A stretch of DNA of 64,000 nucleotides, from assembly GCF_058153355.1 (NCBI RefSeq), contig NZ_CM177019.1. One strand, 5' to 3'. Numbering within the stretch: position 1 is the first letter of the stretch; the number at the start of each line of letters is the position of its first letter. Under the pieces are notes generated by a model. The model saw nothing but the letters and a program-made list of their open reading frames with translations. It had not been told where the DNA came from and did no database searches. Below, piece by piece: positions 1 through 64,000 of this stretch. The position numbers were made by a program, and so were the translations under genes.

Positions 1-56
1 TTTCACTGCGAGACAACATTCTTCCGGTCCCTGAGCTGAGGAGAGTTGCAGCAAGA

Positions 57-1196
57 TCATCCTTTTTTCCCTCCACTGTTTTTGAGCGTTAGCACCGGAC
101 GCAGTCGCGCGACAGGAATAATTAACCCAGCCTGCACCAGACATTGCACCACGCTTTCAGCCGATTTATAAGCTTGTGGCGCTTCTTCAAAGATGAGTTG
201 TTTATCGCGACAAATTACCCGGCTGCCAAGTTCAGTACGTGAGAGTTGCGTCGCCGTGTATTTCGCTGCCAGACGCCCTTTACACTCGGTGCGCCCCCAT
301 TTACGCCCTGCCCCATGCGCCAGTGAGTGAAGCGTTTTTTCGTTCGCAACAGGTTTAACCAGCCAGGAGTAATCACCGCGTGAACCGGGAATAATCACCA
401 GACCGTTGTCATCCGGCGTAGCCCCTTTACGGTGTAACCATCCTTGTTGATCGCCGATTCGACATGCGCTAACAAAGTTATGCGCCACATCCAGAACCGA
501 ATTTCCGTTGGCCTTAACTTGTTGCATTATGCGCAAAGCGATCAGCTGGCGATTAATACGCGCAAACGCCAGCGCATCATCATGTTCCGCAATATAACTT
601 AGCGCGTCGTCACTGCCTTCCGGCAAACCATGATGCGAAAACGAGGCAATATGCCGCTGTAAAATAGACTGCCCTAAACCACGCGAGCCGCTATGGACCA
701 GCAGTTGCAGATGCTGCGCATCCAGACCTGACAGTGCAAACAGTTCAGCGTCGATAATTTGATCAACTTGTTGCAGTTCTGCGAAGTGGTTTCCGCCACC
801 GATAGAGCCAAGCGCGCAGCGCCACGGATGCTGTGCAAACGCTGACGGCAGGTTTTCCTCCAGCCAGCTTTCTTCAGCAACGTCATCCAGCACAGATAAT
901 CGCTTTTCAAACTTATCGGCGTTGTATTTACGCGCGAGAATATCTGTTTGCCATAGCGCCATGCCGCAGCCGATATCATTGCCGACCAGTGCCGGGTAAA
1001 AACGGCCTACGGAGAAGAACGCTGCGCCAATCGGATAGCCGCGTCCGGGGTGTAAATCTGGCATCCCTACTACGCGTTGCATGTCGGGTAAATTTGCCGA
1101 GGTGTGTAATTGTTGGATCGCTGAACTCTCGATCCACAGGTCATCAGATGCGATGGTAAATACCGCATCGGATAAGGGACGAATATATTTGCCCAT
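57..1196 (-). CDS. RtcB-family RNA ligase paralog (full-length counterpart of the K-12 ykfJ pseudogene; prfH expected just beyond the window start)
   Basis: 379-aa ORF with RtcB-like sequence; sits downstream of yafP on the same strand, as ykfJ-prfH do in K-12. Confidence 0.75.
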   Translation of the reverse strand: MGKYIRPLSDAVFTIASDDLWIESSAIQQLHTSANLPDMQRVVGMPDLHPGRGYPIGAAFFSVGRFYPALVGNDIGCGMALWQTDILARKYNADKFEKRLSVLDDVAEESWLEENLPSAFAQHPWRCALGSIGGGNHFAELQQVDQIIDAELFALSGLDAQHLQLLVHSGSRGLGQSILQRHIASFSHHGLPEGSDDALSYIAEHDDALAFARINRQLIALRIMQQVKANGNSVLDVAHNFVSACRIGDQQGWLHRKGATPDDNGLVIIPGSRGDYSWLVKPVANEKTLHSLAHGAGRKWGRTECKGRLAAKYTATQLSRTELGSRVICRDKQLIFEEAPQAYKSAESVVQCLVQAGLIIPVARLRPVLTLKNSGGKKG

Positions 1197-1513
1197 GTAT
1201 CATTCCATTTATACTCGTCATACTTCAAGTTGCATGTACTGCGACTGCGTTCGTTCACCCCAGTCACTTACTTTAGTAAGCTCCTGGGGATTCACTCGCT
1301 TGTCGCCTTCCTGCAACTCGAATTATTTAGAGTATATAAATATAAAAATCAGGAAATGGCAGACGAATCCAGGGCAAGAAAAAAAGAATTAATCCTGGAA
1401 AGGTCTGCAAAGAGTCATTGATAAAGGATTTTTCATGATTTACCTCCTTGCAGTTTGTGGAATAAGAAAACGCGCACATATTAGGCGGGCGTTATTTTCA
1501 TTGCAAGCTGGAT

Positions 1514-1966
1514 TTAGTGTTGCGGTTTATATCGCATATGAAAATTAGTAAACCACGCTCCCCGGCATTCAACGCGCTGCTGCTTAACTGTCTGAAAACC
1601 ATAACGTTCAAAAAAGGGTTTTGCGGTTATGCTGGCGTCCACCGTAAGTTCGGATTCAGACTTAATCAAAGGTTTTAACAAAGCGCTGGCAACCCCACGG
1701 CGAGTATATTCAGGGTCAACAAATAACATATCGATATAATGCTCAATGCAGGTAATAAAGCCGACCAGTTGTGTATTAATCACCGCAACCCGCACTTGTG
1801 ATTTCGCGAGTTTCTCTTTCCATCGATGTTCATCAATCTGCGCCCAGGCGGCAATTTGTTGTGGTGAATAATGCTGACTGGCGGTCATCGTAACCGCTCT
1901 AATAAAAATAGCGCATAGTTGCTGAAAATCGCCAGGCTGATAGTTCCTTATTTGTATATTATTCAT
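1514..1966 (-). CDS. yafP: GNAT-family N-acetyltransferase YafP
   Basis: 150-aa ORF, 4-bp overlap with dinB stop; recognised as YafP by sequence and synteny. Confidence 0.85.
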
Positions 1967-3018
1967 AATCCCAGCACCAGTTGTCTTTCCATTTGCGGAT
2001 CCAGCAACGTCACATGCAGCCCCACCAGTCGCACACCGCGCCCGCCACGGCGTTCATCCCAGGTTTTACGCGCAGTGGCGATCAAGTCAGCTTTATTCAG
2101 CCGCGGCCAGACGTGTTCCTGGGTGGTTTGCTGAAAATCGTCGAACTTTAATTTCACCCCCTGGCGGGCAATCAGTAAATCAGGTTTTACCTTTGCCAGA
2201 CGACGCTCCAGTTCAGGGTAAAGCCGCTCGATGATCGCTTCACATTCAGACCAGTGATGAATATCTTCCGCCATGGTGCGTTCTACACCGACGGATTTTC
2301 GCAACCTTTCGCTGTTAACGTCGCGCTCGTCAATGCCCTGACTACGCTCCCATAAAATGCGGCCAAATTTGCCAAAGCGTTTAAGCAGAGTTACCAGATC
2401 ACACTTTTGTACATCGCCGCAGGTCCGCAGCCCCATCGCTTCCAGTTTTGCTGCCGAGACTTTGCCGACGCCGGGAATTTTTGCCAGCGGTAAGGTTTGC
2501 AGAAATGCCGGAACTTCTGCCGGCGTAATCACAAACTGACCGTTGGGTTTATTCATGTCTGAGGCGATTTTGGCGAGAAACTTGACCGGCGCAACGCCCG
2601 CAGACGCCGTCAGTTGCAGCTCGTTGAAGATCGTCTGGCGGATTTCCTGAGCGATAAGGGTCGCAGAGCCGTGGCAATGGACACTATCGGTGACGTCGAG
2701 ATAGGCTTCATCCAGTGACAGCGGCTCAATACGCGATGTGTAGCGAGAGAAGATTTCGCGGATATGATTTGACGCTTCTTTGTAGGCGTCAAAGCGCCCT
2801 GGAAGCAAGGTGAGATGCGGACACAGTTTGAGCGCCATGCCGGTTGGCATTGCGCTACGCACGCCAAATTTACGCGCGGGATAATTGGCGGTGCTGATCA
2901 CCCCCCGGCGTTCGCGGCTGCCGCCAATAGCAATAGGGATATCGCGCAGGGCGGGATTGTCGCGCATCTCCACCGCGGCGAAAAAGCAGTCCATATCCAC
3001 ATGAATGATTTTACGCAT
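1963..3018 (-). CDS. dinB: DNA polymerase IV (Y-family translesion polymerase)
   Basis: 351-aa ORF beginning [17 protein letters not shown], characteristic DinB N-terminus. Confidence 0.95.
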
Positions 3019-3088
3019 TGCTCACCTCTCAACACTGGTAAAGTATACAGTGATTTCAGAGTTTGAGAAATGCGTAAAGATTCAGCAT

Positions 3089-4012
3089 TTAACGCGTTCG
3101 CTGCGAAAGCACCTGCTGCTTATCCAGCTTTTTCACCAGCGGCTGCACCACCTTATCCCCATGCTGACCAAAATATTGATACAACGTATCGGACGCGCTT
3201 TTGGTGAGCACCATAATCTCAATGCGCCGGTTACCCGCGCTTTGCGGATTTTTGGCGTCCAGCAGCATCTGGTCCGCCATCGCGCTTACCTGCATCACTT
3301 TATCTTCCGGCATTCCGGCGTCTTCCAGCACCCGACGGGCCGAGAGCGCGCGATCGCCCGAAAGGTTCCAGTTGTTGTAGATATTGCTTTTATAGGCCAT
3401 CGCATCGGTATGCCCGGTAATAATAATTTTGTTGTCGAGCGAGTCGAACACTGGCGCGAGCTCCACCAGCAGCGTTTTAAAGAACGGCATAATCTTCGCG
3501 CTGCCGCGTTCAAACATATTGCGGTTCTGGTCATCTTTAATCAGCACGCGTAATCCCTGCGGAACAATCTCCATCTCCAGATTGGCTTCCATATGCGCAT
3601 CGCGGGCGATGGTGTTGATACTGGTCGCCAGCTCGCCAAGCTCAGTGGCGGACTTCTTCTTCAGTAGCGCCGTTTTCTCGTTGACGTCGCGCGCTTTTTT
3701 CTCCGTCTCTTCCGGCACCGCCACGGTGGCAGGTTTCGGCGGATGCGTCGGGCTGATTTTATTTAACGGCGATAGCCCGCCGCCATTGAAAATCGACTGC
3801 CCGTGCAGCGCGGCGATAATGCTTTCACGCTCGGATTTACTGACGCTGTTGACAATCCACAGCGTCATAAACAGCGCCATCATTGCCAAAGTAAAGTCGG
3901 CGAACGCCACCTTCCACGCCCCGCCGTGATGCCCGGCATGATTCTTTTTGATCTGCCGCCGGACGATGGTCGTTTTTGCCCCTCGCTCGCGGCGGTTGCC
4001 CGTCTTCCTCAT
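3089..4012 (-). CDS. lafU: Lateral flagellar stator protein, MotB-like (OmpA-type peptidoglycan-binding domain)
   Basis: MotB-like ORF with a TM segment and OmpA-like C-terminus; ATG at 4012 is 1 nt from lafT stop (the track ORF extends to 4045); intact, unlike the K-12 remnant. Confidence 0.8.
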   Translation of the reverse strand: MRKTGNRRERGAKTTIVRRQIKKNHAGHHGGAWKVAFADFTLAMMALFMTLWIVNSVSKSERESIIAALHGQSIFNGGGLSPLNKISPTHPPKPATVAVPEETEKKARDVNEKTALLKKKSATELGELATSINTIARDAHMEANLEMEIVPQGLRVLIKDDQNRNMFERGSAKIMPFFKTLLVELAPVFDSLDNKIIITGHTDAMAYKSNIYNNWNLSGDRALSARRVLEDAGMPEDKVMQVSAMADQMLLDAKNPQSAGNRRIEIMVLTKSASDTLYQYFGQHGDKVVQPLVKKLDKQQVLSQRTR

Positions 4013-4014
4013 GC

Positions 4015-4878
4015 TTATTCTTGCTCCAGCATCGCATTCACCCACGCGTCGAGGTTGGCGAAAGTCGGTTTGGACGCCAGATGCAGCAGCTTACGCCCGG
4101 CATCCACCGCCAGCAGCGTCGGTTTGCCGCCCGCCTGCGCCACCAGCACGGTACGCACGCACTCCAGCAGCGAATGTTCCGCCCGCGCCTGCTGTTCCAT
4201 GGCGTTGGCGAGCGGGTCCATCAGGCAGTAGCAGATAAAGACGCCTAAAAACGTTCCCACCAGCGCCGCCGCCACTTTCAGGCCAATCAGGGCGATAGAG
4301 CCATCAATCGACTGCATGGTGATGATGATGCCCAGCACTGCCGCGCAAATGCCAAACCCCGGCATCGCTTCGGCGGTACGTTGCAACGAGCGCGACGGTG
4401 TTAGCAGCGATTCTTCGGCGGTGTCCAGCTCCTGATCGAGAATGCCTTCCAGTTCATGGGCGTCGATTTTGCCCATCGCCATCAGGCGAAAGTTATCGGC
4501 AATAAAAGTCACCAGCCGCTTCTGGGTTAATATCAGCGGGTATTTCTGGAAAATAGTGCTCTCTTCCGGCTGCTCGATATGCTGATCCAGCATACGCAGG
4601 CCGCCGTTTTGCACCATTTCGAGCAACTCATACAGGCACATTAAAAGCTGACGCTGAAACTCCGGCCCGAGCTGTTTTTTACTGATCACGCCTTTAATTT
4701 GATGGGCAATCTCTTTCAGCACATGTTTTGGGTTACCAATAATCATTGCCCCGAAACCTGCGCCTAAAATAATGATCATTTCCGCCGGTTGCCAGATAGC
4801 GACTAATTGTCCACCCGCTTCAAAATATCCGCCAAATACGCAGCCGAGCACCACCAGTAAACCTAATATTTTTTGCAT
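4015..4878 (-). CDS. lafT: Lateral flagellar stator protein, MotA-like
   Basis: 287-aa multi-TM ORF with MotA/TolQ/ExbB-like sequence, directly upstream of the MotB-like gene. Confidence 0.85.
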   Translation of the reverse strand: MQKILGLLVVLGCVFGGYFEAGGQLVAIWQPAEMIIILGAGFGAMIIGNPKHVLKEIAHQIKGVISKKQLGPEFQRQLLMCLYELLEMVQNGGLRMLDQHIEQPEESTIFQKYPLILTQKRLVTFIADNFRLMAMGKIDAHELEGILDQELDTAEESLLTPSRSLQRTAEAMPGFGICAAVLGIIITMQSIDGSIALIGLKVAAALVGTFLGVFICYCLMDPLANAMEQQARAEHSLLECVRTVLVAQAGGKPTLLAVDAGRKLLHLASKPTFANLDAWVNAMLEQE

Positions 4879-4890
4879 GATTTCTTCACT

Positions 4891-5607
4891 TTAATTCGGA
4901 TAGACAAAATCACGAATTTTCTGCGCGATCTGTTTATTCAGTTGACAAATTCGGGCCTCGGTTAGCCCTAATACCAGCGCAATTTCTTTGAGATTCATCT
5001 CATGTTGGTAATACATGGAGAGGATCAGTTGCTCTTTTTCACTTAATTGTGAAAGCGCCTGTTGCAGCATTTGCTGAGTAATAAACTGATCTTCCAGTTC
5101 CCTGCCAGCAAGCGGAATGCCAGGCCCTTCGCCGTTCAGCAGTTCGTCAAGGCTGGCGAGCGTTTCCGCTCCTTCCAGTTGCTGATATTCGAGATAATCT
5201 TCATGCGAGATCCCTTCCACAGCCAGTTCTGACCACTCCGGTTCGTGCCCCAGTTTCTTACGCGTTTCGCGTATCAGGTCCTTCATCTGATGATATTTCT
5301 GCCGCAGCTGGCGCGGTCGCCAGTCGAGAGCGCGCAGTTCATCCAGGATCGCACCGCGAATACGGTGCACGGCATAGCCCACAAAACCTTCGTCCGGCAG
5401 CCCGTAGCGGCGAATGGCGTTAAGCAGCCCCATTAACGCCGTTTGTTCCATATCCTGACGGTCAATAATACAGTTACATTGCGGGGCAAGTTGCCGCACC
5501 ACTTTACGCACCAATGGTAAATAGGCCTGCAAATAGTGGCTCTCCTGCTGCGCGGTTAATACCGGCGCGGCAGCAAATTCTTCTGACTCGAATACATCCT
5601 GTAGCAT
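4891..5607 (-). CDS. lafS: Sigma-28 (FliA-family) lateral flagellar sigma factor
   Basis: 238-aa ORF with sigma-70-family regions 2-4; position matches fliA in lateral flagellar operons. Confidence 0.85.
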   Translation of the reverse strand: MLQDVFESEEFAAAPVLTAQQESHYLQAYLPLVRKVVRQLAPQCNCIIDRQDMEQTALMGLLNAIRRYGLPDEGFVGYAVHRIRGAILDELRALDWRPRQLRQKYHQMKDLIRETRKKLGHEPEWSELAVEGISHEDYLEYQQLEGAETLASLDELLNGEGPGIPLAGRELEDQFITQQMLQQALSQLSEKEQLILSMYYQHEMNLKEIALVLGLTEARICQLNKQIAQKIRDFVYPN

Positions 5608-5626
5608 GTTTATATCCGCCTGGTGA

Positions 5627-6094
5627 TTACTGGAAGACCACTTTTTTCACCAGTAAATCCTTATACGGTGCGCTCATTTTGCGACGCTGAAGATCTTGCT
5701 TTAGCGCGTCAGAAATCAGTTTGCGGATGGCAGATATTTTCATGCCGCGCAAATCTTCAAATTTCATTTCCGTCAGGCATTCAACTGCAATACTTTGATA
5801 CAGCGGCTCCTGATTTTTTATTTTTTCCGCTTCTTTATCATTGGCGACCACCATGACTAACTCCGCCGACAAATAATGATCCGCGCCATTTTTATCATGC
5901 AGCGTGACAATGGTTTCCGGTAAGGTCACAAATACGCTTTTGCTCTCATCCAGAGTTTCCACGGATTCCGTCTGCGCGGCGGCAGTCGGTTTTCCTTTTC
6001 CGGCATAGTGATGCCAGACTCCCCATCCTGCTCCGGCACCTACCACTAACGCCAGCACGGCGCTGACCACGCCCGCCACCACGATTTTCTTCAT
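5627..6094 (-). CDS. lafF: FliL-like flagellar basal-body-associated protein
   Basis: 155-aa ORF with N-terminal TM helix and FliL-like sequence. Confidence 0.7.
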   Translation of the reverse strand: MKKIVVAGVVSAVLALVVGAGAGWGVWHHYAGKGKPTAAAQTESVETLDESKSVFVTLPETIVTLHDKNGADHYLSAELVMVVANDKEAEKIKNQEPLYQSIAVECLTEMKFEDLRGMKISAIRKLISDALKQDLQRRKMSAPYKDLLVKKVVFQ

Positions 6095-6101
6095 CTTGCC
6101 T

Positions 6102-7166
6102 TTACACTTTGATTAAAACGGATTCGTTCTGTGGAAATTGAGGCGCATCGTCAAGAAGTAAGGCGGCACTCACCTCTTCCTGCTGATGGCCCGACTGTTG
6201 TTGCTGTTGCTGCGACTGCCCTTCGGAGGAAACCTGTACGTTCACCTCCATAAAATTTTGCGCCGTCAGATGCTGGCGGAGATCGTCGCTAAACTGCTGT
6301 AACGCGCGACAAACCTCGCTTTGGTTCGCGCCGATGTGCACCGTCAGTTTGCCGTTGTCGAGTTGCACGGCGATCTCGAGCTTGCCAAGCGACGGCGGAT
6401 CAAGACGTATCGTGGAGATCTGCTGTTGTTTGTTGAGCTGAAAGTGGATCTGATCTTTCAGAAGCGTCGTCAGCTTTTCGCCCAGTTCGTCCATCGAAAA
6501 CGTGGCTGGTTTGGCGACAATCTCCTGATGATCGCTGACCAGCTCCGGCGTCTTAACCTGCAACACGGCCCTCGCAATAACCGGCTCGCTGTCTGCTACT
6601 TTTTCCGTTTTACGCTCGACCTGCGGGCGCGCGGTCACGCGGTTTGGCTCAGGTTTCGGACGAGCGGGCTGTGCCGATACGCGCGGCTGCGTCGGCGCAA
6701 TGGCATGTAAATCTTCACTGGCGTAAGTCGCCAGTCTGGCCTGCTGCTCCGGTTTCGCCTGTGGCAACTGGCCGACCAGCGCCTGCAACTGCGGCGGCAA
6801 CGGCGTGGGCTCCTGCTGTTGCGTCGGGTATTGTGGCGCGTTTTGCGCCACCGCTTTCGTCAAGTGCTGGATAACCGGCGATGTTGCGACATTTCGCGGC
6901 TGCGGCGTGTCCTGATGCAGCGCGGCAGGTTGCGGAAGTAACAGTGCCAGTAGCGCCTGCATCGCCACCGGATCGTTCTCCTGCGGGCGCGTCGCCTGTT
7001 GCTGGCTGGTTTTAGCGCTATGAACGCGCTCCGCCACCGCCGCGACCGCCATTTTCGGCAGGGTAAACGCGGGCGCGTTTTCACCGCTCACCGGCGGTAA
7101 AATATCCGCTTTCAGCGACGCCGTTTCCGCAAGCGTTCCGAGCGTGGCAAGCAATGCCGGATTCAT
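6102..7166 (-). CDS. lafE: FliK-like hook-length control protein
   Basis: 354-aa Pro/Gln-rich ORF with FliK-type C-terminal domain. Confidence 0.7.
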   Translation of the reverse strand: MNPALLATLGTLAETASLKADILPPVSGENAPAFTLPKMAVAAVAERVHSAKTSQQQATRPQENDPVAMQALLALLLPQPAALHQDTPQPRNVATSPVIQHLTKAVAQNAPQYPTQQQEPTPLPPQLQALVGQLPQAKPEQQARLATYASEDLHAIAPTQPRVSAQPARPKPEPNRVTARPQVERKTEKVADSEPVIARAVLQVKTPELVSDHQEIVAKPATFSMDELGEKLTTLLKDQIHFQLNKQQQISTIRLDPPSLGKLEIAVQLDNGKLTVHIGANQSEVCRALQQFSDDLRQHLTAQNFMEVNVQVSSEGQSQQQQQQSGHQQEEVSAALLLDDAPQFPQNESVLIKV

Positions 7167-7474
7167 GACTTATCCGAAAGTAAATTAATAATTGAGTAGG
7201 CCAGCACGCCTTCCTGATGGCGCTGATGCTGTTCCATACGCGCCTTCAACACTTCTGCACGCTGCTCGCGCCGTTTAATCAGGGCATTAAACGCGCCGTA
7301 CAATTGTGCTTTCACCGCACACAACTGCGCCGCATCGGTTTCCGCCGCTGCGTAATCGTGAAACTGGCGCATCAACTGCTTATGCAGTGCCGGAAGGCGT
7401 CGCCAGCGTTGTTTATCCAGCGATTCATTCATCGCCTCAATCAGCGCGAAAAGTTGCCTGCATTGTTTTTCCAT
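7163..7474 (-). CDS. lafD: Small flagellar chaperone, FliT-like by position
   Basis: 103-aa helical ORF between the FliS-like and FliK-like genes; call is by synteny, sequence similarity is weak. Confidence 0.5.
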   Translation of the reverse strand: MEKQCRQLFALIEAMNESLDKQRWRRLPALHKQLMRQFHDYAAAETDAAQLCAVKAQLYGAFNALIKRREQRAEVLKARMEQHQRHQEGVLAYSIINLLSDKS

Positions 7475-7478
7475 CGTC

Positions 7479-7871
7479 TTAACCCAGCTTGCCCGAAAGC
7501 CCTTCCCAGCCTTCGCGCAGGTTGCTTAAAATCAGCATCACTTCATCGATTTTCTCCGCCGACAGCTCGCCGCTGGCCTCATACAAGCGATAAACGCAGT
7601 GGTCATAGAGGCGCGAAAGATTCACCACCAGCTCGCCGCCGGTTTCAAATTCCAGCGAACTGGTGAGTGCATTGAGAATGTCGATGCATTTATTGATGCT
7701 CTGGGCTTTCTTCTCGAAACGCCGCCCTTCAATATGACTTTTGGCGCGTTCCAGCTCGTCCATCAGGCCAGAAAACAGCACCAGCACCAGTTCCAGAGGC
7801 GAAGCCGCCGCAGTACGCGCCGCGAGATCGATCTCTTTATATTGCGAATAGCCATCCTGTACTTGGTACAT
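7479..7871 (-). CDS. lafC: FliS flagellin-specific chaperone
   Basis: 130-aa ORF with clear FliS-like sequence. Confidence 0.85.
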   Translation of the reverse strand: MYQVQDGYSQYKEIDLAARTAAASPLELVLVLFSGLMDELERAKSHIEGRRFEKKAQSINKCIDILNALTSSLEFETGGELVVNLSRLYDHCVYRLYEASGELSAEKIDEVMLILSNLREGWEGLSGKLG

Positions 7872-7893
7872 CTTTAGGGATATTCCTTCTGAG

Positions 7894-9210
7894 TTACGCG
7901 AATGCCGCCATGCTGGCTTTCATGGTGTACACCTCAACCAGCGTGTTGGTGTACTCCTCCAGATAACGGTCGTAGTTGGCGTTATAGGTATCGGTAAGCT
8001 GATCGCCTTCGTCCTGAATTTTGCTCATCTGATCGTCAATGTTCTGCTGGCGCAGGGTGATGATGCCGTTGCTGGAGTCCGTGTAGGTGTTAATCAGGTC
8101 ATCCATCTGCGCCACCATGCTGTTGTCGCCAACGAAAATAGAGGTCAGACCGTCAGGATTTTTCGCCATTTCGTCGTTGAACTGGTCGGAGTCAATCTGT
8201 AAGTGGCCGTGAGAATCAAGCGTGATGCCATAGTCAACAATCGACACCCCGTTGTAGCTGGCATGGGCGATATCATCGAGCTGGTTCGCCAGTGAGCTGA
8301 GTCCGGCGTCACCCGCAAATACCCCGGCGCTGGTACTGTCATCACCGTGGGTGGTCAACGAATCAACCGTATCAATCAAGGTGTTATAGGCATCAACAAA
8401 GGTCTGTACTTTCTCCTGGCTGGCGCTGGAATCTTCGCTGATGTTAAAGGTAGTGAGATCGCTGTCAGAATCGCTGACTTCGGTGAAAGTCATGGTGACG
8501 CCGGGGATCACATCATCAAAGGTGTTGCTGCTATTGGTGATCTCTGGCCCCGTGGCGCTGCCGAGATGAATAATCGCGTCCTGAGCGGAGGAAACATCCG
8601 TGGCAACGGGCGCGCTGGCGCTGTCGTTGCTGGCGTCATGCCCCGTTACGCTCACCGAAAATGCGCTCTGCGCCCCGGTGCTGTCCGAGGTGAGCATAAT
8701 GGTGGTGGTGCCGTCGGTTTTCACCAGCGCCGCCGACACACCTGGATTGTCATCGGAGTCGTTAATCGCATTCACCAGCTCGCTGGCGTCGATAAAACCG
8801 TCGCCGTCACCGTTCTGATCCGCCGCCGACAGATCAATATCCATGGTGCTGTCGCCCATCGTCAGTTCAAAAGTGCCGGTAGCGGAAAAGGCGTCGTCGC
8901 CCATACTGAACGTGGTCTGCTGCCCCTGCGCCAGTTGCTCAACATAAAATGAGTAGCTTCCCGCCTGCGCCTGCGAGTTAGCGGACACGGTCGCCGAGTC
9001 ATTATTGCTGGTGGCGGCAAACGTTACCGGGCCGTCGGTATCGCTGTTCAGCGCATCGACGGCACTTTGAAAATCGCTCAACGCCGAGCTGAGCGTATCC
9101 AGGCCGCTGCTTTCGGCATCCAGCTCCGTTTGCTTTTCCTGCAAATTTGCCGCCTGAGTGGCGACATCCGCATAAGCGATTTCCTGGGCAATAGTTCTTG
9201 GGTTAATCAT
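7894..9210 (-). CDS. lafB: FliD-like filament cap protein (HAP2)
   Basis: 438-aa ORF with FliD-like N- and C-terminal regions and Ser/Thr/Asp-rich centre. Confidence 0.8.
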   Translation of the reverse strand: MINPRTIAQEIAYADVATQAANLQEKQTELDAESSGLDTLSSALSDFQSAVDALNSDTDGPVTFAATSNNDSATVSANSQAQAGSYSFYVEQLAQGQQTTFSMGDDAFSATGTFELTMGDSTMDIDLSAADQNGDGDGFIDASELVNAINDSDDNPGVSAALVKTDGTTTIMLTSDSTGAQSAFSVSVTGHDASNDSASAPVATDVSSAQDAIIHLGSATGPEITNSSNTFDDVIPGVTMTFTEVSDSDSDLTTFNISEDSSASQEKVQTFVDAYNTLIDTVDSLTTHGDDSTSAGVFAGDAGLSSLANQLDDIAHASYNGVSIVDYGITLDSHGHLQIDSDQFNDEMAKNPDGLTSIFVGDNSMVAQMDDLINTYTDSSNGIITLRQQNIDDQMSKIQDEGDQLTDTYNANYDRYLEEYTNTLVEVYTMKASMAAFA

Positions 9211-9335
9211 TGATGACTCCGGTTAACGATATCAGGTTATTGGCAAAAGGCGTGCCAATAATTTTTATGTGAATAATCAATAGATTGAAAAATGGGCGGA
9301 AAGCGTGTTTCCGGTTCGGCGGAAAAGTGCCTGCC

Positions 9336-9365
9336 GCAAAAAGCACAACACCGCCCGCAGGCGGT
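9336..9365 (-). terminator. Putative rho-independent terminator (GC hairpin plus T-run on the minus strand)
   Basis: Stem accgcc/ggcggt with loop cgca at 9350-9365, followed on the minus strand by CTTTTTG; probably the original lafA terminator, now separated from lafA by REPs and IS621. Confidence 0.4.
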
Positions 9366-9371
9366 ATTGTT

Positions 9372-10881
<1,510 letters not shown>

Positions 10882-10987
10882 CATGCCTGCAATCTGGGAA
10901 ACCGGGGTAGAAAAAAACTTGCAGGCCATAACAGTATCTACGGGTCCGCACCTGTTTTTATGCGTCTGCCCGTTTGTAGGCCCGAAC

Positions 10988-11902
10988 TTACTGCAGCAGG
11001 CTGGAAACCATGCTGGACATGCTGTTGGACTGTTTCAGCATGGTAATACCGGTCTGCATCAGCACCTGCTGTTTGGTCATGTTGGACGCTTCCGTCGCGT
11101 AATCGGTATCCATAATGTTGCCGATAGCGACTTCGGTGTTGTCCTGCATGCTGGTCAGGTTGTTTGCGGTGTCGTTCAGACGGTTGATAGACGCACCCAG
11201 CTTGGACTGGATCTGCGAAACATCATCCATCGCGGTAGAAATGCTGGTGATCATCTGGTTAGCCGAGCCAGATGCGGTCAGTTCAGTACCGCCAGAAACG
11301 CCTGCGGTGCCCGTGGTGTCAGCCTGATCCGCACTGAAGGAGTTGCTGATAGCAGAAAGATCCGTCACCAGCGTGTTCAGCTGGCTTGAAATATTCACGG
11401 TCATGGTGTCGGAAGATTCCGCTCCCACCTGGAAAGTTACTGCGCTCTGGAACAGACCGTCAGTACCGGTGTTGCTGGTACCGGAAACACCGAACAGGTT
11501 GGTGCCGCCATAAGTGGTGTTTTGCAGCATGTCAGACATCTGCTGACCCAGTTCGTCGTATTCGTCCTGCATCGCCTGCAGATCGTCGTCGCTGTAGGTG
11601 CCGTTCGCTGCCTGAGTTGACAGGTCTTTCATACGACCCAGCACATCAGACATTTCATCGAACATACTGTCGGCGGTTTGCAGCATCGCCGTTGCATCAT
11701 TAATGTTGCTCAGTGCCACACCCATACCGCTGGACTGTGCAGTCAGACGGTTAGCAATCTGTTTGCCTGCGGCGTCATCGGCAGAAGAGTTAATCCGGTT
11801 ACCTGTTGCCAGGCGTTCCATAGATGTAGACAAAGAAGAGCTGCTTTTGCTGATTGCATTAACGGCGGCCATTGAGGCGTTATTGGTGTTAATAGATAAC
11901 AT
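10988..11902 (-). CDS. lafA: Lateral flagellin
   Basis: ORF with flagellin N-terminus (MLSINTNNAS...RINSSADDAAGKQIANR) and conserved C-terminus; AAGGAG RBS before ATG at 11902; the track ORF extends to 12001. Confidence 0.85.
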   Translation of the reverse strand: MLSINTNNASMAAVNAISKSSSSLSTSMERLATGNRINSSADDAAGKQIANRLTAQSSGMGVALSNINDATAMLQTADSMFDEMSDVLGRMKDLSTQAANGTYSDDDLQAMQDEYDELGQQMSDMLQNTTYGGTNLFGVSGTSNTGTDGLFQSAVTFQVGAESSDTMTVNISSQLNTLVTDLSAISNSFSADQADTTGTAGVSGGTELTASGSANQMITSISTAMDDVSQIQSKLGASINRLNDTANNLTSMQDNTEVAIGNIMDTDYATEASNMTKQQVLMQTGITMLKQSNSMSSMVSSLLQ

Positions 11903-12388
11903 GATACTGCTCCTTGGGATTAATCGTTTTCGTTTCGATACCCTGTAAAAACGACACCTCAGGAGCAAACTTAAAATCACTATGAAAAAAAATTTCGCCA
12001 CGTATTATCTGATGCCACTTTTAGCTAAAAAAAGCAGAGTTTAAATTCAGATAAAAAGATTATTAGCAATATCTGCCACATGGCCAGGTATCAAAATATG
12101 TCTTTATCAATTGCTTGATATAGTTAAGATTGTCATCAATTAACGCGTTTTCTTCACAATGTACTGATGCCAAAATTTACATTGCGTTGCAAATAGTACA
12201 CATTTGGCTATTGTACCTGTCCTGTCATTTCGTTACATTCCCACGCCATATAGTGATTAAGAATAATCCTATTACCATAAAATATTAATTATCACGCAGA
12301 AAAATCATCTTCTCAGGGACGTATAAGACTGTGCTTTATGTAAAGCACTATCAGGAACCATTTATCCCTTGCTAAGGTAAACTCAACT
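11903..12388. promoter_or_regulatory. AT-rich divergent intergenic control region between the flagellin gene and the ToxR-like regulator gene
   Basis: 486-bp non-coding AT-rich region between divergently oriented genes; no consensus promoter could be pinned down by eye. Confidence 0.3.
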
Positions 12389-13231
12389 ATGAGTATTATT
12401 ATCAACAACTGGCGGATGGACCCGTCACTCAATGCCTTAATACATTGCGAAACGGGTGAAACACGTCGTCTCGGCGAATACCATTTTATTTTGCTGGAAA
12501 CATTAGCAAAAAATGCCGATGTGGTTTTATCACGATCTTATTTATGTGCCGAAGTATGGAAGAACCGCATTGTCGGCGGTAACAGCCTGCCGACGGCGAT
12601 CCACGCTCTGCGCGTTGCCATTGATGATGACGGCAAGCAACAGAACATTATTAAAACTATCCCGAAAAAAGGGTACCTGTGCAATAAAGAATATGTGTCT
12701 TTGCCGGAGTCATCGCCTGCAGAAGCGCTGATTATTACCGACCAGATACAGGATACAGCCCCAGAAGAGATATCTTCGACAACACCGCCTGTACCTGTTA
12801 GAAAAAAACATAAAGGACTGATGGGGTTAGCGTTGGCCGCAGCTGTTATATTTATTGGCTCGACCGTGGGGTATTCACACTTGAAAAGTACACCTGACGC
12901 CCCGCAACTGGTAAAAGAGTCAATTAACAGTCCAAGAATAAAAATATTTCATTTAACTTCTGCTGGAGAAAATAATTCCGTACCGTTACTGTCACAAACC
13001 CTCGCACCAGGAAAAGACAAACTCGATAATTTATTGTCAGCGCATAATATGACAATGACAACCTATTATAAATATGTTCGTAACCGACTGGAGAGTGATA
13101 TTGTTCTGCGCAACCAGTGCAATGGTAGCTGGCAATTAACCTTTAATGTGGAAGGCTGGCAGAACAGTGATATTAATAGCACGATGTATCAGAATTTAGA
13201 GAAGTTGTTAAAGACTGTGCAGAAGTGCTGA
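12389..13231 (+). CDS. ToxR/CadC-like transmembrane transcriptional regulator (winged-helix domain, single TM segment, periplasmic domain)
   Basis: 280-aa ORF; N-terminal OmpR/PhoB-type winged-helix motif, hydrophobic segment LMGLALAAAVIFIGSTVGY; may correspond to the Flag-2 transmembrane regulator. Confidence 0.6.
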   Translation: MSIIINNWRMDPSLNALIHCETGETRRLGEYHFILLETLAKNADVVLSRSYLCAEVWKNRIVGGNSLPTAIHALRVAIDDDGKQQNIIKTIPKKGYLCNKEYVSLPESSPAEALIITDQIQDTAPEEISSTTPPVPVRKKHKGLMGLALAAAVIFIGSTVGYSHLKSTPDAPQLVKESINSPRIKIFHLTSAGENNSVPLLSQTLAPGKDKLDNLLSAHNMTMTTYYKYVRNRLESDIVLRNQCNGSWQLTFNVEGWQNSDINSTMYQNLEKLLKTVQKC

Positions 13232-13246
13232 TGAGTGCCAATATAT

Positions 13247-13283
13247 GCCGGATGCGACGCTAAAGGCGTCTTATCCGGCCTAC
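13247..13283. repeat. REP element
   Basis: gccggatgcgacgctaaaggcgtcttatccggcctac palindromic unit. Confidence 0.8.
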
Positions 13284-13534
13284 GAAAATCCCGAATGAAA
13301 TCAATCGGAATTGCTGATAGTTTTAGTTATTGGTAACTCTAGCTTTTTATTAATGACAGTTTGCCGGAGTCGTTCTGCTTTTTTTATTATTCGCCTACGA
13401 CTTTCAGGGCTTTGCTTATCCATCAGTTGCTTGAGAGTAGCCATTTCATTCCTTTTTTAACCCGCAGAGTTACAGCATATTCTGCACTGAAATGATTTTT
13501 TACGACAACCTCATTTGATTGATTTTCAATAACC

Positions 13535-14512
13535 CTACCCCAATAAATTCCTCACTGTCTGGCTGGAAATTCGCGCCTGACCGTTCACCGCCTGCAATAA
13601 AACCTGATAGTTATGATTGGCGCTGTCGAGCACACCGCCGAGATTTTCCGACGCCTGTACCGCGCTTTCTGTCTGCGGAAAGCGGGACATGCCGTCGATC
13701 AACTGGCGGGCTTTTTCCTGCTGCACCGCCATCTTCGCGCGCTGCTGATTAATGTTTTCTAACGTCTGAGAAATCCCCGCCCCGCCCTGTTGCAGGCTTT
13801 GCGCTAACCGCTCGGCTTCAGAGGGTTCGGCAAAGGTTTTTAGCGGCATAAACGCTGATTTATCGCCATCGGTGCGCACGCTTAAGGTGCGCTCGATATG
13901 GGGCCATTGTTTTTCAGTGGTGGAGAAACTGATGCCATCCGCTTGCTGATGCAGCTGCACGCCTACGCGGCGCAGGGCGTTGGTCAGCCGTGTCTGGTAC
14001 TGCCCGGCGTTATCATCCTCAGACAGCATCACCGCCGAAAGCTGGGTCTGCCGCCCGTCAGAAACGCTGAACATCCGCGTTCCCGGTGTGGGGTTGTTGA
14101 CGAGATTTGCCAGATCCGGCGAGTGAAAGGTCACCCGCGCTTCGCCCTGTAACACCGGCTGCAACTGGCGGTCCACCGCGCCGCCGGAAAGTGCGGTGCG
14201 TTTATCCAGCATCTGCGTGAGCGCCGTACCCTGCGCCTGCCCGCTCTTACGCTGGCTATGACGATAATCGAGCAACTGCTGTTCCAGTTGCCCGAGATAG
14301 TGATCCGCCTGCTGCAAGGTGGTGAGCTGGTCGTTAAGCTGCACGCTGTAACGCTGCGGGCGAGTGGTAATCAGCGGTGAGACCGGATATTCACTCGCCG
14401 TCGCCGGGAGCTTTTGCCGCACCGCCTGAGTGGGCGCAATGGTTGACGACGATACCGCGGCGCTATGCGCGCCGCCGGTGGCGAGTGATGAAGATGTAAG
14501 TCCGACCTGCAT
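13535..14512 (-). CDS. Flagellar-associated protein of unknown function with a flagellin/HAP-like C-terminal helix
   Basis: 325-aa ORF between the FlgL-like gene and the regulator; C-terminus resembles axial-protein export helices. Confidence 0.45.
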   Translation of the reverse strand: MQVGLTSSSLATGGAHSAAVSSSTIAPTQAVRQKLPATASEYPVSPLITTRPQRYSVQLNDQLTTLQQADHYLGQLEQQLLDYRHSQRKSGQAQGTALTQMLDKRTALSGGAVDRQLQPVLQGEARVTFHSPDLANLVNNPTPGTRMFSVSDGRQTQLSAVMLSEDDNAGQYQTRLTNALRRVGVQLHQQADGISFSTTEKQWPHIERTLSVRTDGDKSAFMPLKTFAEPSEAERLAQSLQQGGAGISQTLENINQQRAKMAVQQEKARQLIDGMSRFPQTESAVQASENLGGVLDSANHNYQVLLQAVNGQARISSQTVRNLLG

Positions 14513-14528
14513 ACTGTTCCTGAAAGAG

Positions 14529-15458
14529 TTAGAGAACGCTGAACAAATTCAACTCACTCACCTTCGAGTAAGTCTTGAGGGTAGCTTCCATTGCCACTTC
14601 CAGTCCGGTAAAGGTGATCGACGCCGGGCCGTAATCGAGATCCTGCAATGAACCAATCAACTCATCATTAGATGTCGAGATATCGGTCTGTGCATCGCTC
14701 AACATCGACATGGTGTTTTGTGTCTCGCCGAGCGACGCAATCGAGGCGTTGAGGTCGTCCGAGGCGGTGTCCACCACATTAACGGCGTTCTGAATATCGC
14801 TTTGTACCTGCGGATCTGCCGGGTCAACGTTAGGGTCTTGCAACTCCTGAGAGAGCGAATTGAGCGTGTTGAGTACATCTAAATTGCTGCCAAAGAAATC
14901 ACTCGCCGCCACGTTGGTATCTACTTCGACGCCGTTCGACACCGTAGTCTGGCGATGGTCGCTGTTACCCTGATAGCTGTAGCTATCGGTCACGCCATCA
15001 CCGTCATCGTCCACCGCCACAATCGGCGGTTGATCGTTGATGGTGCCGCCAAAGACGTAATTCCCGTCTTCATCCTGATAGTTGAGCGCCGCCACCATCG
15101 ATTCGGTGAGCGACTCAATATCCTGCCCAAGGCTTGCCAGCGAATTGGCGGTATTGGTGCCGTTCGCTGCTTCCAGCAGGTCGTCGCGCACCGCCAGCAG
15201 GCTGTTGTTGACGCCATCGAGAATCGACTCCTGCTGGCTTAAGCCCGCCGACGCGGAGTCGATATTGCTCTGATACTGCTCAATCGCCGACTGCTGGCGG
15301 TTCAACTGGGTGATTCGTGTGGCGGCGATAGGGTCATCTGATGGCTGCAAAATTTCCTTGCCGGTTGCCATCTGCTCGACCACGTGCGCCAGTTCGCCAG
15401 AAAGATTATTAAAGCTTTGCGTCATCGAGACGTAGGTTTGTTGAGTGGTTACTCGCAT
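14529..15458 (-). CDS. lfgL: FlgL-like hook-associated protein 3
   Basis: FlgL-like sequence; start chosen at MRVTTQQTY (the track ORF extends to 15482). Confidence 0.75.
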   Translation of the reverse strand: MRVTTQQTYVSMTQSFNNLSGELAHVVEQMATGKEILQPSDDPIAATRITQLNRQQSAIEQYQSNIDSASAGLSQQESILDGVNNSLLAVRDDLLEAANGTNTANSLASLGQDIESLTESMVAALNYQDEDGNYVFGGTINDQPPIVAVDDDGDGVTDSYSYQGNSDHRQTTVSNGVEVDTNVAASDFFGSNLDVLNTLNSLSQELQDPNVDPADPQVQSDIQNAVNVVDTASDDLNASIASLGETQNTMSMLSDAQTDISTSNDELIGSLQDLDYGPASITFTGLEVAMEATLKTYSKVSELNLFSVL

Positions 15459-15472
15459 TTTCGCGCTCCCGC

Positions 15473-16849
15473 TTAGCTGCACATTTCCAGCACCGAATCA
15501 AAAATCTCGGCCCCGGCGGAAATGACTTTCAGATTGGCTTCATAAATTTGTTGATAGGTGATCAGGTTCACCGCCTCTTCGTCCATGCTGACGCCGCTGA
15601 CACTGCTCTGCTGGTTTTGCGCCTCAGAATAAACATTGGACGCGGCAGTCACTTCGGTCTGGTTTTGCTGAGTGTAAATGCCGATATTGCTGATGATTGA
15701 CGAGCACGCTTGCCCGACCGTCACGCTGCCGAGGTTGGCTATCTCCAGCGGCTCAGTGGAGATGTTGATCAGCGCCTGCAGGTTGTCACTGTTGCCGCTT
15801 TCGTCCGGCGAACTGGAGAACGCCAGTTCATCAGCGGTGATATCCGGGTTAACGGTCAGCGGGCCATCGGCATTACTGGCATCGTAAATAAACAGCGGCT
15901 CGCCGGGGTTACCGTTGAGATCGTAGCCCTGCGCCAGCTGGTTGTTGACCGCATCGGCAAACTGCGACGCCATGCTGTTGATGGTGTCGGTCAGCGGCGT
16001 CAGGACGTCGTTTTGATAATCAAAAAGTGCGCCTAATGAACCGCCGGTGTCGGTGGTCATCGTCGAGGTGGTTCCGGCGAAGGTCAGCGACATGGTCGGC
16101 GTGCCATCGGCGTTGGTTTCCAGCGCGATGGTCGAGCTTTGCTGCCCGCTCACCAGCGGCTGACCGTTTTGCAGGGTAACGTTGTAGTTGCCCTGGTCGT
16201 CGATATTGACCTGCACATCCATCATTCCGCTGAGTTCTTCCACCATCTGGTCACGGGCGTCGTACAGCGCGGAGGCGTTATCCCCGTTGGCTTCGGCCTG
16301 GGCGATTTGCTGGTTATAGCTGGCGATGCCGCTGGTGAGGGTGTTAATTTGCGACACCATCGCCTGCTGCTGGCTGATGATTTCCGTGCTTTGCGAGTCG
16401 ATGTAATCCAGCGTGTTATCGATACGCAACGACAGCGCCCCGGCTTCGCTGATCACCTGCTCGCGCAGGGCAGAATCATCGGGGCTGGTGGTCGCTTCGT
16501 TGAGGGCCGCGAAAAAGTTATCGAACCCGCCGCTCAGGCTGCTGTTATCGTCGCTCAATACCGCTTCCAGTTGCGTGAGATACCCTTGCTGGGTGTTGTA
16601 ATAGCCGTAATCGCTGGCGGCATACCACACCTGATTCACCTGATACTGGTTGGAGACGCGACGAATGCTGTCGACCTGCACACCGTTTCCGGCGCTGTTC
16701 GGCGACCCGCCGCTGGCACCGATAGTGCTGATCTCCGCCACCTGGCGGGTGTAGCCCGTGGTCATGGCGTTAGCGGTGTTTTGCGCCGTGACGTTCAGCT
16801 CCACCTGCGCGGTTGATGCGCCGCTGTAGCCGATGTTAATCATGTCCAT
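15473..16849 (-). CDS. lfgK: FlgK-like hook-associated protein 1
   Basis: 458-aa ORF with FlgK-like N-terminus (NTANAMTTGYTRQ) and C-terminus. Confidence 0.8.
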   Translation of the reverse strand: MDMINIGYSGASTAQVELNVTAQNTANAMTTGYTRQVAEISTIGASGGSPNSAGNGVQVDSIRRVSNQYQVNQVWYAASDYGYYNTQQGYLTQLEAVLSDDNSSLSGGFDNFFAALNEATTSPDDSALREQVISEAGALSLRIDNTLDYIDSQSTEIISQQQAMVSQINTLTSGIASYNQQIAQAEANGDNASALYDARDQMVEELSGMMDVQVNIDDQGNYNVTLQNGQPLVSGQQSSTIALETNADGTPTMSLTFAGTTSTMTTDTGGSLGALFDYQNDVLTPLTDTINSMASQFADAVNNQLAQGYDLNGNPGEPLFIYDASNADGPLTVNPDITADELAFSSSPDESGNSDNLQALINISTEPLEIANLGSVTVGQACSSIISNIGIYTQQNQTEVTAASNVYSEAQNQQSSVSGVSMDEEAVNLITYQQIYEANLKVISAGAEIFDSVLEMCS

Positions 16850-17042
16850 GTTGGATCCTTACCGGTAAATCGTGCCGGTTAAAAGCGGCGTGAAGTTGGA
16901 GATTCTTAAGTTCCGTAAACCGGGCGCCAGACACCGGATGCAGCCTGCATACGGGCACAAACATAAAAATATGTGCGAACTCGTAGATACTGTTATGGCC
17001 TGCAAGTTTTTTTCTACCCCGGTTTCCCAGATTGCAGGCATG

Positions 17043-18269
<1,227 letters not shown>

Positions 18270-18307
18270 TGATAAGCGTAGCGCATCAGGCAATCTGGCA
18301 CCAGACA

Positions 18308-19021
18308 TCACGCCGCATCACTGTCGGCATCGGGTACGCCAAACTGGCTAATCATGGTGAACGGCACTTCGCCTACACCGGCAACGTTAAGCACCGGAGA
18401 GCTGCCGTCGAGCGGGATGCGCACATCTTCCACTTCGCCGGAGACTTCAATCGGTACTTCTTCTTCCCCGGTATTGGTCACCACCGAGACGTCGTAATCG
18501 CCCGGCGGGATGCCGTAATCCGCCGGGTTAATCGAGAAATCCACTTGGCCTGGCCCAACCGACGAACTCCCTTCCGGGATCAGCGAGACGGTGTAGTCAT
18601 CGCCCGCAGCATCGGTAAAGTGGAGATCGGCGGTGGTACAGGCGTCGTCCAGCGTGGCGCGACCGTTAATGGTCTGGTCACTCACCTGCAAGGCGGTGGT
18701 CTGCACCATAATGTCGTCGCCCACCAGGTTGCCGAGCGCCATCACCTGAATGTTGCTCATCAGCACCGCGTTGGTATTGGCCTGCACGCTCATCTCTTCC
18801 ATCATCGCCACCTGCGCCATCGACGAAAGCTGGTCGATATATTCGGTGGCATCGGTCGGGTCGGTCGGGTCCTGGTTTTGGATCTCAGCGACAAACAGCG
18901 TCAGGAAAGTATCGACGGGCGAGCTATCGCTGCTGCTTGTCGTGTCGCTGGCTGCCACATTATTGCTTTCCGCCGTGGCGGTCGGTTGCGGCGATTGCGC
19001 ATTCAGCGCCAGGGTATTCAT
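18308..19021 (-). CDS. lfgD: FlgD-like hook capping/scaffold protein
   Basis: 237-aa ORF with FlgD N-terminal motif (FLTLFVAEIQNQDPTDP) and C-terminal beta domain. Confidence 0.75.
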   Translation of the reverse strand: MNTLALNAQSPQPTATAESNNVAASDTTSSSDSSPVDTFLTLFVAEIQNQDPTDPTDATEYIDQLSSMAQVAMMEEMSVQANTNAVLMSNIQVMALGNLVGDDIMVQTTALQVSDQTINGRATLDDACTTADLHFTDAAGDDYTVSLIPEGSSSVGPGQVDFSINPADYGIPPGDYDVSVVTNTGEEEVPIEVSGEVEDVRIPLDGSSPVLNVAGVGEVPFTMISQFGVPDADSDAA

Positions 19022-19452
19022 CAGGCTTCTCCCAGTTTCAGCAGGCTTTGCTGCATACTTTTCACGTTGTTGAGCACATCGACGTTGGTTTCAAAATCGC
19101 GCGAGGCCGACATCATGTCCGCCATCTGTTCCACCACGTTGACGTCGGGATACCAGACATCACCGTTGGCATCCGCCAGCGGCGAATGCGGTTCATAGCG
19201 TTTCACCGCCCCGCCGGTTTGCAGCACGTCCTGCACCTGCACGCTGGCGCCGTCGATCGCATGGCGATGCGTTCCCGCCAGCAGGCTGTGGTGATACATC
19301 GCCGCAAACACCGGGCTGCGCGCTTTATACGCCTGCGCCTCGCTGCCGGCGGGCGCATTGGCATTCGCCAGGTTACTGGCAACGGTATTCAGGCGAATGG
19401 TTTGCGCCGTCATCGCCGAGCCGGAAATCTGATAGATATCAGTAAATGACAT
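19021..19452 (-). CDS. lfgC: FlgC-like proximal rod protein
   Basis: 143-aa ORF with FlgC-like N-terminus (ASNLANANAP) and rod C-terminal motif. Confidence 0.8.
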   Translation of the reverse strand: MSFTDIYQISGSAMTAQTIRLNTVASNLANANAPAGSEAQAYKARSPVFAAMYHHSLLAGTHRHAIDGASVQVQDVLQTGGAVKRYEPHSPLADANGDVWYPDVNVVEQMADMMSASRDFETNVDVLNNVKSMQQSLLKLGEA

Positions 19453-19454
19453 GC

Positions 19455-19766
19455 TTATTTCCCTTCAATGGCCTCTCTGATGCCGCTGATTTGCAGATTC
19501 AGAAAGGTCAGACTGCTTTGATAATCCATACTATTTTGTGAAAACCGCGCCTGTTCGCTGTTCAGTTCCACGGTGTTACCATCTTCCGACGGCTGCATCG
19601 GCACGCGATACTGGACATCCACCGCCGCGTTATTTGCCCGTTGCATCTCCCTGGCAAAATCAATATCTTTAGCCTTGAAATTTGGCGTATCGACATTCGC
19701 CAGATTCGCAGTCAGTAGCTCGGTCCTCTCAAGACGTAACTTCACTGCCTGCGGATGTACTCCCAA
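19455..19766 (-). CDS. lfgB: FlgB-like proximal rod protein (short)
   Basis: 103-aa ORF with FlgB-like motifs (ANLANVDTPNFKAKDIDF); in-frame stop 10 nt upstream limits its length. Confidence 0.7.
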   Translation of the reverse strand: MGVHPQAVKLRLERTELLTANLANVDTPNFKAKDIDFAREMQRANNAAVDVQYRVPMQPSEDGNTVELNSEQARFSQNSMDYQSSLTFLNLQISGIREAIEGK

Positions 19767-19871
19767 TGCTTATTGAAAACTGATCCCCATTTCTTGCGCC
19801 ACTCCCGCTTCAATCCGCATACGCTAAGCAATCGCTGCGCCAATTTTTAAGTAACTGATGAGAAAGGGTTT
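19767..19871. promoter_or_regulatory. Divergent intergenic control region between the rod/hook operon and the FlgA/FlgM/FlgN-like operon
   Basis: 105-bp gap between divergent operons; promoter elements not resolved. Confidence 0.3.
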
Positions 19872-20609
19872 ATGAGTTTTCAATTTTGCAGGCGGAAGTT
19901 TTATTTCCTCCTGGCGCTGGCCTTACCGGGCTACGCCGCCGTCCATCCCGTGCAACATAGCGCGCGGGAACAAGTCAACGCCCAGGTGCTGAGCGCCGCC
20001 AGCCAGCAGATTGAATCGCTGGCACAACAGCGGCAGTGGCATGACTATCGCTACACCTTTAAGGTCTACATTCCCTCGCAGATTGCGACCGCCGCGCCCT
20101 GCGCTACGGCCCCCGGCGTCACGCTGACTTCGCCTGCGGAAATCGCTCTCAACCGGATGAACTTCACCGTCAGTTGCCCGCAAAGCTGGCAGATGAACGT
20201 TGCGGTGCGCCCGGATGTTCTGGTGCCGGTGGTGATGGCGAAGTCACTGGTTGCCCGCGATACGCCGCTCACGGCAAATGATGTGGAGCTGAAGCCCTAC
20301 AACGTCAGCGCCCAGCGGCGGGATGTGCTGATGGATCTCAATGATGCGATTGGTTTAAGCAGCAAACATGCCCTGCAACCAGGCAGGCCGCTTACCAAAG
20401 AAGAACTGGTTTCGCCAGTGCTGATCGAGCGCGATCAGCCGGTGATGATTGTTTACCAGAGCGCGGGGATCACCGCCTCGATGCCCGGCGTGGCGCTGAA
20501 AAATGGTCGCAAAGGGGAAATGGTGAAAGTACGTAACGCCAGCAGCCAGCGGGTCATTAGCGCAATAGTGGCGGAAAGCGGCGTGGTGACAACGGTAAGC
20601 GCGGAGTAA
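19872..20609 (+). CDS. lfgA: FlgA-like P-ring assembly chaperone
   Basis: 245-aa ORF with signal peptide and FlgA-like C-terminal domain. Confidence 0.75.
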   Translation: MSFQFCRRKFYFLLALALPGYAAVHPVQHSAREQVNAQVLSAASQQIESLAQQRQWHDYRYTFKVYIPSQIATAAPCATAPGVTLTSPAEIALNRMNFTVSCPQSWQMNVAVRPDVLVPVVMAKSLVARDTPLTANDVELKPYNVSAQRRDVLMDLNDAIGLSSKHALQPGRPLTKEELVSPVLIERDQPVMIVYQSAGITASMPGVALKNGRKGEMVKVRNASSQRVISAIVAESGVVTTVSAE

Positions 20610-20687
20610 TTTACGCAGGCGATTAAAGTTTTGCCGCCTGTTAACCGCTTTACCGGAGTAACCCCCAAATACCAAGACGAGGTTGCG

Positions 20688-20966
20688 ATGAAAATCACCC
20701 CGACGATGCCAGGCAATCGCCCGACAGCCACAACGGCAGGCTCCAGCCAGCCGCGTAAAAGTACGGCGACCACCACCACGACGCTGAGTGCCGACGACAT
20801 TACCCAGGCGGGATTGCAGTCTGCCCAGCAAACGCTGAACGACCAGCAAGAGAGCGATATCGACAGCGATAAAGTGGCGCAAATGCAGGCGATGCTGGCG
20901 TCCGGCAGCCTGCAAGTGGACACCGAACAGTTAGCCAGCGACATGCTGAGTTTTTTCCAGAACTAA
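20688..20966 (+). CDS. lfgM: FlgM-like anti-sigma-28 factor
   Basis: ~92-aa ORF (start MKITPTMPG) with Thr/Ser-rich N-terminus and FlgM-like C-terminus; the track ORF begins at 20631. Confidence 0.7.
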   Translation: MKITPTMPGNRPTATTAGSSQPRKSTATTTTTLSADDITQAGLQSAQQTLNDQQESDIDSDKVAQMQAMLASGSLQVDTEQLASDMLSFFQN

Positions 20967-20978
20967 GAGGCCGATGAA

Positions 20979-21407
20979 GTGAGTATCCGGTTACAACAGG
21001 TGAAGGCGTTGTTGCAGGGAATTCGTGACGACGACGCACTGTACGATTCCCTGCGCGAACTTCTCCAGCATCAGCGGATCTGCATGATTCGCCGCGCCAG
21101 CGAAGAGTTGCTGGCAGTAAACGACGAGATAACGCAGCACTATGAGCAGTTGCATGGGCATAGCCATCAGCGGCACAGCCTGCTGCAACTGCTGGGTGTC
21201 AGCGTAAATCGTGACGGTCTGGCGCAGGTTTTCGCCTGGCTTCCGGCGGTACAAAAAGCGGCAGCACAACAGTTGTGGCAACGCCTGGAGCAAAAAGCGG
21301 AACGCTGCAAAGCCTATAACGATAAAAACGGCGAGCTGTTGATTCGTCAGTATGAATTTATTCAGTCGTTTTTAGGCAGCGAAGCAGATTTTCTGTATCA
21401 GGAATAA
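20979..21407 (+). CDS. lfgN: FlgN-like export chaperone
   Basis: 142-aa helical ORF directly after the FlgM-like gene. Confidence 0.65.
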   Translation: MSIRLQQVKALLQGIRDDDALYDSLRELLQHQRICMIRRASEELLAVNDEITQHYEQLHGHSHQRHSLLQLLGVSVNRDGLAQVFAWLPAVQKAAAQQLWQRLEQKAERCKAYNDKNGELLIRQYEFIQSFLGSEADFLYQE

Positions 21408-21494
21408 CGCGAATACCTTCCCCATAGCGGAAACGGATTTTCCGCCTGATTTCCAATCCTTTGTTTTTGATTAAAAAAATTCCCGGCACGCTTA

Positions 21495-22463
21495 TTGCAG
21501 ATTCCGCAAAGGAATAAAGACTGGAAGCCTCCTATGAGTTTTATTGAATGTTACGAACCGGAATATGTGCGCAATTTTATGGCGCAATATCCCGATTCGC
21601 CTTTATACGTCAGCAAGGTGTGGAAGAATGAGATTCGCCAGAGCCTGGCATTGACCGATATTGCCAGTTGCAAAGCAGTGCTCAACGATGCCAGGGCCTT
21701 TGAATTACAGCTTACCTATCGCCCTGTGGAAGAAAATGCCGCAGCGCTCTCCGCGCGCGATGTGATAGTCAACCAGATAATTTTGAGCACCCTCACGCTC
21801 CCCGATTTAACCCCAGAGCTTTCACTGTATGCCGTCGGGATTTTGCTCTCCCGCGCCCGTAAAATGCCGGGCAGAGACGGCGATACTCTCGCCCGGCTGA
21901 CAGCACTGCCGCAGGCGCTGGCCGATCACGCCCAAATAGGCACGTTACAGGCACAGTTCGCCCAGCTACCGCCTGTGCCACTGCTGGCGCGCCAACTGGT
22001 GACGCTGCTCGGGAGTTTTGCATTTGACTGGTCGATACTGCCAGAAAGCCCGCGCAAAAATTCGCTGCCGTTGCAGGTAACCTTGCTAACGCTGCATGAC
22101 GCCAACAGCGAAGCCCTGATGCAGCAGCAGCTACAGACACAGTGGCAAACTACCTGGCAACAGCATTTTGCCACCGCTCCGTGGATGATGCGTAACTGGC
22201 TGATTTACCGGGTTTATCACGATGTGATTGGCCAGGCAGACGGGGCGGGTTATTTCCCGCTGGTGTGTGACTTTTACCTCATCCGCACGTTAATCAGTTT
22301 ATGGACGCTGGATGATTCACCGCTGCGGCAGGAGGATATTTTCGCCCTCTTCGCGGTGTTTGAACGCTGGCGAGTGAGTGAAAATGCCGTGCTGATTCGC
22401 CAGCAAATTCAGTCATTATGTGCCGCCGACCCGCTGCTTTCAGCGTTTTCGTTGCTGCCGTGA
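21495..22463 (+). CDS. Hypothetical protein inside the Flag-2 locus
   Basis: 322-aa ORF with no motif I recognise; codon usage resembles neighbouring flagellar genes; start may be at MSFIECYEP (21534). Confidence 0.45.
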   Translation: MQIPQRNKDWKPPMSFIECYEPEYVRNFMAQYPDSPLYVSKVWKNEIRQSLALTDIASCKAVLNDARAFELQLTYRPVEENAAALSARDVIVNQIILSTLTLPDLTPELSLYAVGILLSRARKMPGRDGDTLARLTALPQALADHAQIGTLQAQFAQLPPVPLLARQLVTLLGSFAFDWSILPESPRKNSLPLQVTLLTLHDANSEALMQQQLQTQWQTTWQQHFATAPWMMRNWLIYRVYHDVIGQADGAGYFPLVCDFYLIRTLISLWTLDDSPLRQEDIFALFAVFERWRVSENAVLIRQQIQSLCAADPLLSAFSLLP

Positions 22464-22472
22464 GTCGCTCTG

Positions 22473-22604
22473 TGCGCGCTTTGCCCCTCACCCTAACCCT
22501 CTCTCCAAAGGGGCGAGGGAACCGATCGAGCACGGTGTTAAAATCGGCGCTGGTTTTCTCCCTCTCCCTGTGGGAGAGGGCCGGGGTGAGGGGCATCAGC
22601 GCGC
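22473..22604. repeat. GC-rich palindromic intergenic element with terminal inverted repeats (MITE-like)
   Basis: tgcgcgctttgcccctcaccc at the left end is the reverse complement of ggggtgaggggcatcagcgcgca at the right end; internal palindrome ccctctccctgtgggagaggg. Confidence 0.6.
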
Positions 22605-22651
22605 ACATTCAGCACCTCCATCACATTCACCCACTAACTCACCCAAACACC

Positions 22652-25096
22652 ATGCCAACACCAAGCATCATCAAAACACTCGCCACTCACCGCGAAAAAC
22701 CGTTCGTCAGCGTCGTCACGCCAACCTGGAATCGTGGCGCATTTCTGCCGTACCTGCTCTATATGTACCGCTATCAGGACTACCCGGCAGACCACCGCGA
22801 ACTGGTCATCCTCGACGACTCACCGCAAAGCCATCAACACATCATCGACCGCCTGACCAATGGCACGCCGGAAGCCTTTAACATCCGCTACATCCATCAC
22901 CCGGAAAAACTGCCGCTGGGCAAAAAACGCAATATGCTCAACGAACTGGCGAGCGGCGAATACATCCTTTGCATGGACGATGACGACTATTACCCGGCAG
23001 ATAAAATCTCTTACACCATCGGCATGATGCAAAAACACCGGGCGCTGATCTCCGGTTCCGACCAGATCCCCATCTGGTACAGCCATATCAACCGCATCTT
23101 TCAAAGCCGCAGCTTTGGCCCGCATAACATCCTCAACGGCACCTTTTGCTATCACCGTAACTACCTGAAAAAGCACCACTACGATGATGATTGCAATTTA
23201 GGCGAAGAGAAAAGTTTCACCGACAATTTCAGTGTTAACCCGCTGCAACTGCCCGGCGAGCGCACGATTTTGTGTATCTCGCACAGCCACAACACCTTTG
23301 ATAAAGACTTTATTCTCGGGGCCAGCACGCCTGTAAATGCCGAACTGAGCGATATCGTCACCGATCCGCTGCTACGCAATGCTTATCTGAGTCTGCATAA
23401 CGCCACTCATCACCAGGCGATCAACCATCAGGCGATCGATCAGATAGTTGTTGTGAATCTGGATAAACGCCCGGATCGTTTACGGCAGATCCGTGAAGAG
23501 CTGGCATTGCTGCATATTCCGCCTGAAAAAATTACCCGCCTTGCCGCCTGTGAAGATGAAAACGGCCAACGGGGACGACGCCAGTCGCACTTGCAGGCGC
23601 TGCGCCTGGCGCAACAGCACGGCTGGCAAAATTACCTGCTGCTGGAAGATGACGCGGTTATTCTCAAGCAGGAGAAACATATTCAGGTACTGAACACGCT
23701 GCTGGCGAGCCTGGCGAAAATTCCCTGGGAGGTGATGAGCCTTGGTGGCGAAATTTCGCAAGGAACGATGCTGAAAAGTTTGCCGGGGCTGGTACACGCG
23801 CAGGACTGCCGCAAAGTGTGTGCTTATCTGGTGAACAGCCGCTACTACCCACAACTGGCGCAGCAGATGAGTAACGATGAGCACTCGCTGGAAGACGGCT
23901 GGCAGCCACTGCTGCGCACCGACAAATGGCTGGCCTGTTACCCGAGCCTTAGTTATCAGCGACCGGGCTTTAGTGATATCGAGAAAAAAGCGACTGATAA
24001 CATTAACCACTACTTCAATAAGTTACCCGTAGCCACCAAGCCATCCACATTACCCATCGCCGACACCATCGGCTTTTTTATGGAAACCTCCTTCCACTAC
24101 GCGCTCTATCGCCCAATCATCACCGCCCTACAGGCGCAGGGGCAGAGTTGCACGCTGGTGATCAACGATCGCGTGTTTAAACCATTTTTGGGTGAAATGC
24201 TGGAAACACTGAAAAGCATCGACGATCCACAGCTTAAAGGTATGCGCTTGTCTGAGATGCAGGAGCACAGTCAGCGGGTGAAATGCCTGGTCAGCCCCTA
24301 CCACACGCCCGCGCTCAATGGCATTTCACCCGTGAACGTTCGCGCCATGTACGGCTTAGCCAAAGAGACGTGGAACCACGCCGACTGGAACCGTTTTTAT
24401 CAGCGCATTTTGTGTTACAGCCACTACAGCCAGCAGGCACTAAAACATTTCGGTAGCGCAAAAGTGGTCGGCAACCCGCGCTTCGACGCCTGGCATAACG
24501 GCACGTTTGACCGCGCCCTGCCGGAAAATATCCAACCCGATTCCCGTAAACCTACGGTGCTCTACGCCCCCACGTTTGGCGCATTAAGCTCCCTGCCCCA
24601 CTGGGCAGAAAAATTGGGGCGCTTGAGCGGTAATGTAAACCTGATTTGCAAACTGCACCACGGCACCAGCTCGCGCCCGGAAGAAGCCGCATCGCTGACC
24701 CTGGCACGCAGGCATTTAAAACAGCGCACCGACTCCGTCCGCCACACGCTGGCGCTGCTGGCAAAGGCCGATTACGTGCTCACCGATAACAGCGGCTTTA
24801 TTTTCGATGCTATCCACGTTGATAAGCGGGTGATCCTGCTCGACTTTCCGGGCATGACGGAACTGCTCGACGGTGAGAAAAGTTATTCCACACCGGAGAG
24901 CGCCGACCAGCGAATCCGCGAAATATTACCGGTGGCTCATGATATGGCTGAGCTGCGTTACTTATTGTCAGAGGCGTTTGACTGGGGGGCGGAACAGGCG
25001 CGGCTTACGGAGATTCGCCATCACTATTGTGACGCGTTTATGGATGGCAAGGCGGGAGAACGGGCGGCGATGGCGATTGTGGAGGCATTGGGTTAA
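22652..25096 (+). CDS. Multi-domain glycosyltransferase: GT2-like N-terminal domain, GT25-like central domain, TagF-like CDP-glycerol glycerophosphotransferase C-terminal domain
   Basis: ATG at 22652 follows the palindromic element; GT-A motifs (VSVVTPTWNRG, DDDD), central VVVNLDKRPDR...LLEDDAVIL, C-terminal VLYAPTFG...VLTDNSGFIFDAI; the track ORF from 22418 runs through the repeat. Confidence 0.65.
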   Translation: MPTPSIIKTLATHREKPFVSVVTPTWNRGAFLPYLLYMYRYQDYPADHRELVILDDSPQSHQHIIDRLTNGTPEAFNIRYIHHPEKLPLGKKRNMLNELASGEYILCMDDDDYYPADKISYTIGMMQKHRALISGSDQIPIWYSHINRIFQSRSFGPHNILNGTFCYHRNYLKKHHYDDDCNLGEEKSFTDNFSVNPLQLPGERTILCISHSHNTFDKDFILGASTPVNAELSDIVTDPLLRNAYLSLHNATHHQAINHQAIDQIVVVNLDKRPDRLRQIREELALLHIPPEKITRLAACEDENGQRGRRQSHLQALRLAQQHGWQNYLLLEDDAVILKQEKHIQVLNTLLASLAKIPWEVMSLGGEISQGTMLKSLPGLVHAQDCRKVCAYLVNSRYYPQLAQQMSNDEHSLEDGWQPLLRTDKWLACYPSLSYQRPGFSDIEKKATDNINHYFNKLPVATKPSTLPIADTIGFFMETSFHYALYRPIITALQAQGQSCTLVINDRVFKPFLGEMLETLKSIDDPQLKGMRLSEMQEHSQRVKCLVSPYHTPALNGISPVNVRAMYGLAKETWNHADWNRFYQRILCYSHYSQQALKHFGSAKVVGNPRFDAWHNGTFDRALPENIQPDSRKPTVLYAPTFGALSSLPHWAEKLGRLSGNVNLICKLHHGTSSRPEEAASLTLARRHLKQRTDSVRHTLALLAKADYVLTDNSGFIFDAIHVDKRVILLDFPGMTELLDGEKSYSTPESADQRIREILPVAHDMAELRYLLSEAFDWGAEQARLTEIRHHYCDAFMDGKAGERAAMAIVEALG

Positions 25097-25108
25097 ACCA
25101 CAGAAGTG

Positions 25109-25205
<97 letters not shown>

Positions 25206-25422
25206 CGAACAGCGCACTTATCTACCCTTCGATTTTAAATACATCTCTTTATGGCTGGTGAATCGGTAAAGTCGTAGATTGTGGGGGAGCGATCTTTATG
25301 AATTCTGAAAAAAACCTGAATCTTGCTAAACATATTGCTTATCATAAATATAGGTTACACACTATAAAAATTACTGCGTAATTTAACATTTTGTCTAAAA
25401 ATGATAGAGCATAAACGATAAC

Positions 25423-26244
25423 ATGACTTATAATAAAAAAGTAACTTCCGGTACAACAAGCCAGAAACAAAACAACATTGTCACTCAAAAAATATCTCGC
25501 CCAAAGGAATTGTTTCTATTATTTTGGGTTGATGAGTCCGATGATAGCCGACGTTCTATTTTTGAAGAAGCATGTCTGACGCGTTATTTCAATATCCTTT
25601 ACTCCCCCGAGTATAAAAAAGAAACACAGATAGTTTATCATTTATCAATTAACACATTTAATCAAATCAAAGAAATATTAGAAATCTTTATAAACAAGAA
25701 TGGAGGTAAAACTAAAGCAAAGGTTAAAGAAGTCAGTTTATTCTCACATGGGGGGCCAATTCATGGTCCTACAACCTCAAACTCTATAAATACACCTTCC
25801 GTGCCTAAATACCCACAACAAATGGACATATCCGGAGGATGGGATTCAATTGATTTTAACTGGTCAAACAATGCTATGTTTGTTATGTATGGTTGTCGCA
25901 CTAGTTATGCAAGTGATGATTCAGGACAAGGTTTTGCCAGTAAATTATCCCTATTAGATAATTTTAAGGACGTGAATGTCTGGGGTCAAACAGAAAGTAC
26001 TTATCCATCTTATTTCCCAGATATCAGGACAACGTCGATTATGAGGTCAATAAATATAGGTTGGTCTTTTTCACCAACATACATGGTTGCCAATTCTGAA
26101 GGTCAAGGATGGGATGCATTATTCCCGGATGATCGAAATCCATTAAAAGCTCTCCCTATGCAGTGTTATAATAATGGGACATTGATTTTAACCTGCGATC
26201 AAAGCAATTTTAATGATCACCGGAAGAATAAATCAAATGATTAG
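25423..26244 (+). CDS. Hypothetical protein, AT-rich gene embedded in the flagellar locus
   Basis: 273-aa ORF; strongly AT-biased compared with flanking genes; no motif recognised with confidence. Confidence 0.5.
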   Translation: MTYNKKVTSGTTSQKQNNIVTQKISRPKELFLLFWVDESDDSRRSIFEEACLTRYFNILYSPEYKKETQIVYHLSINTFNQIKEILEIFINKNGGKTKAKVKEVSLFSHGGPIHGPTTSNSINTPSVPKYPQQMDISGGWDSIDFNWSNNAMFVMYGCRTSYASDDSGQGFASKLSLLDNFKDVNVWGQTESTYPSYFPDIRTTSIMRSINIGWSFSPTYMVANSEGQGWDALFPDDRNPLKALPMQCYNNGTLILTCDQSNFNDHRKNKSND

Positions 26245-26791
26245 CATTGTATTGAGAAGCATTGTATTGAGAAGCTTTATTTTATTATTCATAATAATAG
26301 TGTATCCGGATTATAATAAAAACCCACCTGCCTTTGAAGTATATGGGGAAAATGACATACTTAAGGATATGGTTATTAATATGAAAACTTATAGATACCA
26401 TAGTAGGGAAAACTCTTCCCCCACAGCTATAGTGCAAACCATCCTTTTTAAAGGAAATATACAGCAAGTTTTTGAAAGCAATGACATGGGTGGTGCGAGC
26501 TTCTTTTTTTCTTATAACAATAAGGTTGAAACGCTGGTAACAGACGCTTTCTTTTTAAATAAAAAATTAGACAAACTGCATGATGCAAATATTTTTGAGG
26601 TTATAAAGCATAAGGAAAACATCGTTATTAGATATTACAAGTGCAAAATTGAATATATGCAAAGAGAAAAATTTATCGAAATAGAGATATCAACAAACAA
26701 AAATAGTTATTTTAACAAGAATGGAATAAAACAAAAAGATACAAATAAATATAACACATATTTCTTCAATTACTTTGAGTCTCAAAAATAA
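26237..26791 (+). CDS. Hypothetical protein with hydrophobic N-terminus, AT-rich, coupled to the preceding ORF
   Basis: ~184-aa ORF (MISIVLRSIVLRSFILLFIIIVY...), 8-nt overlap with the upstream ORF; the track ORF begins at 26213. Confidence 0.45.
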   Translation: MISIVLRSIVLRSFILLFIIIVYPDYNKNPPAFEVYGENDILKDMVINMKTYRYHSRENSSPTAIVQTILFKGNIQQVFESNDMGGASFFFSYNNKVETLVTDAFFLNKKLDKLHDANIFEVIKHKENIVIRYYKCKIEYMQREKFIEIEISTNKNSYFNKNGIKQKDTNKYNTYFFNYFESQK

Positions 26792-26794
26792 ATT

Positions 26795-27199
26795 TTATTT
26801 TGTCATGCGCGCCCTCCTAATCACCTCAATAATCCCCGTCGTCGACACTGACGGCGTGCGGGGGAAATAGACCACCTCACAAATATACGCGAAGCTATCA
26901 AACTTCCCCGCCCAGTCATCGCCCATCACCAAAACATCCGCACTGTAACCGCGCAGATATTCCGCTTTCAGCGCCAGCGATTCCTCGAGAAATACGCCAT
27001 CCACGCACGCCAGCCCGGCGATAATCGCCATGCGGTCATCCTGAGGGTAAACCGGTGCCCTGCCCTTTTTAGCAATGTTCAGGGCGTCAGACGATACGCC
27101 GACCAGCAGCCGTTCGCCCAGCGTGCGGGCGCGTTGTAAAAGGAGCAGATGACCGACATGAAACACATCGAAGGTGCCGAAGGTGATGACCGTTTTCAT
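26795..27199 (-). CDS. Cytidylyltransferase, TagD-like (glycerol-3-phosphate cytidylyltransferase family)
   Basis: Start MKTVITFGTFDVFHVGH (HxGH nucleotidyltransferase motif); 2 nt after the FliJ-like stop, so probably co-transcribed with lafK-lfiEFGHIJ. Confidence 0.7.
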   Translation of the reverse strand: MKTVITFGTFDVFHVGHLLLLQRARTLGERLLVGVSSDALNIAKKGRAPVYPQDDRMAIIAGLACVDGVFLEESLALKAEYLRGYSADVLVMGDDWAGKFDSFAYICEVVYFPRTPSVSTTGIIEVIRRARMTK

Positions 27200-27201
27200 G
27201 G

Positions 27202-27636
27202 CTACTCCGCTAATTTGTGCCGTAGCCAGCACTGAACGGCGATGTCATCCACCGCTTTTTGCGCTTTCGCCGTGGCACTTTCTTGCTGCTCGCGGCGTTT
27301 GTCATCCAGCGTCAGGGCCACCACTTTCTCTTCGCATGCCGCCGCCGTCAGGTTTTTCTGCATTCGCGTAGCCTTGATGTTAGCCAGCGTTTTTTCCTGC
27401 TCCTGCCAGGCGATCACTTTGCGCAAGGTGCCTTTGTAGCCGCTGACGTTTTTCAGCGATTCCACCGACGCCGCCGCGCCCGCAGATGTTTTCTCCACCA
27501 GGTAGCCTAACGCTTTGATATTGTTGTCATAGCCCGCGCAAATCTGTTTTTGCTTTGCCAGCTCGACGGTTTTGTCTTTGACCGATTTATCCCGCAGGCG
27601 CTGCAATTGCGCGAGGGTGTCGATGATTTGTCGCAT
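27202..27636 (-). CDS. lfiJ: FliJ-like export apparatus protein
   Basis: 144-aa coiled-coil ORF downstream of the FliI-like ATPase. Confidence 0.7.
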   Translation of the reverse strand: MRQIIDTLAQLQRLRDKSVKDKTVELAKQKQICAGYDNNIKALGYLVEKTSAGAAASVESLKNVSGYKGTLRKVIAWQEQEKTLANIKATRMQKNLTAAACEEKVVALTLDDKRREQQESATAKAQKAVDDIAVQCWLRHKLAE

Positions 27637-27638
27637 AG

Positions 27639-28976
27639 TTACTGTTCTGCCTTTTTGGCACCAGGAAAGAGGATTTGCAGGCGGCTTTGTACCAGTTCGA
27701 GGGAGGCGGGTTCGCGCATCTCCTGGCGTAAAAATCGCTCGATGGCCGGGAACATTTTCACCGCTTTGTCGACGCTGGCATCCGCGCCTGCCACGTAGCC
27801 ACCGAGTGGGATCAGCGGTTTGATCTCCATATAGGCGGCGTAGTTTTGCTTTAACGCGCGAGCGGATTGCTGATGTTCCGGGCGGGTGACCTGGTTCATG
27901 CAGCGGCTGATCGACTGGCCGATATCGATGGCCGGATAGTGCCCCGCTTCCGCCAGTTTGCGGGTTAATACGATATGCCCGTCCAGCACCGCGCGGGCGC
28001 AGTCGACGATGGGATCTTGCTGGTCGTCGCCTTCCGCCAGCACGGTGTAGATGGCAGTCATCGATCCCGCGCTTTCGCTGTTGCCTGCGCTTTCGACCAG
28101 TTTGGGGATCATGCCGAATGCCGACGGCGGATAGCCTTTGGTAGCGGGCGGTTCGCCAAGAGAGAGCGCAATTTCACGCTGCGCCATCGCATAGCGGGTC
28201 AGGGAATCCACCAGCAGCAAAACGTGATGCCCGCGGTCGCGAAACCAGGCGGCGATGGAGTGGCACAGTTCGGTGGCTTTCAGGCGCATCAGCGGCGATT
28301 CATCGGCGGGCGCGACGACGACGATAGACTTCGCCAGCCCGTCCGCGCCCAGTGAATGGTCGATAAACTCTTTCACTTCGCGCCCGCGTTCGCCAATCAG
28401 CCCGACCACCACGATGTCGGCTTTGGTCTGGCGGGTGATCATCCCCAGCAGCACGCTTTTCCCGACGCCGCTGCCCGCCATTAGCCCGACGCGCTGGCCT
28501 TTGCCGATGGTCAGCAGACCGTTGATCGCTTTTACACCCACATCTAAGGGTTCGTCCACCGAACGGCGGGTTAAGGGATTGACCGAGGGCGGCAACGGCG
28601 GCAGAAGATCGTTGCCGTTCAGGCGACCTTTGCCATCCAGCGGTTCGCCGAGGCCATTCACCACGCGGCCTAACCAGCTTTCGCCAATCAAAATATCGTG
28701 GGCTTTTTCTTCCGGGAAGACACGCGCCCCCGCCATCAGGCCAACTGGCTGTTTGAATGGCATTAAATAGGTGATGTCGCGATTAAAGCCCACGGCCTGC
28801 GCGTCAATCAGCGTGTGGTTGGCACTTTCGATGCGGCACAACTGCCCGGTCATTAACGGGCAGCCGACGCTCTCCAGCAGAATGCCGTTCAGGCGCACCA
28901 GCCGTCCGGCGACGCGAGCCAGCGGGATCGACTCCAGCGAACGCAGGGCGTTATCGAAAGCAGAAAAATCACTCAC
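27639..28976 (-). CDS. lfiI: FliI flagellum-specific ATPase
   Basis: 445-aa ORF with Walker A GSGVGKSVL and F1/T3SS ATPase-like sequence. Confidence 0.9.
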   Translation of the reverse strand: MSDFSAFDNALRSLESIPLARVAGRLVRLNGILLESVGCPLMTGQLCRIESANHTLIDAQAVGFNRDITYLMPFKQPVGLMAGARVFPEEKAHDILIGESWLGRVVNGLGEPLDGKGRLNGNDLLPPLPPSVNPLTRRSVDEPLDVGVKAINGLLTIGKGQRVGLMAGSGVGKSVLLGMITRQTKADIVVVGLIGERGREVKEFIDHSLGADGLAKSIVVVAPADESPLMRLKATELCHSIAAWFRDRGHHVLLLVDSLTRYAMAQREIALSLGEPPATKGYPPSAFGMIPKLVESAGNSESAGSMTAIYTVLAEGDDQQDPIVDCARAVLDGHIVLTRKLAEAGHYPAIDIGQSISRCMNQVTRPEHQQSARALKQNYAAYMEIKPLIPLGGYVAGADASVDKAVKMFPAIERFLRQEMREPASLELVQSRLQILFPGAKKAEQ

Positions 28977-29679
28977 TCTGCGTCTCCGGCGTCAGCGTCT
29001 CTTGCAGCGCGGTCATGCATTGTTCAAGGCGATGCTCGCAGCCGATATCCAGTTCTGATTTATCGGTGATCACCCGGCATTCCCCCGGCGGCAAATCCGG
29101 CGAAGGCGTCAGCCCCCATTCGCTGACCTTTTCCGGCACCGCGTCGCGCAGGCGGTTAAACTCTTCCGTGCTCAACATCACTTGCAGGGTTTCCGGCATC
29201 GCCGGGAAGGCCGCCAGCGCCTCTTCCACCAGCGCCAGTAACTGCGTCGGTTGCAGCGCCAGTTCGCAGCGAATCACCTGGCGGGTGACTTTTTCCACCA
29301 GTTGCAGCAAATCTTCCCGCTGTTTACGTTCGATATGGGCGAGGAAGTCGTTCACTTTACCGCTGATGGCTTCCAGCGGCTGCGCCGCCTCAATAAATTT
29401 CTTGCGCCCTTCCTGCTGCCCGGCGAGGCTGCCTTCGGTGTAGCCCTGACGTTGCCCCTCGGCAAAACCTTGCTGATGACCTTCGCTAAAGCCCTGCTCC
29501 TGCCCCTCGGTCATGCCCTGAGCAAACCCTTTTTGCAGCCCTTCCTGAAAACCGTCCATCAACTGGCGCTGGTAATCGGCGGCGCTAATGCTGGCAGTGA
29601 GCGGTTCTCCGGTCACCGCACGCTGGCGCGGCGGGAAACGGTGCAGGCGATAGCGCCCGCGCAGTGTTTCAATGGTCAT
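28969..29679 (-). CDS. lfiH: FliH-like export ATPase regulator
   Basis: 236-aa ORF with Gly/Gln-rich repeats, between FliG-like and FliI-like genes. Confidence 0.7.
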   Translation of the reverse strand: MTIETLRGRYRLHRFPPRQRAVTGEPLTASISAADYQRQLMDGFQEGLQKGFAQGMTEGQEQGFSEGHQQGFAEGQRQGYTEGSLAGQQEGRKKFIEAAQPLEAISGKVNDFLAHIERKQREDLLQLVEKVTRQVIRCELALQPTQLLALVEEALAAFPAMPETLQVMLSTEEFNRLRDAVPEKVSEWGLTPSPDLPPGECRVITDKSELDIGCEHRLEQCMTALQETLTPETQSE

Positions 29680-29682
29680 GGG

Positions 29683-30693
29683 TTACTCCGCCGTCTGTTC
29701 CGCAAAGAGCTGTAGCTGAAGTTCGCCCGCCTCTTCCAGTTCACGGGCGATACCCATGATTTCGCGGCGGATCTGTTCGATACGGCTGACCGGCACCGGC
29801 CCCAGACGCGCAGTGATCGCTTCCAGTTGCTGCACCTGACGTTTTGGCATCACCGCGTAAATGGAGCGACGTAACAGAGCTTCGGTGCCTTTCAGCGCCA
29901 CCGCCCAGTCTTCCATCGGCACTTCGTCGAGCAGGCGTCGGCGCACCTCTTCGTTCTGGCGACTGAGGATAAAGAAGTCGTACATCTCATCCTGCAACTG
30001 CTCCAGTACGTCTTCGTCGCGCTCGCGCATCTGGTCGAGGATCACCTGCTGGTTGCCCTGGAAGCGGTTGACAATATCCGCCGCCTGTTTGATGCCTTTC
30101 ACCTTCGAGCCGTGCTCTGAAAGCACCGACAGGCCACGTTCGATCAGACGATCCAGTTCATCCACCACGTCGCGGTTGACGTCGTTGAGTTTCGCTACCC
30201 GGTAAAGAATTTCGTTTTGCACCGATTCGTTGAGATAAGAGAGCACCGCTGCCGAGATTTCCGGCGTCAGAAACGCGAGGAATACCGCCTGCAATTGCAG
30301 ATGCTCTTCGGAGATCAGCATCGCCAGCTGGCGCGGTTCCACCCATTGCAGGCGCGCCATCCGCGAGCGGATCTCATCGCCGTAGATGCCGTTGATCACG
30401 CTGCTGGCGATCTCGGTGCCCAACGCCTTGTTAAGAATGCCCTGCAACATGGATCGCGATGCACCGTTGATCCCGCTCTGTTCGCGGAATTCATCAAAGA
30501 AGTTATTGATCACCTTGCGCGCCATGCTGGTTTTGACGCCGGAAAGCCGCGCCATGTTTTCGCTCAGGCGCACTACTTCTTCGCGGCTGAGTTTTTGCAT
30601 CACCGTTGCCGCCGCTTCTTCGCCCAGACACAGCAGCAGGATCGCCGCCTGTTCCAGGTAGCTGTTGCTCTTATTTATTGTCAATTCGCTCAT
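29683..30693 (-). CDS. lfiG: FliG-like rotor/switch protein
   Basis: FliG-like sequence; start chosen at MSELTINKSN (the track ORF extends to 30726). Confidence 0.8.
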   Translation of the reverse strand: MSELTINKSNSYLEQAAILLLCLGEEAAATVMQKLSREEVVRLSENMARLSGVKTSMARKVINNFFDEFREQSGINGASRSMLQGILNKALGTEIASSVINGIYGDEIRSRMARLQWVEPRQLAMLISEEHLQLQAVFLAFLTPEISAAVLSYLNESVQNEILYRVAKLNDVNRDVVDELDRLIERGLSVLSEHGSKVKGIKQAADIVNRFQGNQQVILDQMRERDEDVLEQLQDEMYDFFILSRQNEEVRRRLLDEVPMEDWAVALKGTEALLRRSIYAVMPKRQVQQLEAITARLGPVPVSRIEQIRREIMGIARELEEAGELQLQLFAEQTAE

Positions 30694-32317
30694 TGCTGGT
30701 AATCCATTGTCTGAGAACTTCGGCAACGCGATCGGTATCGCTCATGGCCAATTTTTGCAGGAACTCGAGTTTCACTTCGAGGCCAGAACTCTGGGACGGC
30801 AGGCTGTCATCGCCAGGCAGCGACGGCAGGTCGACATTTTTACGCTCCTCTTCCGGCACGGCGATCCACGGTTCGCTGATGGCTTCCGGTTCTGGTGTGA
30901 TAACCGGCGCACGTACCGCCGTCAGCCGTTTCATCAGCGGGCGCACCACAAAGAACAGCAGCAACAGCGCCAGCAGGCCGCAGCCAATCAGCCGCACCCA
31001 CGCCAGTACACTGTCATCTTTCCACAGTGGAATAACCGGTTCGACAGGCACCGCCTGCGGCACAAAGTTGAGCAGTGATAAGGTGAGATTGTCACCACGC
31101 TGGGCGTCGATTCCGGCGGCATTGTTCAGCAACGCGGTCAGTTGCGTGGTTTGCTCCGGCTTCCAGTTTTTCAGCGCCGGGGCGTTTTGATTGAGCACCA
31201 CCGCCACGTTGAGGCGTTTCACCGCAAAGCCGGGATGCTGAATATGCTGGACGCTGCGGTCGTAAGAGTAGTCGCGCTTACTTTCGCTGTGTTTGGAAAG
31301 CGCTTCCGGCGAGCGGTTTTCTTCCGCACCGTTGGTCATCTGATTCGCTGCAATCGGCGGACGGTTACTGAGTGAACCGGGCACGCCCATCGCCACCTGA
31401 TTGGTGTCGCTGTCCAGCACGCTCTCTTCGCGGTTGATTTTCGGCGCGTCGCCGTAGTGTTCCTGAGTTTCGTCGATGGTGCTGAGGTCGAGATCCGGCA
31501 TCACACTGACGCGGTAATTCCCCATGCCAACCAGCGAATCCAGCACGTTCGCCACGCTGGCACGGGTTTTGTCCTGAATATCTTTGAGGATCTGATCGCG
31601 TTTACGGGTCGCGGCAGAAACCGCCTCGCCGGCGCCAATGCCGTCGGTCAGCAGATTTCCCGCCTGATCGACCACGCTGACTTTACTGGCTTGCAGCCCC
31701 GGAATACTGCCGGACACCAGATGCACAATGGCGTTCACCTGGTCCATATTCAGCTTCGCGCCGTAATGCAAGCGCACCACCACCGAGGCACTGTTTTGCG
31801 GCTCATCGCTGACCACAAACGAGCTTTCTTCGTTGATCGCCAGATGCACCCGCGCGCTCTCCACCGCGTCCAGCGACATGATGCTCTGCGCCAGCTCCCC
31901 TTCGAGACTGCGTTTATAGCGCACGTTCTGCACGAACTGACTGCTGCCGAGCACTTCGTCTTTGTCCATCAGCTCGTAGCCGCTGGGCAATATCGCCTGC
32001 ACGCCTTTCACGGCAAGGGTCATTCGCGTTTTCGACAGTTCGTCTTCCGGCACCAGTATCTGCCCGCTTTGCGGGTCGATGCGGTAGGTGAGCTTTTCGC
32101 CGTCCAGCACGGTGACAATCTGCGACACGGGCAGATTTTCCTGGCGTCCGTAGAGCGAGACGTAGCCGCGATTCCCCGTCCATAGCACGCTGACGATAAT
32201 CGCCGTCGCCGCAACAGCAAGCCCCACACCCGCCATCAACGCCCAGCGTTTGTTATCTGCGAGCCGCAGTCGAAACGCCGGAAAGGCCTGGGTTAACTTC
32301 TTTATTTGTGCATTCAT
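30671..32317 (-). CDS. lfiF: FliF MS-ring protein
   Basis: 548-aa ORF with N-terminal TM and FliF-like sequence. Confidence 0.85.
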   Translation of the reverse strand: MNAQIKKLTQAFPAFRLRLADNKRWALMAGVGLAVAATAIIVSVLWTGNRGYVSLYGRQENLPVSQIVTVLDGEKLTYRIDPQSGQILVPEDELSKTRMTLAVKGVQAILPSGYELMDKDEVLGSSQFVQNVRYKRSLEGELAQSIMSLDAVESARVHLAINEESSFVVSDEPQNSASVVVRLHYGAKLNMDQVNAIVHLVSGSIPGLQASKVSVVDQAGNLLTDGIGAGEAVSAATRKRDQILKDIQDKTRASVANVLDSLVGMGNYRVSVMPDLDLSTIDETQEHYGDAPKINREESVLDSDTNQVAMGVPGSLSNRPPIAANQMTNGAEENRSPEALSKHSESKRDYSYDRSVQHIQHPGFAVKRLNVAVVLNQNAPALKNWKPEQTTQLTALLNNAAGIDAQRGDNLTLSLLNFVPQAVPVEPVIPLWKDDSVLAWVRLIGCGLLALLLLFFVVRPLMKRLTAVRAPVITPEPEAISEPWIAVPEEERKNVDLPSLPGDDSLPSQSSGLEVKLEFLQKLAMSDTDRVAEVLRQWITSNERIDNK

Positions 32318-32321
32318 AGGG

Positions 32322-32663
32322 TTAGATCGACATACTCATCAGATCGTTAAATCCGGTGGCGATTTTGTTGCGCACCTGCACCAGCGCGGAGAAAGAGAGC
32401 GACGCCTGCTGGCTGGCGATCATCGCCCCGGCGAGGTCATCACTTTTGCCCGTGTCGACAGCCGTTTGCTGCTGCTCCGCCACCTGCTGGAACTGGTCAA
32501 CGTGACCGAGCGCACCGGACATAATGCGGTTAAACGACACGTCCGGGTCGGTGGAACTGAAGGTCATGGCGGGTAGCACTGGCGCCTGGGCGTTGGCCTG
32601 CATCCGCTGCACGTCCTGCATAATTTGCGCCTGCATGGTGCTGTTGATTGTGGTAATGCTCAT
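32322..32663 (-). CDS. lfiE: FliE-like basal body protein
   Basis: ~113-aa ORF starting MSITTINSTMQAQ; the track ORF extends upstream into the lafK stop region. Confidence 0.7.
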   Translation of the reverse strand: MSITTINSTMQAQIMQDVQRMQANAQAPVLPAMTFSSTDPDVSFNRIMSGALGHVDQFQQVAEQQQTAVDTGKSDDLAGAMIASQQASLSFSALVQVRNKIATGFNDLMSMSI

Positions 32664-32677
32664 TTTTAACTTCCGGG

Positions 32678-33664
32678 TCAGGAGAAAACTTCGATACCGT
32701 GCTTGCGCATGGAGGCCAGTCGATAGCGCAGGGCGCGCGGGGTAATGCCTAACAGGTCGGCGATTTTGCTGCGGTTGCCCTGATATTTGCGCATCAGGTC
32801 GGCGATATATTGATACTGCGCGCTTCGTCCGTGCTGGCCTAAATCGCCGGTTTCGGCAATGTGGACGGCGGGCTGAACAGGCCATTGCAGTTCACTGTGG
32901 TCAGCAATATCGGTGTCCGGCAGGCCTAATGCATCCGGGTAAATTACGCCGTCGCGATTTAAAATCATTCCCCGCTGAATGGCGTTTTCCAGTTGGCGCA
33001 CGTTACCGGGCCAGCGGTAATTAAGCAGCGCGCGGCGGGTAGATTCGGACAGGGTGATATTTTTCACCAGTACCGTGGAGTATTTTTTAATAAATGACTC
33101 TGCCAGCGGAATAATATCGTTCAGGCGTTCACGCAGTGGCGGCATGGTAATAGGGATAACCGCCAGACGATAATAGAGATCTTCACGAAAACGTCCGGCG
33201 GCAACTTCCTGATCCAGTTTTTTATTGGTGCAGGCAATCAGGCGAAAATTGAGTTTGATTTGTCGGTTGCTGCCTAATCGCTCAACCTGTTGTTCCTGCA
33301 AAACGCGTAATATTTTGGCCTGTAGCGCCAGCGGCATTTCACCAATTTCATCGAGTAATAAGGTGCCGTTATTTGCCAGTTCCATTTTTCCTGGCACGCT
33401 GGCAATTGCGCCGGTAAATGCACCTTTGTCGTAGCCAAATAACGTCGATTCCAGCATATTTTCCGGGATCGCCGCGCAGTTCACGCCGATATAGGGCGCG
33501 TTATCATTTTCACCAAAGGCTACGGTGTGAATATATTTCGCCACGCACTCTTTCCCCGCGCCGGTTTCGCCCTGAATCAGGACCGGCACGTTAAAGGCGG
33601 CGACACGCTTTGCCAGAGTAAAAGCGTTTATGCTGGAGGCGGCAGATGCAATAAGTTCAGACAT
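32678..33664 (-). CDS. lafK: Sigma-54-dependent transcriptional activator with AAA+ and HTH domains only, no N-terminal receiver
   Basis: 328-aa ORF; Walker A GETGAGKE near the N-terminus, GAFTGA-like region, C-terminal Fis-type HTH. Confidence 0.8.
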   Translation of the reverse strand: MSELIASAASSINAFTLAKRVAAFNVPVLIQGETGAGKECVAKYIHTVAFGENDNAPYIGVNCAAIPENMLESTLFGYDKGAFTGAIASVPGKMELANNGTLLLDEIGEMPLALQAKILRVLQEQQVERLGSNRQIKLNFRLIACTNKKLDQEVAAGRFREDLYYRLAVIPITMPPLRERLNDIIPLAESFIKKYSTVLVKNITLSESTRRALLNYRWPGNVRQLENAIQRGMILNRDGVIYPDALGLPDTDIADHSELQWPVQPAVHIAETGDLGQHGRSAQYQYIADLMRKYQGNRSKIADLLGITPRALRYRLASMRKHGIEVFS

Positions 33665-33788
33665 AGGGTGAACAATATAAGTAGCGACAATAATCAGGAT
33701 GTTCTGAAGCGTATCACCGGCGGGATTAACAAGTTTGAATTAAACGATAATAAAAATATTATTTGTTTACAAACAACGAGTTATCCAT

Positions 33789-33872
<84 letters not shown>

Positions 33873-34050
33873 GGGCGTGCAATGTTTTATGACGATGCCT
33901 GATATATCATCCTTTAATAATTTAATTATTTTTTCACCCTATTAATAATTTGCCTGCTTCACGCCCCCTCTATTTAATAACCCACCTTGTGTCACTGCCG
34001 GAATTGCGTGCACAAAAACGCCCATACCATTACAGCAGAGAAAGTAAGCC

Positions 34051-34902
34051 ATGCTGAAGTACAGTAAAACGCCAGGCATCTTTAAATTAGAAGGTAATCG
34101 GCTCGGACGCCCCTACCATCGCCTGCCGACCCTGTTTACGGGGAATTTTGACGTGATTGATTCGCATCTCGGCAGCTACTTTCTCAAAAAGCATCGCAGC
34201 AATATCACCTTAAAAAAGATTGGCTGCGAGATGGATATTATCAATAAAAACGCCGAGTTGATGGTTTCCCAGGTCGGGCATCTGGCGTTTGATATTGATC
34301 GCTCCTTGCTGTTAATGCTGCTGGGCAATTTTTATGGTCTGGAGTCTTCTCTTGAAGAGGCGAAAGCGCATAACGGCCTGCCGACCAAAACCGAAACACG
34401 ATTAAAGAACCGACTCGCGCTGGATATCTGCACGCTGATATTTAATCTGCAAACCTCCGGTATTGCGCTGAAATTAAAGCTGGACAGCAGCACGGTAATT
34501 ACCCACTGGGCGTATCAATTAACCTTTACCCTCGCGGGCGATGAAGAGAGCCGTTTTCGTATTTTGCTCGACGATGCCCACACCGATTTTATTTTAAATC
34601 TGATCCGCCACAGTGAGCACAGTAAACCGCAGCAGGTGGCGAAATCCGTCAACAAGCCGGCACTGATTAAAGAGATCATCCGCTCTCTGCCGTTGACCCT
34701 GAACGTCAAAATCGCCGAGCTGTCGATGAATGTTGCCGATCTGGCGCAGATAAAAGCCGGAGATATTTTACCCATCTCGCTGGGAGAAACATTCCCGGTG
34801 GCGATTGGGCAATCTGAATTATTTAGCGCCCTGATAGTGGAAGACAAAGACAAACTGTTTTTGTCGGAGCTGGCGGGCAAAAATGAGAATAGCCATGAGT
34901 AA
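34051..34902 (+). CDS. lfiM: FliM-like switch protein (short form)
   Basis: 283-aa ORF with FliM-like sequence upstream of the FliN-like gene. Confidence 0.7.
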   Translation: MLKYSKTPGIFKLEGNRLGRPYHRLPTLFTGNFDVIDSHLGSYFLKKHRSNITLKKIGCEMDIINKNAELMVSQVGHLAFDIDRSLLLMLLGNFYGLESSLEEAKAHNGLPTKTETRLKNRLALDICTLIFNLQTSGIALKLKLDSSTVITHWAYQLTFTLAGDEESRFRILLDDAHTDFILNLIRHSEHSKPQQVAKSVNKPALIKEIIRSLPLTLNVKIAELSMNVADLAQIKAGDILPISLGETFPVAIGQSELFSALIVEDKDKLFLSELAGKNENSHE

Positions 34903-35266
34903 GCAAGAAGATATTTTAGCCGGGGATTTTGGCCTCACCGATGACGTTGCGCCTGTCACGAAATCCGCCGACGCCGACACGCTGGTCACTCGCCTGGAAG
35001 ACCGCTTTTCCGACTCGATGACGCTGCTGAAACGCATTCCGGTGACCTTAACGCTGGAAGTGTCGTCGGTGGAAATCATGTTAGCCGACCTGCTGAACAT
35101 CGACGACGACACGGTGATTGAACTGGATAAGCTCGCCGGGGAGCCGCTGGATATTAAAGTGAACAATATCCTGCTGGGCAAAGCGGAAGTGGTGGTGGTC
35201 AACGAGAAGTACGGCCTGCGCGTGCTGGAATTTAACACCCGCGATATCAACGACCTGGCACCATGA
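34883..35266 (+). CDS. lfiN: FliN-like switch protein
   Basis: 127-aa ORF with SpoA/FliN C-terminal domain. Confidence 0.8.
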   Translation: MRIAMSKQEDILAGDFGLTDDVAPVTKSADADTLVTRLEDRFSDSMTLLKRIPVTLTLEVSSVEIMLADLLNIDDDTVIELDKLAGEPLDIKVNNILLGKAEVVVVNEKYGLRVLEFNTRDINDLAP

Positions 35267-36015
35267 AACGCCGCACTCAACTGACGCTGGGCCTGGCTCT
35301 GCTGGCGCTCGCGCCGCTGGCATTAGCCCAGGGCGGCGATATTGCGCTGCTTAATGTGGTCACTCACGGCAACACTCAGGAGTACAGCGTCAAAATTCAG
35401 GTACTGATTCTGATGACCCTCGTCGGTTTGTTGCCGACGATGGTGCTGATGATGACCTGCTTTACGCGCTTTATTATCGTGCTTTCACTACTGCGTCAGG
35501 CGCTGGGGCTGCAACAAACGCCGCCAAACCGTATTCTGATTGGCATTGCGCTCTCCCTCACCCTGCTGGTGATGCGCCCCATCTGGCTCAATATTTACGA
35601 CCACGCGGTAGTACCGTTTGAAAACGATCAGATTACCCTGACCGATGCGTTAAGCACCGCCGCGACGCCGCTGAAACGCTTTATGCTGGCGCAGACCGAC
35701 AAAAAAGCGATGGCGCAAATCATGACCATCGGCGGCGCAAAGGGCAATGCCGCCGACCAGGATCTCTCCATCGTGGTGCCCGCCTATGTGCTGAGCGAGC
35801 TGAAAACCGCTTTCCAGATTGGCTTTATGATTTACATCCCGTTTCTGGTTATCGACCTGATTGTCGCCAGCGTATTGATGGCGATGGGGATGATGATGCT
35901 GTCGCCGCTGATCGTTTCGCTGCCCTTTAAGCTGATGCTGTTTGTGCTGATCGACGGCTGGTCGTTGACCATCGGCACGCTCACCACCAGCATTCGCGGA
36001 CTGGGGCTGGGCTGA
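35263..36015 (+). CDS. lfiP: FliP export apparatus protein
   Basis: 250-aa multi-TM ORF with FliP-like sequence. Confidence 0.9.
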   Translation: MKRRTQLTLGLALLALAPLALAQGGDIALLNVVTHGNTQEYSVKIQVLILMTLVGLLPTMVLMMTCFTRFIIVLSLLRQALGLQQTPPNRILIGIALSLTLLVMRPIWLNIYDHAVVPFENDQITLTDALSTAATPLKRFMLAQTDKKAMAQIMTIGGAKGNAADQDLSIVVPAYVLSELKTAFQIGFMIYIPFLVIDLIVASVLMAMGMMMLSPLIVSLPFKLMLFVLIDGWSLTIGTLTTSIRGLGLG

Positions 36016-36017
36016 TT

Positions 36018-36290
36018 ATGCTGACCGTTGACGTAGCCGCCGACATTGTCGCCAGCGGCATAAAAGTGGTGATTTTACTGGTTTCGGTACTGGTGGTGCC
36101 AAGCCTGCTCGTTGGCCTGCTGGTGAGCGTGTTCCAGGCGGTGACGCAGATTAACGAACAGACCCTGAGCTTTTTGCCGAGGCTGATTGTCACGCTGGTG
36201 GTGCTGGGGATATGCGGCAAATGGATGATTATCCAGTTGCATGACCTGTGCATTCACCTGTTTAGCCAGGCCGCGTTGCTGGTGCATTAA
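36018..36290 (+). CDS. lfiQ: FliQ export apparatus protein
   Basis: 90-aa two-TM ORF. Confidence 0.85.
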   Translation: MLTVDVAADIVASGIKVVILLVSVLVVPSLLVGLLVSVFQAVTQINEQTLSFLPRLIVTLVVLGICGKWMIIQLHDLCIHLFSQAALLVH

Positions 36291-36291
36291 G

Positions 36292-37074
36292 ATGCGCACA
36301 AGCGACGTTACGCAACTGACGGATCTGGCGCTGGGGCTGTGGTTTCCCTTCGTGCGCATTATGGCGTTTCTGCGCTATGTGCCGGTGCTGGATAACAGCG
36401 CCCTGACCATGCGCGTGCGGATTATTTTGTCGCTGGCACTGGCAATCATCATCACGCCGTTGATCCCCCATCCCATTCCCCATGATTTGCTCTCGCTCAA
36501 CAGCCTAATCCTGACGGTGGAGCAAATCTTATGGGGCATGTTATTCGGGCTGATGTTTCAGTTTCTGTTTCTGGCGCTGCAACTTGCCGGGCAAATTCTC
36601 TCGTTCAATATGGGGATGAGCATGGCGGTGATGAACGACCCGAGCAGCGGCACATCGACCACCGTGCTGGCGGAGCTTATCAACGTCTACGCGATCCTGC
36701 TGTTTTTTGCCATGGACGGGCATCTGTTGCTGGTGAGCGTGTTGTATAAGGGCTTCACCTACTGGCCGATTGGCAACGCGCTGCATCCGCAAACCCTGCG
36801 CACCATCGCGCTGGCCTTTAGCTGGGTGCTGGCGTCCGCATCGCTGCTGGCGCTGCCGACCACTTTTATCATGCTGATTGTGCAGGGCTGCTTTGGCCTG
36901 CTCAACCGCATTGCGCCGCCGCTGAACCTTTTTTCGCTCGGCTTTCCCATCAACATGCTGGCGGGGCTGGTCTGCTTTGCCACCCTGCTCTACAACCTGC
37001 CGGATCACTATCTGCATCTGGCGAATTTTGTGTTGCAGCAGCTCGACGCGCTGAAAGGTCACTATGGCGGATAG
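36292..37074 (+). CDS. lfiR: FliR export apparatus protein
   Basis: Multi-TM ORF; start chosen at MRTSDVTQL (the track ORF begins at 36241). Confidence 0.8.
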   Translation: MRTSDVTQLTDLALGLWFPFVRIMAFLRYVPVLDNSALTMRVRIILSLALAIIITPLIPHPIPHDLLSLNSLILTVEQILWGMLFGLMFQFLFLALQLAGQILSFNMGMSMAVMNDPSSGTSTTVLAELINVYAILLFFAMDGHLLLVSVLYKGFTYWPIGNALHPQTLRTIALAFSWVLASASLLALPTTFIMLIVQGCFGLLNRIAPPLNLFSLGFPINMLAGLVCFATLLYNLPDHYLHLANFVLQQLDALKGHYGG

Positions 37075-38203
37075 CAGCAGCGAAGAAAAAACAGAGAAAC
37101 CCTCGGCGCAAAAGCTGCGTAAAGCGCGTGAAGAGGGACAACTGCCGCGCTCAAAGGATATGGGGCTGGCGGCGAGCCTGTTTGCGGCGTTTGTGGTGAT
37201 CTCCAGCAGTTTCCCGTGGTATGCCGATTTTGTGCGCGAGAGTTTTATCAGCGTGCATCAGTACGCGCAGGAGATTAATAACCCGGACGTTATCGGCCAG
37301 TTTCTGCGCCATCACCTGTTAATTCTCGGCAAGTTTATTCTCACGTTGCTGCCGATGCCCGCCGCCGCGCTGCTCTCTTCGCTGGTGCCCGGTGGCTGGC
37401 TGTTTCTGCCGAAAAAGATCCTCCCGGATTTCAGCAAAATCAGCCCGTTAAAAGGCATTGGTCGGCTGTTTTCCAGTGAACATCTGGCGGAAACAGGCAA
37501 GATGACGGCGAAGTCGGTGGTGGTGCTGGTGATGCTGTGGATTAGCCTGCGCAATAACTTTTCTGCCTTTCTCGGCCTGCAGGCGCTGCCGTTCAAACTG
37601 GCGATGAATGAAGGTTTATCGCTCTACGCCAGCGTGATGCGCAACTTTGTCATCCTGTTTATTTTCTTCGCGCTGATCGACGTGCCGCTGGCGAAAGCCC
37701 TGTTCACCAAAGGGCTGAAGATGACTAAGCAGGAGCTGAAAGAAGAGTACAAAAATCAGGAGGGCAAGCCTGAAGTGAAGGCGCGTGTGCGGCGGCTGCA
37801 ACGGCAGCTGGCGATGGGGCAAATCCGCAAAGTGGTGCCGAAAGCCAACGTGGTGATCACCAACCCGACCCACTACGCCGTAGCGTTGCAGTATGACCAG
37901 TCGCGCGCCGCTGCGCCGTTTGTGGTGGCGAAAGGCACCGATGAAATCGCCCTCTATATTCGCCAGGTCGCCACTGAGAATCAGGTGGAAGTGGTCGAGT
38001 TCCCGCGGCTGGCGCGCTCGGTTTACTACACCACCCAGGTGAATCAGCAAATTCCGTTTCAGCTTTACCGGGCCATCGCCCACGTTCTGACCTACGTCCT
38101 GCAAATGAAACACTGGCGCGACGGCGCACAGCCGCGCCCGGCTCTGAACAGACATATTTCCATTCCCAAAGAGGTGCTTAAACTGGATGGCGAAAACAAC
38201 TAA
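37064..38203 (+). CDS. lfhB: FlhB export apparatus switch protein
   Basis: 379-aa ORF with NPTH autocleavage motif (NPTHYAVAL). Confidence 0.9.
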   Translation: MADSSSEEKTEKPSAQKLRKAREEGQLPRSKDMGLAASLFAAFVVISSSFPWYADFVRESFISVHQYAQEINNPDVIGQFLRHHLLILGKFILTLLPMPAAALLSSLVPGGWLFLPKKILPDFSKISPLKGIGRLFSSEHLAETGKMTAKSVVVLVMLWISLRNNFSAFLGLQALPFKLAMNEGLSLYASVMRNFVILFIFFALIDVPLAKALFTKGLKMTKQELKEEYKNQEGKPEVKARVRRLQRQLAMGQIRKVVPKANVVITNPTHYAVALQYDQSRAAAPFVVAKGTDEIALYIRQVATENQVEVVEFPRLARSVYYTTQVNQQIPFQLYRAIAHVLTYVLQMKHWRDGAQPRPALNRHISIPKEVLKLDGENN

Positions 38204-40280
38204 ATCGTTCCTCGCGCTACTGCGCGGCGGCAATCTCGGCGTGCCGCTGGTGATCTTGTGTATTCTGGCGATGGTTATTTTGCCGCTGCCGCCTGCGCTG
38301 CTGGATATTCTGTTCACCTTCAACATTGTGCTGGCGGTGATGGTGCTGCTGGTGGCGGTGTCGGCGAAACGTCCGCTGGAATTCAGCCTGTTCCCGACTA
38401 TTTTGCTGATCACCACCTTAATGCGACTGACGCTTAACGTTGCTTCTACGCGCGTGGTGCTGCTGCACGGGCATCTCGGCGCGGGCGCAGCGGGTAAGGT
38501 GATTGAGTCGTTTGGTCAGGTGGTGATTGGCGGCAACTTTGTTGTCGGTTTCGTGGTGTTTATCATCCTGATGATCATCAACTTTATTGTCGTCACCAAA
38601 GGGGCCGAGCGTATCTCCGAGGTTTCTGCCCGCTTTACCCTGGACGCGATGCCCGGCAAGCAGATGGCGATTGACGCCGACCTTAACGCCGGATTGATCA
38701 ATCAGGCGCAGGCGCAGACCCGGCGTAAAGATGTTGCCAGCGAGGCCGATTTCTACGGCGCGATGGACGGGGCATCAAAATTTGTGCGCGGGGATGCCAT
38801 CGCCGGGATGATGATTCTGGCGATCAACCTGATCGGCGGCGTCTGTATCGGGATCTTCAAATACAATCTGAGCGCCGATGCCGCCTTCCAGCAGTATGTG
38901 CTGATGACCATCGGTGACGGCCTGGTGGCGCAGATCCCTTCCCTGCTGCTCTCCACCGCGGCGGCGATTATCGTCACCCGCGTCAGCGACAACGGCGATA
39001 TCGCCCATGATGTGCGCCACCAGCTGCTGGCAAGCCCGTCGGTGCTCTACACCGCCACCGGGATTATGTTCGTGCTGGCAGTGGTGCCAGGAATGCCGCA
39101 CTTCCCGTTCCTGATGTTCAGCGCCCTGCTTGGCTATACCGGCTGGAGGATGAGCAAACAACCGCAGGCGGCGGAGGCGGAAGAGAAAAGCCTCGAAACG
39201 CTGACCCGCACAATCACTGAAACCAGCGAGCAACAGGTCAGTTGGGAAACCATTCCGCTGATCGAGCCCATCAGTTTAAGCCTCGGTTACAAGCTGGTGG
39301 CGCTGGTGGACAAAGCGCAGGGTAACCCGCTCACCCAGCGGATTCGCGGCGTGCGGCAGGTGATTTCCGACGGCAACGGCGTGCTGCTGCCGGAGATCCG
39401 CATTCGCGAAAACTTCCGCCTCAAGCCCAGTCAGTACGCCATTTTCATCAACGGCATTAAGGCTGATGAAGCGGATATTCCGGCGGATAAACTGATGGCC
39501 CTGCCCTCCAGCGAAACCTACGGCGAGATTGACGGCGTGCTGGGGAACGACCCGGCGTACGGGATGCCGGTGACCTGGATTCAGCCCGCGCAGAAGGCGA
39601 AGGCGCTGAATATGGGGTATCAGGTGATCGACAGTGCCAGCGTAATTGCCACACATGTGAATAAGATTGTGCGCAGCTATATTCCTGATTTGTTTAACTA
39701 TGACGATATTACTCAGCTGCATAACCGTTTGTCGTCGATGGCACCGCGCCTGGCAGAGGATTTGAGTGCGGCGCTGAATTACAGCCAGTTGCTGAAAGTG
39801 TACCGGGCGCTGCTGACCGAAGGCGTTTCCCTGCGCGATATCGTCACCATCGCCACCGTGCTGGTCGCCAGTAGCACCGTCACCAAAGATCATATTCTGC
39901 TGGCGGCCGATGTGCGCCTGGCACTGCGGCGCAGCATTACCCATCCGTTCGTTCGCAAGCAGGAGCTGACGGTGTATACGCTGAATAATGAGCTGGAAAA
40001 CCTGCTGACCAACGTGGTGAATCAGGCGCAACAGGGTGGCAAAGTGATGCTCGATAGCGTGCCGGTGGACCCGAATATGCTCAACCAGTTCCAGAGCACG
40101 ATGCCGCAGGTGAAGGAGCAGATGAAAGCCGCAGGTAAAGACCCGGTGCTGCTGGTGCCGCCGCAGCTGCGCCCTTTGCTGGCGCGCTACGCAAGGTTGT
40201 TTGCGCCGGGGCTGCATGTGCTGTCGTATAACGAAGTGCCGTATGAGCTGGAGTTGAAGATTATGGGGGCGTTGAGTTGA
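38187..40280 (+). CDS. lfhA: FlhA export gate protein (full length)
   Basis: 697-aa ORF with FlhA-like TM and cytoplasmic domains; intact, unlike the K-12 remnant. Confidence 0.9.
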   Translation: MAKTTKSFLALLRGGNLGVPLVILCILAMVILPLPPALLDILFTFNIVLAVMVLLVAVSAKRPLEFSLFPTILLITTLMRLTLNVASTRVVLLHGHLGAGAAGKVIESFGQVVIGGNFVVGFVVFIILMIINFIVVTKGAERISEVSARFTLDAMPGKQMAIDADLNAGLINQAQAQTRRKDVASEADFYGAMDGASKFVRGDAIAGMMILAINLIGGVCIGIFKYNLSADAAFQQYVLMTIGDGLVAQIPSLLLSTAAAIIVTRVSDNGDIAHDVRHQLLASPSVLYTATGIMFVLAVVPGMPHFPFLMFSALLGYTGWRMSKQPQAAEAEEKSLETLTRTITETSEQQVSWETIPLIEPISLSLGYKLVALVDKAQGNPLTQRIRGVRQVISDGNGVLLPEIRIRENFRLKPSQYAIFINGIKADEADIPADKLMALPSSETYGEIDGVLGNDPAYGMPVTWIQPAQKAKALNMGYQVIDSASVIATHVNKIVRSYIPDLFNYDDITQLHNRLSSMAPRLAEDLSAALNYSQLLKVYRALLTEGVSLRDIVTIATVLVASSTVTKDHILLAADVRLALRRSITHPFVRKQELTVYTLNNELENLLTNVVNQAQQGGKVMLDSVPVDPNMLNQFQSTMPQVKEQMKAAGKDPVLLVPPQLRPLLARYARLFAPGLHVLSYNEVPYELELKIMGALS

Positions 40281-40363
40281 TTGAGGATTCTTTTCCATAC
40301 TTTGCAGCACCTGACACCATTAATTGACGTCACACTGCAAAGAGACTACGATGACACCATACA

Positions 40364-40663
40364 ATGACGTCATGGATTGATAGTATGATTAAGGTCAGCG
40401 CGCTAGGCTCTCGTCATAGAAAAACATTCGACGATGTAATGACGGAGCCGCCAAAATCTGGAATTAAATGGGATGATGTTGTTGCTCTCATTAAAGCGGT
40501 GGGTGGATCAATAAAAAATAACAACGGCTCCAGACGAAAATTTCAGATTGGAACGACCAAATTCAGCACACATGAGCCGCATCCAAAGAATGTGATGGAT
40601 AAAGGCGCAGTAGCAGGTCTTAAGGAGTGGTTTGTTAACTGTGTAGGGGTAGATTATGAATAA
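40364..40663 (+). CDS. Putative HicA-like toxin
   Basis: Small ORF 8 nt-overlapped with a HicB-like gene; His/Lys pattern GSRRKFQIGTTKFSTHEPHPKN; start may be internal (~40439). Confidence 0.45.
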   Translation: MTSWIDSMIKVSALGSRHRKTFDDVMTEPPKSGIKWDDVVALIKAVGGSIKNNNGSRRKFQIGTTKFSTHEPHPKNVMDKGAVAGLKEWFVNCVGVDYE

Positions 40664-41012
40664 AGCATCGAACATTATCACAATTAAAGGTCAACCAGCC
40701 GCAGTGACATTTGAAGCCGATATCAACGCATTTCGCGGCAAGTTCCTCAATGTAAACGGTTATTGTGACTTTGTAGCCACAAGTATTGAGGCATTATATC
40801 GTGAAGGCGAAAGCGCTCTGGATGAGTGGATGGCGGATTGTGAAGAGGACGGTATTGCCCCTTTTCGTGAAGAAGAAGAGCAAAAACGCCTGACGCTTCG
40901 TGTGCCGCATCACATCGATTCGCGGCTGACCATCGTCGCCAGACAACATTCCATTTCAAAAAACCAGCTCATTATTGATGTCTTAGAACGTGAGTTTTCA
41001 GCCCAGATGTAA
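40656..41012 (+). CDS. Putative HicB-like antitoxin with C-terminal ribbon-helix-helix
   Basis: 118-aa ORF; C-terminal RVPHHIDSRLTIVARQHSISKNQLI resembles an RHH DNA-binding motif. Confidence 0.55.
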   Translation: MNKASNIITIKGQPAAVTFEADINAFRGKFLNVNGYCDFVATSIEALYREGESALDEWMADCEEDGIAPFREEEEQKRLTLRVPHHIDSRLTIVARQHSISKNQLIIDVLEREFSAQM

Positions 41013-41034
41013 ACAGGTCGTCAATATTACCCAT

Positions 41035-41784
41035 TTACAAAATCGTCTCTTCCGTCAAAATCCGCCGCGCGCCTAAAAAATGATCCTGCCAGAAAGGTTC
41101 AGCTAACCGACTTACCCGAATGGTTTCCCCGGTGCGCGGCGACTCGATAAACTGACCGTCTCCCAGATACACGCCCATATGGTCGGCAATCTCGCGGCTG
41201 TGAATATGGAAAAACAGCAAATCTCCCCGGCGCAGGTCGTTATTTGCCACAATGGTTGCCCGACGGTAGTGATACATCTCATTGGCCGTGCGCGGGAGTT
41301 TCGCCTCGAGGATCTTGTTGTAGGCATAAAAAACCAACCCGCTACAGTCGAAGCCTTGATCGGATCGCGTGCCGCCCCAGACGTATGGCTTGCCAAGCTG
41401 CTGCTCCAGACGGTGAATCGCCACTTCGGTGATATTATGCAGGTGGTTACTGCTGAGGAAATGATTGTTTTCCGCCAGCGCCTGCCAGCGTCTGTCACTC
41501 GCCTTGAGCGGCGCAGGAAACCATTCTGGATGCTGTTTTATCTGTTCGCGGTTGTGTTGCCGCAGTGCCCTTCTGCTTTCGGCATTGCCTTCCACAATAT
41601 AGCTGGCCTGCTTTTTCAGATGAATTTGGTACTGTTTTAATAAACGCGCACGGTTTTGCATCCGCTGGCGGGCGGCGTAGCTGAAAGAGATATGTGATGC
41701 GGTGGCGCTGGCAAATGAAGAAAACGGCAAGCAAAGCAACAATAATCCCGACAACACAAAAGAGGGAATCGACGGCAAAGACAT
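41035..41784 (-). CDS. yafL: NlpC/P60-family lipoprotein endopeptidase YafL
   Basis: Signal peptide/lipobox and NlpC/P60 catalytic region (GFDCSGLVFYAY...H); start chosen at MSLPSIPSF. Confidence 0.85.
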   Translation of the reverse strand: MSLPSIPSFVLSGLLLLCLPFSSFASATASHISFSYAARQRMQNRARLLKQYQIHLKKQASYIVEGNAESRRALRQHNREQIKQHPEWFPAPLKASDRRWQALAENNHFLSSNHLHNITEVAIHRLEQQLGKPYVWGGTRSDQGFDCSGLVFYAYNKILEAKLPRTANEMYHYRRATIVANNDLRRGDLLFFHIHSREIADHMGVYLGDGQFIESPRTGETIRVSRLAEPFWQDHFLGARRILTEETIL

Positions 41785-41993
41785 TCTCAATAATGGCTGG
41801 TCATGCATTGATGTTGCAGTGTATCCCGGCCCGTACCTGAACAAACTTAATAAACCATTATTATAAAATTAATAAATATATTTCAGTTAATTATGTAAAA
41901 ACATCCGTTTATTAAATTACTCATGGATTGTCGTTGTTGCTCATTTGAGCTACAATTCAAGCTGAATAAATATACAGCACAGGAGATACCCCA

Positions 41994-42254
41994 ATGGCTG
42001 CTAACGCGTTTGTTCGCGCCCGAATCGATGAAGATCTGAAGAATCAGGCGGCGGACGTACTGGCCGGGATGGGGCTGACCATCTCTGACCTGGTTCGCAT
42101 AACCCTCACAAAAGTCGCGCATGAAAAGGCATTGCCGTTTGATTTACGCGAGCCTAATCAATTAACCATTCAATCAATTAAAAACAGCGAAGCTGGCGTT
42201 GATGTTCATAAGGCCAAAGACGCCGATGATTTATTTGATCAATTAGGAATTTAA
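41994..42254 (+). CDS. dinJ: DinJ antitoxin
   Basis: 86-aa ORF MAANAFVRARIDEDLKNQA... Confidence 0.9.
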   Translation: MAANAFVRARIDEDLKNQAADVLAGMGLTISDLVRITLTKVAHEKALPFDLREPNQLTIQSIKNSEAGVDVHKAKDADDLFDQLGI

Positions 42255-42256
42255 AT

Positions 42257-42535
42257 ATGATTCAAAGGGATATTGAATACTCGGGACAATTTTCAAAGGA
42301 TGTAAAACTTGCACAAAAGCGTCATAAGGATATGAATAAATTGAAATATCTTATGACGCTTCTTATCAATAATACTTTACCACTTCCAGCTGTTTATAAA
42401 GACCACCCGCTGCAAGGTTCATGGAAAGGTTATCGCGATGCTCATGTTGAACCGGACTGGATCCTGATTTACAAACTTACCGATAAACTTTTACGATTTG
42501 AGAGAACTGGAACTCACGCGGCGCTATTTGGGTAA
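42257..42535 (+). CDS. yafQ: YafQ toxin (RelE-family mRNA interferase)
   Basis: 92-aa ORF immediately after dinJ. Confidence 0.9.
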   Translation: MIQRDIEYSGQFSKDVKLAQKRHKDMNKLKYLMTLLINNTLPLPAVYKDHPLQGSWKGYRDAHVEPDWILIYKLTDKLLRFERTGTHAALFG

Positions 42536-42690
42536 AGCCCGCTTCCGATGAAATTTGTAAACCCTGCGCCGACAGGCTTGCGTAAAACTCTTTTGGTGAT
42601 AATGTGAGCCTTCCAAATCCAGACTATTCCGATTTGGGATCCATTTTGCCGTCCTGGCGTGTGTAACCGTTTTATCAAGGAATAAGCAGT

Positions 42691-43431
42691 ATGCGTAAAA
42701 TCGCATTAATTCTTGCGATGTTGTTGATCCCGTGCGTTTCGTTTGCCGGTTTGCTGGGCAGCAGTAGCTCGACCACGCCAGTGAGCAAAGAGTATAAGCA
42801 GCAGTTGATGGGCTCCCCTGTCTACATCCAGATCTTCAAGGAAGAGCGCACTCTCGATCTCTACGTCAAAATGGGTGAGCAATATCAACTGCTCGACAGC
42901 TATAAAATCTGTAAATATTCCGGCGGCTTAGGACCTAAACAGCGTCAGGGAGATTTCAAAAGCCCGGAAGGGTTTTATAGCGTCCAGCGTAATCAGTTAA
43001 AACCAGACAGTCGTTATTACAAAGCGATTAATATTGGTTTCCCCAATGCCTATGACCGTGCACATGGTTATGAAGGGAAATACCTGATGATTCACGGCGA
43101 TTGTGTTTCCATCGGCTGCTACGCGATGACCAATCAAGGTATTGATGAGATCTTCCAGTTCGTTACTGGCGCGCTGGTGTTTGGTCAGCCGAGTGTGCAG
43201 GTAAGTATTTATCCTTTCCGCATGACCGACGCCAACATGCAGCGCCATAAATATTCCAACTTTAAGGACTTCTGGGAGCAACTGAAGCCGGGTTACGACT
43301 ACTTTGAGCAAACCCGTAAGCCACCAACCGTTTCTGTGGTCAATGGCCGTTACGTCGTCAGCAAACCGTTGAGCCATGAAGTGGTGCAGCCACAGCTGGC
43401 ATCAAACTACACGCTCCCCGAGGCAAAATAA
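42691..43431 (+). CDS. yafK: L,D-transpeptidase-family protein YafK
   Basis: 246-aa ORF with signal peptide and YkuD/LDT-like catalytic region (HGDCVSIGC). Confidence 0.85.
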
Positions 43432-44169
43432 GCGCCATTCGCCTGGCATAATCTTTTGCCAGGTTTCATTGCCCGTCAGCGGCTGTGTCGCAATCACCGT
43501 GACCACATCATTCGGTGTGGTCTGCGAGCTGAAGTCGATTTCCACATCCTGATCCAGCAACGTTGCCACGCCAAACGGCGCGCGGCGGGTGATCCAGTGC
43601 AGATTGGTCGAGCAATACGCCATTACATAGCGTCCGTCCGAAAGTAGCATGTTGAAAACGCCCTTCTGCCGCAGTTCATCCGCCAGTGAGGCGATATATT
43701 TAAACACTGCCGCCATGTTGCCTGGTGTGCGCGGGTAACGCTGTGTTAATTTATGCAGCAGCCAGCAAAAGGCTTTTTCGCTGTCGGTTTCACCTACCGG
43801 GCGGAAGTTGCCGGTTTCCAGTGACTTGTACCCCGTCAGTTGCCCGTTATGGGCATAAGTCCAGTTGCGTCCCCATAACTCGCGGGTAAACGGATGAGTA
43901 TTTTCCAGTGCCACCTCGCCCCGATTCGCCTGGCGAATATGAGCAATTACCGAGCAGGATTTGATTGGATAGTCCTGGACCAGTTTGGCGATAGGGGAAT
44001 TAAAGCTGGGTTGCGGATCTTTAAATGTGCGACAGCCTTTACCTTCGTAAAAGGTAATGCCCCAGCCATCTTTATGTGGCCCGGTTCCACCACCACGCTG
44101 CACCAGACCGGTGAAACTAAAGCAGATATCGGTAGGGACGTTAGCGCTCATCCCGAGCAATTCGCACAT
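43402..44169 (-). CDS. yafJ: Class II glutamine amidotransferase-like protein YafJ
   Basis: Start [12 protein letters not shown] (N-terminal Cys nucleophile); the track ORF extends to 44184. Confidence 0.85.
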
Positions 44170-44234
44170 CGGTAACCTCCACAACAGCGAGGGCGCATGG
44201 CCCCCGGCGAAGATTGATTTAAGAATTTTCAGGT

Positions 44235-44370
44235 CGGATGCGGCGTGAACGCATTATTCGGCCTACGGTTCGGGTACAGATTTGTAGGCATGATAAGACG
44301 CGTCAGCGTCGCATCAGGCATCAGCGCACAAGTGCCGGATGCGGCGTAAACGCCTTATCCAGCCTACGCC
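44235..44370. repeat. REP/BIME cluster
   Basis: Several cggatgcggcg...gcctac units in alternating orientation. Confidence 0.85.
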
Positions 44371-44374
44371 AGAC

Positions 44375-44953
44375 TTACTTAACCATCTCTTTTTCAATTA
44401 ACTGGATCAGGATATGGATCACTTTAATGTGAATCTCCTGAATGCGGTCGGCATAACCAAAGTGCGGAACGCGAATTTCGATATCCGCTGTGCCAGCCAT
44501 TTTGCCGCCGTCTTTACCCGTCAGGGTGATCACTTTCATCCCCTTCTCACGCGCCGCTGCGATCGCTTTGATCACGTTTGCAGAGTTACCGGAGGTGGAA
44601 ATCCCCAGCAGTACATCGCCTTCGCGACCTACCGCTTCAACGTAGCGGGAGAAAATATCATTGAAACCGAAATCATTACCGACGCAGGAAATATGACTAA
44701 CGTCAGAAATGGCAATCGCCGGATAGCCCGGACGGTTTTCACGGTAGCGCCCCGTCAACTCTTCGGCAAAGTGCATGGCGTCGCAATGGGAACCGCCATT
44801 ACCGCAGGAAAGCACCTTACCACCGGCTTTAAAGCTATCTGCTAACAGGACCGCCGCGCGCTGAATGGCGTGAATATTGGCGTCATCTTTTAAAAAGTTA
44901 GCCAGCGTTTCCGCCGCTTCGTTCAGTTCGTTACGAATAAGATCCTGGTACAT
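44375..44953 (-). CDS. gmhA: Sedoheptulose-7-phosphate isomerase
   Basis: 192-aa ORF from [17 protein letters not shown] domain; the track ORF extends upstream. Confidence 0.9.
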
Positions 44954-45192
44954 GAGGATATCCTTCAGCATAAATGTAATAGACAAAATGCAGTGTACCG
45001 GATACCGCCAAAAGCGAGAAGTACGGGCAGGTGCGATGACCAGGACTTTTTGACCTGAAGTGCGGATAAAAACAGCAACAATGTGAGCTTTGTTGTAATT
45101 ATATTGTAAACACATTGCTAAATGTTTTTACATCCACTACAACCATATCATCACAAGTGGTCAGACCTCCTACAAGTAAGGGGCTTTTCGTT

Positions 45193-47637
45193 ATGATGAT
45201 TTTGAGTATTCTCGCTACGGTTGTCCTGCTCGGCGCGTTGTTCTATCACCGCGTGAGCTTATTTATCAGCAGTCTGATTTTGCTCGCCTGGACAGCCGCC
45301 CTCGGCGTCGCTGGTCTGTGGTCGGCGTGGGTACTGGTGCCTCTGGCCATTATCCTCGTACCGTTTAACTTTGCGCCTATGCGTAAGTCGATGATTTCTG
45401 CGCCGGTATTTCGTGGATTCCGTAAGGTGATGCCACCGATGTCACGCACTGAAAAAGAAGCGATTGATGCAGGCACTACCTGGTGGGAAGGCGACTTGTT
45501 CCAGGGTAAGCCGGACTGGAAAAAGCTGCATAACTATCCGCAGCCGCGCCTGACCGCAGAAGAGCAAGCGTTTCTCGACGGCCCGGTAGAAGAAGCCTGC
45601 CGGATGGCGAATGATTTCCAGATTACTCATGAGCTGGCTGATTTGCCGCCGGAGCTGTGGGCGTACCTTAAAGAGCATCGTTTCTTCGCGATGATCATCA
45701 AAAAAGAGTACGGCGGGCTGGAGTTCTCGGCTTATGCCCAATCTCGTGTGCTGCAAAAACTCTCCGGCGTGAGCGGGATCCTGGCGATTACCGTCGGCGT
45801 GCCGAACTCATTAGGCCCGGGCGAGTTGCTGCAACATTACGGCACTGACGAGCAGAAAAATCACTATCTGCCGCGTCTGGCGCGTGGTCAGGAGATCCCT
45901 TGCTTTGCACTGACCAGCCCGGAAGCGGGTTCCGATGCGGGCGCGATTCCGGATACCGGGATTGTCTGCATGGGCGAGTGGCAGGGCCAGCAGGTGCTGG
46001 GGATGCGACTGACCTGGAACAAACGCTACATTACGCTCGCGCCAATTGCTACCGTGCTTGGGCTGGCGTTTAAACTCTCCGACCCGGAAAAACTGCTGGG
46101 TGGTGCAGAAGATTTAGGTATTACCTGTGCACTTATCCCGACCACCACGCCAGGCGTGGAAATTGGTCGTCGCCACTTTCCGCTGAACGTACCGTTCCAG
46201 AACGGACCGACGCGCGGCAAAGATGTCTTCGTACCGATCGACTACATTATCGGCGGACCAAAAATGGCCGGGCAAGGCTGGCGGATGCTGGTGGAGTGTC
46301 TCTCCGTGGGGCGCGGCATCACCCTACCTTCCAACTCAACCGGCGGCGTGAAGTCGGTGGCGCTGGCAACGGGCGCGTATGCGCACATTCGCCGTCAGTT
46401 CAAAATCTCTATCGGTAAGATGGAAGGGATTGAAGAGCCGCTGGCGCGTATTGCCGGTAATGCCTACGTGATGGATGCTGCGGCATCGCTGATTACCTAC
46501 GGCATTATGCTCGGTGAAAAACCTGCCGTGCTGTCGGCTATCGTTAAGTATCACTGTACCCACCGTGGGCAGCAGTCGATTATTGATGCGATGGATATCA
46601 CCGGGGGTAAAGGCATTATGCTCGGTCAGAGCAACTTCCTGGCACGAGCTTACCAGGGCGCACCGATTGCCATCACCGTTGAAGGGGCCAACATTCTGAC
46701 CCGCAGCATGATGATCTTCGGTCAGGGAGCGATACGTTGCCATCCGTACGTGCTGGAAGAGATGGAAGCGGCGAAGAACAATGACGTTAACGCGTTCGAT
46801 AAACTGCTATTCAAACATATCGGCCACGTCGGCAGTAACAAAGTTCGCAGCTTCTGGCTGGGCCTGACGCGCGGTTTAACCAGCAGCACACCAACCGGCG
46901 ATGCCACTAAACGCTACTATCAGCATCTTAACCGCCTGAGCGCCAACCTCGCCCTGCTTTCTGATGTCTCGATGGCGGTGCTGGGTGGCAGCCTGAAACG
47001 TCGCGAACGCATCTCGGCACGTCTGGGTGATATTTTAAGTCAGCTTTACCTCGCCTCTGCCGTTCTGAAGCGTTATGACGACGAAGGCCGTAATGAAGCC
47101 GACCTGCCGCTGGTGCATTGGGGCGTACAGGATGCGCTGTATCAGGCTGAACAGGCAATGGACGATTTACTGCAAAACTTCCCGAACCGCGTGGTTGCCG
47201 GGCTGCTGAATGTGGTGATCTTCCCGACCGGACGCCATTATCTGGCACCGTCTGACAAACTGGATCATAAAGTGGCGAAGATTTTACAAGTGCCTAACGC
47301 CACCCGTTCACGTATTGGTCGCGGTCAGTACCTGACGCCGAGCGAGCATAACCCGGTTGGTTTACTGGAAGAGGCGCTGGTGGATGTGATTGCCGCCGAT
47401 CCGATTCATCAGCGGATCTGTAAAGATCTGGGTAAAAACCTGCCATTTACCCGTCTGGATGAACTGGCGCACAACGCGCTGGCAAAGGGGCTGATTGATA
47501 AAGATGAAGCCGCTATTCTGGTGAAAGCTGAAGAGAGTCGTCTGCGCAGTATTAACGTTGATGACTTTGATCCGGAAGAGCTGGCGACGAAGCCGGTAAA
47601 GTTGCCGGAGAAAGTGCGGAAAGTTGAAGCCGCATAA
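45193..47637 (+). CDS. fadE: Acyl-CoA dehydrogenase FadE
   Basis: 814-aa ORF from [20 protein letters not shown]; the track ORF begins at 45115. Confidence 0.9.
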
Positions 47638-47645
47638 TTGAATAA

Positions 47646-47670
47646 CGGAGCCGAAAGGCTCCGTTTCTTT
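47646..47670 (+). terminator. Rho-independent terminator between convergent fadE and ivy
   Basis: Hairpin cggagcc-gaaa-ggctccg followed by TTTCTTT. Confidence 0.7.
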
Positions 47671-47679
47671 ATCCGCTAA

Positions 47680-48153
47680 TTATTTAAAATTAAAGCCATC
47701 CGGATGATTTTCCAGGCTGCCGGTCAACGCCGCGAATAGCACCGTTTTACCATCAATCGAAAGCGCATCATTCACATTCAACCAGGTGAGTTTCTCTTGC
47801 GAGGTTTTCTCATCAATGGTCGAGAACAGCCCCGTCATCTGATTAGATTTCTCGGACCACATCACAGCGATACGTTGCGAGCCACAGTCATGCGGTTTGC
47901 ACGCGCTCATCACCTGATACGTCTCATCTCCCAATGTCACGGTTTGTGCGGGGGTATAAGTACCGCCTTTCATCACCCAGGCAGGCAGCTTATGCCCTTG
48001 CACCATCTGACTAAACGCAGCTTTGGTGGTTTCGCCCTTTGCAAGGCTGCTAATGGTTAAATCATCCTGCGCCATTGCACTGGTGGCGATGACCAGTGCG
48101 GCGACTGTCGTTATTGCCTTAAACATCATTCCTCCCGAGCTTATCCTGCCCAT
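47680..48153 (-). CDS. ivy: Inhibitor of vertebrate C-type lysozyme
   Basis: 157-aa ORF with signal peptide and conserved CKPHDCG loop. Confidence 0.9.
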   Translation of the reverse strand: MGRISSGGMMFKAITTVAALVIATSAMAQDDLTISSLAKGETTKAAFSQMVQGHKLPAWVMKGGTYTPAQTVTLGDETYQVMSACKPHDCGSQRIAVMWSEKSNQMTGLFSTIDEKTSQEKLTWLNVNDALSIDGKTVLFAALTGSLENHPDGFNFK

Positions 48154-48306
48154 GTTATTAACCTCCTAAAGCCTGGCGATAACACGATAATTTGCAAATC
48201 AGATATTTCCAATATCAGCATTTGTTATCAATTTATTCTGCGCTAAGGCAACTGCCTGATAAGGTGTTAGAGTTATAAAACCCTTCGCATAAAGGAGTTG
48301 TACACC

Positions 48307-49077
48307 GTGCCTGGTTTGAAGATTACGCTTTTACAGCAACCACTGGTGTGGATGGATGGTCCTGCCAACCTGCGTCATTTTGATCGTCAACTGGAAGGTA
48401 TTACCGGACGCGATGTGATCGTTCTACCGGAGATGTTTACCAGCGGCTTTGCCATGGAAGCGGCAGCTTCGTCGCTAGCACAAGATGACGTAGTGAACTG
48501 GATGACAGCCAAAGCGCAGCAGTGCAATGCGCTGATTGCAGGCAGTGTTGCATTACAAACAGAGTCTGGTTCGGTTAACCGCTTTTTGCTGGTTGAGCCG
48601 GGCGGCACGGTACATTTTTATGATAAGCGTCATCTGTTCCGCATGGCAGATGAGCATCTGCATTATAAAGCGGGCAATGCGCGAGTGATTGTGGAATGGC
48701 GCGGCTGGCGTATTTTGCCGCTGGTGTGCTACGACTTACGTTTTCCGGTGTGGTCGCGCAATCTCAACGATTATGACCTCGCCATCTACGTCGCCAACTG
48801 GCCTGCCCCACGCTCTCTGCACTGGCAGGCATTGTTGACAGCCCGCGCGATTGAGAATCAGGCGTATGTGGCGGGATGCAATCGCGTCGGCAGCGATGGC
48901 AATGGCTGCCATTATCGCGGTGACAGCCGGGTGATTAATCCACAGGGCGAGATTATCGCTACTGCCGACGCGCATCAGGCAACGCGCATTGATGCGGAGC
49001 TGTCGATGGCGGTGTTACGGGAATATAGAGAAAAGTTTCCAGCATGGCAGGATGCGGATGAGTTTAGGTTGTGGTGA
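48307..49077 (+). CDS. yafV: Nitrilase-superfamily omega-amidase YafV
   Basis: CN-hydrolase sequence; GTG at 48307 is 9 nt after the AAAGGAG RBS (the track ORF starts at TTG 48298). Confidence 0.85.
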
Positions 49078-49079
49078 GT

Positions 49080-49300
49080 GGGTGTTGTGTTTAGGACCGG
49101 GGAGAGTCGGGGTAAGACTACGAAAGCCCGCTCTCCTGCGACCACTTTTATCATAGGAGTGTGGAAGCGCTTTTCCATCAATTGCGATGACGTCTTTATC
49201 ATTTGATGAATGGCAATCTCGCATCCAGTTAATAAAGCATTCGTGAAATTATACTGAACGGATACAAGACATAACTCTAATTATGGTGCCGTGAACAGGA
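49080..49300 (-). mobile_element. ISAs1-family (H-repeat) transposase remnant, yafF-like
   Basis: Degenerate fragments ([40 protein letters not shown]) homologous to the second remnant at 50800-51340. Confidence 0.65.
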
Positions 49301-49348
49301 TTACCATTTTCAAAATTACGATATTATTTGCAGTAATTATGTTATTAA

Positions 49349-49861
49349 TCATTGTGATATTTCCATCTCTGTGATTAATACCGGATAAGCATTTAATTGC
49401 AGAGTTTGCACGAAATTATCGCAGATAACTGGCAATAACAATAACCCATCAGCCCGCTGCTGTAATACCTCCATTCGTTCTACTGATTCAACATTAACAA
49501 CCAAACCAAGGGCATTTAGCGATTTAAGGATCTCCAGATGTTCACTCATCCAGCGCAGAGAAAAAGGATCATCACCAATTATAAAAACAGGCCCCCAGCC
49601 GGTTAATAACTGGCGTTTCATTACGGAACCAGGATGAAGTCGAGTACATATTACAGGAAATACCCCCTGTTGCGATGGTTCCAATGATGTGGATAATTCA
49701 GAAATATTTTCCATTGTTAGTGAAGAATTAACATCCATTAATAATGGTGAAACAACCTCACTTTCCTTGCTAGTAATGGCTGCACTAATCTGAGAGGAAA
49801 ATAACAATATTATTACGTATAAACTCATTTTTAACATAACAAATTCAATCCGTTTATTCAT
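49349..49861 (-). CDS. Hypothetical secreted protein
   Basis: 170-aa ORF with N-terminal signal-like hydrophobic segment; AT-rich. Confidence 0.45.
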   Translation of the reverse strand: MNKRIEFVMLKMSLYVIILLFSSQISAAITSKESEVVSPLLMDVNSSLTMENISELSTSLEPSQQGVFPVICTRLHPGSVMKRQLLTGWGPVFIIGDDPFSLRWMSEHLEILKSLNALGLVVNVESVERMEVLQQRADGLLLLPVICDNFVQTLQLNAYPVLITEMEISQ

Positions 49862-49927
49862 GTTATAGAATAATGATGCTATAAATCATCATTAATGTTC
49901 AATTATTTAATCACACAGTTTAAAAAA

Positions 49928-50431
49928 TCATTGACCAATGTGAATTGGCAATGTACCACTCAAGTTAAAATCACTGAATATTTTATCAATTTCTCTTGCA
50001 GTTTCTATATATTTAACCTCTTTCGTACTTGCATTATAAATAGCCCAAGCCTCGGGATGGGATGTTCCACCAAACCTTACAAAAAAACTTGATTTCATAT
50101 TATTATATAAATTAACATCAGGAAAAGGATCTTCTCCAAAATTAGTAGTATTGAATAATGAAAGTTCGTATCGCTTAGAAAATTCTGTTGGTAGGATAGC
50201 TTCACTGCCATCAATAGCATTCATCCAGAGTTTGTTACCATTATATTCCAACAATAATCTCTGTTTTGCATGTGTCTTATCTCGTTCTTTAACGACAGCG
50301 AATACCTTTTTAACAACTTGCTGTGCGGATGGTCCTATTGTATTACCAAAAGCTGGCAACCCGATTTTGCCATAAACACTCTCCTGAATAAAATAAATAT
50401 CCGTTTTATCGGCCTCGACAATATCTACCAT
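49928..50431 (-). CDS. Hypothetical protein
   Basis: 167-aa ORF, AT-rich, no recognised motif. Confidence 0.4.
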   Translation of the reverse strand: MVDIVEADKTDIYFIQESVYGKIGLPAFGNTIGPSAQQVVKKVFAVVKERDKTHAKQRLLLEYNGNKLWMNAIDGSEAILPTEFSKRYELSLFNTTNFGEDPFPDVNLYNNMKSSFFVRFGGTSHPEAWAIYNASTKEVKYIETAREIDKIFSDFNLSGTLPIHIGQ

Positions 50432-50799
50432 TTATCCCTCCAAACAAGACCTGACTCCAGGACAAGAGCATAGTGTGTAGTAAACACTTCATGCTCTTGC
50501 CCTGACCATTGAAATAACAACTTTCGTTTGTTTACTGTACGCTGTCTAAATAGCTGCGTGGAATAAAGTTGCACTTTTTATCATCCCTTGCAGAGCAAGA
50601 TTACGAAAACCCGTCTCCGCAAGGACTGACGCGAGGTAGTCTCTGTCCGTAGCTGCTTTCACATCTTACATCTTGCCCCTGCCTTGAGTATCTTATCTTT
50701 CTTTGAAATATTAATAGCGATGTTCCGTATCCCTGAAATAATTCTGCTGCATTTCCTCTTCTTATTTTGAAGTCGTCTTTATTCATTACCACGTCCAGA

Positions 50800-51340
50800 T
50801 GCTAGTGCAATTTATTCTCCACTTGCCAGTGATTTCGGTTCGCTGTGGCGAACTTCTCTGCGGTTAAATCAGCAGAAATGCTAAAATATCTGACCGTCAT
50901 TTCGGGATTTTTCTTTTGTTCTGCTATTATTGAGCGAAATGAGACTGCCATGCATAATTTCTTCAGCCCTTTCCATTCAAACGTAAAATCAATAAATTCA
51001 TCAGGGACATCGCAAATAATATGAAGACGGATTTTAATGACATAAATCGCTCCCTTGCGGCGACTCTTGTCATAAGAGTGCCGAAGCGTTTTTCCATCAA
51101 TTGCAATGACATCTTTATCATCTGAGGAATGGCAGTCACGCATCCAGTTAATAAAGCACTCATGAAATTTTGCAGGACTGATACAGGATACAACTCTGGC
51201 AATGATATCGTGAATAGGAATACCATTTTCAAAATCACCATATCACTTCAAAAAATCGGGATGTGTTTCCCCAAATCCTCTATATCTTCCCAGCCTTATG
51301 CACCAGAAATAACGGCGCAAATAGTTAACAGATAGAATAT
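50800..51340 (-). mobile_element. ISAs1-family (H-repeat) transposase remnant with internal deletion
   Basis: Fragments with [19 protein letters not shown] and C-terminal [11 protein letters not shown] motifs, out of frame. Confidence 0.7.
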
Positions 51341-51683
51341 CTGGCAATTTATGCTCCACTTTCCAGGCTTGCCTGTAATCGGGGATAATAGAAATATGTT
51401 CCATCAATTTTTTAAGTTCCATTTTGTCCCCCTTAATTATGCAATGAGTATTTGATCATGTATAAGCAATGAAAAACAGCTTTAGGTAATAAGGAACACC
51501 TCAATTATTGAACATAAAATGCGAATTATTTAGTACAAAAAAAGCAGCATTAAGTGAGTAGGCCACCGGAACCTCCCCGACAGCCTCTCGCAGAACCGTA
51601 CGTGAAACTCTCGCTTCATACGGCTCCCGTCAGGCAAACGCGCTTCCTGGTCCTGCTTTCCAGTGGGCAAACAACTCCGGCTT

Positions 51684-52955
51684 CTATTTTGACAGCCTTT
51701 CCATTAGCTGACACGCCTTCGTCTTTCTATACCGCAGGGTTTTATATTTCTTTCTCGCCCACGCAATCAGCGTCAGATTAATATATCTGCATACTTTCTT
51801 CATCGCTGATTTGTGGTATCTCGCGTAATAATTCAGCCACCCCGATATTATCGGATTCAGCCACTTCGCAATATCTTCGAGACTCATCTCCACCCTGCGT
51901 CTGATCCACTGTTTCCTGAGTTTTCCAATCATGCCTTTCTGCGCACGGTTACTCGCCGCCGGGCTGAAACTCGTAAAGAGGTTTCCCCGCCGGTGGTTAC
52001 GTGCTCTTCGCGCTCTGAACGTATACCCCAGAAAATCAAACTGCACTGTTTCATGGTTCGCCTGTCGTTCGCTGTCTTTGCAGTAAACTATTTTCGTTTT
52101 CTCCGGATGTAATTCCAGTCCACATTCCTGAAAACGTTTTGCCAGCTTATTCAGTAATTCCTCTGCCTGTTGTTTACTGCCACAATGAATTAATCCATCA
52201 TCTGCATAACGGCACCAGGGAATTTCCGGATAATGTAACGTCAGCCATTTATCAAACACATAGTGCAGAAATAAATTCGCCAGTACCGGGCTGATGACTC
52301 CACCCTGTGGCGTACCTTTATTTCTTTCCTTCAGTGTTCCATCCGGCATCTGCACCGGCGCTGTCAGCCACCGGCGAATAGACAGTCTTACCCATTTATC
52401 CGCACAATGTTTATCTACTGCCCTGAGTAATAAATCGTGGGAGATATTATCGAATAACCCTTTAATATCAAACTCAAGACACCAGTCGTATTGCCAGCAA
52501 CGTTTTCTGGTGACTGCTATTGCATCCAGCGCTGATTTTCCATGCCGGTATCCGTATGAATCATTCAGGAAATAACGCTCCACTAATGGTTCAAACGTTA
52601 CCAGCACCGTCATCTGCGCTATTCGATCGCTTACTGTCGGTATTCCTAAAAGTCTTTTGCTGCCATCCTTCTTCGGAATTTCCACCGCACGCACTGGCGG
52701 CGGCATCCAGCTTCCCGACGATAACCTGTTCCAGATTTTGTACAGATTTCCTTTCAGATCCCGCTCAAAATCTTTCAGCGTCTGGTTATCCACTCCGGCA
52801 GCTCCGGCATTCGCCTTTATCCGCCGGTACGCTTCCACCACATGCAATTTACTGACCTGAAACGGTTTTGTCTGTTCACACACAGCCTCCTCCTGCCTAC
52901 AGTTGGGCTGTGATGCAGACTGCCCGACGCTGTCCCTTCGCTCCACGTTCATTAC
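51684..52955 (-). CDS. Group II intron-encoded reverse transcriptase/maturase
   Basis: RT motifs (LLGIPTVSDRIAQ, YADDGLI) and maturase X region; start set at MNVERRD because the upstream in-frame extension runs into the IS21 terminus. Confidence 0.85.
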   Translation of the reverse strand, partial: VMNVERRDSVGQSASQPNCRQEEAVCEQTKPFQVSKLHVVEAYRRIKANAGAAGVDNQTLKDFERDLKGNLYKIWNRLSSGSWMPPPVRAVEIPKKDGSKRLLGIPTVSDRIAQMTVLVTFEPLVERYFLNDSYGYRHGKSALDAIAVTRKRCWQYDWCLEFDIKGLFDNISHDLLLRAVDKHCADKWVRLSIRRWLTAPVQMPDGTLKERNKGTPQGGVISPVLANLFLHYVFDKWLTLHYPEIPWCRYADDGLIHCGSKQQAEELLNKLAKRFQECGLELHPEKTKIVYCKDSERQANHETVQFDFLGYTFRARRARNHRRGNLFTSFSPAASNRAQKGMIGKLRKQWIRRRVEMSLEDIAKWLNPIISGWLNYYARYHKSAMKKVCRYINLTLIAWARKKYKTLRYRKTKACQLMERLSK

Positions 52956-53153
52956 AAACGCTTCCTCACTACTACGAACAGCTCTGCCCCGGTTTCGCAC
53001 ATCGATACTCTCATACTCATAATTTCGGTTATTTGTATTTCTCTCTTGACATTGCGACGACCGGTTCCCGTAGTTCCTGCAAAGAGCCTGATATGTCAAC
53101 GCCACGATTTTTAACCGTTATTTGCCATTTTCATGCCCGCTAAGATACTTTCG

Positions 53154-55123
<1,970 letters not shown>

Positions 55124-55574
55124 GTTGATGTCCTTTCTGGTGTGGGAACCTTAAGGAAACAACATGTTGGGTGGAGCGGACAATCCAAATGGCGAATTAC
55201 CGTCTTATATCACTGGCGCTGACAGATACAGCGTCATGCCTGCTATACACCGGACACCATTCACGCAGCATTCGGAATTCACCCGTAAATTAATCCCGGC
55301 GGTATCACGAAACCTCCGGTTTTGATGTCACTTAGGACTAACGACGTTTCAACACAGGTTCGGGTTTACTCATCTCACTGTATCTCACATAGGATCAGAT
55401 CTCGTCTGATCGTTCCCCCTGCGCTCACTACCATGGCTCTTTACCACAGCAGCCGGGGTTGTTTGGGACCGACTTCCGACAGCAGATCCCGGTGGGCCTG
55501 CCACCATCTCTTCACAAGCTTATGCTTATTACATGCAAAACGTCCCGTTTTGCATCTTTGTGCCTACGGCACAC

Positions 55575-55899
55575 CGTGATCTTTCCCTGGACTCGATTTC
55601 GGTTTTGAAGGCGCTTCTATGCCCATAATATCCGGCGCTGAGATAAAAAAGCTATGGCACTGCACACAATGTACAACATGCTGGCTATAACTGTTTTTAA
55701 ACCTGTAGCCCTGATAACCAAATTCATTTGCCGGGCGCTCACAGCATGAACATTTTTCCTGAACTATTTCTGGTTCAGTCATATAAGGAGCAACAACATG
55801 AGTCAGTGATTTATATACCAGCTCAACAGGATGAGTTGTTATATCGACTTCGGAAATATTCATATTATTAATTCTCCAGACATTTTTAATTATAATCAA
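55575..55899 (-). CDS. Hypothetical Cys-rich small protein whose 3' end abuts the group II intron 5' boundary
   Basis: ORF with CSCCERP...CVQCH cysteine pattern; reading frame runs into the putative intron start. Confidence 0.3.
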
Positions 55900-56046
55900 T
55901 GATGGTTTTGTGCGAGTAGCAAGAAATTTCTTTATGTTTTTTTCAGGTACTTTAAGACGAACCTAACAATTCCAATGTAAAAATTAATTATCATGCTGAC
56001 TTTAGATCTACATACATCAGCACTGATACTCACTGTAATGAGTGAG

Positions 56047-56649
56047 TTATTTATCATAATTTCTCAATTGCACAGCATCACAAAGATGTTCATTTTTTAT
56101 ATCATACGAATATTCTACTTCACTACCATCATCACATTTTTTTGGCTGTGAAAAAGCATGAATTATAATATTTTCGCCATGAGAGTCGCATTCATTTTGA
56201 AGTATATCCATATCTTCCTGTGAATATGCCTGCATATAACTATATGGATTTTTTAGAATTTCAGACAACGGGAAAACATCCTCTTTCAATGAAATAGAGT
56301 CACCCAATGCCAGTAATTTATAATAATAATCTTTATCACCACCTTCTAAATCCCATGTAAAAAGGAATTGTCCCTCATCCCAGAACACTATTGCATTACG
56401 TTCTCCAGTGGCCCAGTTAAGACCCAGCATACAGAAATTATTTTTTAAATAATTCTTTTTATATAACAATAATAAATATCTTAAAGATTCTTCATAATGA
56501 CTTCTGTAAGGATCTTTCATGGTAACATGAAAGTATGATTCAGGTTTATCCCTAAATATTCCGAAACCGGGGGATTCAGGCAATGGTTTCGATAACGCTT
56601 CACCTGCAAACATGAATAAAACAGACAATATGATACTTCTGATTTTCAT
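56047..56649 (-). CDS. Hypothetical secreted protein (candidate immunity protein)
   Basis: 200-aa ORF with signal peptide MKIRSIILSVLFMFAGEALS; AT-rich; 4-bp overlap with the upstream ORF. Confidence 0.45.
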   Translation of the reverse strand: MKIRSIILSVLFMFAGEALSKPLPESPGFGIFRDKPESYFHVTMKDPYRSHYEESLRYLLLLYKKNYLKNNFCMLGLNWATGERNAIVFWDEGQFLFTWDLEGGDKDYYYKLLALGDSISLKEDVFPLSEILKNPYSYMQAYSQEDMDILQNECDSHGENIIIHAFSQPKKCDDGSEVEYSYDIKNEHLCDAVQLRNYDK

Positions 56650-57566
56650 TTCTTTTTTCTCTGGTTCGGGTCATCAATAAATGACTGTTCCAACCCATAG
56701 AAATCCTGACCAGCCAGACTAAATATTAATTTAAAATTATTGCCAGGGGATGATTTCCCCTGGGTTCTCCAGGCATAAACATCTTTAATATGTGGCAATG
56801 AAGAGTAGAGTTCTTTACCTCTTGCAATATCAATAGAATATTTTATTAACCGCCTATTTTCTAAAAAATATTTATTTTGTCCAATATTAGCGTTCTTAAT
56901 AAGATCATCTATATGGTCATCGACATCTTTTCTTAAACCTGGATAATTACTAAATCCGGCAATAACTCTTTCCACTCTAATCAGTCCCACTAATGTTTTA
57001 TTATTAGAGGGAACATCAAGACGATCAGGGCGAGAGAAAGTAAAACGATTTAATAACGCACGTCGCATATATTGCATTGATTTTATCGCGTCTTTTTCAT
57101 TATACTTTTCCCCACGAGTTAAAGGGGTTTTCGTCTCAGCCAGTAAGACCATTAGCATGGCTCGTTCACTCTCCGAAAGACCATCTGCGAGTGTTTCTCT
57201 TTTTATTTTACTAAGGACATTAACAGTTAAAGTTGGAAAACAATTTTTATATACTCCTCCAACTGTTGCCGGGCAATGCCCCAGATATGCTCCAGATGAA
57301 CTGGCGCTATCATAGGCATGAATGGTAGCGATTCCCAATCCTTTTGCCCGGACAACTATAGTTTGCTCCAGTTGTCCTGTTCTGGAAGACTGCTCAATTG
57401 ATAAAATACCGGGGCGAGATGATGCCAATTTTAGATGCTGACCTTTGGCATCAAACCCTCTTATCTTAATACGAAAAACATCCTTATCAGTCATATAATA
57501 AAAAAATTTATTCAATGCTGTTTTTGAGTCCGAGTTTGGACTAATGAAAATTTCACCATTCGCCAT
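56646..57566 (-). CDS. Hypothetical protein (candidate orphan effector)
   Basis: ORF of about 306-339 aa, AT-rich; start uncertain between 57566 and 57665. Confidence 0.4.
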   Translation of the reverse strand: MANGEIFISPNSDSKTALNKFFYYMTDKDVFRIKIRGFDAKGQHLKLASSRPGILSIEQSSRTGQLEQTIVVRAKGLGIATIHAYDSASSSGAYLGHCPATVGGVYKNCFPTLTVNVLSKIKRETLADGLSESERAMLMVLLAETKTPLTRGEKYNEKDAIKSMQYMRRALLNRFTFSRPDRLDVPSNNKTLVGLIRVERVIAGFSNYPGLRKDVDDHIDDLIKNANIGQNKYFLENRRLIKYSIDIARGKELYSSLPHIKDVYAWRTQGKSSPGNNFKLIFSLAGQDFYGLEQSFIDDPNQRKKK

Positions 57567-57763
57567 TATGTACCTCACAAAAAACAATATAAAAATTGCG
57601 ATAAAGTATTCAATATGTTGATTCCCGTTATTGCAGGTAATATTCCTGCTCAATAAATGCACCAATCACTTTGTCGTGCATTTCTGTGGATTTCGAATAC
57701 CTCAGTGTCTTCCGGTCGAGTCGTTTCAGGCTGTTCCCAGGGCGAGAGCATGCTTTTGCCCTA

Positions 57764-58414
57764 TCACCTAATACAGAATCGATCATCTGAAACATATTCA
57801 CCCATCGCTACCTTATCGCCTAATTTTATTTTTTGCTCCCTGAGTAATCGATTGATATTTCCATCATAACAAAATTTTTTTTGTCTGCTATCAAAATAAT
57901 AATATTCATCCATCATCACTTCAAATTGCTCTCCATTTTGAGGGCCTATATAGCCCAACACACCTTTAATCCATATTTTATCTTCAACATGAGTAAAAGA
58001 TATTTTTTTAAAACCAATGCAAGGAGAGTAATCATTAAAAAAATAACCTTCAAATGGTTTATTTGAGACTATTATTCTTTTATCTGGAGTAAATATAGCA
58101 ATGTTGCATCTCTGAAAATCATCTTGGACAACACCTTTAATTTTATTACTATATACAAACGGTACAATGTAATATCCATTTCCTTTACTTATCTCTCTTA
58201 TTTGATCTTCATATATATATATATTATCATATTTATCTATATGCTTCCGAGTGTAATAGATATAAGAAAGTGGCTCCAAAGCATATTTTTGCTCAACAAA
58301 GCATCTTATTTCCTTCTCAATTTCACTGTAATCAACAGATAACATAGCATAACAATGCGTATAGCAAATTAGCATCAATGTGCTAACACTGCCTCGTATA
58401 ATCAATGACAACAT
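57764..58414 (-). CDS. Hypothetical protein with N-terminal hydrophobic segment (candidate immunity protein)
   Basis: 216-aa AT-rich ORF immediately downstream of the GH19-like gene. Confidence 0.4.
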   Translation of the reverse strand: MLSLIIRGSVSTLMLICYTHCYAMLSVDYSEIEKEIRCFVEQKYALEPLSYIYYTRKHIDKYDNIYIYEDQIREISKGNGYYIVPFVYSNKIKGVVQDDFQRCNIAIFTPDKRIIVSNKPFEGYFFNDYSPCIGFKKISFTHVEDKIWIKGVLGYIGPQNGEQFEVMMDEYYYFDSRQKKFCYDGNINRLLREQKIKLGDKVAMGEYVSDDRFCIR

Positions 58415-59408
58415 TCACCTCCTGCCTATTTCGTGTGATTTGGATAGTCTCTGTTTGCGTGTTAATAACATCATCAGAAAGAAATTTATATGTATATCTA
58501 GAGAATGCTTGCCGCTCAAAATATTGGAAACCACCACCATTTACCAACTTAGAACAAAGACCTATTGATTCTGTATTAATTCCGGAATCACAACATCTAT
58601 TAATATTAACTATTGATGGTTCTTCACTATTGACTCTATATTGTTTAGAAACCCAAAAGAAACCAGCCGAATCAGTTGATAAATATTCACTAGAGGATAT
58701 CATATTAGGGTCATAATAAGGATACCAAATTTTATTTAATGTACCATCAATATAAACCTCCGTTCTCCCTGTTTGTCTGTTTCTTCTTGTTCTTCTTGGA
58801 TCACCCCAATAATGCAAGGAGTCATGTGTTATTCTATTATCTGTATAACTCTCACTCTGATTTAAATTAGAAAGAACCAGATCACTTTGGAATTTTTTAT
58901 ACTCTTCGTAATTACCAGCCCATGTTAATTGCATCATACCTCTACCATAAAACACTTGATAATACTCCATTGCAGGCGCAGTCCAGGTTCCATCATTTTT
59001 GGGATATCCCCGACCAAACTCTGTCATTGTTCGCATCATCGCTGTTTCGGTATATATTTGCCCAAGATATAAACCTTTTCTATTAGCATTAAGAATTAAG
59101 TATTTATTACAGCATCGGTTAAAATGTTTATAGTAGCTCTCCCACCGAGATTTTGCAGATTGAAAAGAAATAGAGTCAGTTTGGGGATCTCCTGGATATC
59201 CAGCATAATAAACGCGAGGTAATAATGACGCAACTTCATCTAAAGCCAGCCATCCACATTTCCTGAAATGGCTAATGAATGTCCTGGGGTCAAAATGCCA
59301 TACTCTTCCTGCGGGTAAATCACCGCTAATGCATAATGCCCTGGCATGAGCCAGAAGTTTATCCCAGTCTGGCCTTTTCATCGGTTTTGCGGCTAAACTC
59401 ATCCTCAC
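58383..59408 (-). CDS. GH19-like (chitinase/lysozyme-family) putative peptidoglycan hydrolase, candidate T6SS effector
   Basis: Motif FYGRGMMQLTWAGNYEEY closely resembles the GH19 signature FYGRGPIQLSWNYNY; downstream of vgrG. Confidence 0.55.
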   Translation of the reverse strand: MRMSLAAKPMKRPDWDKLLAHARALCISGDLPAGRVWHFDPRTFISHFRKCGWLALDEVASLLPRVYYAGYPGDPQTDSISFQSAKSRWESYYKHFNRCCNKYLILNANRKGLYLGQIYTETAMMRTMTEFGRGYPKNDGTWTAPAMEYYQVFYGRGMMQLTWAGNYEEYKKFQSDLVLSNLNQSESYTDNRITHDSLHYWGDPRRTRRNRQTGRTEVYIDGTLNKIWYPYYDPNMISSSEYLSTDSAGFFWVSKQYRVNSEEPSIVNINRCCDSGINTESIGLCSKLVNGGGFQYFERQAFSRYTYKFLSDDVINTQTETIQITRNRQEVNVVIDYTRQC

Positions 59409-60660
59409 CGTCTACCAGAAGCCAGTTAAAACGCTCCTCCAGTGAGGAGGCCTCCCATTCCTGATTGAAATGGCAAATAGCTCGCTGGCAACTACTGGCA
59501 AAATGTTTACTTCCTTTCCAGTTATTTATTGTGTCAGAATGACACTGACTGTCGTGAACAGAGTCATCATCCACCAGTCTCCATCCCATCCAGTGTGGAA
59601 AATCTCCGTCACTGTATTTTTTTATATTCGGATCAGCCAGATTTACCACTCCATGCCCCCCCGGATAATTTACTGTTCGCCAGAGCGGTGCATTGGATGG
59701 CGTCAATACCTCATGTTCACTATTAATCACCCGACCAAAGCGTAATAACTCAAATCCGGAACTGGGTCTCTGCGGATATAACTTCATTGCTGTTTTATAA
59801 AGATTATACTCATATTTATCACCGTCTTTATTAATCAATGCCTCGCCTACAGTTTCATATACATACTCATCTATCTCACCCTCACTCACTTCTTTTTTCA
59901 TTCTCGTCACCATCTCACAGTTTCCAGTATCAAATTTCATAGTAACGAACAACGGAAACATGCTGGTATAAACCGGTGACAAACCAGTGGTTTCAGCACT
60001 GTTATTTTCTGGTATCTTATCGTAGAAAATTGTGTCTACTGGTAAGTAGAAATGTATATCACCATACACAACTTCAGTTCTACCATCTTTTGTCAAATCA
60101 GTTTCTGGTTCCAGTTCTTCTCTACCTGTCAGCTTCTTTGTGTTTTCATCATCACTGAATATCTGGAAATGAAACTCTTTATCGCCATCTGCCAGGCCTG
60201 GTGTCCCTAACACATCCTTTCTGTATATCTTACTTCCCTGAGTCACTCTCCCCTCAATCTCATTCAGGTGCATATACACCGACCAGTATGTAACCTTCCC
60301 GGATTCGCCGTCACCTATTTCCGTTTCGTGTTTTATTACTACACATCCATCATCTGTTGGGCCGTTATAATTAAGCGGTGCTGAATCTCGTTTTTCAACC
60401 GATGAAGGCGTTCGGACATAAACAACTGTTCCGTCTGCAATTGCTCTGATTTTATCCTCTGCATTCGTGTACGAAATATGAATGCCGCCATGCCAGGAGC
60501 CTCGTAAATTTATAGGGTAATTTCTGAACTGATCAACTGGCATCATCCAGTCAATCCATGACTCATCAATCCCACTATTATTGGGATGAGTTAAAAAAGG
60601 AGGGCTAATTATCATTTTTAGTGTACCTTTATTAAAAAAGATAATGTAATGCTGGTACAT
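59359..60660 (-). CDS. Putative T6SS-associated protein with peptidase M23-like motifs
   Basis: 433-aa ORF directly after vgrG; WHGGIHIS and EFHFQIF segments loosely resemble M23 metal-binding motifs; assignment tentative. Confidence 0.35.
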   Translation of the reverse strand: MYQHYIIFFNKGTLKMIISPPFLTHPNNSGIDESWIDWMMPVDQFRNYPINLRGSWHGGIHISYTNAEDKIRAIADGTVVYVRTPSSVEKRDSAPLNYNGPTDDGCVVIKHETEIGDGESGKVTYWSVYMHLNEIEGRVTQGSKIYRKDVLGTPGLADGDKEFHFQIFSDDENTKKLTGREELEPETDLTKDGRTEVVYGDIHFYLPVDTIFYDKIPENNSAETTGLSPVYTSMFPLFVTMKFDTGNCEMVTRMKKEVSEGEIDEYVYETVGEALINKDGDKYEYNLYKTAMKLYPQRPSSGFELLRFGRVINSEHEVLTPSNAPLWRTVNYPGGHGVVNLADPNIKKYSDGDFPHWMGWRLVDDDSVHDSQCHSDTINNWKGSKHFASSCQRAICHFNQEWEASSLEERFNWLLVDGEDEFSRKTDEKARLG

Positions 60661-60681
60661 TATCTGTTTAAATAGTTTTTA

Positions 60682-62718
60682 TTACGAAAATATGAAGTTC
60701 GCAGTCGTATCGTCATCAGCCTCTGGCACTTTCAGCGCCGCCGGTTGCAGCGTCGGCACGGGTGTCCCCGGACTTCCCCCACCGTTCAGGTTTATCTTCG
60801 GCCCCACGATATCCACGCCACCAGAATGAACGACAACGAACGAGCCGCCCACCTTCAGGGTGATTTTACCGCCGCTCTCCAGTACGATTTCATCCCGGAC
60901 CTTCATTCCCAGCGCGCCGGTAATTTTCCTCGCCAGGTCGCCTTTCACCTCCAGACTGTGTTTCCCCTCCACGAGGCTAATGTGGTTTCCTGTCGTCTTG
61001 TGCTCCTGCTTCCCTTCCACCGTCACCTTTCGGTCATTTTTTACATACAGACCGTCATCGTGGCTGACGTTCACCCGCCGGTCGTTCGTCACCTTCAGCG
61101 TCTGGTCATTGCGCACCGTGATGCTCCGGTTGTGGGCCACCGTGATGGTCTGGTCGTGCCCCCCGGCATTCTCTTTCCCCACCGTCACCGTCTGGCCCAG
61201 CCCCACGGTGATTTTCTGGTTGTTCCCGATGGTCTCCGTGTGGTCATGCTTCACGTCCGTTGTCCGGTCGTTGAGCACCTCCGTGTCCATGTTCTTCTGC
61301 GCGTGGATATAGACCTGCTCATTACTGGTGGCGTCCTCGAACCGCAATTCGTTAAAGCCGCTTCCTTTATAGGTCTTCGACCGTATCGTCATCTGCGTCT
61401 TCGTGCCCGGTAAATCCCCCGGTGAACGGTTGTCCTCATGGTAGGTGCGTCCCGTGACGATGGGCTGGTCCGGGTCCCCGTTCAGAAAGTCCACTATCAC
61501 TTCCTGACCCACACGCGGTATCGCCAGATTACCGAACCCCGCTCCCGCCCACGCCTGCGACACCCGTATCCAGCATGAACTCTCCTCCGTCATCCCGTGA
61601 TAACGGTCCCAGTGAAACTTCACCCGCACCCGTCCATGTTCGTCGCAGAATATCTCCTCGCCCTTCGGCCCGGTCACGATGGCACTCTGCGGGCCGTCCA
61701 CCTTCGGCTTCGGTAGCGGCGCGTGACGCCACGTCCTGTCCGCCGGTATCACCTCAAACTGGTTACTCAGCGTCGTTCCTTCACCGTGACTGCCGTGCAG
61801 CGCCTGCGGCTGTTCCCCCAGCAGCGTGCTTCCCACAACCTGCCATTCACGGTTCAGCGTCTCCGCACCACTCCGCCAGCCTTCCGTCTGGTAACGCGCA
61901 AAGTCCTGCCCGTGCTGCTCATCCTTGAAACGCCCCGGATAATCAAATATCTCGTACTGCGTTCCCTGTCCGTTCAGGCTCTCCCCGTCATGGCTGTAGT
62001 ACCCCGGCCACCCCGGCACTTTAAACGTATAATCCTGCGTCTCCACCGACGCCACGCTTATCTGCGCACGGTAACGAAACTCGCTGATGTACTCCGTCTT
62101 TCCCCCGGTCGTCGTGTTCGGGTTAAACGCCAGCGTTCCCATTCCCGTCAGCCCCGCCACGTCATCACACACCGCCAGCTTCTGCTCCGGCCCTTCCTGA
62201 CCGCAGCGCTCATAAAAGAAGATACCTTCCTCCGCCCACAGCCGGGTCAGGAATGCCAGGTCGCTCTCCCCGTACTGCACGCAGAACTCCCGCGCCGGGT
62301 GCGCCTCATAGAACAGCGGCATCCACGCCGTCACCCCGTTCTCTCTCAGAAGCTGTGCTGATATCGTCTGAATGTCCTGCTGCTGGAAGATACGGAAGTT
62401 CTGCCGTAACCCTGCCCGCCACAGCGGCGGGCTGATGCTCAGGGAATAACGCATCTGCCAGTCGTTGTTCTCACCGAGCTGCACCTCCGTCACGATACCG
62501 CTGACGTAACGCTGCGGGATATCACCCTGCCAGACCGTCAGCACCGCGCTCTTCTCCAGAAAATCTTCTGCCGTCAGGTCAGACAGTCCGCTGGCGATAT
62601 CCACATCCAGGATGAACGGTGTGCAGTGGTGCTGGTACAGACGGAAGCTCACCACCGCCGTCGCCATCTCCACAATACCGTCCACCGACAGCGTGAAACG
62701 TAATCCTTCTGAGGACAT
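60682..62718 (-). CDS. vgrG: Type VI secretion spike protein VgrG
   Basis: 678-aa ORF with gp27/gp5-like VgrG sequence and C-terminal beta-helix repeats. Confidence 0.9.
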   Translation of the reverse strand: MSSEGLRFTLSVDGIVEMATAVVSFRLYQHHCTPFILDVDIASGLSDLTAEDFLEKSAVLTVWQGDIPQRYVSGIVTEVQLGENNDWQMRYSLSISPPLWRAGLRQNFRIFQQQDIQTISAQLLRENGVTAWMPLFYEAHPAREFCVQYGESDLAFLTRLWAEEGIFFYERCGQEGPEQKLAVCDDVAGLTGMGTLAFNPNTTTGGKTEYISEFRYRAQISVASVETQDYTFKVPGWPGYYSHDGESLNGQGTQYEIFDYPGRFKDEQHGQDFARYQTEGWRSGAETLNREWQVVGSTLLGEQPQALHGSHGEGTTLSNQFEVIPADRTWRHAPLPKPKVDGPQSAIVTGPKGEEIFCDEHGRVRVKFHWDRYHGMTEESSCWIRVSQAWAGAGFGNLAIPRVGQEVIVDFLNGDPDQPIVTGRTYHEDNRSPGDLPGTKTQMTIRSKTYKGSGFNELRFEDATSNEQVYIHAQKNMDTEVLNDRTTDVKHDHTETIGNNQKITVGLGQTVTVGKENAGGHDQTITVAHNRSITVRNDQTLKVTNDRRVNVSHDDGLYVKNDRKVTVEGKQEHKTTGNHISLVEGKHSLEVKGDLARKITGALGMKVRDEIVLESGGKITLKVGGSFVVVHSGGVDIVGPKINLNGGGSPGTPVPTLQPAALKVPEADDDTTANFIFS

Positions 62719-62934
62719 ATGACCTCCCTTGATTCACTTACAGAACACTGGTTGTCTACTGACCATGCAGCAGAGGGTGCCAGTACAGCGTTACGCTCAT
62801 ATTCAGGTACGCTACCGCCCGGGTTCCCGGCATCCACCATCTCCCTCATGAAAGCGTAACTCCTTACTGACACTCATTTTTTACACGTACAAAAACAACA
62901 TCCTGCACTAAGGCAGGATGTTGTTGACTCAGAT

Positions 62935-63453
62935 TTATGCTTCCAGCGGTGCACGCCAGTCATCGGCACCAGAAGTACCGGATTTGATGTGCTCCCACTC
63001 AACCTTACGGTAGGCCAGTGATACTGCGAGCAATTGCGTAAACTCACGCTGTGCAGGGTCCTGGCAGTGCGGCATATGCAGGTTCATGTCCACAATCGTC
63101 GCGTCAGTAAGACGTGTGGTGAAGTAGTGCTCCTGCTTGCCTTCAACAGAGGTACGCCACCAGTGCAGCTCCACTTTCGGCAGCATTTCACCGGAGGCCA
63201 GCGCGTTGTACAGCAGCGGAACGGCTTTGTTCAGCGCCACGGTGAAAATGAACGGTTTGTGAGCACGCTGCCCGGAAGGCTGACCAGACTGCGGATCGGT
63301 TGGAACAGTAACGTTATGCAGAAACTCCTGCACCAGCATTTCATCTTCGTGTCCCTGCACGTAGATATTGCCGACAGAATCTGCGGTGAAAGCACCGGCA
63401 GTGATGTTCCCCTGGGTCTGACCTGTAATTGAAATGTAACATGGGGTTGGCAT
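62935..63453 (-). CDS. hcp: Type VI secretion tube protein Hcp
   Basis: 172-aa ORF with Hcp-family sequence directly upstream of vgrG. Confidence 0.9.
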   Translation of the reverse strand: MPTPCYISITGQTQGNITAGAFTADSVGNIYVQGHEDEMLVQEFLHNVTVPTDPQSGQPSGQRAHKPFIFTVALNKAVPLLYNALASGEMLPKVELHWWRTSVEGKQEHYFTTRLTDATIVDMNLHMPHCQDPAQREFTQLLAVSLAYRKVEWEHIKSGTSGADDWRAPLEA

Positions 63454-64000
63454 TTATGAACTCCTTGTGAAATTATCAACTGCTGTTTTACGAACAACCC
63501 GTCGTTAATCCCCGACAGGTTAGAGTGTGATGCGGCTCACATCAGGAACCACACCCTTTTCTTTATTCGAGTTACAGGCACACGTAATTAGCACCTACCG
63601 AAAAACTCTTTTATGGTGTTTAAATATATTTTTAGTCAATTTCAGAACACGGTCACATAAGCTAAAAATATATCAACATCAACAGTAGAATTATCCATAA
63701 CGTATCCTCACCCCCATAAAAACCTACAATTTCGTCAAAAATCAATTATTACAACGCTTACTTCACCATCGTTCCGGCACGCAATTAAGATATTCCTTAA
63801 AGGAATTTCTTATGATGTATTGCTAGCAATTAATTAATTTATAAAACCATACATAAAACTTATTAATCAATTTAATAAACACATATAAATCAATGTGTTA
63901 TGGCACTTTATTGGCCGTAAAATTATATTCACCAAGTCTATAAATACCAAATTGATTTCACTAACATGTATTAATAATGAAGGATACATCTCTTTCAAAA

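What the first reader, a model, noticed from the sequence alone, without database searches (positions are those of the whole stretch)
25423..26791. AT-rich pair of overlapping unknown ORFs inserted in the middle of the flagellar locus
The two ORFs (273 aa and ~184 aa, 8-nt overlap) are far more AT-rich than the flanking flagellar and glycosyltransferase genes and show no flagellar motif. They follow a REP pair, and the second has a hydrophobic N-terminus. The arrangement looks like horizontally acquired cargo, possibly an effector-immunity or toxin-immunity pair, or a flagellin-modification accessory.
Basis: seen in the sequence. Interest (0 to 1): 0.6.

Follow-up and report, generated by a model that had tools for sequence, protein, structure and literature searches.

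The report
Orphan caspase-fold toxin–immunity cassette
The two AT-rich genes in the lateral-flagella locus are not flagellar genes but a horizontally acquired bacterial-warfare cassette: a predicted caspase-fold cysteine-protease toxin of the type fired by type VI secretion systems, followed by its membrane-anchored immunity protein.

Summary
ORF1 (25423-26244, 273 aa) and ORF2 (26237-26791, 184 aa) overlap by 8 nt. They have 35% and 28% GC against 54-61% in the flanking Flag-2 genes.

The effector-immunity guess is supported and can be sharpened.
- ORF1 belongs to an unnamed family of 357 clusters. The domain sits at the C-terminal tip of Rhs proteins, directly after the Rhs core, and occasionally on Hcp.
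- As a free-standing gene it lies directly behind vgrG in 5 of 5 loci examined, including a complete Psychrobacter T6SS cluster.
- The AlphaFold model (pLDDT 93) has a caspase-like (clan CD) fold. Its best solved match is the P. aeruginosa T6SS effector Tce1 (DUF4347). His109 and Cys158 are at least 90% conserved and sit at the dyad positions.
- ORF2 homologues always follow ORF1 homologues, diverge faster, and carry signal-anchor or lipoprotein N-termini. About 16 E. coli genomes keep ORF2 after losing ORF1.

Only 144 of about 1278 Flag-2-positive E. coli genomes carry the cassette. It lies in VR1, the known Flag-2 cargo hotspot. Relatives sit at three unrelated chromosomal sites in other enterobacteria.

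No cognate VgrG is adjacent. Substrate, delivery and toxicity are untested. This is a new member of a known kind.

The parts
25100..25210 (.). REP (repetitive extragenic palindrome) pair after the glycosyltransferase stop codon. It lies in the conserved flank, not in the cassette.
   Evidence: Inverted repeats at 25123-25136/25171-25184 and 25175-25188/25191-25204. The segment recurs elsewhere in E. coli loci and gives a median of 22 hits per genome.
25312..26812 (+). Variable AT-rich cassette: the segment that is replaced by unrelated DNA in E. coli EC958.
   Evidence: In a blastn comparison with EC958, homology ends at window 25311 and resumes at 26813. GC is 0.28-0.38 here against 0.55-0.60 in the flanks.
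25423..26244 (+). ORF1, 273 aa: predicted caspase-fold (clan CD-like) cysteine-peptidase toxin of a T6SS/Rhs polymorphic-toxin family.
25423..25503 (+). N-terminal 27 residues of ORF1. They are predicted disordered yet conserved in the free-standing family members and are absent from the Rhs-fused versions. Inferred to be a recruitment peptide for the secretion spike.
   Evidence: pLDDT is 53-82 over residues 1-30. M1, K6, T8, G10, N18, Q22, I24 and R26 are invariant among the close homologues. In fused proteins the match starts at about query position 27-29.
25744..25749 (+). Codons for Ser108-His109. His109 is the predicted catalytic histidine, lying 2 residues after strand 99-107.
   Evidence: Invariant among 7 close homologues and conserved in at least 90% of 63. 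The position follows from the secondary structure of the model.
25891..25896 (+). Codons for Gly157-Cys158. Cys158 is the predicted catalytic cysteine, lying 2 residues after strand 147-156.
   Evidence: G157 is invariant and C158 is conserved in at least 90% of 63 sequences. The 49-residue His-Cys spacing resembles Tce1 (54), Tce2 (50) and TcdB (45) as given in PMC13323088.
26237..26791 (+). ORF2, 184 aa: predicted cognate immunity protein. It has an N-terminal membrane anchor and a beta-sandwich domain inferred to face the periplasm.
   Evidence: A gene of this family lies downstream of every ORF1 homologue examined; it overlaps the ORF1 homologue in all but E. coli MEW, whose annotated start looks truncated. 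It diverges faster than ORF1. Homologues carry lipobox or signal-peptide N-termini. The AlphaFold model has pLDDT 80.8 with a helix over residues 2-22. It is retained without ORF1 in about 16 E. coli genomes.
26243..26272 (+). 15-bp tandem duplication (AGCATTGTATTGAGA twice) in the ORF2 membrane anchor. It adds SIVLR compared with the E. coli SMS-3-5 allele.
   Evidence: Read directly from the sequence and from the alignment with L003.

Best explanation
ORF1 and ORF2 form an orphan effector-immunity cassette of the type VI secretion / polymorphic-toxin world. It was acquired horizontally from a low-GC donor and inserted in variable region 1 (lfiJ-lfgN) of the Escherichia Flag-2 lateral-flagella locus.

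Shown here:
- ORF1 carries a toxin domain that elsewhere forms the C-terminal tip of Rhs proteins, or is encoded directly behind vgrG.
- Its predicted fold is caspase-like, with a conserved His109/Cys158 pair at the dyad positions.
- ORF2 is its conserved, overlapping, fast-diverging downstream partner, with an N-terminal anchor or lipoprotein signal.

Inferred:
- ORF1 is a cysteine peptidase carried on a VgrG spike, possibly docked through its conserved disordered N-terminal 27 residues.
- It is fired into neighbouring bacteria and cleaves an envelope or periplasmic substrate.
- ORF2 sits on the periplasmic face of the inner membrane of the producer and blocks ORF1 by binding it.
- In this genome no matching vgrG is adjacent. 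The pair therefore either uses a VgrG encoded elsewhere or persists mainly because ORF2 protects against competitors that fire the same toxin.

The pair has no role in building or modifying the flagellum.
For: Toxin-domain status of ORF1:
- A profile search finds 357 representatives. Among the top 150, 85 have N-terminal extensions and 75 of those carry the domain at the extreme C-terminus.
- The RHS-associated core (TIGR03696) ends 1-22 residues before the domain in P0062, P0143, P0149, P0125, P0119, P0103, P0135 and P0145.
- Two fusions are to Hcp/TssD and one is to LysM.

vgrG linkage:
- In L006 the order is vgrG, a 41%-identical homologue, then an overlapping ORF.
- In Psychrobacter L015 the order is tssM-tagF-ompA-vgrG, a 40%-identical homologue (E 2e-54), then an ORF2-family gene.
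- L009, L010 and L011 end their upstream genes with the same VgrG C-terminal motif.

Immunity role of ORF2:
- Synteny holds in every locus examined.
- Identity to the window falls faster for ORF2 than for ORF1: 54 vs 71%, 35 vs 66% and 31 vs 43%.
- Homologues carry lipobox or signal sequences.
- ORF2 is kept alone after deletion of ORF1 in 88COLEC and about 15 other genomes. No genome has ORF1 without ORF2.

Mobility and non-flagellar nature:
- 144 of about 1278 Flag-2-positive E. coli genomes carry it.
- Relatives sit at other sites: nfo-fruA, tas-lplT and yncG-ISAs1.
- VR1 is a published cargo hotspot (PMC6993521).

Other: both genes are under purifying selection. The same window encodes Hcp and VgrG.
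Against: - No vgrG, PAAR or adaptor gene is adjacent in the window.
- The only VgrG in the window (60682-62718) lacks the C-terminal extension that precedes ORF1 homologues elsewhere.
- The window's ORF2 has lost the lipobox cysteine present in some homologues.
- No convincing sigma-70 promoter lies upstream of ORF1.
- The nearest characterised relatives, Tce1 and Tce2, are Hcp-loaded, lack immunity genes and are suspected to be anti-eukaryotic.
- The Pfam DUF4347 match is weak: E 2.4e-4, and only 3 of 63 family members match.
- ORF2's fold matches nothing informative.
- Catalysis, toxicity, secretion and neutralisation are all untested.
Confidence: 0.75

Rival explanations
1. The pair is a decaying remnant. 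It is an acquired cassette, probably silenced because of its AT-richness, that no longer delivers a toxin. Only ORF2 matters, as an orphan immunity gene against competitors, or neither gene matters.
For: No adjacent vgrG, and no matching VgrG extension anywhere in the window. No clear promoter. About 16 E. coli genomes have already lost ORF1 but keep ORF2. The site is a mosaic of other small secreted-protein genes in other strains.
Against: ORF1 is full length with all conserved residues. It shows dN/dS 0.15-0.21 between Flag-2 alleles, the same as ORF2. 128 of the 144 carriers keep both genes.
Confidence: 0.15
2. ORF1 is an anti-eukaryotic protease effector like P. aeruginosa Tce1/Tce2. ORF2 is then a chaperone, adaptor or unrelated membrane protein rather than an immunity protein.
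For: The best structural match is Tce1. Tce2 is toxic in yeast, and the H3-T6SS is mainly anti-eukaryotic.
Against: A conserved downstream gene with a signal, lipoprotein or anchor N-terminus, faster divergence and retention on its own are hallmarks of immunity proteins. T6SS chaperones and adaptors are cytoplasmic (established knowledge). Rhs-CT and vgrG-linked cassettes with downstream partners are typically antibacterial (PMC3482391).
Confidence: 0.07
3. The pair is a flagellar accessory. It modifies or processes Flag-2 flagellin, or it is a substrate of the flagellar type III export apparatus.
For: It lies between flagellin-glycosylation genes (the glycosyltransferase and the tagD-like gene) and on the same strand as the upstream lfgN-to-glycosyltransferase genes. 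VR1 mostly encodes flagellin-modification genes.
Against: It is present in only about 11% of Flag-2-positive E. coli. Homologous pairs lie at non-flagellar sites and behind vgrG. The same domain forms Rhs toxin tips.
Confidence: 0.02
4. The pair is a type II toxin-antitoxin or anti-phage defence pair that acts inside the producing cell.
For: It is a small, overlapping two-gene AT-rich cassette in a hotspot that also takes up restriction-modification genes and prophages.
Against: No PADLOC hit even at E of 1 or less. The second gene is membrane- or periplasm-targeted, not a cytoplasmic antitoxin. The first gene's domain is secreted-toxin cargo elsewhere.
Confidence: 0.02

Closest known systems
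Tce1 (PA0256) and Tce2, DUF4347 putative cysteine-protease effectors of the P. aeruginosa H3-T6SS (PMC13323088; PDB 9qpe)
   Different: Only 13% identity, and no HMMER-level similarity to the PDB sequence. Tce1 and Tce2 are loaded inside Hcp3 rings, have no immunity gene and are suspected to act on eukaryotes. The ORF1 family is VgrG- or Rhs-linked (a few members are fused to Hcp) and always has a downstream envelope-targeted partner. ORF1 also has about 100 extra C-terminal residues (170-268), including an invariant FNDH motif.
'Tox-Caspase' class of polymorphic-toxin domains (Zhang et al. 2012, PMC3482391)
   Same: Caspase-like fold with H and C catalytic residues. It is the C-terminal-most domain of Rhs-type polymorphic toxins, and that paper predicts such versions act as toxins rather than only as releasing peptidases.
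   Different: That class was defined computationally and broadly. No experiment, no named immunity family and no T6SS cargo (free-standing, vgrG-linked) version with a lipoprotein partner was described in the passages read. I could not check whether ORF1's subfamily was in their alignments.
Clan CD peptidases: caspases, metacaspases, legumain/GPI8, gingipains, clostripain (C11), the MARTX/TcdA/TcdB cysteine-protease domain (C80) and CHAT
   Different: Sequence identity is 7-15%. No match to any of their Pfam or NCBIfam models. Activity and P1 specificity are unknown.
vgrG-Rhs-Imm26 cargo in Flag-2 VR1 of Escherichia fergusonii YH17130 (De Maayer et al. 2020, PMC6993521)
   Same: T6SS toxin-immunity cargo inserted in the same Flag-2 variable region.
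   Different: That island brings its own vgrG and a full Rhs protein with a different toxin and immunity family. Here only a free-standing toxin and immunity gene are present.

Membership tests
Polymorphic-toxin C-terminal domain (Rhs-CT type) | The domain is the C-terminal-most module, directly after the Rhs-associated core (DPxG end), in multi-domain toxins. | tested here: met
   The TIGR03696 core ends 1-22 residues before the ORF1-like domain in 8 of 13 long proteins scanned. In 75 of 85 extended proteins the domain lies at the extreme C-terminus.
Polymorphic-toxin C-terminal domain (Rhs-CT type) | A cognate immunity gene lies immediately downstream and varies together with the toxin. | tested here: met
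   An ORF2-family gene follows the ORF1 homologue in all loci examined: L001, L003, L006-L011, L015, L016, L020 and L024. Its identity falls faster than that of ORF1.
T6SS cargo effector | Genetic linkage to vgrG, hcp, PAAR or a T6SS cluster. | tested here: inconclusive
   Met for homologues: 5 of 5 vgrG-linked loci, including a full Psychrobacter T6SS cluster, plus 2 Hcp fusions. Not met for the window copy itself, where the nearest vgrG is 34 kb away and lacks the matching C-terminal extension.
T6SS cargo effector | T6SS-dependent secretion, and toxicity that the immunity protein neutralises. | not testable with these tools
   Needs secretome, competition and co-expression experiments.
Clan CD (caspase-like) cysteine peptidases | Caspase/hemoglobinase alpha-beta-alpha fold. 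| tested here: met
Clan CD (caspase-like) cysteine peptidases | A His-then-Cys catalytic dyad at the ends of two adjacent central strands, conserved across the family. | tested here: met
   H109 follows strand 99-107 and C158 follows strand 147-156. Both are conserved in at least 90% of 63 sequences and are invariant in 36 fusion proteins.
Clan CD (caspase-like) cysteine peptidases | Peptide-bond hydrolysis. | not testable with these tools
   Needs biochemistry.
Pfam DUF4347 (PF14252) | A significant match to the family HMM. | tested here: inconclusive
   ORF1 scores E 2.4e-4 and 21.4 bits over 92 of 164 model positions. Only 3 of 63 family members reach E of 1e-3 or less. Several structural neighbours in AFDB are annotated DUF4347. 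The family is best described as a divergent sister group that the current model does not capture.
Flag-2 core or flagellin-modification genes | Present across Flag-2 loci and restricted to flagellar contexts. | tested here: not met
   144 of about 1278 Flag-2-positive E. coli genomes carry it. Homologues lie at nfo-fruA, tas-lplT, yncG-ISAs1 and behind vgrG.
Known anti-phage defence systems / type II toxin-antitoxin | A match to defence-system models, and a cytoplasmic antitoxin. | tested here: not met
   No PADLOC hit at E of 1 or less. ORF2 has an N-terminal membrane anchor, and homologues have lipoboxes.

The most novel reading that the evidence does not exclude
The ORF1/ORF2 family is the first antibacterial, envelope-acting caspase-fold (clan CD) T6SS effector family with a dedicated periplasmic lipoprotein immunity protein. 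This would be a peptidase class not yet shown to kill bacteria from the periplasm. Its two-gene cassettes spread as orphans into enterobacterial hotspots such as Flag-2 VR1, where they are kept under selection without their own VgrG.
Probability: 0.45. Interest if true: 0.55.

Novelty: new member of a known kind. Interest (0 to 1): 0.42.

Why it matters
It assigns a function class to two "hypothetical proteins" annotated in about 140 complete E. coli genomes, and to a family of 357 clusters that has no working Pfam or NCBIfam model.

It links that family to the recently solved Tce1 effector fold. It also supplies what Tce1 and Tce2 lack: a candidate immunity partner and an antibacterial context. 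This makes the activity of caspase-fold T6SS effectors directly testable in E. coli.

It shows that the AT-rich part of Flag-2 VR1 is a hotspot for warfare and immunity cargo rather than only for flagellin-modification genes. That matters when inferring flagellar glycosylation pathways from gene content.

Tried and rejected
Searches that gave nothing useful:
- NCBIfam and PADLOC scans of both ORFs gave no hits; PHROGs gave only a non-significant hit for ORF2 at E 0.23.
- Pfam on ORF2 gave nothing meaningful.
- A profile search of the ORF1 family against PDB sequences gave no significant hit. The Tce1 link appears only at fold level.
With A1 it returned only 2 loci, Superficieibacter and a Prevotellaceae MAG, so it gave little taxonomic breadth.
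- The promoter and terminator scan was no better than shuffled sequence and gave no convincing promoter upstream of ORF1.
- Pfam on the other small VR1 genes of EC958 and 88COLEC found nothing, so the idea of an immunity island for those neighbours rests only on their signal peptides.

Ideas considered and rejected:
- An alpha/beta-hydrolase reading of the 'FSHGG' motif. The residue two positions before Ser108 is Leu or Ile, not a small residue, and the fold is caspase-like.
- An L,D-transpeptidase-like H...GC motif. The His-Cys spacing of 49 residues and the fold both disagree.

Limitation: the His-Cys distance could not be measured because model coordinates are not exposed.

Full report
**1. 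The observation**

ORF1 is 25423-26244 (+, 273 aa). ORF2 ends at 26791. Its homologues align with the ATG at 26237 (184 aa), which overlaps the ORF1 stop by 8 nt. The same 8-nt overlap is present in the Superficieibacter, L007 and L008 copies.

GC is 0.354 for ORF1 and 0.283 for ORF2, with GC3 about 0.30. The six flanking Flag-2 genes have GC 0.54-0.61 and GC3 0.62-0.72. The sliding profile drops from about 0.57 to 0.28-0.38 exactly over 25200-26800.

The REP pair is real. There are inverted repeats at 25123-25204, and this stretch gives a median of 22 hits per E. coli genome.

ORF2 has an N-terminal hydrophobic helix over residues 2-22.

Both ORFs are under purifying selection, with dN/dS 0.15-0.25 in unsaturated comparisons.

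**2. Where we are**

The window is an Escherichia chromosome region running from dinB and lafU through the Flag-2 locus. It is about 98% identical to a few strains deposited as E. coli and 90-95% identical to most.

The pair lies between a fliB-like lysine methylase plus an 815-aa glycosyltransferase on the left and a tagD-like cytidylyltransferase, fliJ, fliI and fliH on the right. This is variable region 1 (lfiJ-lfgN) of Flag-2. De Maayer et al. 2020 described it as a hotspot for cargo genes with deviant GC. One E. fergusonii strain carries a vgrG-Rhs-Imm26 island there (PMC6993521).

**3. The cassette is variable cargo, not part of Flag-2**

- About 1278 of 5426 complete E. coli genomes have the flanking genes. 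Only 144 have ORF2 and 128 have ORF1.
- Against EC958, homology stops at window 25311 and resumes at 26813. EC958 has 2.7 kb of unrelated AT-rich DNA there.
- E. coli W has a Mu-like prophage at the site.
- AHM8C160RI carries a second allele (73% and 53% amino-acid identity) plus a fic gene.
- 88COLEC keeps only the last 19 codons of ORF1 and an intact ORF2, preceded by two other small genes with signal peptides.
- Related pairs lie between nfo and fruA in Superficieibacter electus (66% identity), between tas and lplT in an unnamed enterobacterium, and between ISAs1 copies next to yncG in E. coli MEW (46%).

**4. What ORF1 is**

Curated libraries are nearly silent. The only hit is Pfam DUF4347 at E 2.4e-4.

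A profile search of 1.84 billion representatives finds 357 relatives. Among the top 150, 85 have N-terminal extensions, and in 75 of these the domain sits at the extreme C-terminus.

In eight long proteins (613-3576 aa) the RHS-associated core ends 1-22 residues before the domain. The consensus of mid-size members shows '...IDPxG...' directly before it, which I read from memory as the Rhs core cleavage motif. Two members are Hcp fusions and one carries LysM. This is the architecture of a polymorphic-toxin C-terminal domain.

Free-standing homologues sit directly behind vgrG:
- L006 has a complete VgrG (TIGR03361, E 7e-182) whose stop abuts the homologue's start.
- Psychrobacter L015 has tssM-tagF-ompA-vgrG followed by a 40%-identical homologue (E 2e-54).
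- L009, L010 and L011 have truncated upstream genes that end in the same VgrG C-terminal motif, DDDxxPYANTxY...GxTDxxG.

**5. Fold and active site**

With a 63-sequence alignment, AlphaFold gives pLDDT 93.4 and pTM 0.89.

His109 lies two residues after strand 99-107. Cys158 lies two residues after strand 147-156. Both are conserved in at least 90% of 63 sequences and invariant in 36 fusion proteins. The 49-residue spacing resembles Tce1 (H186/C240), Tce2 (H65/C115) and TcdB (PMC13323088).

Residues 1-27 are predicted disordered yet conserved among free-standing members, and they are absent from fused ones. I infer that they are a docking peptide for the spike.

The 'Tox-Caspase' class of polymorphic-toxin domains was already proposed by Zhang et al. 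2012 (PMC3482391).

**6. What ORF2 is**

An ORF2-family gene follows every ORF1 homologue examined, overlapping it in all but E. coli MEW, whose annotated start looks truncated. It always diverges faster than ORF1: 54 vs 71%, 35 vs 66% and 31 vs 43%.

Homologues start with a basic N-terminus and a hydrophobic stretch. Several of these end in a lipobox (LTGC, LIGC, ICGC, LPGC) and others look like a signal peptide or an uncleaved anchor. The window allele has no cysteine and is predicted to be a single-helix anchor followed by a beta-sandwich (pLDDT 80.8). The fold has no informative match.

By the positive-inside rule (inference), the domain faces the periplasm. About 16 E. coli genomes retain ORF2 without ORF1, and none has the reverse. 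All of this fits an immunity protein and points to an envelope target for ORF1.

**7. Mechanism**

Shown:
- the toxin-domain architecture;
- vgrG linkage of homologues;
- the caspase-like fold with a conserved His/Cys pair;
- a conserved envelope-targeted partner;
- horizontal, variable distribution.

Inferred:
- cysteine-peptidase activity;
- delivery on a VgrG spike;
- action in the periplasm;
- neutralisation by ORF2 binding.

No cognate VgrG is adjacent in this genome. The window does encode hcp (62935-63453) and vgrG (60682-62718) with their own AT-rich cargo, but that VgrG lacks the C-terminal extension. ORF1 is therefore either loaded in trans by another VgrG, or the cassette persists chiefly for immunity. 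dN/dS of about 0.2 on ORF1 argues that the toxin is still functional.

**8. Rivals**

- A flagellar accessory role is contradicted by the distribution and by the contexts of homologues.
- A toxin-antitoxin or defence role is contradicted by the envelope-targeted partner and by the absence of any PADLOC hit.
- An anti-eukaryotic Tce-like role with a non-immunity partner is possible but fits the ORF2 data poorly.
- A silenced remnant cannot be excluded. No clear promoter was found.

**9. Verdict**

The pair is a new, uncharacterised member of a known kind: caspase-fold polymorphic toxins and DUF4347-like T6SS effectors. It sits as an orphan cassette in the known Flag-2 cargo hotspot.

Interest is moderate. 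The family is large and unmodelled, and it would give the first immunity-paired, probably antibacterial, example of this fold. The class and the hotspot are both already described.

Noticed in passing
window 56047-63453 (- strand): A T6SS hcp-vgrG island. It holds hcp (62935-63453) and vgrG (60682-62718; TIGR03361, E 7e-161), followed by AT-rich cargo with GC 0.33-0.37. The cargo comprises a 433-aa protein with a Peptidase_M23 domain (59359-60660), a 341-aa protein with a lysozyme/chitinase-like 'GRGMMQLTWAGNYEEY' motif seen by eye (58383-59408), and three further ORFs (57764-58414, 56646-57665, 56047-56649). Two of those three have signal peptides and are probable immunity genes. None has an NCBIfam hit.
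   Followed up: partly
window 26243-26272: A 15-bp tandem duplication (AGCATTGTATTGAGA twice) inside the ORF2 membrane anchor. It adds SIVLR relative to the E. coli SMS-3-5 allele. The window and SMS-3-5 alleles also lack the lipobox cysteine found in other family members.
   Followed up: partly
L023 (E. coli 88COLEC) 1757-4111; L004 (EC958) 7400-9788: The same VR1 site in other E. coli strains holds a mosaic of other AT-rich small genes. These are a 126-aa Cys-rich protein shared by both strains, 166-aa and 212-aa proteins with signal peptides in 88COLEC, and 182-aa and 115-aa proteins plus about 1 kb of apparently decayed sequence in EC958. No Pfam family matches. The arrangement looks like an array of orphan immunity-type genes.
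   Followed up: partly
L008 (E. coli AHM8C160RI) 7518-9114: Next to the second allele of the pair there is a duplicated fragment of the tagD-like gene and a complete fic (protein adenylyltransferase) gene. This shows repeated insertion at the same junction.
   Followed up: no
L024 (E. coli MEW) 5425-9032: A third, 46%-identical version of the pair is bracketed by an intact ISAs1-family transposase gene and a fragment of another, next to yncG. This may be a composite-transposon-like route by which the cassette moves.
   Followed up: no
window 48600-55123: A further AT-rich, mobile-element-rich stretch. It holds a PFL_4695-family ICE protein (49349-49861), an ISAs1 transposase fragment (50802-51143), and what looks by eye like an IS21-type transposase with a helper ORF (53951-55123 and 53154-53954; the two were not scanned).
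   Followed up: no
window 11600-13600: Another GC dip (about 0.40) inside the Flag-2 locus. It contains a 280-aa ORF (12389-13231) with a CadC/OmpR-type winged-helix DNA-binding domain. It may be the second Flag-2 variable region or a lateral-flagella regulator.
   Followed up: no
L015 (Psychrobacter) 9693-18666: Downstream of the vgrG-effector-immunity module lie several vgrG C-terminal fragments (DUF2345), each followed by small unknown genes. This is an array of alternative spike-tip and effector cassettes. One fragment (at about 18341) again carries the GxTDxxG motif.
   Followed up: no
NZ_CP104632.1 (record typed as an E. coli plasmid, 100,861 bp) 29191-29702: ORF2 (92.8% identity) and the Flag-2 flanking genes also hit a record typed as a plasmid. 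This is either a chromosomal fragment mis-assigned in the assembly or a Flag-2 segment on a plasmid.
   Followed up: no

Follow-up and report, generated by a model that had tools for sequence, protein, structure and literature searches.

A sigma-54-dependent activator encoded in an Escherichia coli flagellar cluster has no N-terminal regulatory domain, which raises the question of how it is controlled. The gene lies in a 64,000-nucleotide stretch of contig NZ_CM177019.1 (NCBI RefSeq assembly GCF_058153355.1), hereafter called the window. A first-pass annotation of the letters and their open reading frames had proposed a LafK-like activator in which the AAA+ domain follows almost directly after the start codon, and had predicted from this a constitutively active, PspF-like protein whose control must be transcriptional or through a partner protein. 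Here, the gene, its relatives, and the promoters around it were analyzed to see how much of this prediction holds.

The Flag-2 activator gene and its domain architecture

The gene is lafK, which encodes the sigma-54-dependent activator of Flag-2, the lateral-type flagellar cluster of E. coli. Over its full length, LafK shares 95% identity with its counterpart in E. coli 042 (CAH19120.1), which is encoded at the syntenic position. Both genes are flanked by lfiM and lfiE, and the proteins have the same domains and belong to the same length class (326 vs 328 aa), differing by a 2-aa indel and 16 substitutions. The lesions in the two Flag-2 clusters are different, as the window has an lfgE-J deletion and a stop in lfgB, whereas E. 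coli 042 has a frameshift in lfgC. The lfgC gene is intact in strain EC958, unlike in 042 (PMC4637896). Flag-2 and lafK were defined in E. coli 042 (Ren et al. 2005, as cited in PMC6993521). The segment at 32300-34100 is 98.4% identical to that of E. coli R32_14_1F, and it was found at a coverage of at least 80% in 1276 of 5426 complete E. coli genomes.

The genes lfhA-lfhB-lfiR-Q-P-N-M are located on one strand, and lafK-lfiE-F-G-H-I-J on the opposite strand. Because the gap between lafK and lfiE is only 14 bp, lafK is probably co-transcribed with lfiE-J, which encode the MS ring, the switch, and the export ATPase. No -24/-12 site was detected in the 3′ part of lafK with a scored scan. The extra genes specific to the Flag-2 cluster are lafZ, encoding a DNA-binding membrane protein, and lafW, encoding a hook-associated protein. 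The coordinates of all features are shown in Table 1.

Table 1. Features of the Flag-2 locus in the window, with the evidence for each
Feature	Position	Strand	Evidence or remark
lafK CDS	32678..33664	-	987 nt, 328 aa; ORF call, Pfam, synteny with E. coli 042
Sigma54_activat (AAA+) core, residues 6-172	33149..33649	-	Pfam PF00158, E 8e-64
Walker A GETGAGKE, residues 32-39	33548..33571	-	motif search
GAFTGA loop (sigma-54 contact), residues 81-86	33407..33424	-	exact motif match
Walker B LLLDE, residues 102-106	33347..33361	-	motif search and alignment
Arginine-finger segment REDLYYR, residues 160-166	33167..33187	-	motif search
AAA+ lid (AAA_lid_14), residues 178-246	32927..33133	-	Pfam PF25601, E 6e-20
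Sensor II GNVRQL, residues 220-225, within AAA+ lid		-	motif search
Fis-type HTH (HTH_8), residues 284-317, enhancer-binding domain	32714..32815	-	Pfam PF02954, E 8e-9
In-frame TAA stop, 26th codon 5′ of lafK ATG	33740..33742	-	translation
lfiE-F-G-H-I-J	27205..32663	-	begins 14 bp downstream of lafK
Divergent lafK-lfiM intergenic region, 386 bp	33665..34050	.	sequence, sigma-54 scans, tblastn
REP pair (BIME) in lafK-lfiM intergenic region	about 33788..33874	.	sequence; over 140,000 matches to the repeat across E. coli genomes
Candidate sigma-70-like lafK promoter, TGGATA, 18 nt, AATAAT	33758..33787	-	consensus scan only, weak match (9/12)
Palindrome TTGTTTGTAAACAA, overlapped by sigma-70-like candidate	33763-33776
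Candidate sigma-54 promoter of lfgBCD, TGGCGCAGCGATTGCT	19827..19842	-	36 bp before lfgB ATG
Candidate sigma-54 promoter of lafB-C-D-E-F-S-T-U, TGGCACGCCTTTTGCC	9242..9257	-	31 bp before lafB ATG; same site in N96
Candidate sigma-54 promoter of FliB-like (lysine-N-methylase) and glycosyltransferase operon, CGGCACGCTTATTGCA	21484..21499	+	scored scan
lafZ, ToxR/CadC-like membrane regulator; winged HTH residues 25-97, one hydrophobic segment	12389..13231	+	Pfam Trans_reg_C, E 1e-13
IS110-family transposase ORF in lfgE-J replacement segment	17092-18072
Identical IS copy between lafB and lafA, ORF	9852-10832

A Pfam search of LafK returned Sigma54_activat, AAA_lid_14, and HTH_8 and nothing beyond these; in particular, there was no match to Response_reg. 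The proposed absence of a receiver or sensory domain was thereby borne out, as was the order of the modules, with Walker A near the start (preceded by just 31 residues) and the HTH at the end. The gene is on the minus strand, which the first-pass annotation had left unstated. All catalytic and sigma-54-contact motifs of LafK are intact, and G32, G35, G37, K38, E39, R160, and R166 are invariant in an alignment of 16 sequences. The residues after Walker A are K43-Y44; those of FleQ, where they belong to the context of c-di-GMP binding, are R-N.

The start codon of lafK is the ATG, and the identical 987-nt CDS has been called by NCBI PGAP in E. coli genomes. Alternative upstream starts had been put forward as a point to check. 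None of the 25 in-frame codons between the TAA stop and the ATG is ATG, GTG, or TTG. The stop limits any N-terminal extension to 25 residues, and one that adds a domain is impossible. Inspection of the upstream sequence revealed no recognizable Shine-Dalgarno sequence for lafK in E. coli.

The short form of LafK in enterobacteria

Throughout the enterobacterial Flag-2 lineage, the receiver-less short LafK is the normal and conserved form. The 90%-identity cluster that holds LafK of the window contains 1606 member sequences of 328 aa. Short LafK proteins (324-348 aa) without an N-terminal domain were found in E. coli and at least 13 further named genera, including Citrobacter, Leminorella, Enterobacter, Scandinavium, Pseudescherichia, Atlantibacter, Siccibacter, Budvicia, Pantoea, Hafnia, Pragia, Regiella, and Paramixta. 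In LafK homologues of 13 named genera, Pfam matched the three domains seen in the protein of the window and no others. The leaders ahead of the AAA+ core are 1-48 residues long and unconserved in the alignment of 16 sequences. The gene order, with lfiM divergent from lafK-fliE-F-G-H-I-J, is kept in all five other enterobacterial genera that were checked for context, and the intergenic region before lafK is 434-641 bp long in these five.

Estimates of dN/dS for lafK were 0.06-0.08 against other E. coli alleles and 0.04-0.10 against Citrobacter, Leminorella, and Atlantibacter, values that indicate purifying selection. A 5′ truncation relative to the orthologues, which by the first-pass annotation would count against the proposal, is not indicated by either the lengths in at least 14 named genera or these ratios.

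Several sequences that resembled longer LafK proteins were rejected. P0046, P0066, and P0078 (66-74% identity), whose N-termini are of the receiver or ACT type, come from short metagenome contigs that are chimeric: at the conserved FREDL/PPLRER motif, a foreign N-terminal part has been fused to LafK. The N-terminal part of P0046 is that of a receiver-type activator, and those of P0066 and P0078 are presumably from NtrC and TyrR. P0009 and P0011 were set aside as frameshift fusions to FliE and FliG.

A degenerate receiver in Vibrio LafK

Vibrio LafK, of which the V. parahaemolyticus protein is the prototype, has been published as a sigma-54-dependent activator of lateral flagellar genes. For comparison, we used the locus of V. 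campbellii LJC015 (L011), in which fliM_L is divergent from motY_L-lafK-fliE_L-fliF_L-fliG_L. The V. campbellii chromosome 2, mislabelled as a plasmid, was met in a tblastn search of a plasmid collection. In both lineages, LafK consists of an AAA+ domain and HTH_8 and is encoded upstream of fliE-F-G in a lateral cluster, divergent from fliM. The Vibrio operon has motY upstream of lafK, whereas E. coli is without motY at this place.

LafK of V. campbellii is 444 aa long. Its first ~120 residues match the full length of Pfam Response_reg with 22.3 bits (E 1.5e-4), which is below the cut-off of 30.2 bits, and residues 2-115 match solved receiver domains (E 1e-6). A Ser is found at the position of the phospho-acceptor Asp, and E-P in place of the acidic (DD) pair. 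Vibrio LafK thus carries a degenerate, non-phosphorylatable receiver that is missed by the Pfam threshold. The identity between the E. coli and V. campbellii proteins is 48.5% across the whole E. coli protein. The alignment with Vibrio LafK, which had been put forward as a check, showed that the E. coli protein aligns solely with the part after the Vibrio receiver, beginning where this ~120-aa N-terminal domain ends. As the Vibrio prototype has a receiver, the enterobacterial LafK is shorter than the LafK that gave it its name, and this is a conserved trait of the lineage.

The identity of E. coli LafK to the polar FlrC of Aeromonas caviae is 47.9%. Since this is nearly equal to the identity to V. 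campbellii LafK, the orthology to Vibrio LafK rests on gene order. The A. caviae match was rejected as a LafK because it is the polar FlrC, adjoining FlrA and FlrB. Among long proteins, the closest relative of the enterobacterial clade is P0137 (468 aa), which has a degenerate N-terminus and whose gene also precedes fliE-J of a lateral-type cluster. In the neighbor-joining tree, which is star-like and poorly resolved, further short forms occur at scattered positions, and one of them, P0193, is likewise encoded before fliE-J. Tandem short activators (230 + 336 aa) before fliE were found only in a distant metagenomic locus, L005.

The short LafK of enterobacteria most probably derives from a longer form through loss of the degenerate receiver that is kept in Vibrio-type LafK. 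On the simplest view, the lineage from which the enterobacterial Flag-2 descends shed the pseudo-receiver, and similar losses took place elsewhere; with a star-like tree, the direction and number of these losses are tentative. A further reading, which we consider less likely than not, is that enterobacterial Flag-2 dropped the pseudo-receiver kept by LafK of the Vibrio type and of other lateral clusters and moved its input to the transcription of lafK, with LafZ perhaps supplying this input. If so, the Vibrio pseudo-receiver would be the entry point of surface-sensing signals into LafK, and the enterobacterial protein would be a natural “always-on” deletion variant with which that idea could be tested.

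The absence of a signal domain in LafK is correct, already known, and ordinary. Francke et al. (2011; PMC3162934) grouped LafK with PspF and HrpR/S as enhancer-binding proteins without a signal-recognition domain, and De Maayer et al. (2020; PMC6993521) described lafK as a regulator gene that is conserved and specific to Flag-2. The sole addition made here is the cryptic pseudo-receiver in Vibrio as opposed to none in enterobacteria, and Ren et al. (2005) and Stewart & McCarter (2003) may already state this. Databases and a Pfam-based survey treat every LafK as free of a signal domain, and the Vibrio and enterobacterial proteins should not be assumed to be alike in their regulation. Beyond correct annotation, the finding is of little importance.

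The lafK-lfiM intergenic region and candidate sigma-54 promoters

The 120 bp upstream of lafK had been described as non-coding. This was correct, and the non-coding stretch is longer, as the whole region of 386 bp up to the divergent lfiM is free of genes. It contains a BIME, at which E. coli N96 is about 55-60 bp shorter (gap at 33839-33893 in the alignment of the window with N96). Just downstream of the BIME lies an AT-rich block, partly conserved in Atlantibacter and Budvicia, with the sigma-70-like promoter candidate and the palindrome. No -24/-12 consensus was found on either strand of the lafK-lfiM region, and none was conserved, in a scan of seven loci from six genera. When 20 receiver N-termini, including those of the LafK type, were searched by tblastn against the DNA upstream of lafK in seven loci, only chance matches (E of at least 0.19) were obtained.

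A scored, position-aware -24/-12 scan of the window, with a threshold of at least 10 of 12 positions, gave nine matches, all of them inside Flag-2. Three of these nine best matches precede the leading gene of a Flag-2 operon by no more than 40 bp and are correctly oriented (rough binomial P ~4e-5). A plain search of the whole window for TGGCAC-N5-TTGCW with mismatches showed no enrichment (32 matches vs 43 expected). The search for sigma-54 promoters upstream of the flagellar operons, as proposed in the first-pass annotation, thus yielded candidates before lfgB, lafB, and the flagellin-modification operon, and none before lafK or lfiM. The lafB operon includes the sigma-28 gene lafS. In the candidate before lfgB, the -24 box is TGGCGC in the window and TGGCAC in other E. 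coli. The site before the FliB-like operon has a counterpart in Leminorella, TGGCACATCAATTGCT, before a FliB_C gene (L007 20862-20877). All three calls are simple-consensus candidates, and one of the three has support across genera. A search of the three promoter regions for a common enhancer motif found none, the yield being two weak 10-mers as compared with ~0.3 expected. An E. coli-type sigma-28 consensus was not found upstream of lafA. In Vibrio, the fliM_L operon is independent of LafK (PMC3930126), with which the lack of a sigma-54 site in the lafK-lfiM region agrees.

Probable control of LafK by the amount made

LafK of Flag-2 is a two-module, receiver-less activator, representing a conserved state of its lineage, and we consider it likely that it is controlled by the amount made. 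From its domain architecture, LafK is predicted to be constitutively active. Because no sigma-54 promoter precedes lafK or lfiM, we infer that its output is probably set by the quantity of protein made. A sigma-54-independent promoter in the long, AT-rich lafK-lfiM intergenic region would transcribe lafK together with the early genes lfiE-J. The LafK ring would then assemble without a phosphorylation signal, and the HTH would bind enhancers; some activators, of the NtrC type, need their receiver to assemble. Using ATP hydrolysis, LafK would convert closed complexes of sigma-54 to open ones at the lfgB (rod/hook) promoter and likewise at the promoters of lafB...lafS (cap, chaperones, sigma-28) and of the flagellin-modification genes, after which LafS (sigma-28) would switch on the late genes. 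Silencing or activation would act at the promoter of lafK itself, possibly through LafZ, which we propose, speculatively, as a candidate upstream controller of the Flag-2 cluster.

Flag-2 of E. coli EC958 is silent in laboratory conditions (PMC4637896); this accords with control at a step before LafK and not with a permanently active system. Efforts to switch on the silent Flag-2 of E. coli should accordingly look at the lafK promoter region, which is AT-rich and holds a BIME and no sigma-54 site, and not at phosphorylation. The first-pass claim that control must be transcriptional or through a partner has to be softened: transcriptional control is favored, and “must” is too strong, as LafK may also be controlled by proteolysis or by a ligand of its AAA+ domain.

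A separate partner that binds the AAA+ domain could instead gate LafK post-translationally, so that the amount of LafK alone would not decide the output. Known activators that are domain-less or have a pseudo-receiver usually have partners, such as PspA for PspF and HrpV for HrpS, and FleN for FleQ and FliX for FlbD are further precedents. LafV of Vibrio modulates LafK-dependent genes (PMC9303241), and Flag-2 is silent in the laboratory even with a largely intact cluster (PMC4637896). A silent lafK promoter explains a silent cluster equally well, however, and no PspA-, HrpV-, FleN-, or FliX-like gene was noticed in the Flag-2 gene map of the window, of which few products were profile-searched; the cluster-specific extra genes are lafZ and lafW. 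We therefore regard control by a partner protein as unlikely, and as less likely than control at the lafK promoter.

Flag-2 is crippled in this strain. Genes lfgE-J, encoding the hook, distal rod, and L and P rings, are missing, with ~5.1 kb replaced by a 1.4-kb segment that carries an IS110-family element. A second copy of the element lies between lafB and lafA. Codon 7 of lfgB is changed from CAA to a TAA stop, and the -24 box of the lfgB promoter is mutated. With these lesions, the strain cannot build a Flag-2 flagellum, and lafK is intact nonetheless. As the Flag-2 regulon can no longer build a flagellum, lafK could be a functionless leftover here or could have been recruited to sigma-54 promoters outside Flag-2. 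We find this improbable. Of 39 Flag-2 genes tested against E. coli N96, 32 are intact; lafK and the 32 other genes found are 95-100% identical to those of N96, by which the damage looks recent and says nothing of the normal role of lafK. Furthermore, the nine best -24/-12 matches of the window all fall within Flag-2.

That lafK might be a recent 5′-truncated, decaying pseudogene of a longer response-regulator gene, cut for example by a REP/BIME insertion, is very hard to sustain and already largely refuted: it would account for a Vibrio LafK that is ~120 aa longer, a BIME just upstream of lafK, a decaying cluster, and the lack of an obvious ribosome-binding site, but the start and length are common to at least 14 named genera, including loci with upstream DNA that does not align to the E. 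coli REP segment, the dN/dS of 0.04-0.10 and the intact catalytic motifs speak against decay, and a receiver-like coding remnant was present upstream in 0 of 7 loci.

Comparison with known sigma-54 activators

The description of LafK as PspF-like held for the architecture and not for the sequence. Like PspF, LafK has an AAA+ domain and an HTH and no N-terminal regulatory domain, in line with the grouping in PMC3162934. The scores against the NCBIfam PspF models were below their cut-offs (TIGR02974, 236.3 bits vs 443.55; NF008622, 206.2 vs 529). The FlbD equivalog, with 311.7 bits vs a cut-off of 750, was among the best NCBIfam partial matches. The closest solved structure in the PDB is the AAA+ domain of V. 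cholerae FlrC (E 1e-74), with PspF, a distant relative, at 2e-53. By sequence, LafK is thus FlrC/FlbD-like, and PspF-like in architecture alone. PspF further differs in belonging to the psp operon with its partner PspA, whereas the neighbors of lafK are flagellar genes, with no pspABCDE nearby.

With FlrC, FleR, and FlbD, LafK would share the control of middle flagellar genes together with sigma-54. In these activators, the receiver can be phosphorylated, and they work with either a cognate kinase (FlrB, FleS) or a trans-acting factor (FliX), whereas neither a receiver in LafK (Pfam) nor a kinase gene in the Flag-2 cluster (gene map) was found. A signal-input domain is also absent from HrpR/HrpS and FleQ/FleT. 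These proteins act as pairs, whereas Flag-2 of E. coli has a single activator gene.

Insertions and signs of decay in the Flag-2 cluster

Two copies of an IS110-family element, identical to each other and in opposite orientations, lie within the Flag-2 cluster of the window (see table). Their 326-aa transposase carries the Pfam domains DEDD_Tnp_IS110 and Transposase_20, and the element presumably resembles IS621, a REP-targeting "bridge RNA" element. The second copy stands where other E. coli carry ~5.1 kb with lfgE-lfgJ. Further signs of Flag-2 decay in this strain are seen at lfgB, where codon 7 is a premature TAA versus CAA in E. coli R32_14_1F and N96, and where the candidate sigma-54 promoter has TGGCGC as its -24 box, not TGGCAC. 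The two ORFs of the variable region near lfiJ are rich in lysine and asparagine, a composition of low-G+C type, and the first of them has a weak DUF4347 match. N96 has a pair of ORFs here that roughly match these in size and position, and the variable region of R32_14_1F has other cargo, namely ISAs1 elements and hypothetical genes.

Features of the Flag-2 cluster and of the related loci L005 (metagenomic) and L007 (Leminorella)
Feature	Locus	Position	Details
IS110-family element, copy 1	window	9370-10980	transposase ORF 9852-10832 (+); between lafB and lafA
IS110-family element, copy 2	window	16911-18310	transposase ORF 17092-18072 (-); in place of lfgE-lfgJ
lfgB codon 7	window	19770-19772
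Candidate lfgB promoter	window	19827-19842
-24/-12 match	window	21484-21499
Two ORFs, 273 and 192 aa	window	25423-26791	between glycosyltransferase gene and gene adjoining lfiJ
Segment before lafK ATG	window	33665-33690	…TATATTGTTCACCCTATG
Palindrome TTGTTTGTAAACAA	window	33763-33776	AT-rich block upstream of lafK
REP pair (BIME)	window	33788-33874	lafK-lfiM divergent promoter region
-24/-12 match	L007	20862-20877
Tandem activators	L005	7312-9011	ahead of fliE-J

Upstream region of lafK

The palindrome overlaps sigma-70-like promoter candidates of both strands, and the AT-rich block is partially conserved in Atlantibacter and Budvicia; the palindrome may be an operator. No Shine-Dalgarno sequence was recognisable in the segment before the E. 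coli lafK ATG, whereas Leminorella and Atlantibacter lafK have AGGA or AAGGG at this position. A divergent promoter region is an unusual site for REP/BIME elements, and the region is shorter in N96 by about 55-60 bp, i.e., one REP.

Flagellin-modification genes and other activators

Strong -24/-12 matches were found ahead of an operon of a FliB-like lysine-N-methylase and a glycosyltransferase in E. coli, and ahead of a FliB_C gene in Leminorella. Since such matches occur in both, flagellin-modification genes may belong to the sigma-54/LafK regulon.

Three metagenome-derived "proteins" (P0046, P0066 and P0078) were rejected as true LafK homologues, being assembly chimeras on 2.6-5.2 kb contigs, in which the conserved FREDL/PPLRER motif marks the junction between N-terminal parts of other activators and the C-terminal part of LafK. 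P0046 has a receiver domain at its N-terminus, and we take the starts of P0066 and P0078 to be like E. coli NtrC and TyrR, respectively. Such chimeras could lead domain surveys astray. Separately, two records filed in the plasmid collection are actually chromosomes: NZ_CP050465.1 is the 2.06-Mb chromosome 2 of Vibrio campbellii, and NZ_AP026896.1 the 4.94-Mb chromosome of Aeromonas caviae.

The distant locus L005 encodes sigma-54 activators of 230 and 336 aa in tandem, both short and devoid of an N-terminal domain, an arrangement reminiscent of the FleQ/FleT and HrpR/HrpS pairs.

Follow-up and report, generated by a model that had tools for sequence, protein, structure and literature searches.

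A chromosomal operon in the rayT slot of Escherichia coli, probably a Class 4 HicAB toxin–antitoxin system, with arginine at the catalytic histidine position of HicA

We analysed a 64-kb stretch of DNA (hereafter the window) in which two small genes lie on the plus strand between lfhA and yafL. A previous sequence-only reading had described these as two small overlapping ORFs forming a HicAB-like module at the position where K-12 carries rayT, and both ORFs could indeed be located there on the same strand, sharing 8 nt. The genes and the borders of the inserted segment are as follows.

38187 to 40280, plus strand: lfhA, full length, 697 aa
40277 to 40283, no strand assigned: left cassette boundary, placed where K-12 similarity stops, at the stop codon of lfhA (pairwise alignment, blastn)
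40385 to 40663, plus strand: hicA (ORF1), 92 aa, identical to RefSeq WP_000598759.1
40656 to 41012, plus strand: hicB (ORF2), 118 aa, identical to RefSeq WP_001030482.1, with an N-terminal HicB-type domain plus, at its C-terminus, a ribbon-helix-helix (RHH)
41033 to 41037, no strand assigned: right cassette boundary, placed where K-12 similarity is regained, at the stop codon of yafL, TAA (TAG in K-12) (pairwise alignment, blastn)
41035 to 41844, minus strand: yafL
41994 to 42254 (dinJ) and 42257 to 42535 (yafQ): dinJ-yafQ, after yafL

The 8-nt overlap lies in ATGAATAA, so that the hicB start codon sits just ahead of the hicA stop codon and the genes are translationally coupled. Among the homologous loci retrieved from other genomes (L numbers), L003, L005 and L008 likewise have genes overlapping by 8 nt, and those of L007 overlap by 4 nt. 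While the span of 40364–41012 proposed for the pair was correct, the start of hicA had to be moved from 40364 to 40385. Position 40364 opens the longest possible ORF (40364–40663, 99 aa), yet the likely start is the ATG at 40385, giving a protein that begins with MIKVS, since this ATG is the one used for WP_000598759.1, since orthologues from other genera have 92 aa and begin with MIKV or MINV (a more distant one has 95 aa), and since the ATG at 40364 is located inside the fourth of the operator boxes described below and is missing in the Salmonella orthologue. We therefore rejected the ATG at 40364. In all loci compared, a GGA or AGGA motif precedes the ATG equivalent to 40385.

In K-12 the gene order is yafL, rayT and lfhA', and alignment of the window with this genome breaks within the last lfhA codons and is regained at the yafL stop codon. 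A slot of 754 bp with hicAB in the window thus stands against a slot of 896 bp with rayT and REP sequences in K-12. Since K-12 similarity ends and resumes exactly at the slot edges, hicAB and rayT/REP can be considered alternative fillings of one slot between the convergent genes lfhA and yafL. The pairwise alignment, in which the hicAB segment replaces the rayT and REP segment, bears out the assignment to the K-12 rayT position. rayT (yafM) is a REP-associated tyrosine transposase; together with its REP sequences it occupies the same intergenic position, bounded by the lfhA and yafL stop codons, but it is unrelated to hicAB in sequence and function, and no REP sequences remain in the slot of the window. 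Among 5426 complete E. coli genomes, the 754-bp hicAB segment was found in 1479 (1369 at at least 80% coverage), always as a single copy and almost always on the chromosome, while a rayT-type filling was detected at at least 80% coverage in 3564. As these two states add up to about 5040 of the 5426 genomes, approximately 380 genomes must display a third state of the slot. E. coli genomes without a RAYT have been noted in the REPIN literature (PMC8049555), and carriers of hicAB in this slot may correspond to them.

Upstream of hicA lie a promoter-like sequence, recovered by a consensus scan, and a repeated box pattern, which comprise the following features.

40324 to 40352, plus strand: sigma-70-like promoter, with the -35 hexamer TTGACG at 40324–40329, a 17-nt spacer and the -10 hexamer TACGAT at 40347–40352
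40312 to 40332, plus strand: putative operator unit 1, TGACACCA-N5-TGACGTCA, its second box overlapping the -35 hexamer
40352 to 40372, plus strand: putative operator unit 2, TGACACCA-N5-TGACGTCA, 40 bp after unit 1 and over the expected transcription start

The two units are 21-nt direct repeats and together provide four palindrome-like boxes of 8 bp resembling TGACGTCA, with a centre-to-centre spacing of 13 bp within each pair, so that boxes 3 and 4 cover the expected transcription start. The pattern TGACACCA-N5-TGACGTCA occurs twice in the 64-kb window, where 0.03 occurrences would be expected by chance, and both copies lie upstream of hicA. The same two-unit layout, equally far from the start codon and mostly built of perfect TGACGTCA boxes, is displayed by four other loci with unrelated flanks, and the most distant locus, L007, whose HicB is 50% identical, carries a covarying pair, TGACTTCA-N5-TGAAGTCA. 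Box positions are consequently conserved in five of six loci of different genomic context and covary in the sixth. Comparison of E. coli alleles showed variation in the flanking bases but none in the boxes, a single base in one allele excepted. The Leclercia-like and Salmonella loci likewise retain the -35 hexamer TTGACG and the 17-nt spacing, but their -10 hexamer is CAGAAT or TAGAAT and the spacer sequence differs. Judging from this pattern of conservation, the four TGACGTCA-like boxes are probably HicB operators, and their layout would fit tandem binding of RHH dimers and autorepression by analogy with characterised HicAB systems (PMC10865869). The conserved four-box arrangement thereby offers a ready prediction for HicB–DNA recognition. 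On either side of operator unit 1, at 40300–40307 and 40335–40342, lie the arms of a perfect 8-bp inverted repeat, CTTTGCAG/CTGCAAAG; this repeat is only partly kept in other E. coli alleles and is absent from other genera, and was set aside as an operator candidate.

At the opposite end of the module, no intrinsic terminator was found downstream of hicB in the window. Most E. coli alleles have 34 extra nucleotides between the stop codons of hicB and yafL (approximately 2233–2288 in L013–L016); this insert folds into a strong GC hairpin with UUUU behind it (-27.1 kcal/mol, z -5.3) and resembles a terminator for the convergent genes. The window allele (41013–41034, junction at about 41020/41021) and a few genomes of at least 99% identity are devoid of this insert, and because the hairpin is missing, transcription of hicAB may run antisense into yafL in the window.

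Both proteins could be assigned to the HicAB family by profile searches, with matches far above chance level, as the sequence-only reading had anticipated; the result named there as a refutation, a lack of HicA and HicB domain matches, was thus not obtained. ORF1 matches the Pfam family HicA_toxin PF07927 (i-E 1.7e-6; residues 36–84 of the 99-aa ORF, model positions 1–50 of 58) and the phage family PHROG 8887, labelled 'toxin' (E 5e-20), and it aligns without gaps to a canonical E. coli HicA (hhalign, E 3.4e-6, probability 88%). An exhaustive homologue search over cluster representatives returned 634 matches at E<=1e-3, from which an alignment of 44 subfamily members was drawn. The resulting 44-member profile aligns to HicA from B. 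pseudomallei (6g26/4c26, E 0.02) and to HicA3 from Y. pestis (4p78), and this depth was required, since a shallow profile of 13 sequences yielded only spurious TIR-domain matches in the PDB. In the AF2 model (pLDDT 97), helix 29–38, strands 42–45, 50–55 and 58–63 and helix 73–87 constitute a dsRBD-like alpha-beta-beta-beta-alpha fold, preceded by an extra N-terminal helix at residues 9–19, which is conserved in the subfamily with the consensus KHxKTLxxIFxxP. The best Foldseek matches of the model are 6g26_E/F, i.e. B. pseudomallei HicA (probability 0.9, TM 0.60–0.63 normalised to the target), followed by 1whz, 6hpb_A and 4c26.

ORF2 matches the Pfam HicB family PF05534 (i-E 4.1e-10, residues 60–110) and no other Pfam family, and additionally PHROG 9151, 'HicB-like antitoxin' (E 5.4e-13, residues 6–114), and a PHROG family of Arc-like repressors (E 7.5e-5, residues 72–115). 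Its AF2 model (pLDDT 82) features strands 7–10, 13–20, 25–30 and 38–41, which together with the long helix 44–65 form an N-terminal partial RNase-H-like domain, while helices 85–97 and 102–117 come after an RLTLRVP segment. The best Foldseek matches are HicB3 (4p7d/4p78), E. coli HicB (6u0i) and TTHA0281 (2dsy), with probabilities of 0.95–0.99 over about 50 residues, and the N-terminal part superimposes on 4p78_A, 6u0i_B, 2dsy_D and 6g1c_B with an rmsd of 1.1–1.7 A over 50–54 residues (probability 0.66–0.99). Despite these high probabilities, Foldseek E-values were weak (0.16–0.5), as expected for very small domains, and amounted to 0.3–3 for the HicB superpositions. Over the strand-helix-helix region 70–115, AmrZ (E 0.018) and Arc (E 0.57) could be aligned to the HicB family profile; this alignment, the Arc-like repressor match and the predicted helices agree with the C-terminal RHH that had been proposed for ORF2. 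Several HicB homologues are annotated as 'encoded in hypervariable junctions of pilus gene clusters'. Other searches contributed little: an NCBIfam scan with HicA and HicB gave no meaningful match, the only one being NepR (E 0.13), which was dismissed, and phmmer with the single HicA and HicB sequences against PDB sequences returned nothing relevant, the importin and VapC30 matches (E>0.1) being likewise dismissed.

We therefore propose that the locus is a chromosomal type II toxin–antitoxin operon of the HicAB family, Class 4, a reading to which we assign a probability of roughly 80%, with toxicity and binding taken over from the family. In this model, the dsRBD-like HicA would arrest growth, most likely by ribosome-independent RNA cleavage as described for its family (PMC10865869, PMC11594946, PMC12297915). 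HicB would neutralise HicA by docking on the sheet of the toxin with its N-terminal partial RNase-H-like domain, and would, as in related systems, dimerise via its RHH and bind the TGACGTCA-type boxes. As the boxes lie over the -35 hexamer and the expected transcription start, HicB binding would autorepress the operon.

The distribution of the module outside E. coli is that of a mobile element. In each of five other chromosomal or plasmid contexts, orthologous cassettes from other genera are flanked by unrelated neighbours, i.e. higBA in a Leclercia-like contig, a nearby integrase in Salmonella and housekeeping genes elsewhere, and such unrelated neighbours across genera are typical of a mobile toxin–antitoxin cassette. 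Both genes are under purifying selection: between genera, dS is saturated and dN amounts to 0.18–0.43, with dN/dS of 0.08–0.30 for both genes where computable, and E. coli alleles of 96–98% DNA identity differ by only 1–2 residues per protein. Inspection of five complete genomes, namely EC42405, which is 100% identical, and four with other alleles, showed both ORFs to be intact in each.

Decay of the module is nevertheless observed, and it is one-sided. About 110 of the 5426 E. coli genomes carry hicB without hicA in the slot. In E. coli YDC107 (L010 2415–2850, corresponding to window positions 40281–41012), the body of hicA is missing together with the -35 hexamer and operator unit 1, and an in-frame fusion joins hicB to the initiation region of hicA, with an ATG at L010 2473, while the RefSeq start at 2494 is an ATA codon. 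This strain additionally has no dinJ-yafQ. In other Enterobacteriaceae, a truncated hicA is found beside an intact hicB (L004 3730–3870, 46 aa; L009 2730–2975, 81 aa). The converse, loss of hicB with hicA kept, was not encountered among the loci retrieved. This order of loss, hicA before hicB, would be expected if the toxin is active and counts as indirect evidence only.

The truncated hicA alleles and orphan hicB genes could also be read as signs of a module that no longer functions and persists only as an inert remnant in decay, in line with the frequent decay of chromosomal toxin–antitoxin loci and with the loss of the hairpin downstream of hicB in the window allele. However, the intact ORFs in the window and in all five complete genomes with so few amino-acid changes, the conservation of promoter and boxes across genera and a dN/dS well below 1 all speak against such a remnant, rendering it highly improbable. 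A different question concerns the biological role rather than the mechanism of the proposed toxin–antitoxin operon, which could mainly serve anti-phage abortive infection instead of stabilising the Flag-2/dinB region or acting as a stress or persistence switch. The patchy, mobile distribution with different neighbours in each genus and one locus beside higBA, as well as relatives in phage families (PHROG), would be compatible with such a role, which Gerdes 2024 proposed for HicA-domain loci (PMC10865869). PADLOC models, on the other hand, gave zero matches for hicAB, and no known defence genes adjoin it in the window. Furthermore, hicAB is found with an intact Flag-2 locus as well as with the K-12-like Flag-2 deletion, and with or without dinJ-yafQ, a pattern that does not separate the possible roles. 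We regard a mainly anti-phage function as a minority option, on balance rather doubtful.

The feature in which the window protein departs from characterised toxins is its active site. Characterised HicA proteins all require, for toxicity or RNase activity, a histidine at the start of beta2 (H23 in Ec, H24 in Bp, Ng and Sm, H28 in Yp, H36 in Sp), and the glycine two residues before the catalytic histidine (Gly22 in Bp and Ng) is also required (PMC11594946, PMC12297915). From the profile alignment to 6g26/4c26/4p78 and the gapless hhalign alignment to canonical E. coli HicA, the following correspondences were obtained, in 92-aa numbering and with counts over the subfamily alignment.

Gly48: canonical Gly22 in the beta1-beta2 turn; G in 42/44 members
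Ser49: canonical Ser23; S in 43/44 members
Arg50: canonical catalytic His24; R in 38/44 and H in 0/44 members
His63: canonical Thr37; H in 43/44 members
His66: canonical His40; H in 44/44 members

The HicA-like histidine pattern claimed for ORF1 thus departs from the canonical form, the column of the catalytic histidine being occupied by Arg50. Judged by sequence and predicted fold, the window protein is a HicA homologue, but one without the catalytic residue of the studied type. The two histidines of the protein that are near-invariant (His63) or invariant (His66) among the aligned subfamily members constitute an HxPH motif. Gonococcal HicA remained toxic when His40, the residue aligned to His66, was mutated (PMC12297915). 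His63 should face Arg50 across the strands, because beta2 (50–55) and beta3 (58–63) form a hairpin in the model, and would thus, by its predicted secondary structure, be a cross-strand neighbour of Arg50. If catalysis is retained, it was probably taken over by a relocated histidine, which we favour over a differing activity. No papers on a HicA without the conserved histidine were found in the open-access literature.

These features raise the possibility that the pair is HicAB by descent while its HicA is not an RNase, but acts by RNA binding only, performs other chemistry or is non-toxic, with HicB mainly serving as a transcription factor. This would be suggested by arginine replacing the catalytic histidine in three independent alignments (profile, hhalign and Pfam match region), by the complete absence of histidine from this column in the subfamily and by the conserved N-terminal helix, which characterised HicAs do not possess. 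Against it stand the conservation of His63 and His66 adjoining the canonical site and of Gly48, the equivalent of Bp Gly22, the strong purifying selection on both genes, the loss of hicA with hicB kept but never the reverse in the loci seen, and the label of the matching PHROG family as a toxin, so that we consider a HicA without RNase activity unlikely. Returning to the preferred reading of a HicAB toxin–antitoxin operon, we tentatively suggest, at slightly worse than even odds, that the 634 representatives form a large, experimentally untouched HicA subfamily with an added N-terminal helix, arginine for the catalytic histidine and a near-invariant His63 on the neighbouring strand, whose members, if toxic, would be HicA RNases with a relocated active site or would have another activity or target. 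If this holds true, the mechanistic picture derived from His24-type proteins would not transfer directly. The HicA of this widespread E. coli module is a cheap and accessible test case for variation in HicA catalysis.

The existence of the module itself is already known, since it is annotated in RefSeq and listed by Gerdes 2024. RefSeq/PGAP names the products 'type II toxin-antitoxin system HicA family toxin' and 'HicB family antitoxin', an annotation found in roughly a quarter of complete E. coli genomes (1479 of 5426). Gerdes 2024 (mBio, PMC10865869) sorted HicA loci into 14 classes, and Table S1 of that work lists the E. coli pair UIV62394.1/UIV62393.1 as Class 4, with the order hicA-hicB and an RHH HicB. 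UIV62394.1 (92 aa) differs from the window HicA by one substitution, S42T, and UIV62393.1 (118 aa) from the window HicB by two residues. The HicAB call is therefore correct but ordinary; it repeats the RefSeq annotation and a published catalogue, and its practical value is small. What is left as novelty is the uncharacterised Arg-for-His HicA subfamily and a clean operator prediction. In the open-access literature, we found no experimental work on hicAB of the rayT slot or on its HicA subfamily; the comparative paper on Flag-2 does not mention the hicAB cassette, and for the genes measured in the O157 MC2 paper, the literature cited there is confined to K-12 hicAB.

Among studied systems, Class 4 hicAB as represented by B. 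pseudomallei (6g26) and Y. pestis HicA3B3 (4p78) is among the closest (PMC10865869), with the same gene order, hicA first and overlapping genes, and with a dsRBD-like HicA, a HicB composed of a partial RNase-H-like domain and an RHH, and palindromic promoter boxes in common. The window pair, however, shows marginal similarity to the solved Class 4 proteins, with a profile E of 0.02 and Foldseek alignments at about 18% identity, and the window HicA differs from the solved HicAs by the extra N-terminal helix 9–19 and by arginine in place of His24/His28. The K-12 HicAB system (hicA/yncN-hicB/ydcQ; 6hpb) shares family and general logic and is recovered by Foldseek (6hpb_A, TM 0.64 normalised to the target; 6hpb_B/6u0i_B), but it belongs to Class 3, with an HTH in HicB, resides at a different chromosomal locus and keeps the catalytic His23; phmmer detected no similarity between the two pairs. 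The HicB of an IncI2-plasmid HicAB was assigned to pfam15919 (PMC11878559) and hence to a subfamily different from that of the window HicB, which matches the Pfam model of the Haemophilus-type HicB family, PF05534.

It should be noted that hicAB had been counted as a third toxin–antitoxin module of the region. This count does not hold: yafN-yafO is absent from the window, dinJ-yafQ is the sole other module found in the parts examined, and hicAB is therefore the second one there. At about 990–3857, dinB is directly followed by yafP, with the yafN-yafO pair that K-12 carries between them missing, likewise in EC42405. In the IS/T6SS region of related genomes that matches 49–64 kb, with poor colinearity, no toxin–antitoxin genes are annotated. 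The window further contains a complete Flag-2 lateral flagellar locus at approximately 3857–40280; in the comparison with K-12, similarity leaps over the stretch from about 3857 to 38568, and K-12, like many strains that carry hicAB, displays a lafU'-lfhA' deletion scar instead. Positions 49196–64000, downstream of yafV, form an island in which fragments of ISAs1 and IS21 and the reverse transcriptase of a group II intron occur together with T6SS genes (VgrG, a Tle1-like effector, DUF3304, DUF4123 and Hcp). The closest complete genomes cover only 37–52% of this island, which is thus highly variable.

Follow-up and report, generated by a model that had tools for sequence, protein, structure and literature searches.

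The AT-rich genes that follow hcp and vgrG at this locus raise the question of whether they form an array of T6SS effectors with their immunity genes and, if so, whether that array is still armed. A preliminary description of the window, a stretch of 64,000 nucleotides, had taken a peptidase-like protein and a GH19 protein to be two effectors and had proposed an effector–immunity array. Our overall reading, which we consider quite probable, is that this is the cargo end of a T6SS in which an effector of the WHIX/TseP class has been frameshifted, with ORF216 as its immunity gene and ORF306 and ORF200 as a second pair. The island is an ordinary effector–immunity array, built from known kinds. 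The proposed array stands in so far as the cargo includes a predicted peptidoglycan-targeting effector and candidate immunity genes, but it is partly decayed here and not fully armed. What (modest) interest it has comes mainly from the family of ORF306 and from the series of decay stages.

All the ORFs described are present at the coordinates given here and, like the other features below, they lie on the minus strand. The hcp gene (tssD; 62935..63453) encodes a T6SS tube protein of 172 aa (NCBIfam TIGR03344, E 3.4e-62) and has about 95% nucleotide identity with E. coli hcp, and vgrG (tssI; 60682..62718) encodes a spike protein of 678 aa (TIGR03361, E 6.9e-161); the two genes lie on one strand with the ORFs that follow them. 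In a 99.9% identical contig (L002), tssB, tssC, tssE, tssF, tssG and tagH lie directly to the right of hcp, where T6SS core genes had been expected. The GC content drops from 0.53–0.62 in vgrG to 0.29–0.44 over 55.5–60.5 kb, and the 3′ end of vgrG (60682–60743) is unmatched in the vgrG gene of E. coli of the LF82 type, whose cargo is different. VgrG terminates in a cargo-specific C-terminal tail, ...TTANFIFS, whose NFIFS resembles the NFSFS (...SSNFSFS) of the VgrG upstream of a homologous effector in another locus, L001. WHIX effectors are loaded at the VgrG C-terminal tail (PMC12135965) and, by analogy, the ...TTANFIFS tail may play a role in effector loading here. We propose that we are looking at the variable end, given over to cargo, of a T6SS cluster on an Escherichia chromosome, with a single polymorphic cargo effector placed after Hcp and VgrG.

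The boundary element of the island (51061..55589) is a group II intron with an IS21-type insertion inside it, as recognized from Rfam matches (RF01999 at 55388–55505 and RF00029 at 51553–51628), from its ORFs and from colinearity. It includes an intron reverse-transcriptase ORF at 51684–53105 and an insertion of 2131 bp (53094–55224) which carries istA/istB, and it is colinear with L008 except for 53094–55224. The segment 55225–55589, beside ORF111, shows 100% identity with a sequence that flanks an intron in E. coli FDAARGOS_1284. ORF111 itself (55564..55899), a Cys-rich ORF of 99 aa from MNISEV, enters the intron at its 3′ end and gave no match in the family search or the PHROG search.

The two ORFs that follow vgrG, of 433 aa (59359–60660) and 341 aa (58383–59408), are fragments of one gene; they are read in different frames and share 50 nt. 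When a 726-aa homolog from L001 is used in tblastn, the match passes from frame -2 into frame -3. Extensions at the N-terminus of homologs of the 341-aa ORF match the 433-aa ORF at its C-terminal end, and the full-length relatives of the effector are about 720–730 aa long. An intact allele (P0267), present in one other assembly (L009), is a single ORF of 759 aa with 97% identity, and its alignment with P0136 runs from one end to the other (E 9e-144). Once repaired, the gene (58383..60615) would encode a single WHIX-GH19 effector of about 744 aa. It starts 67 nt past the vgrG stop, and the same arrangement of vgrG and then effector is found in L001. The supposed peptidase and GH19 protein are the two halves of this one gene.

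The peptidase-like call for the first half survives a profile search: residues 57–171 of the 433-aa ORF match Pfam Peptidase_M23 (PF01551; E 2.7e-6), as do 8 of the 59 relatives at E<=0.001. This M23-like core, WHIX region 1, lies at 60150..60560. Numbered from MIISPPFL, it includes W41-H42-x3-H46, supplied by SWHGGIH, as well as H116 (YMHL) and H149 (FHFQIF). W41, H42 and H46 occupy the same positions in the reference WHIX protein WP_005373349.1, and the motif residues of region 1 are nearly invariant in our alignment of the family (A4). BLASTP to region 1 of the reference gave E 3e-4, and hhalign of the family profile against WP_005373349.1 gave a probability of 97.6% (E 3.2e-12, 101 columns). 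For WHIX region 2, hhalign gave a probability of 1.4% (E 0.038) against residues 247–452 of this single reference, the comparison covering it up to residue 452. WP_129563892.1, a member of the P0136 cluster (at least 90%), is included both in the WHIX tree that has been published and in its C-terminal set; among the closest Enterobacterales relatives, six accessions are missing there.

A canonical M23 endopeptidase was considered and rejected. On reading the sequence, HxxxH (H42...H46) stands in place of the canonical HxxxD, and E-F-H (EFHFQIF) in place of HxH; this is the motif set of the WHIX/TseP-N variant, and the N-terminal domain is thus not filed as a canonical M23 endopeptidase. In TseP, the HxxxH variant supports a Zn-dependent amidase activity (PMC11893102). 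Judged by its motifs and profiles, the effector is a member of the WHIX/TseP class, described in 2025. The earlier view that the components are not standard named effectors consequently does not extend to it but stands for ORF306 and ORF200, which are uncharacterised.

The second half, or C-terminal toxin domain (58386..59231), had been credited with a strong GH19 signature. This is not what Pfam returns, since the GH19 matches had E-values of 0.36 and 0.25 and spanned just 26 residues, and none of the 59 relatives matched at E<=0.001. The assignment held, however, when family profiles and predicted structures were used. The profile of the domain family matched GH19 endolysins among PDB sequences at E 4e-20 to 1e-6 (9ms7, 4.3e-20; 9hnv, 1.5e-10; 8xcl, 9e-9; 4ok7, 4.5e-6) together with many GH19 chitinases. 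An AlphaFold model of the domain has a pLDDT of 94, and Foldseek ranks 1–12 are all GH19 endolysins or chitinases, including TseP-C (8xcl), with probabilities of 0.80–1.00 and target-normalised TM-scores of 0.51–0.66. The putative catalytic residues E62 and E71 form a TE-x8-E motif followed by GRGMMQLTW, and in the PWe2 endolysin their aligned counterparts are HE-x8-E and GRGLIQIT. Across 59 sequences no variation is seen at E62, E71, G96, R97, G98, Q101 or T103; W104, N231, G232, G233 and R240 are further invariant residues. About 100 residues of the domain are insertions, in the form of a beta-rich segment and a C-terminal hairpin. The 131 representative homologs of the domain are mostly the C-termini of proteins of 700–880 aa. 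According to these profiles and models, it is a GH19-type fold, lysozyme/muramidase-like, belonging to a divergent clade that Pfam misses.

Directly 3′ of the effector, and overlapping its end by 32 nt, is ORF216 (57764..58414). It is 94% identical to a 216-aa gene beside the intact allele in L009 and has weak homology (E 2e-6) with the gene that comes next to the corresponding orphan toxin cassette of L001, on its downstream side; family and PHROG searches with ORF216 gave no match. Signal peptides had been attributed to two of the downstream ORFs. From a hydropathy heuristic and reading of the sequences, that of ORF200 is classical, whereas the N-terminus of ORF216 is hydrophobic but weaker. 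Its position and homology suggest that ORF216 is likely to be the cognate periplasmic immunity protein of the effector, a candidate for protection against the GH19-like domain. It is intact in the window; its counterpart is frameshifted in L002 and L003.

The lesion that splits the effector maps to 59385..59391 when the DNA of the window is aligned (A3) with that of L002 and with L009, whose allele is intact; the deletion is at about 59388. The window reads AGCCGC^AAAACCG and the intact allele AGCCGCAGAAAACCG: the two nucleotides AG are missing. Apart from the frameshift, both fragments are free of stop codons. The break falls about 60 residues short of the end of the WHIX-conserved region, as judged from the family consensus, and inspection of the sequence upstream of GTG 59408, ATG 59402 and ATG 59381 found no Shine-Dalgarno at proper spacing. 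Because the break is inside WHIX and the downstream piece lacks a usable ribosome-binding site, the gene would most likely be a recent pseudogene, and because the deletion splits the effector within this domain, the weapon is most likely disarmed. The split gene is not necessarily dead.

The two ORFs might instead be separate functional effectors, a 433-aa M23 peptidase and a 341-aa GH19 lysozyme, naturally split into a WHIX protein and a hydrolase with translation and delivery of their own. WHIX proteins with no C-terminal extension, located upstream of a separate peptidoglycan-hydrolase gene, have been described (PMC12135965), both ORFs are open, and the GenBank annotation is of two proteins. 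We nevertheless judge this unlikely since the 97% identical allele is a single ORF that differs at the junction only by the 2-bp deletion and since the cut is made inside the WHIX-conserved region, away from a domain boundary. The long overlap and the poorly furnished start of the downstream ORF also argue against it, as does the decay of the cognate immunity gene in sister genomes.

It is considerably less likely again that the frameshifted gene still yields some full-length toxin by +1 slippage of tRNA-Lys on CGC-AAA-A, which would keep immunity necessary. The geometry of the site would permit perfect re-pairing in the +1 frame (AAA again, then CCG), and the window has an intact immunity gene; but in sister genomes that share the deletion this gene has been lost without apparent harm, and the retention of ORF216 is equally explicable as a defence against kin with an intact allele. 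Moreover, spontaneous slippage at runs of four A residues is only very low. Slightly more doubtful still is a sequencing or assembly error in a gene that is intact in the organism. The site adjoins such a run and an intact allele is known elsewhere, but the lesion is a loss of AG which leaves the homopolymer length unchanged. The window shares the identical deletion with GCA_015332025.1 and with the Logan assembly of SRR34880751, which is independent, and the 418-aa product is also called in another GenBank TPA entry. Least credible of all is that the AT-rich genes are a phage lysis or endolysin remnant and not T6SS cargo: the C-terminal domain does match PHROG endolysin families (E 1.6e-8) and the structures of GH19 phage endolysins, but both here and in relatives it is fused to a loading module of the WHIX type that comes directly after vgrG, it shares only a catalytic fold with endolysins, and PHROG returned only endolysin-type catalytic domains and no other phage family for any ORF; these are not phage or structural genes.

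Beyond the frameshifted effector and ORF216 lies a candidate for a second, independent and conserved effector–immunity pair, of predicted lytic-transglycosylase type. ORF306 (56646..57566), the candidate effector, had been listed with 339 aa from an upstream TTG and has 306 aa from its likely start. It has only 11 sequence homologs; Pfam gave no match in any of these 11 members, and comparison with PDB sequences gave none for ORF306, the SleB similarity being undetected at the sequence level. Its predicted fold includes an N-terminal Ig-like domain and a C-terminal SleB-like lytic-transglycosylase domain, without a signal peptide. Its AFDB relatives also point to SleB at the level of the fold, the C-terminal half of the model may match the catalytic domain of Bacillus SleB (4fet, 4f55) structurally, and in the model the invariant E144 (LLAE) would occupy the expected position of the catalytic Glu. 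The genes for ORF306 homologs are found in the context of PAAR genes and of a pyocin-S/immunity array; in Xenorhabdus, PAAR is a separate neighbouring gene.

ORF200 (56047..56649) is a candidate for the periplasmic protein that would confer immunity to ORF306; its gene shares 4 nt with the end of ORF306, stop codon included, and its signal sequence is MKIRSIILSVLFMFAGEALS. An ORF200 homolog is found after every ORF306 homolog examined, with identities of 75%, 50% and 24–27% (E down to 1e-12), and all these homologs have hydrophobic N-termini. A precedent for ORF306 is T6EC3 of Acinetobacter rudis, a PAAR-fused SleB-like T6SS toxin (Mol Syst Biol 2024; PMC11148199). Tentatively, and with slightly less than an even chance of being right, ORF306/ORF200 may represent a new stand-alone family of T6SS cargo in which an Ig-like adaptor to the PAAR/VgrG tip is joined to a SleB-like lytic-transglycosylase toxin undetectable by sequence models, with a dedicated periplasmic immunity protein and a thin, probably horizontal spread in Escherichia, Salmonella, Xenorhabdus and, at the fold level, many other Proteobacteria.

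These elements can be assembled into a provisional mechanism. The identities of the genes, their fusion and frameshift, the predicted folds and the co-conservation are observed, whereas VgrG loading, the specificity of the enzymes, immunity and the loss of function are inferred. In its intact form, the WHxxxH M23-like domain of the effector would cap the C-terminal tail of VgrG, the spike carrying the protein along when fired, and the GH19-type domain would then cut the glycan strands of the target peptidoglycan in the periplasm. The N-terminal domain of TseP is, in addition, a Zn-dependent peptidoglycan amidase (PMC11893102). Exported ORF216 would shield the producer and its kin from within the periplasm. 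The 2-bp deletion inside WHIX leaves effector fragments of 418 aa (59359–60615, from MIISPPFL) and roughly 340 aa, the immunity gene being kept. ORF306 would probably be delivered via PAAR or the VgrG tip, and ORF200, in the periplasm, would provide immunity to it.

The closest known systems are the WHIX-domain T6SS effectors described by Fridman et al. (PLoS Biol 2025; PMC12135965) and TseP of Aeromonas dhakensis described by Wang et al. (eLife 2025; PMC11893102), for which a structure of TseP-C (8xcl) is available. The window gene resembles WHIX subclass I in the position of WHxxxH, in its location directly after vgrG, in its "chitinase-like" C-terminal domain, predicted to target peptidoglycan, and in the downstream gene with a signal sequence; a full-length homolog, WP_129563892.1, belongs to the published dataset. 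It differs from this subclass in being broken by a 2-bp deletion inside WHIX. In contrast to the Vibrio WHIX reference, its M23-like core is contiguous, without an insertion of roughly 145 residues, and is therefore detected by Pfam M23, while its C-terminal domain belongs to the divergent GH19 clade with large insertions missed by Pfam. Like TseP, it is chimeric, with an N-terminal domain that has HxxxH and downstream His residues (in TseP, a Zn amidase with a structural or loading role), a GH19-like lysozyme domain at the C-terminus, predicted carriage by VgrG and parts of unlike GC content. Unlike TseP, the window gene is frameshifted, and its identity with TseP-C is low, about 14% in a structural alignment.

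The C-terminal domain shares with chitinases and with GH19 phage endolysins (PWe2, 9ms7; SPN1S, 4ok7; Pseudomonas, 9eoi) the catalytic fold, Glu-x8-Glu, GRG-x-x-Q-L/I-T and NGG; it differs from them by about 100 extra residues, with TM-scores of only 0.5–0.66, and in belonging to a T6SS effector, not to a lysis gene of a phage. The modelled ORF306 is similarly comparable to T6EC3/SleB in the fold tentatively predicted for its C-terminal half, in the invariant E144 at the putative catalytic position and in having a partner with a periplasmic signal, but it differs from T6EC3 in being a stand-alone cargo with an N-terminal Ig-like domain and not a PAAR fusion.

All relevant ORFs between 55.5 and 63.5 kb are carried by the minus strand. 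They begin with hcp (62935-63453) and vgrG (60682-62718), identified with NCBIfam E values of 3e-62 and 7e-161 respectively, and GC content drops from 0.53–0.62 in vgrG to 0.29–0.44 in the cargo genes, which bears out the preliminary description of an hcp-vgrG pair followed by AT-rich ORFs on the same strand. These two genes alone were identified by NCBIfam in the region, none of the six cargo ORFs giving a match. The latter, as called, are a 433-aa ORF (59359-60660), a 341-aa ORF in another frame (58383-59408) which overlaps it by 50 nt, ORF216 (57764-58414), ORF339 (56646-57665; called ORF306 below, since it has 306 aa when counted from MANGE, a conserved start at 57566), ORF200 (56047-56649) and ORF111 (55564-55899). 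T6SS core genes had been suggested for location to the right of the window; in a near-identical contig, tssB, tssC, tssE, tssF, tssG and tagH are found to the right of hcp.

The 433-aa and 341-aa ORFs were initially taken for two candidate effectors, one peptidase-like and the other GH19-like. Both likenesses stand, their number does not: they are one frameshifted gene. For the 341-aa ORF, a word-indexed search yielded just 2 relatives, and the N-terminal extensions of both match the last third of the 433-aa ORF. Relatives of the 433-aa ORF, from Enterobacter, Hafnia, Pantoea and Klebsiella, are typically 720–730 aa long. In locus L001 (GCA_050770495.1), a 726-aa protein encoded directly after vgrG matches window frame -2 over residues 1–399 (56% identity) and goes on in frame -3. 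An intact 759-aa allele, P0267 (Logan run SRR24146912), also clusters with the 433-aa protein at 90%. Alignment of the DNA at the junction reveals a 2-bp deletion at about position 59388: AGCCGC--AAAACCG in the window and in a GCA_015332025.1 contig (L002) corresponds to AGCCGCAGAAAACCG in the intact allele. Dropping one A of the A4 run restores the frame and yields 743 aa from MIISPPFL; the intact allele has 744 aa from this same start. Given the intact allele and the lesion at the junction, two independent effectors are rejected. A sequencing error is also rejected, since the identical lesion occurs in GCA_015332025.1 and in SRR34880751 (L003), a Logan assembly made independently, each 99.9% identical to the window; the deletion is real. 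This corrects the GenBank annotation, in which a single frameshifted WHIX-GH19 effector figures as an "M23 family metallopeptidase" and a "hypothetical protein".

The N-terminus of this effector matches Pfam M23 (E 2.7e-6). On reading the sequence, the canonical M23 motifs HxxxD and HxH become HxxxH and ExH, and a WHxxxH motif is present as SWHGGIH. Such a variant is the signature of WHIX, a T6SS loading module which caps the VgrG C-terminal tail (PMC12135965). Compared to a reference WHIX sequence taken from the AlphaFold file of that paper, the effector gave a BLASTP E value of 3e-4, and hhalign aligned the family profile with reference region 1 at a probability of 97.6% (E 3e-12), positions W41, H42 and H46 being identical; no significant hhalign match of WHIX region 2 to this single reference sequence was found. 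No accession of the window protein or of the Enterobacterales relatives closest to it turned up in the supplementary tables or the tree of the WHIX dataset, and membership in the WHIX class was instead tied through WP_129563892.1. This protein is present in the published tree and falls in the cluster, at 90% or more, of P0136, a relative which aligns end to end with P0267 (E 9e-144). From these comparisons we conclude that the effector probably belongs to WHIX subclass I. Several full-length WHIX-GH19 homologs carry the public labels "hydroxyethylthiazole kinase" or "Pyocin R, lytic enzyme", which are evidently propagated misannotations.

The C-terminal domain (58386-59231) is less readily recognized. 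Pfam GH19 gave no significant match with the window protein or any of 59 relatives, and single-sequence searches of PDB sequences with each fragment returned chance matches only. The 2 matches of the word-indexed search made the domain seem nearly unique; an exhaustive search of representatives raised the number of relatives to 131, most of which form the C-terminal end of proteins of 700–880 aa. The family alignment includes an E-x8-E pair, GRG..Q.TW and NGG, all invariant. Against the PDB, the family profile matched GH19 endolysins (PWe2, E 4e-20; 9hnv, 1.5e-10; SPN1S, 4.5e-6), TseP-C (8xcl, E 9e-9) and many GH19 chitinases. Each of the 12 best PDB matches of the AlphaFold model (pLDDT 94) belongs to GH19; insertions of about 100 residues keep the TM-scores moderate. 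The early GH19 call was therefore correct in substance, by profile and by fold, if not at the level of Pfam significance: the domain is a divergent GH19 clade missed by standard profile searches, a toxin-domain clade of about 130 representative clusters invisible to Pfam. It is also matched by PHROG endolysin families. A phage origin of the cargo genes, named in the preliminary description as an outcome that would refute it, was nevertheless rejected since there was no other phage family match and the domain is fused to a WHIX module directly after vgrG.

In the WHIX-conserved region (WHFxPxxFIxHFRKCGWL), about 60 residues still follow the deletion, which thus leaves a complete loading domain in neither fragment. 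For none of the possible starts of the downstream fragment (GTG 59408, ATG 59402, ATG 59381) was a Shine-Dalgarno sequence found at normal spacing. ORF216, the candidate immunity gene for the GH19-like domain, directly follows the effector gene. Its product has a moderately hydrophobic N-terminus and gives a weak but significant match (E 2e-6) to that of the gene after a homologous orphan toxin cassette in L001. ORF216 is intact in the window and beside the intact effector allele (locus L009), and carries a 2-bp deletion at window positions 58211-58212 in L002 and L003, with a further 1-bp deletion at 57875 in L003. We infer that the effector was probably inactivated recently and the immunity gene retained. 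The effector frameshift and ORF216 deletion shared by L002 and L003 indicate that the module as a whole is decaying in that lineage. Together these give a three-step decay series (two intact genes; a broken effector beside a kept immunity gene; two broken genes), informative for the loss of T6SS arsenals and the persistence of orphan immunity genes.

In L001 (7254-12674), the 726-aa full-length WHIX effector has a more canonical GH19-like C-terminus and a 155-aa immunity gene, followed by the orphan cassette, P0001. This begins within WHIX region 2 and carries a window-type C-domain and two signal-peptide genes of its own. The cassette looks like displaced C-terminal modules in the style of Rhs/CDI systems, an arrangement not mentioned in the part of PMC12135965 consulted.

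ORF306 and ORF200 form a second candidate effector/immunity pair. A search of 5.8 billion proteins found only 11 sequence homologs of ORF306, which come from E. coli, Salmonella Ceyco and Xenorhabdus. Every homolog examined is followed by a relative of ORF200, itself a protein with a clear signal sequence; the homologs occur with a PAAR gene in Xenorhabdus and with PAAR and a pyocin-S DNase/immunity array in Salmonella. Neither ORF306 nor any of its relatives matched Pfam, no SleB match was found among PDB sequences with the ORF306 family profile, and ORF200 proved dissimilar to the second of the downstream genes in L001. The two-domain architecture of ORF306 recurs in full in about 20 AFDB proteins, two of them named SleB-domain proteins. 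The invariant glutamate E144 (in MVLLAE) is plausibly catalytic. ORF306 is a candidate cargo-type lytic-transglycosylase effector and ORF200 its candidate immunity protein; the pair may represent a new family of peptidoglycan-lytic effectors and would be cheap to test.

The last cargo ORF, ORF111 (99–111 aa), is Cys-rich (CSCCERP...HCVQCH), with no family match found, and its 3′ end enters a group II intron, so that it could be either a gene cut short or the target of the intron. This intron forms the left end of the island and, with its insert, covers 51061-55589 on the minus strand, as judged from Rfam matches, ORFs and colinearity. It includes domains D1–D4 (55388-55505; RF01999), a reverse-transcriptase ORF (51684-53105) and domain V/VI (51553-51628; RF00029), and is split by an IS21-type element of 2131 bp (53094-55224, from colinearity) with istA (53951-55123) and istB (53154-53954), all on the minus strand; E. 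coli FDAARGOS_1284 has an uninterrupted intron at the same place. No tRNA gene was found at the island boundary (47–56.5 kb). Past the intron, the core DNA of E. coli follows, with yafL to fadE, ivy and yafV. The hicA/hicB and dinJ/yafQ toxin-antitoxin genes of E. coli 95-3322 have colinear counterparts here in small ORF pairs at 40364-41012 and 41994-42535 (plus strand), and the lysozyme-inhibitor gene ivy is nearby (about 47680-48153). LF82-type E. coli have a longer VgrG and other cargo at the same location. When the 8-kb region was compared with 5,426 complete E. coli genomes, matches were confined to hcp-vgrG and the flank of the intron, and the cargo module was found in none at megablast sensitivity. 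The flanking core DNA is only about 95–96% identical to typical E. coli. Positions 1-20000 carry a lateral-flagella (Flag-2-like) cluster with fliF, fliI, flgK, fliD and a glycosyltransferase; here the best complete E. coli genomes are only about 94.6% identical and most records 90–95%. The source may be a divergent lineage of Escherichia under the label E. coli.

The T6SS effector-immunity array is thus genuine but ordinary, the preliminary interpretation of it is borne out in part, and none of these findings overturns current T6SS biology. The main effector, frameshifted here, falls in the WHIX/TseP class described in 2025, contrary to the initial impression that no standard named effectors were present. 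ORF306/ORF200 is uncharacterised, yet its kind is already known: T6EC3 is a PAAR-fused SleB-like T6SS toxin with validated toxicity (PMC11148199). The tails of the two VgrG proteins paired with the effector clade end in ...NFIFS (window 60682-60800, minus strand) and ...NFSFS (L001), and that of Aeromonas VgrG4, to which WHIX binds, ends in ...KVSFSGR; they may share a WHIX-docking motif. The WHxxxH N-domain of the effector corresponds to that of TseP, TseP-N, which is additionally a Zn-dependent peptidoglycan amidase (PMC11893102).
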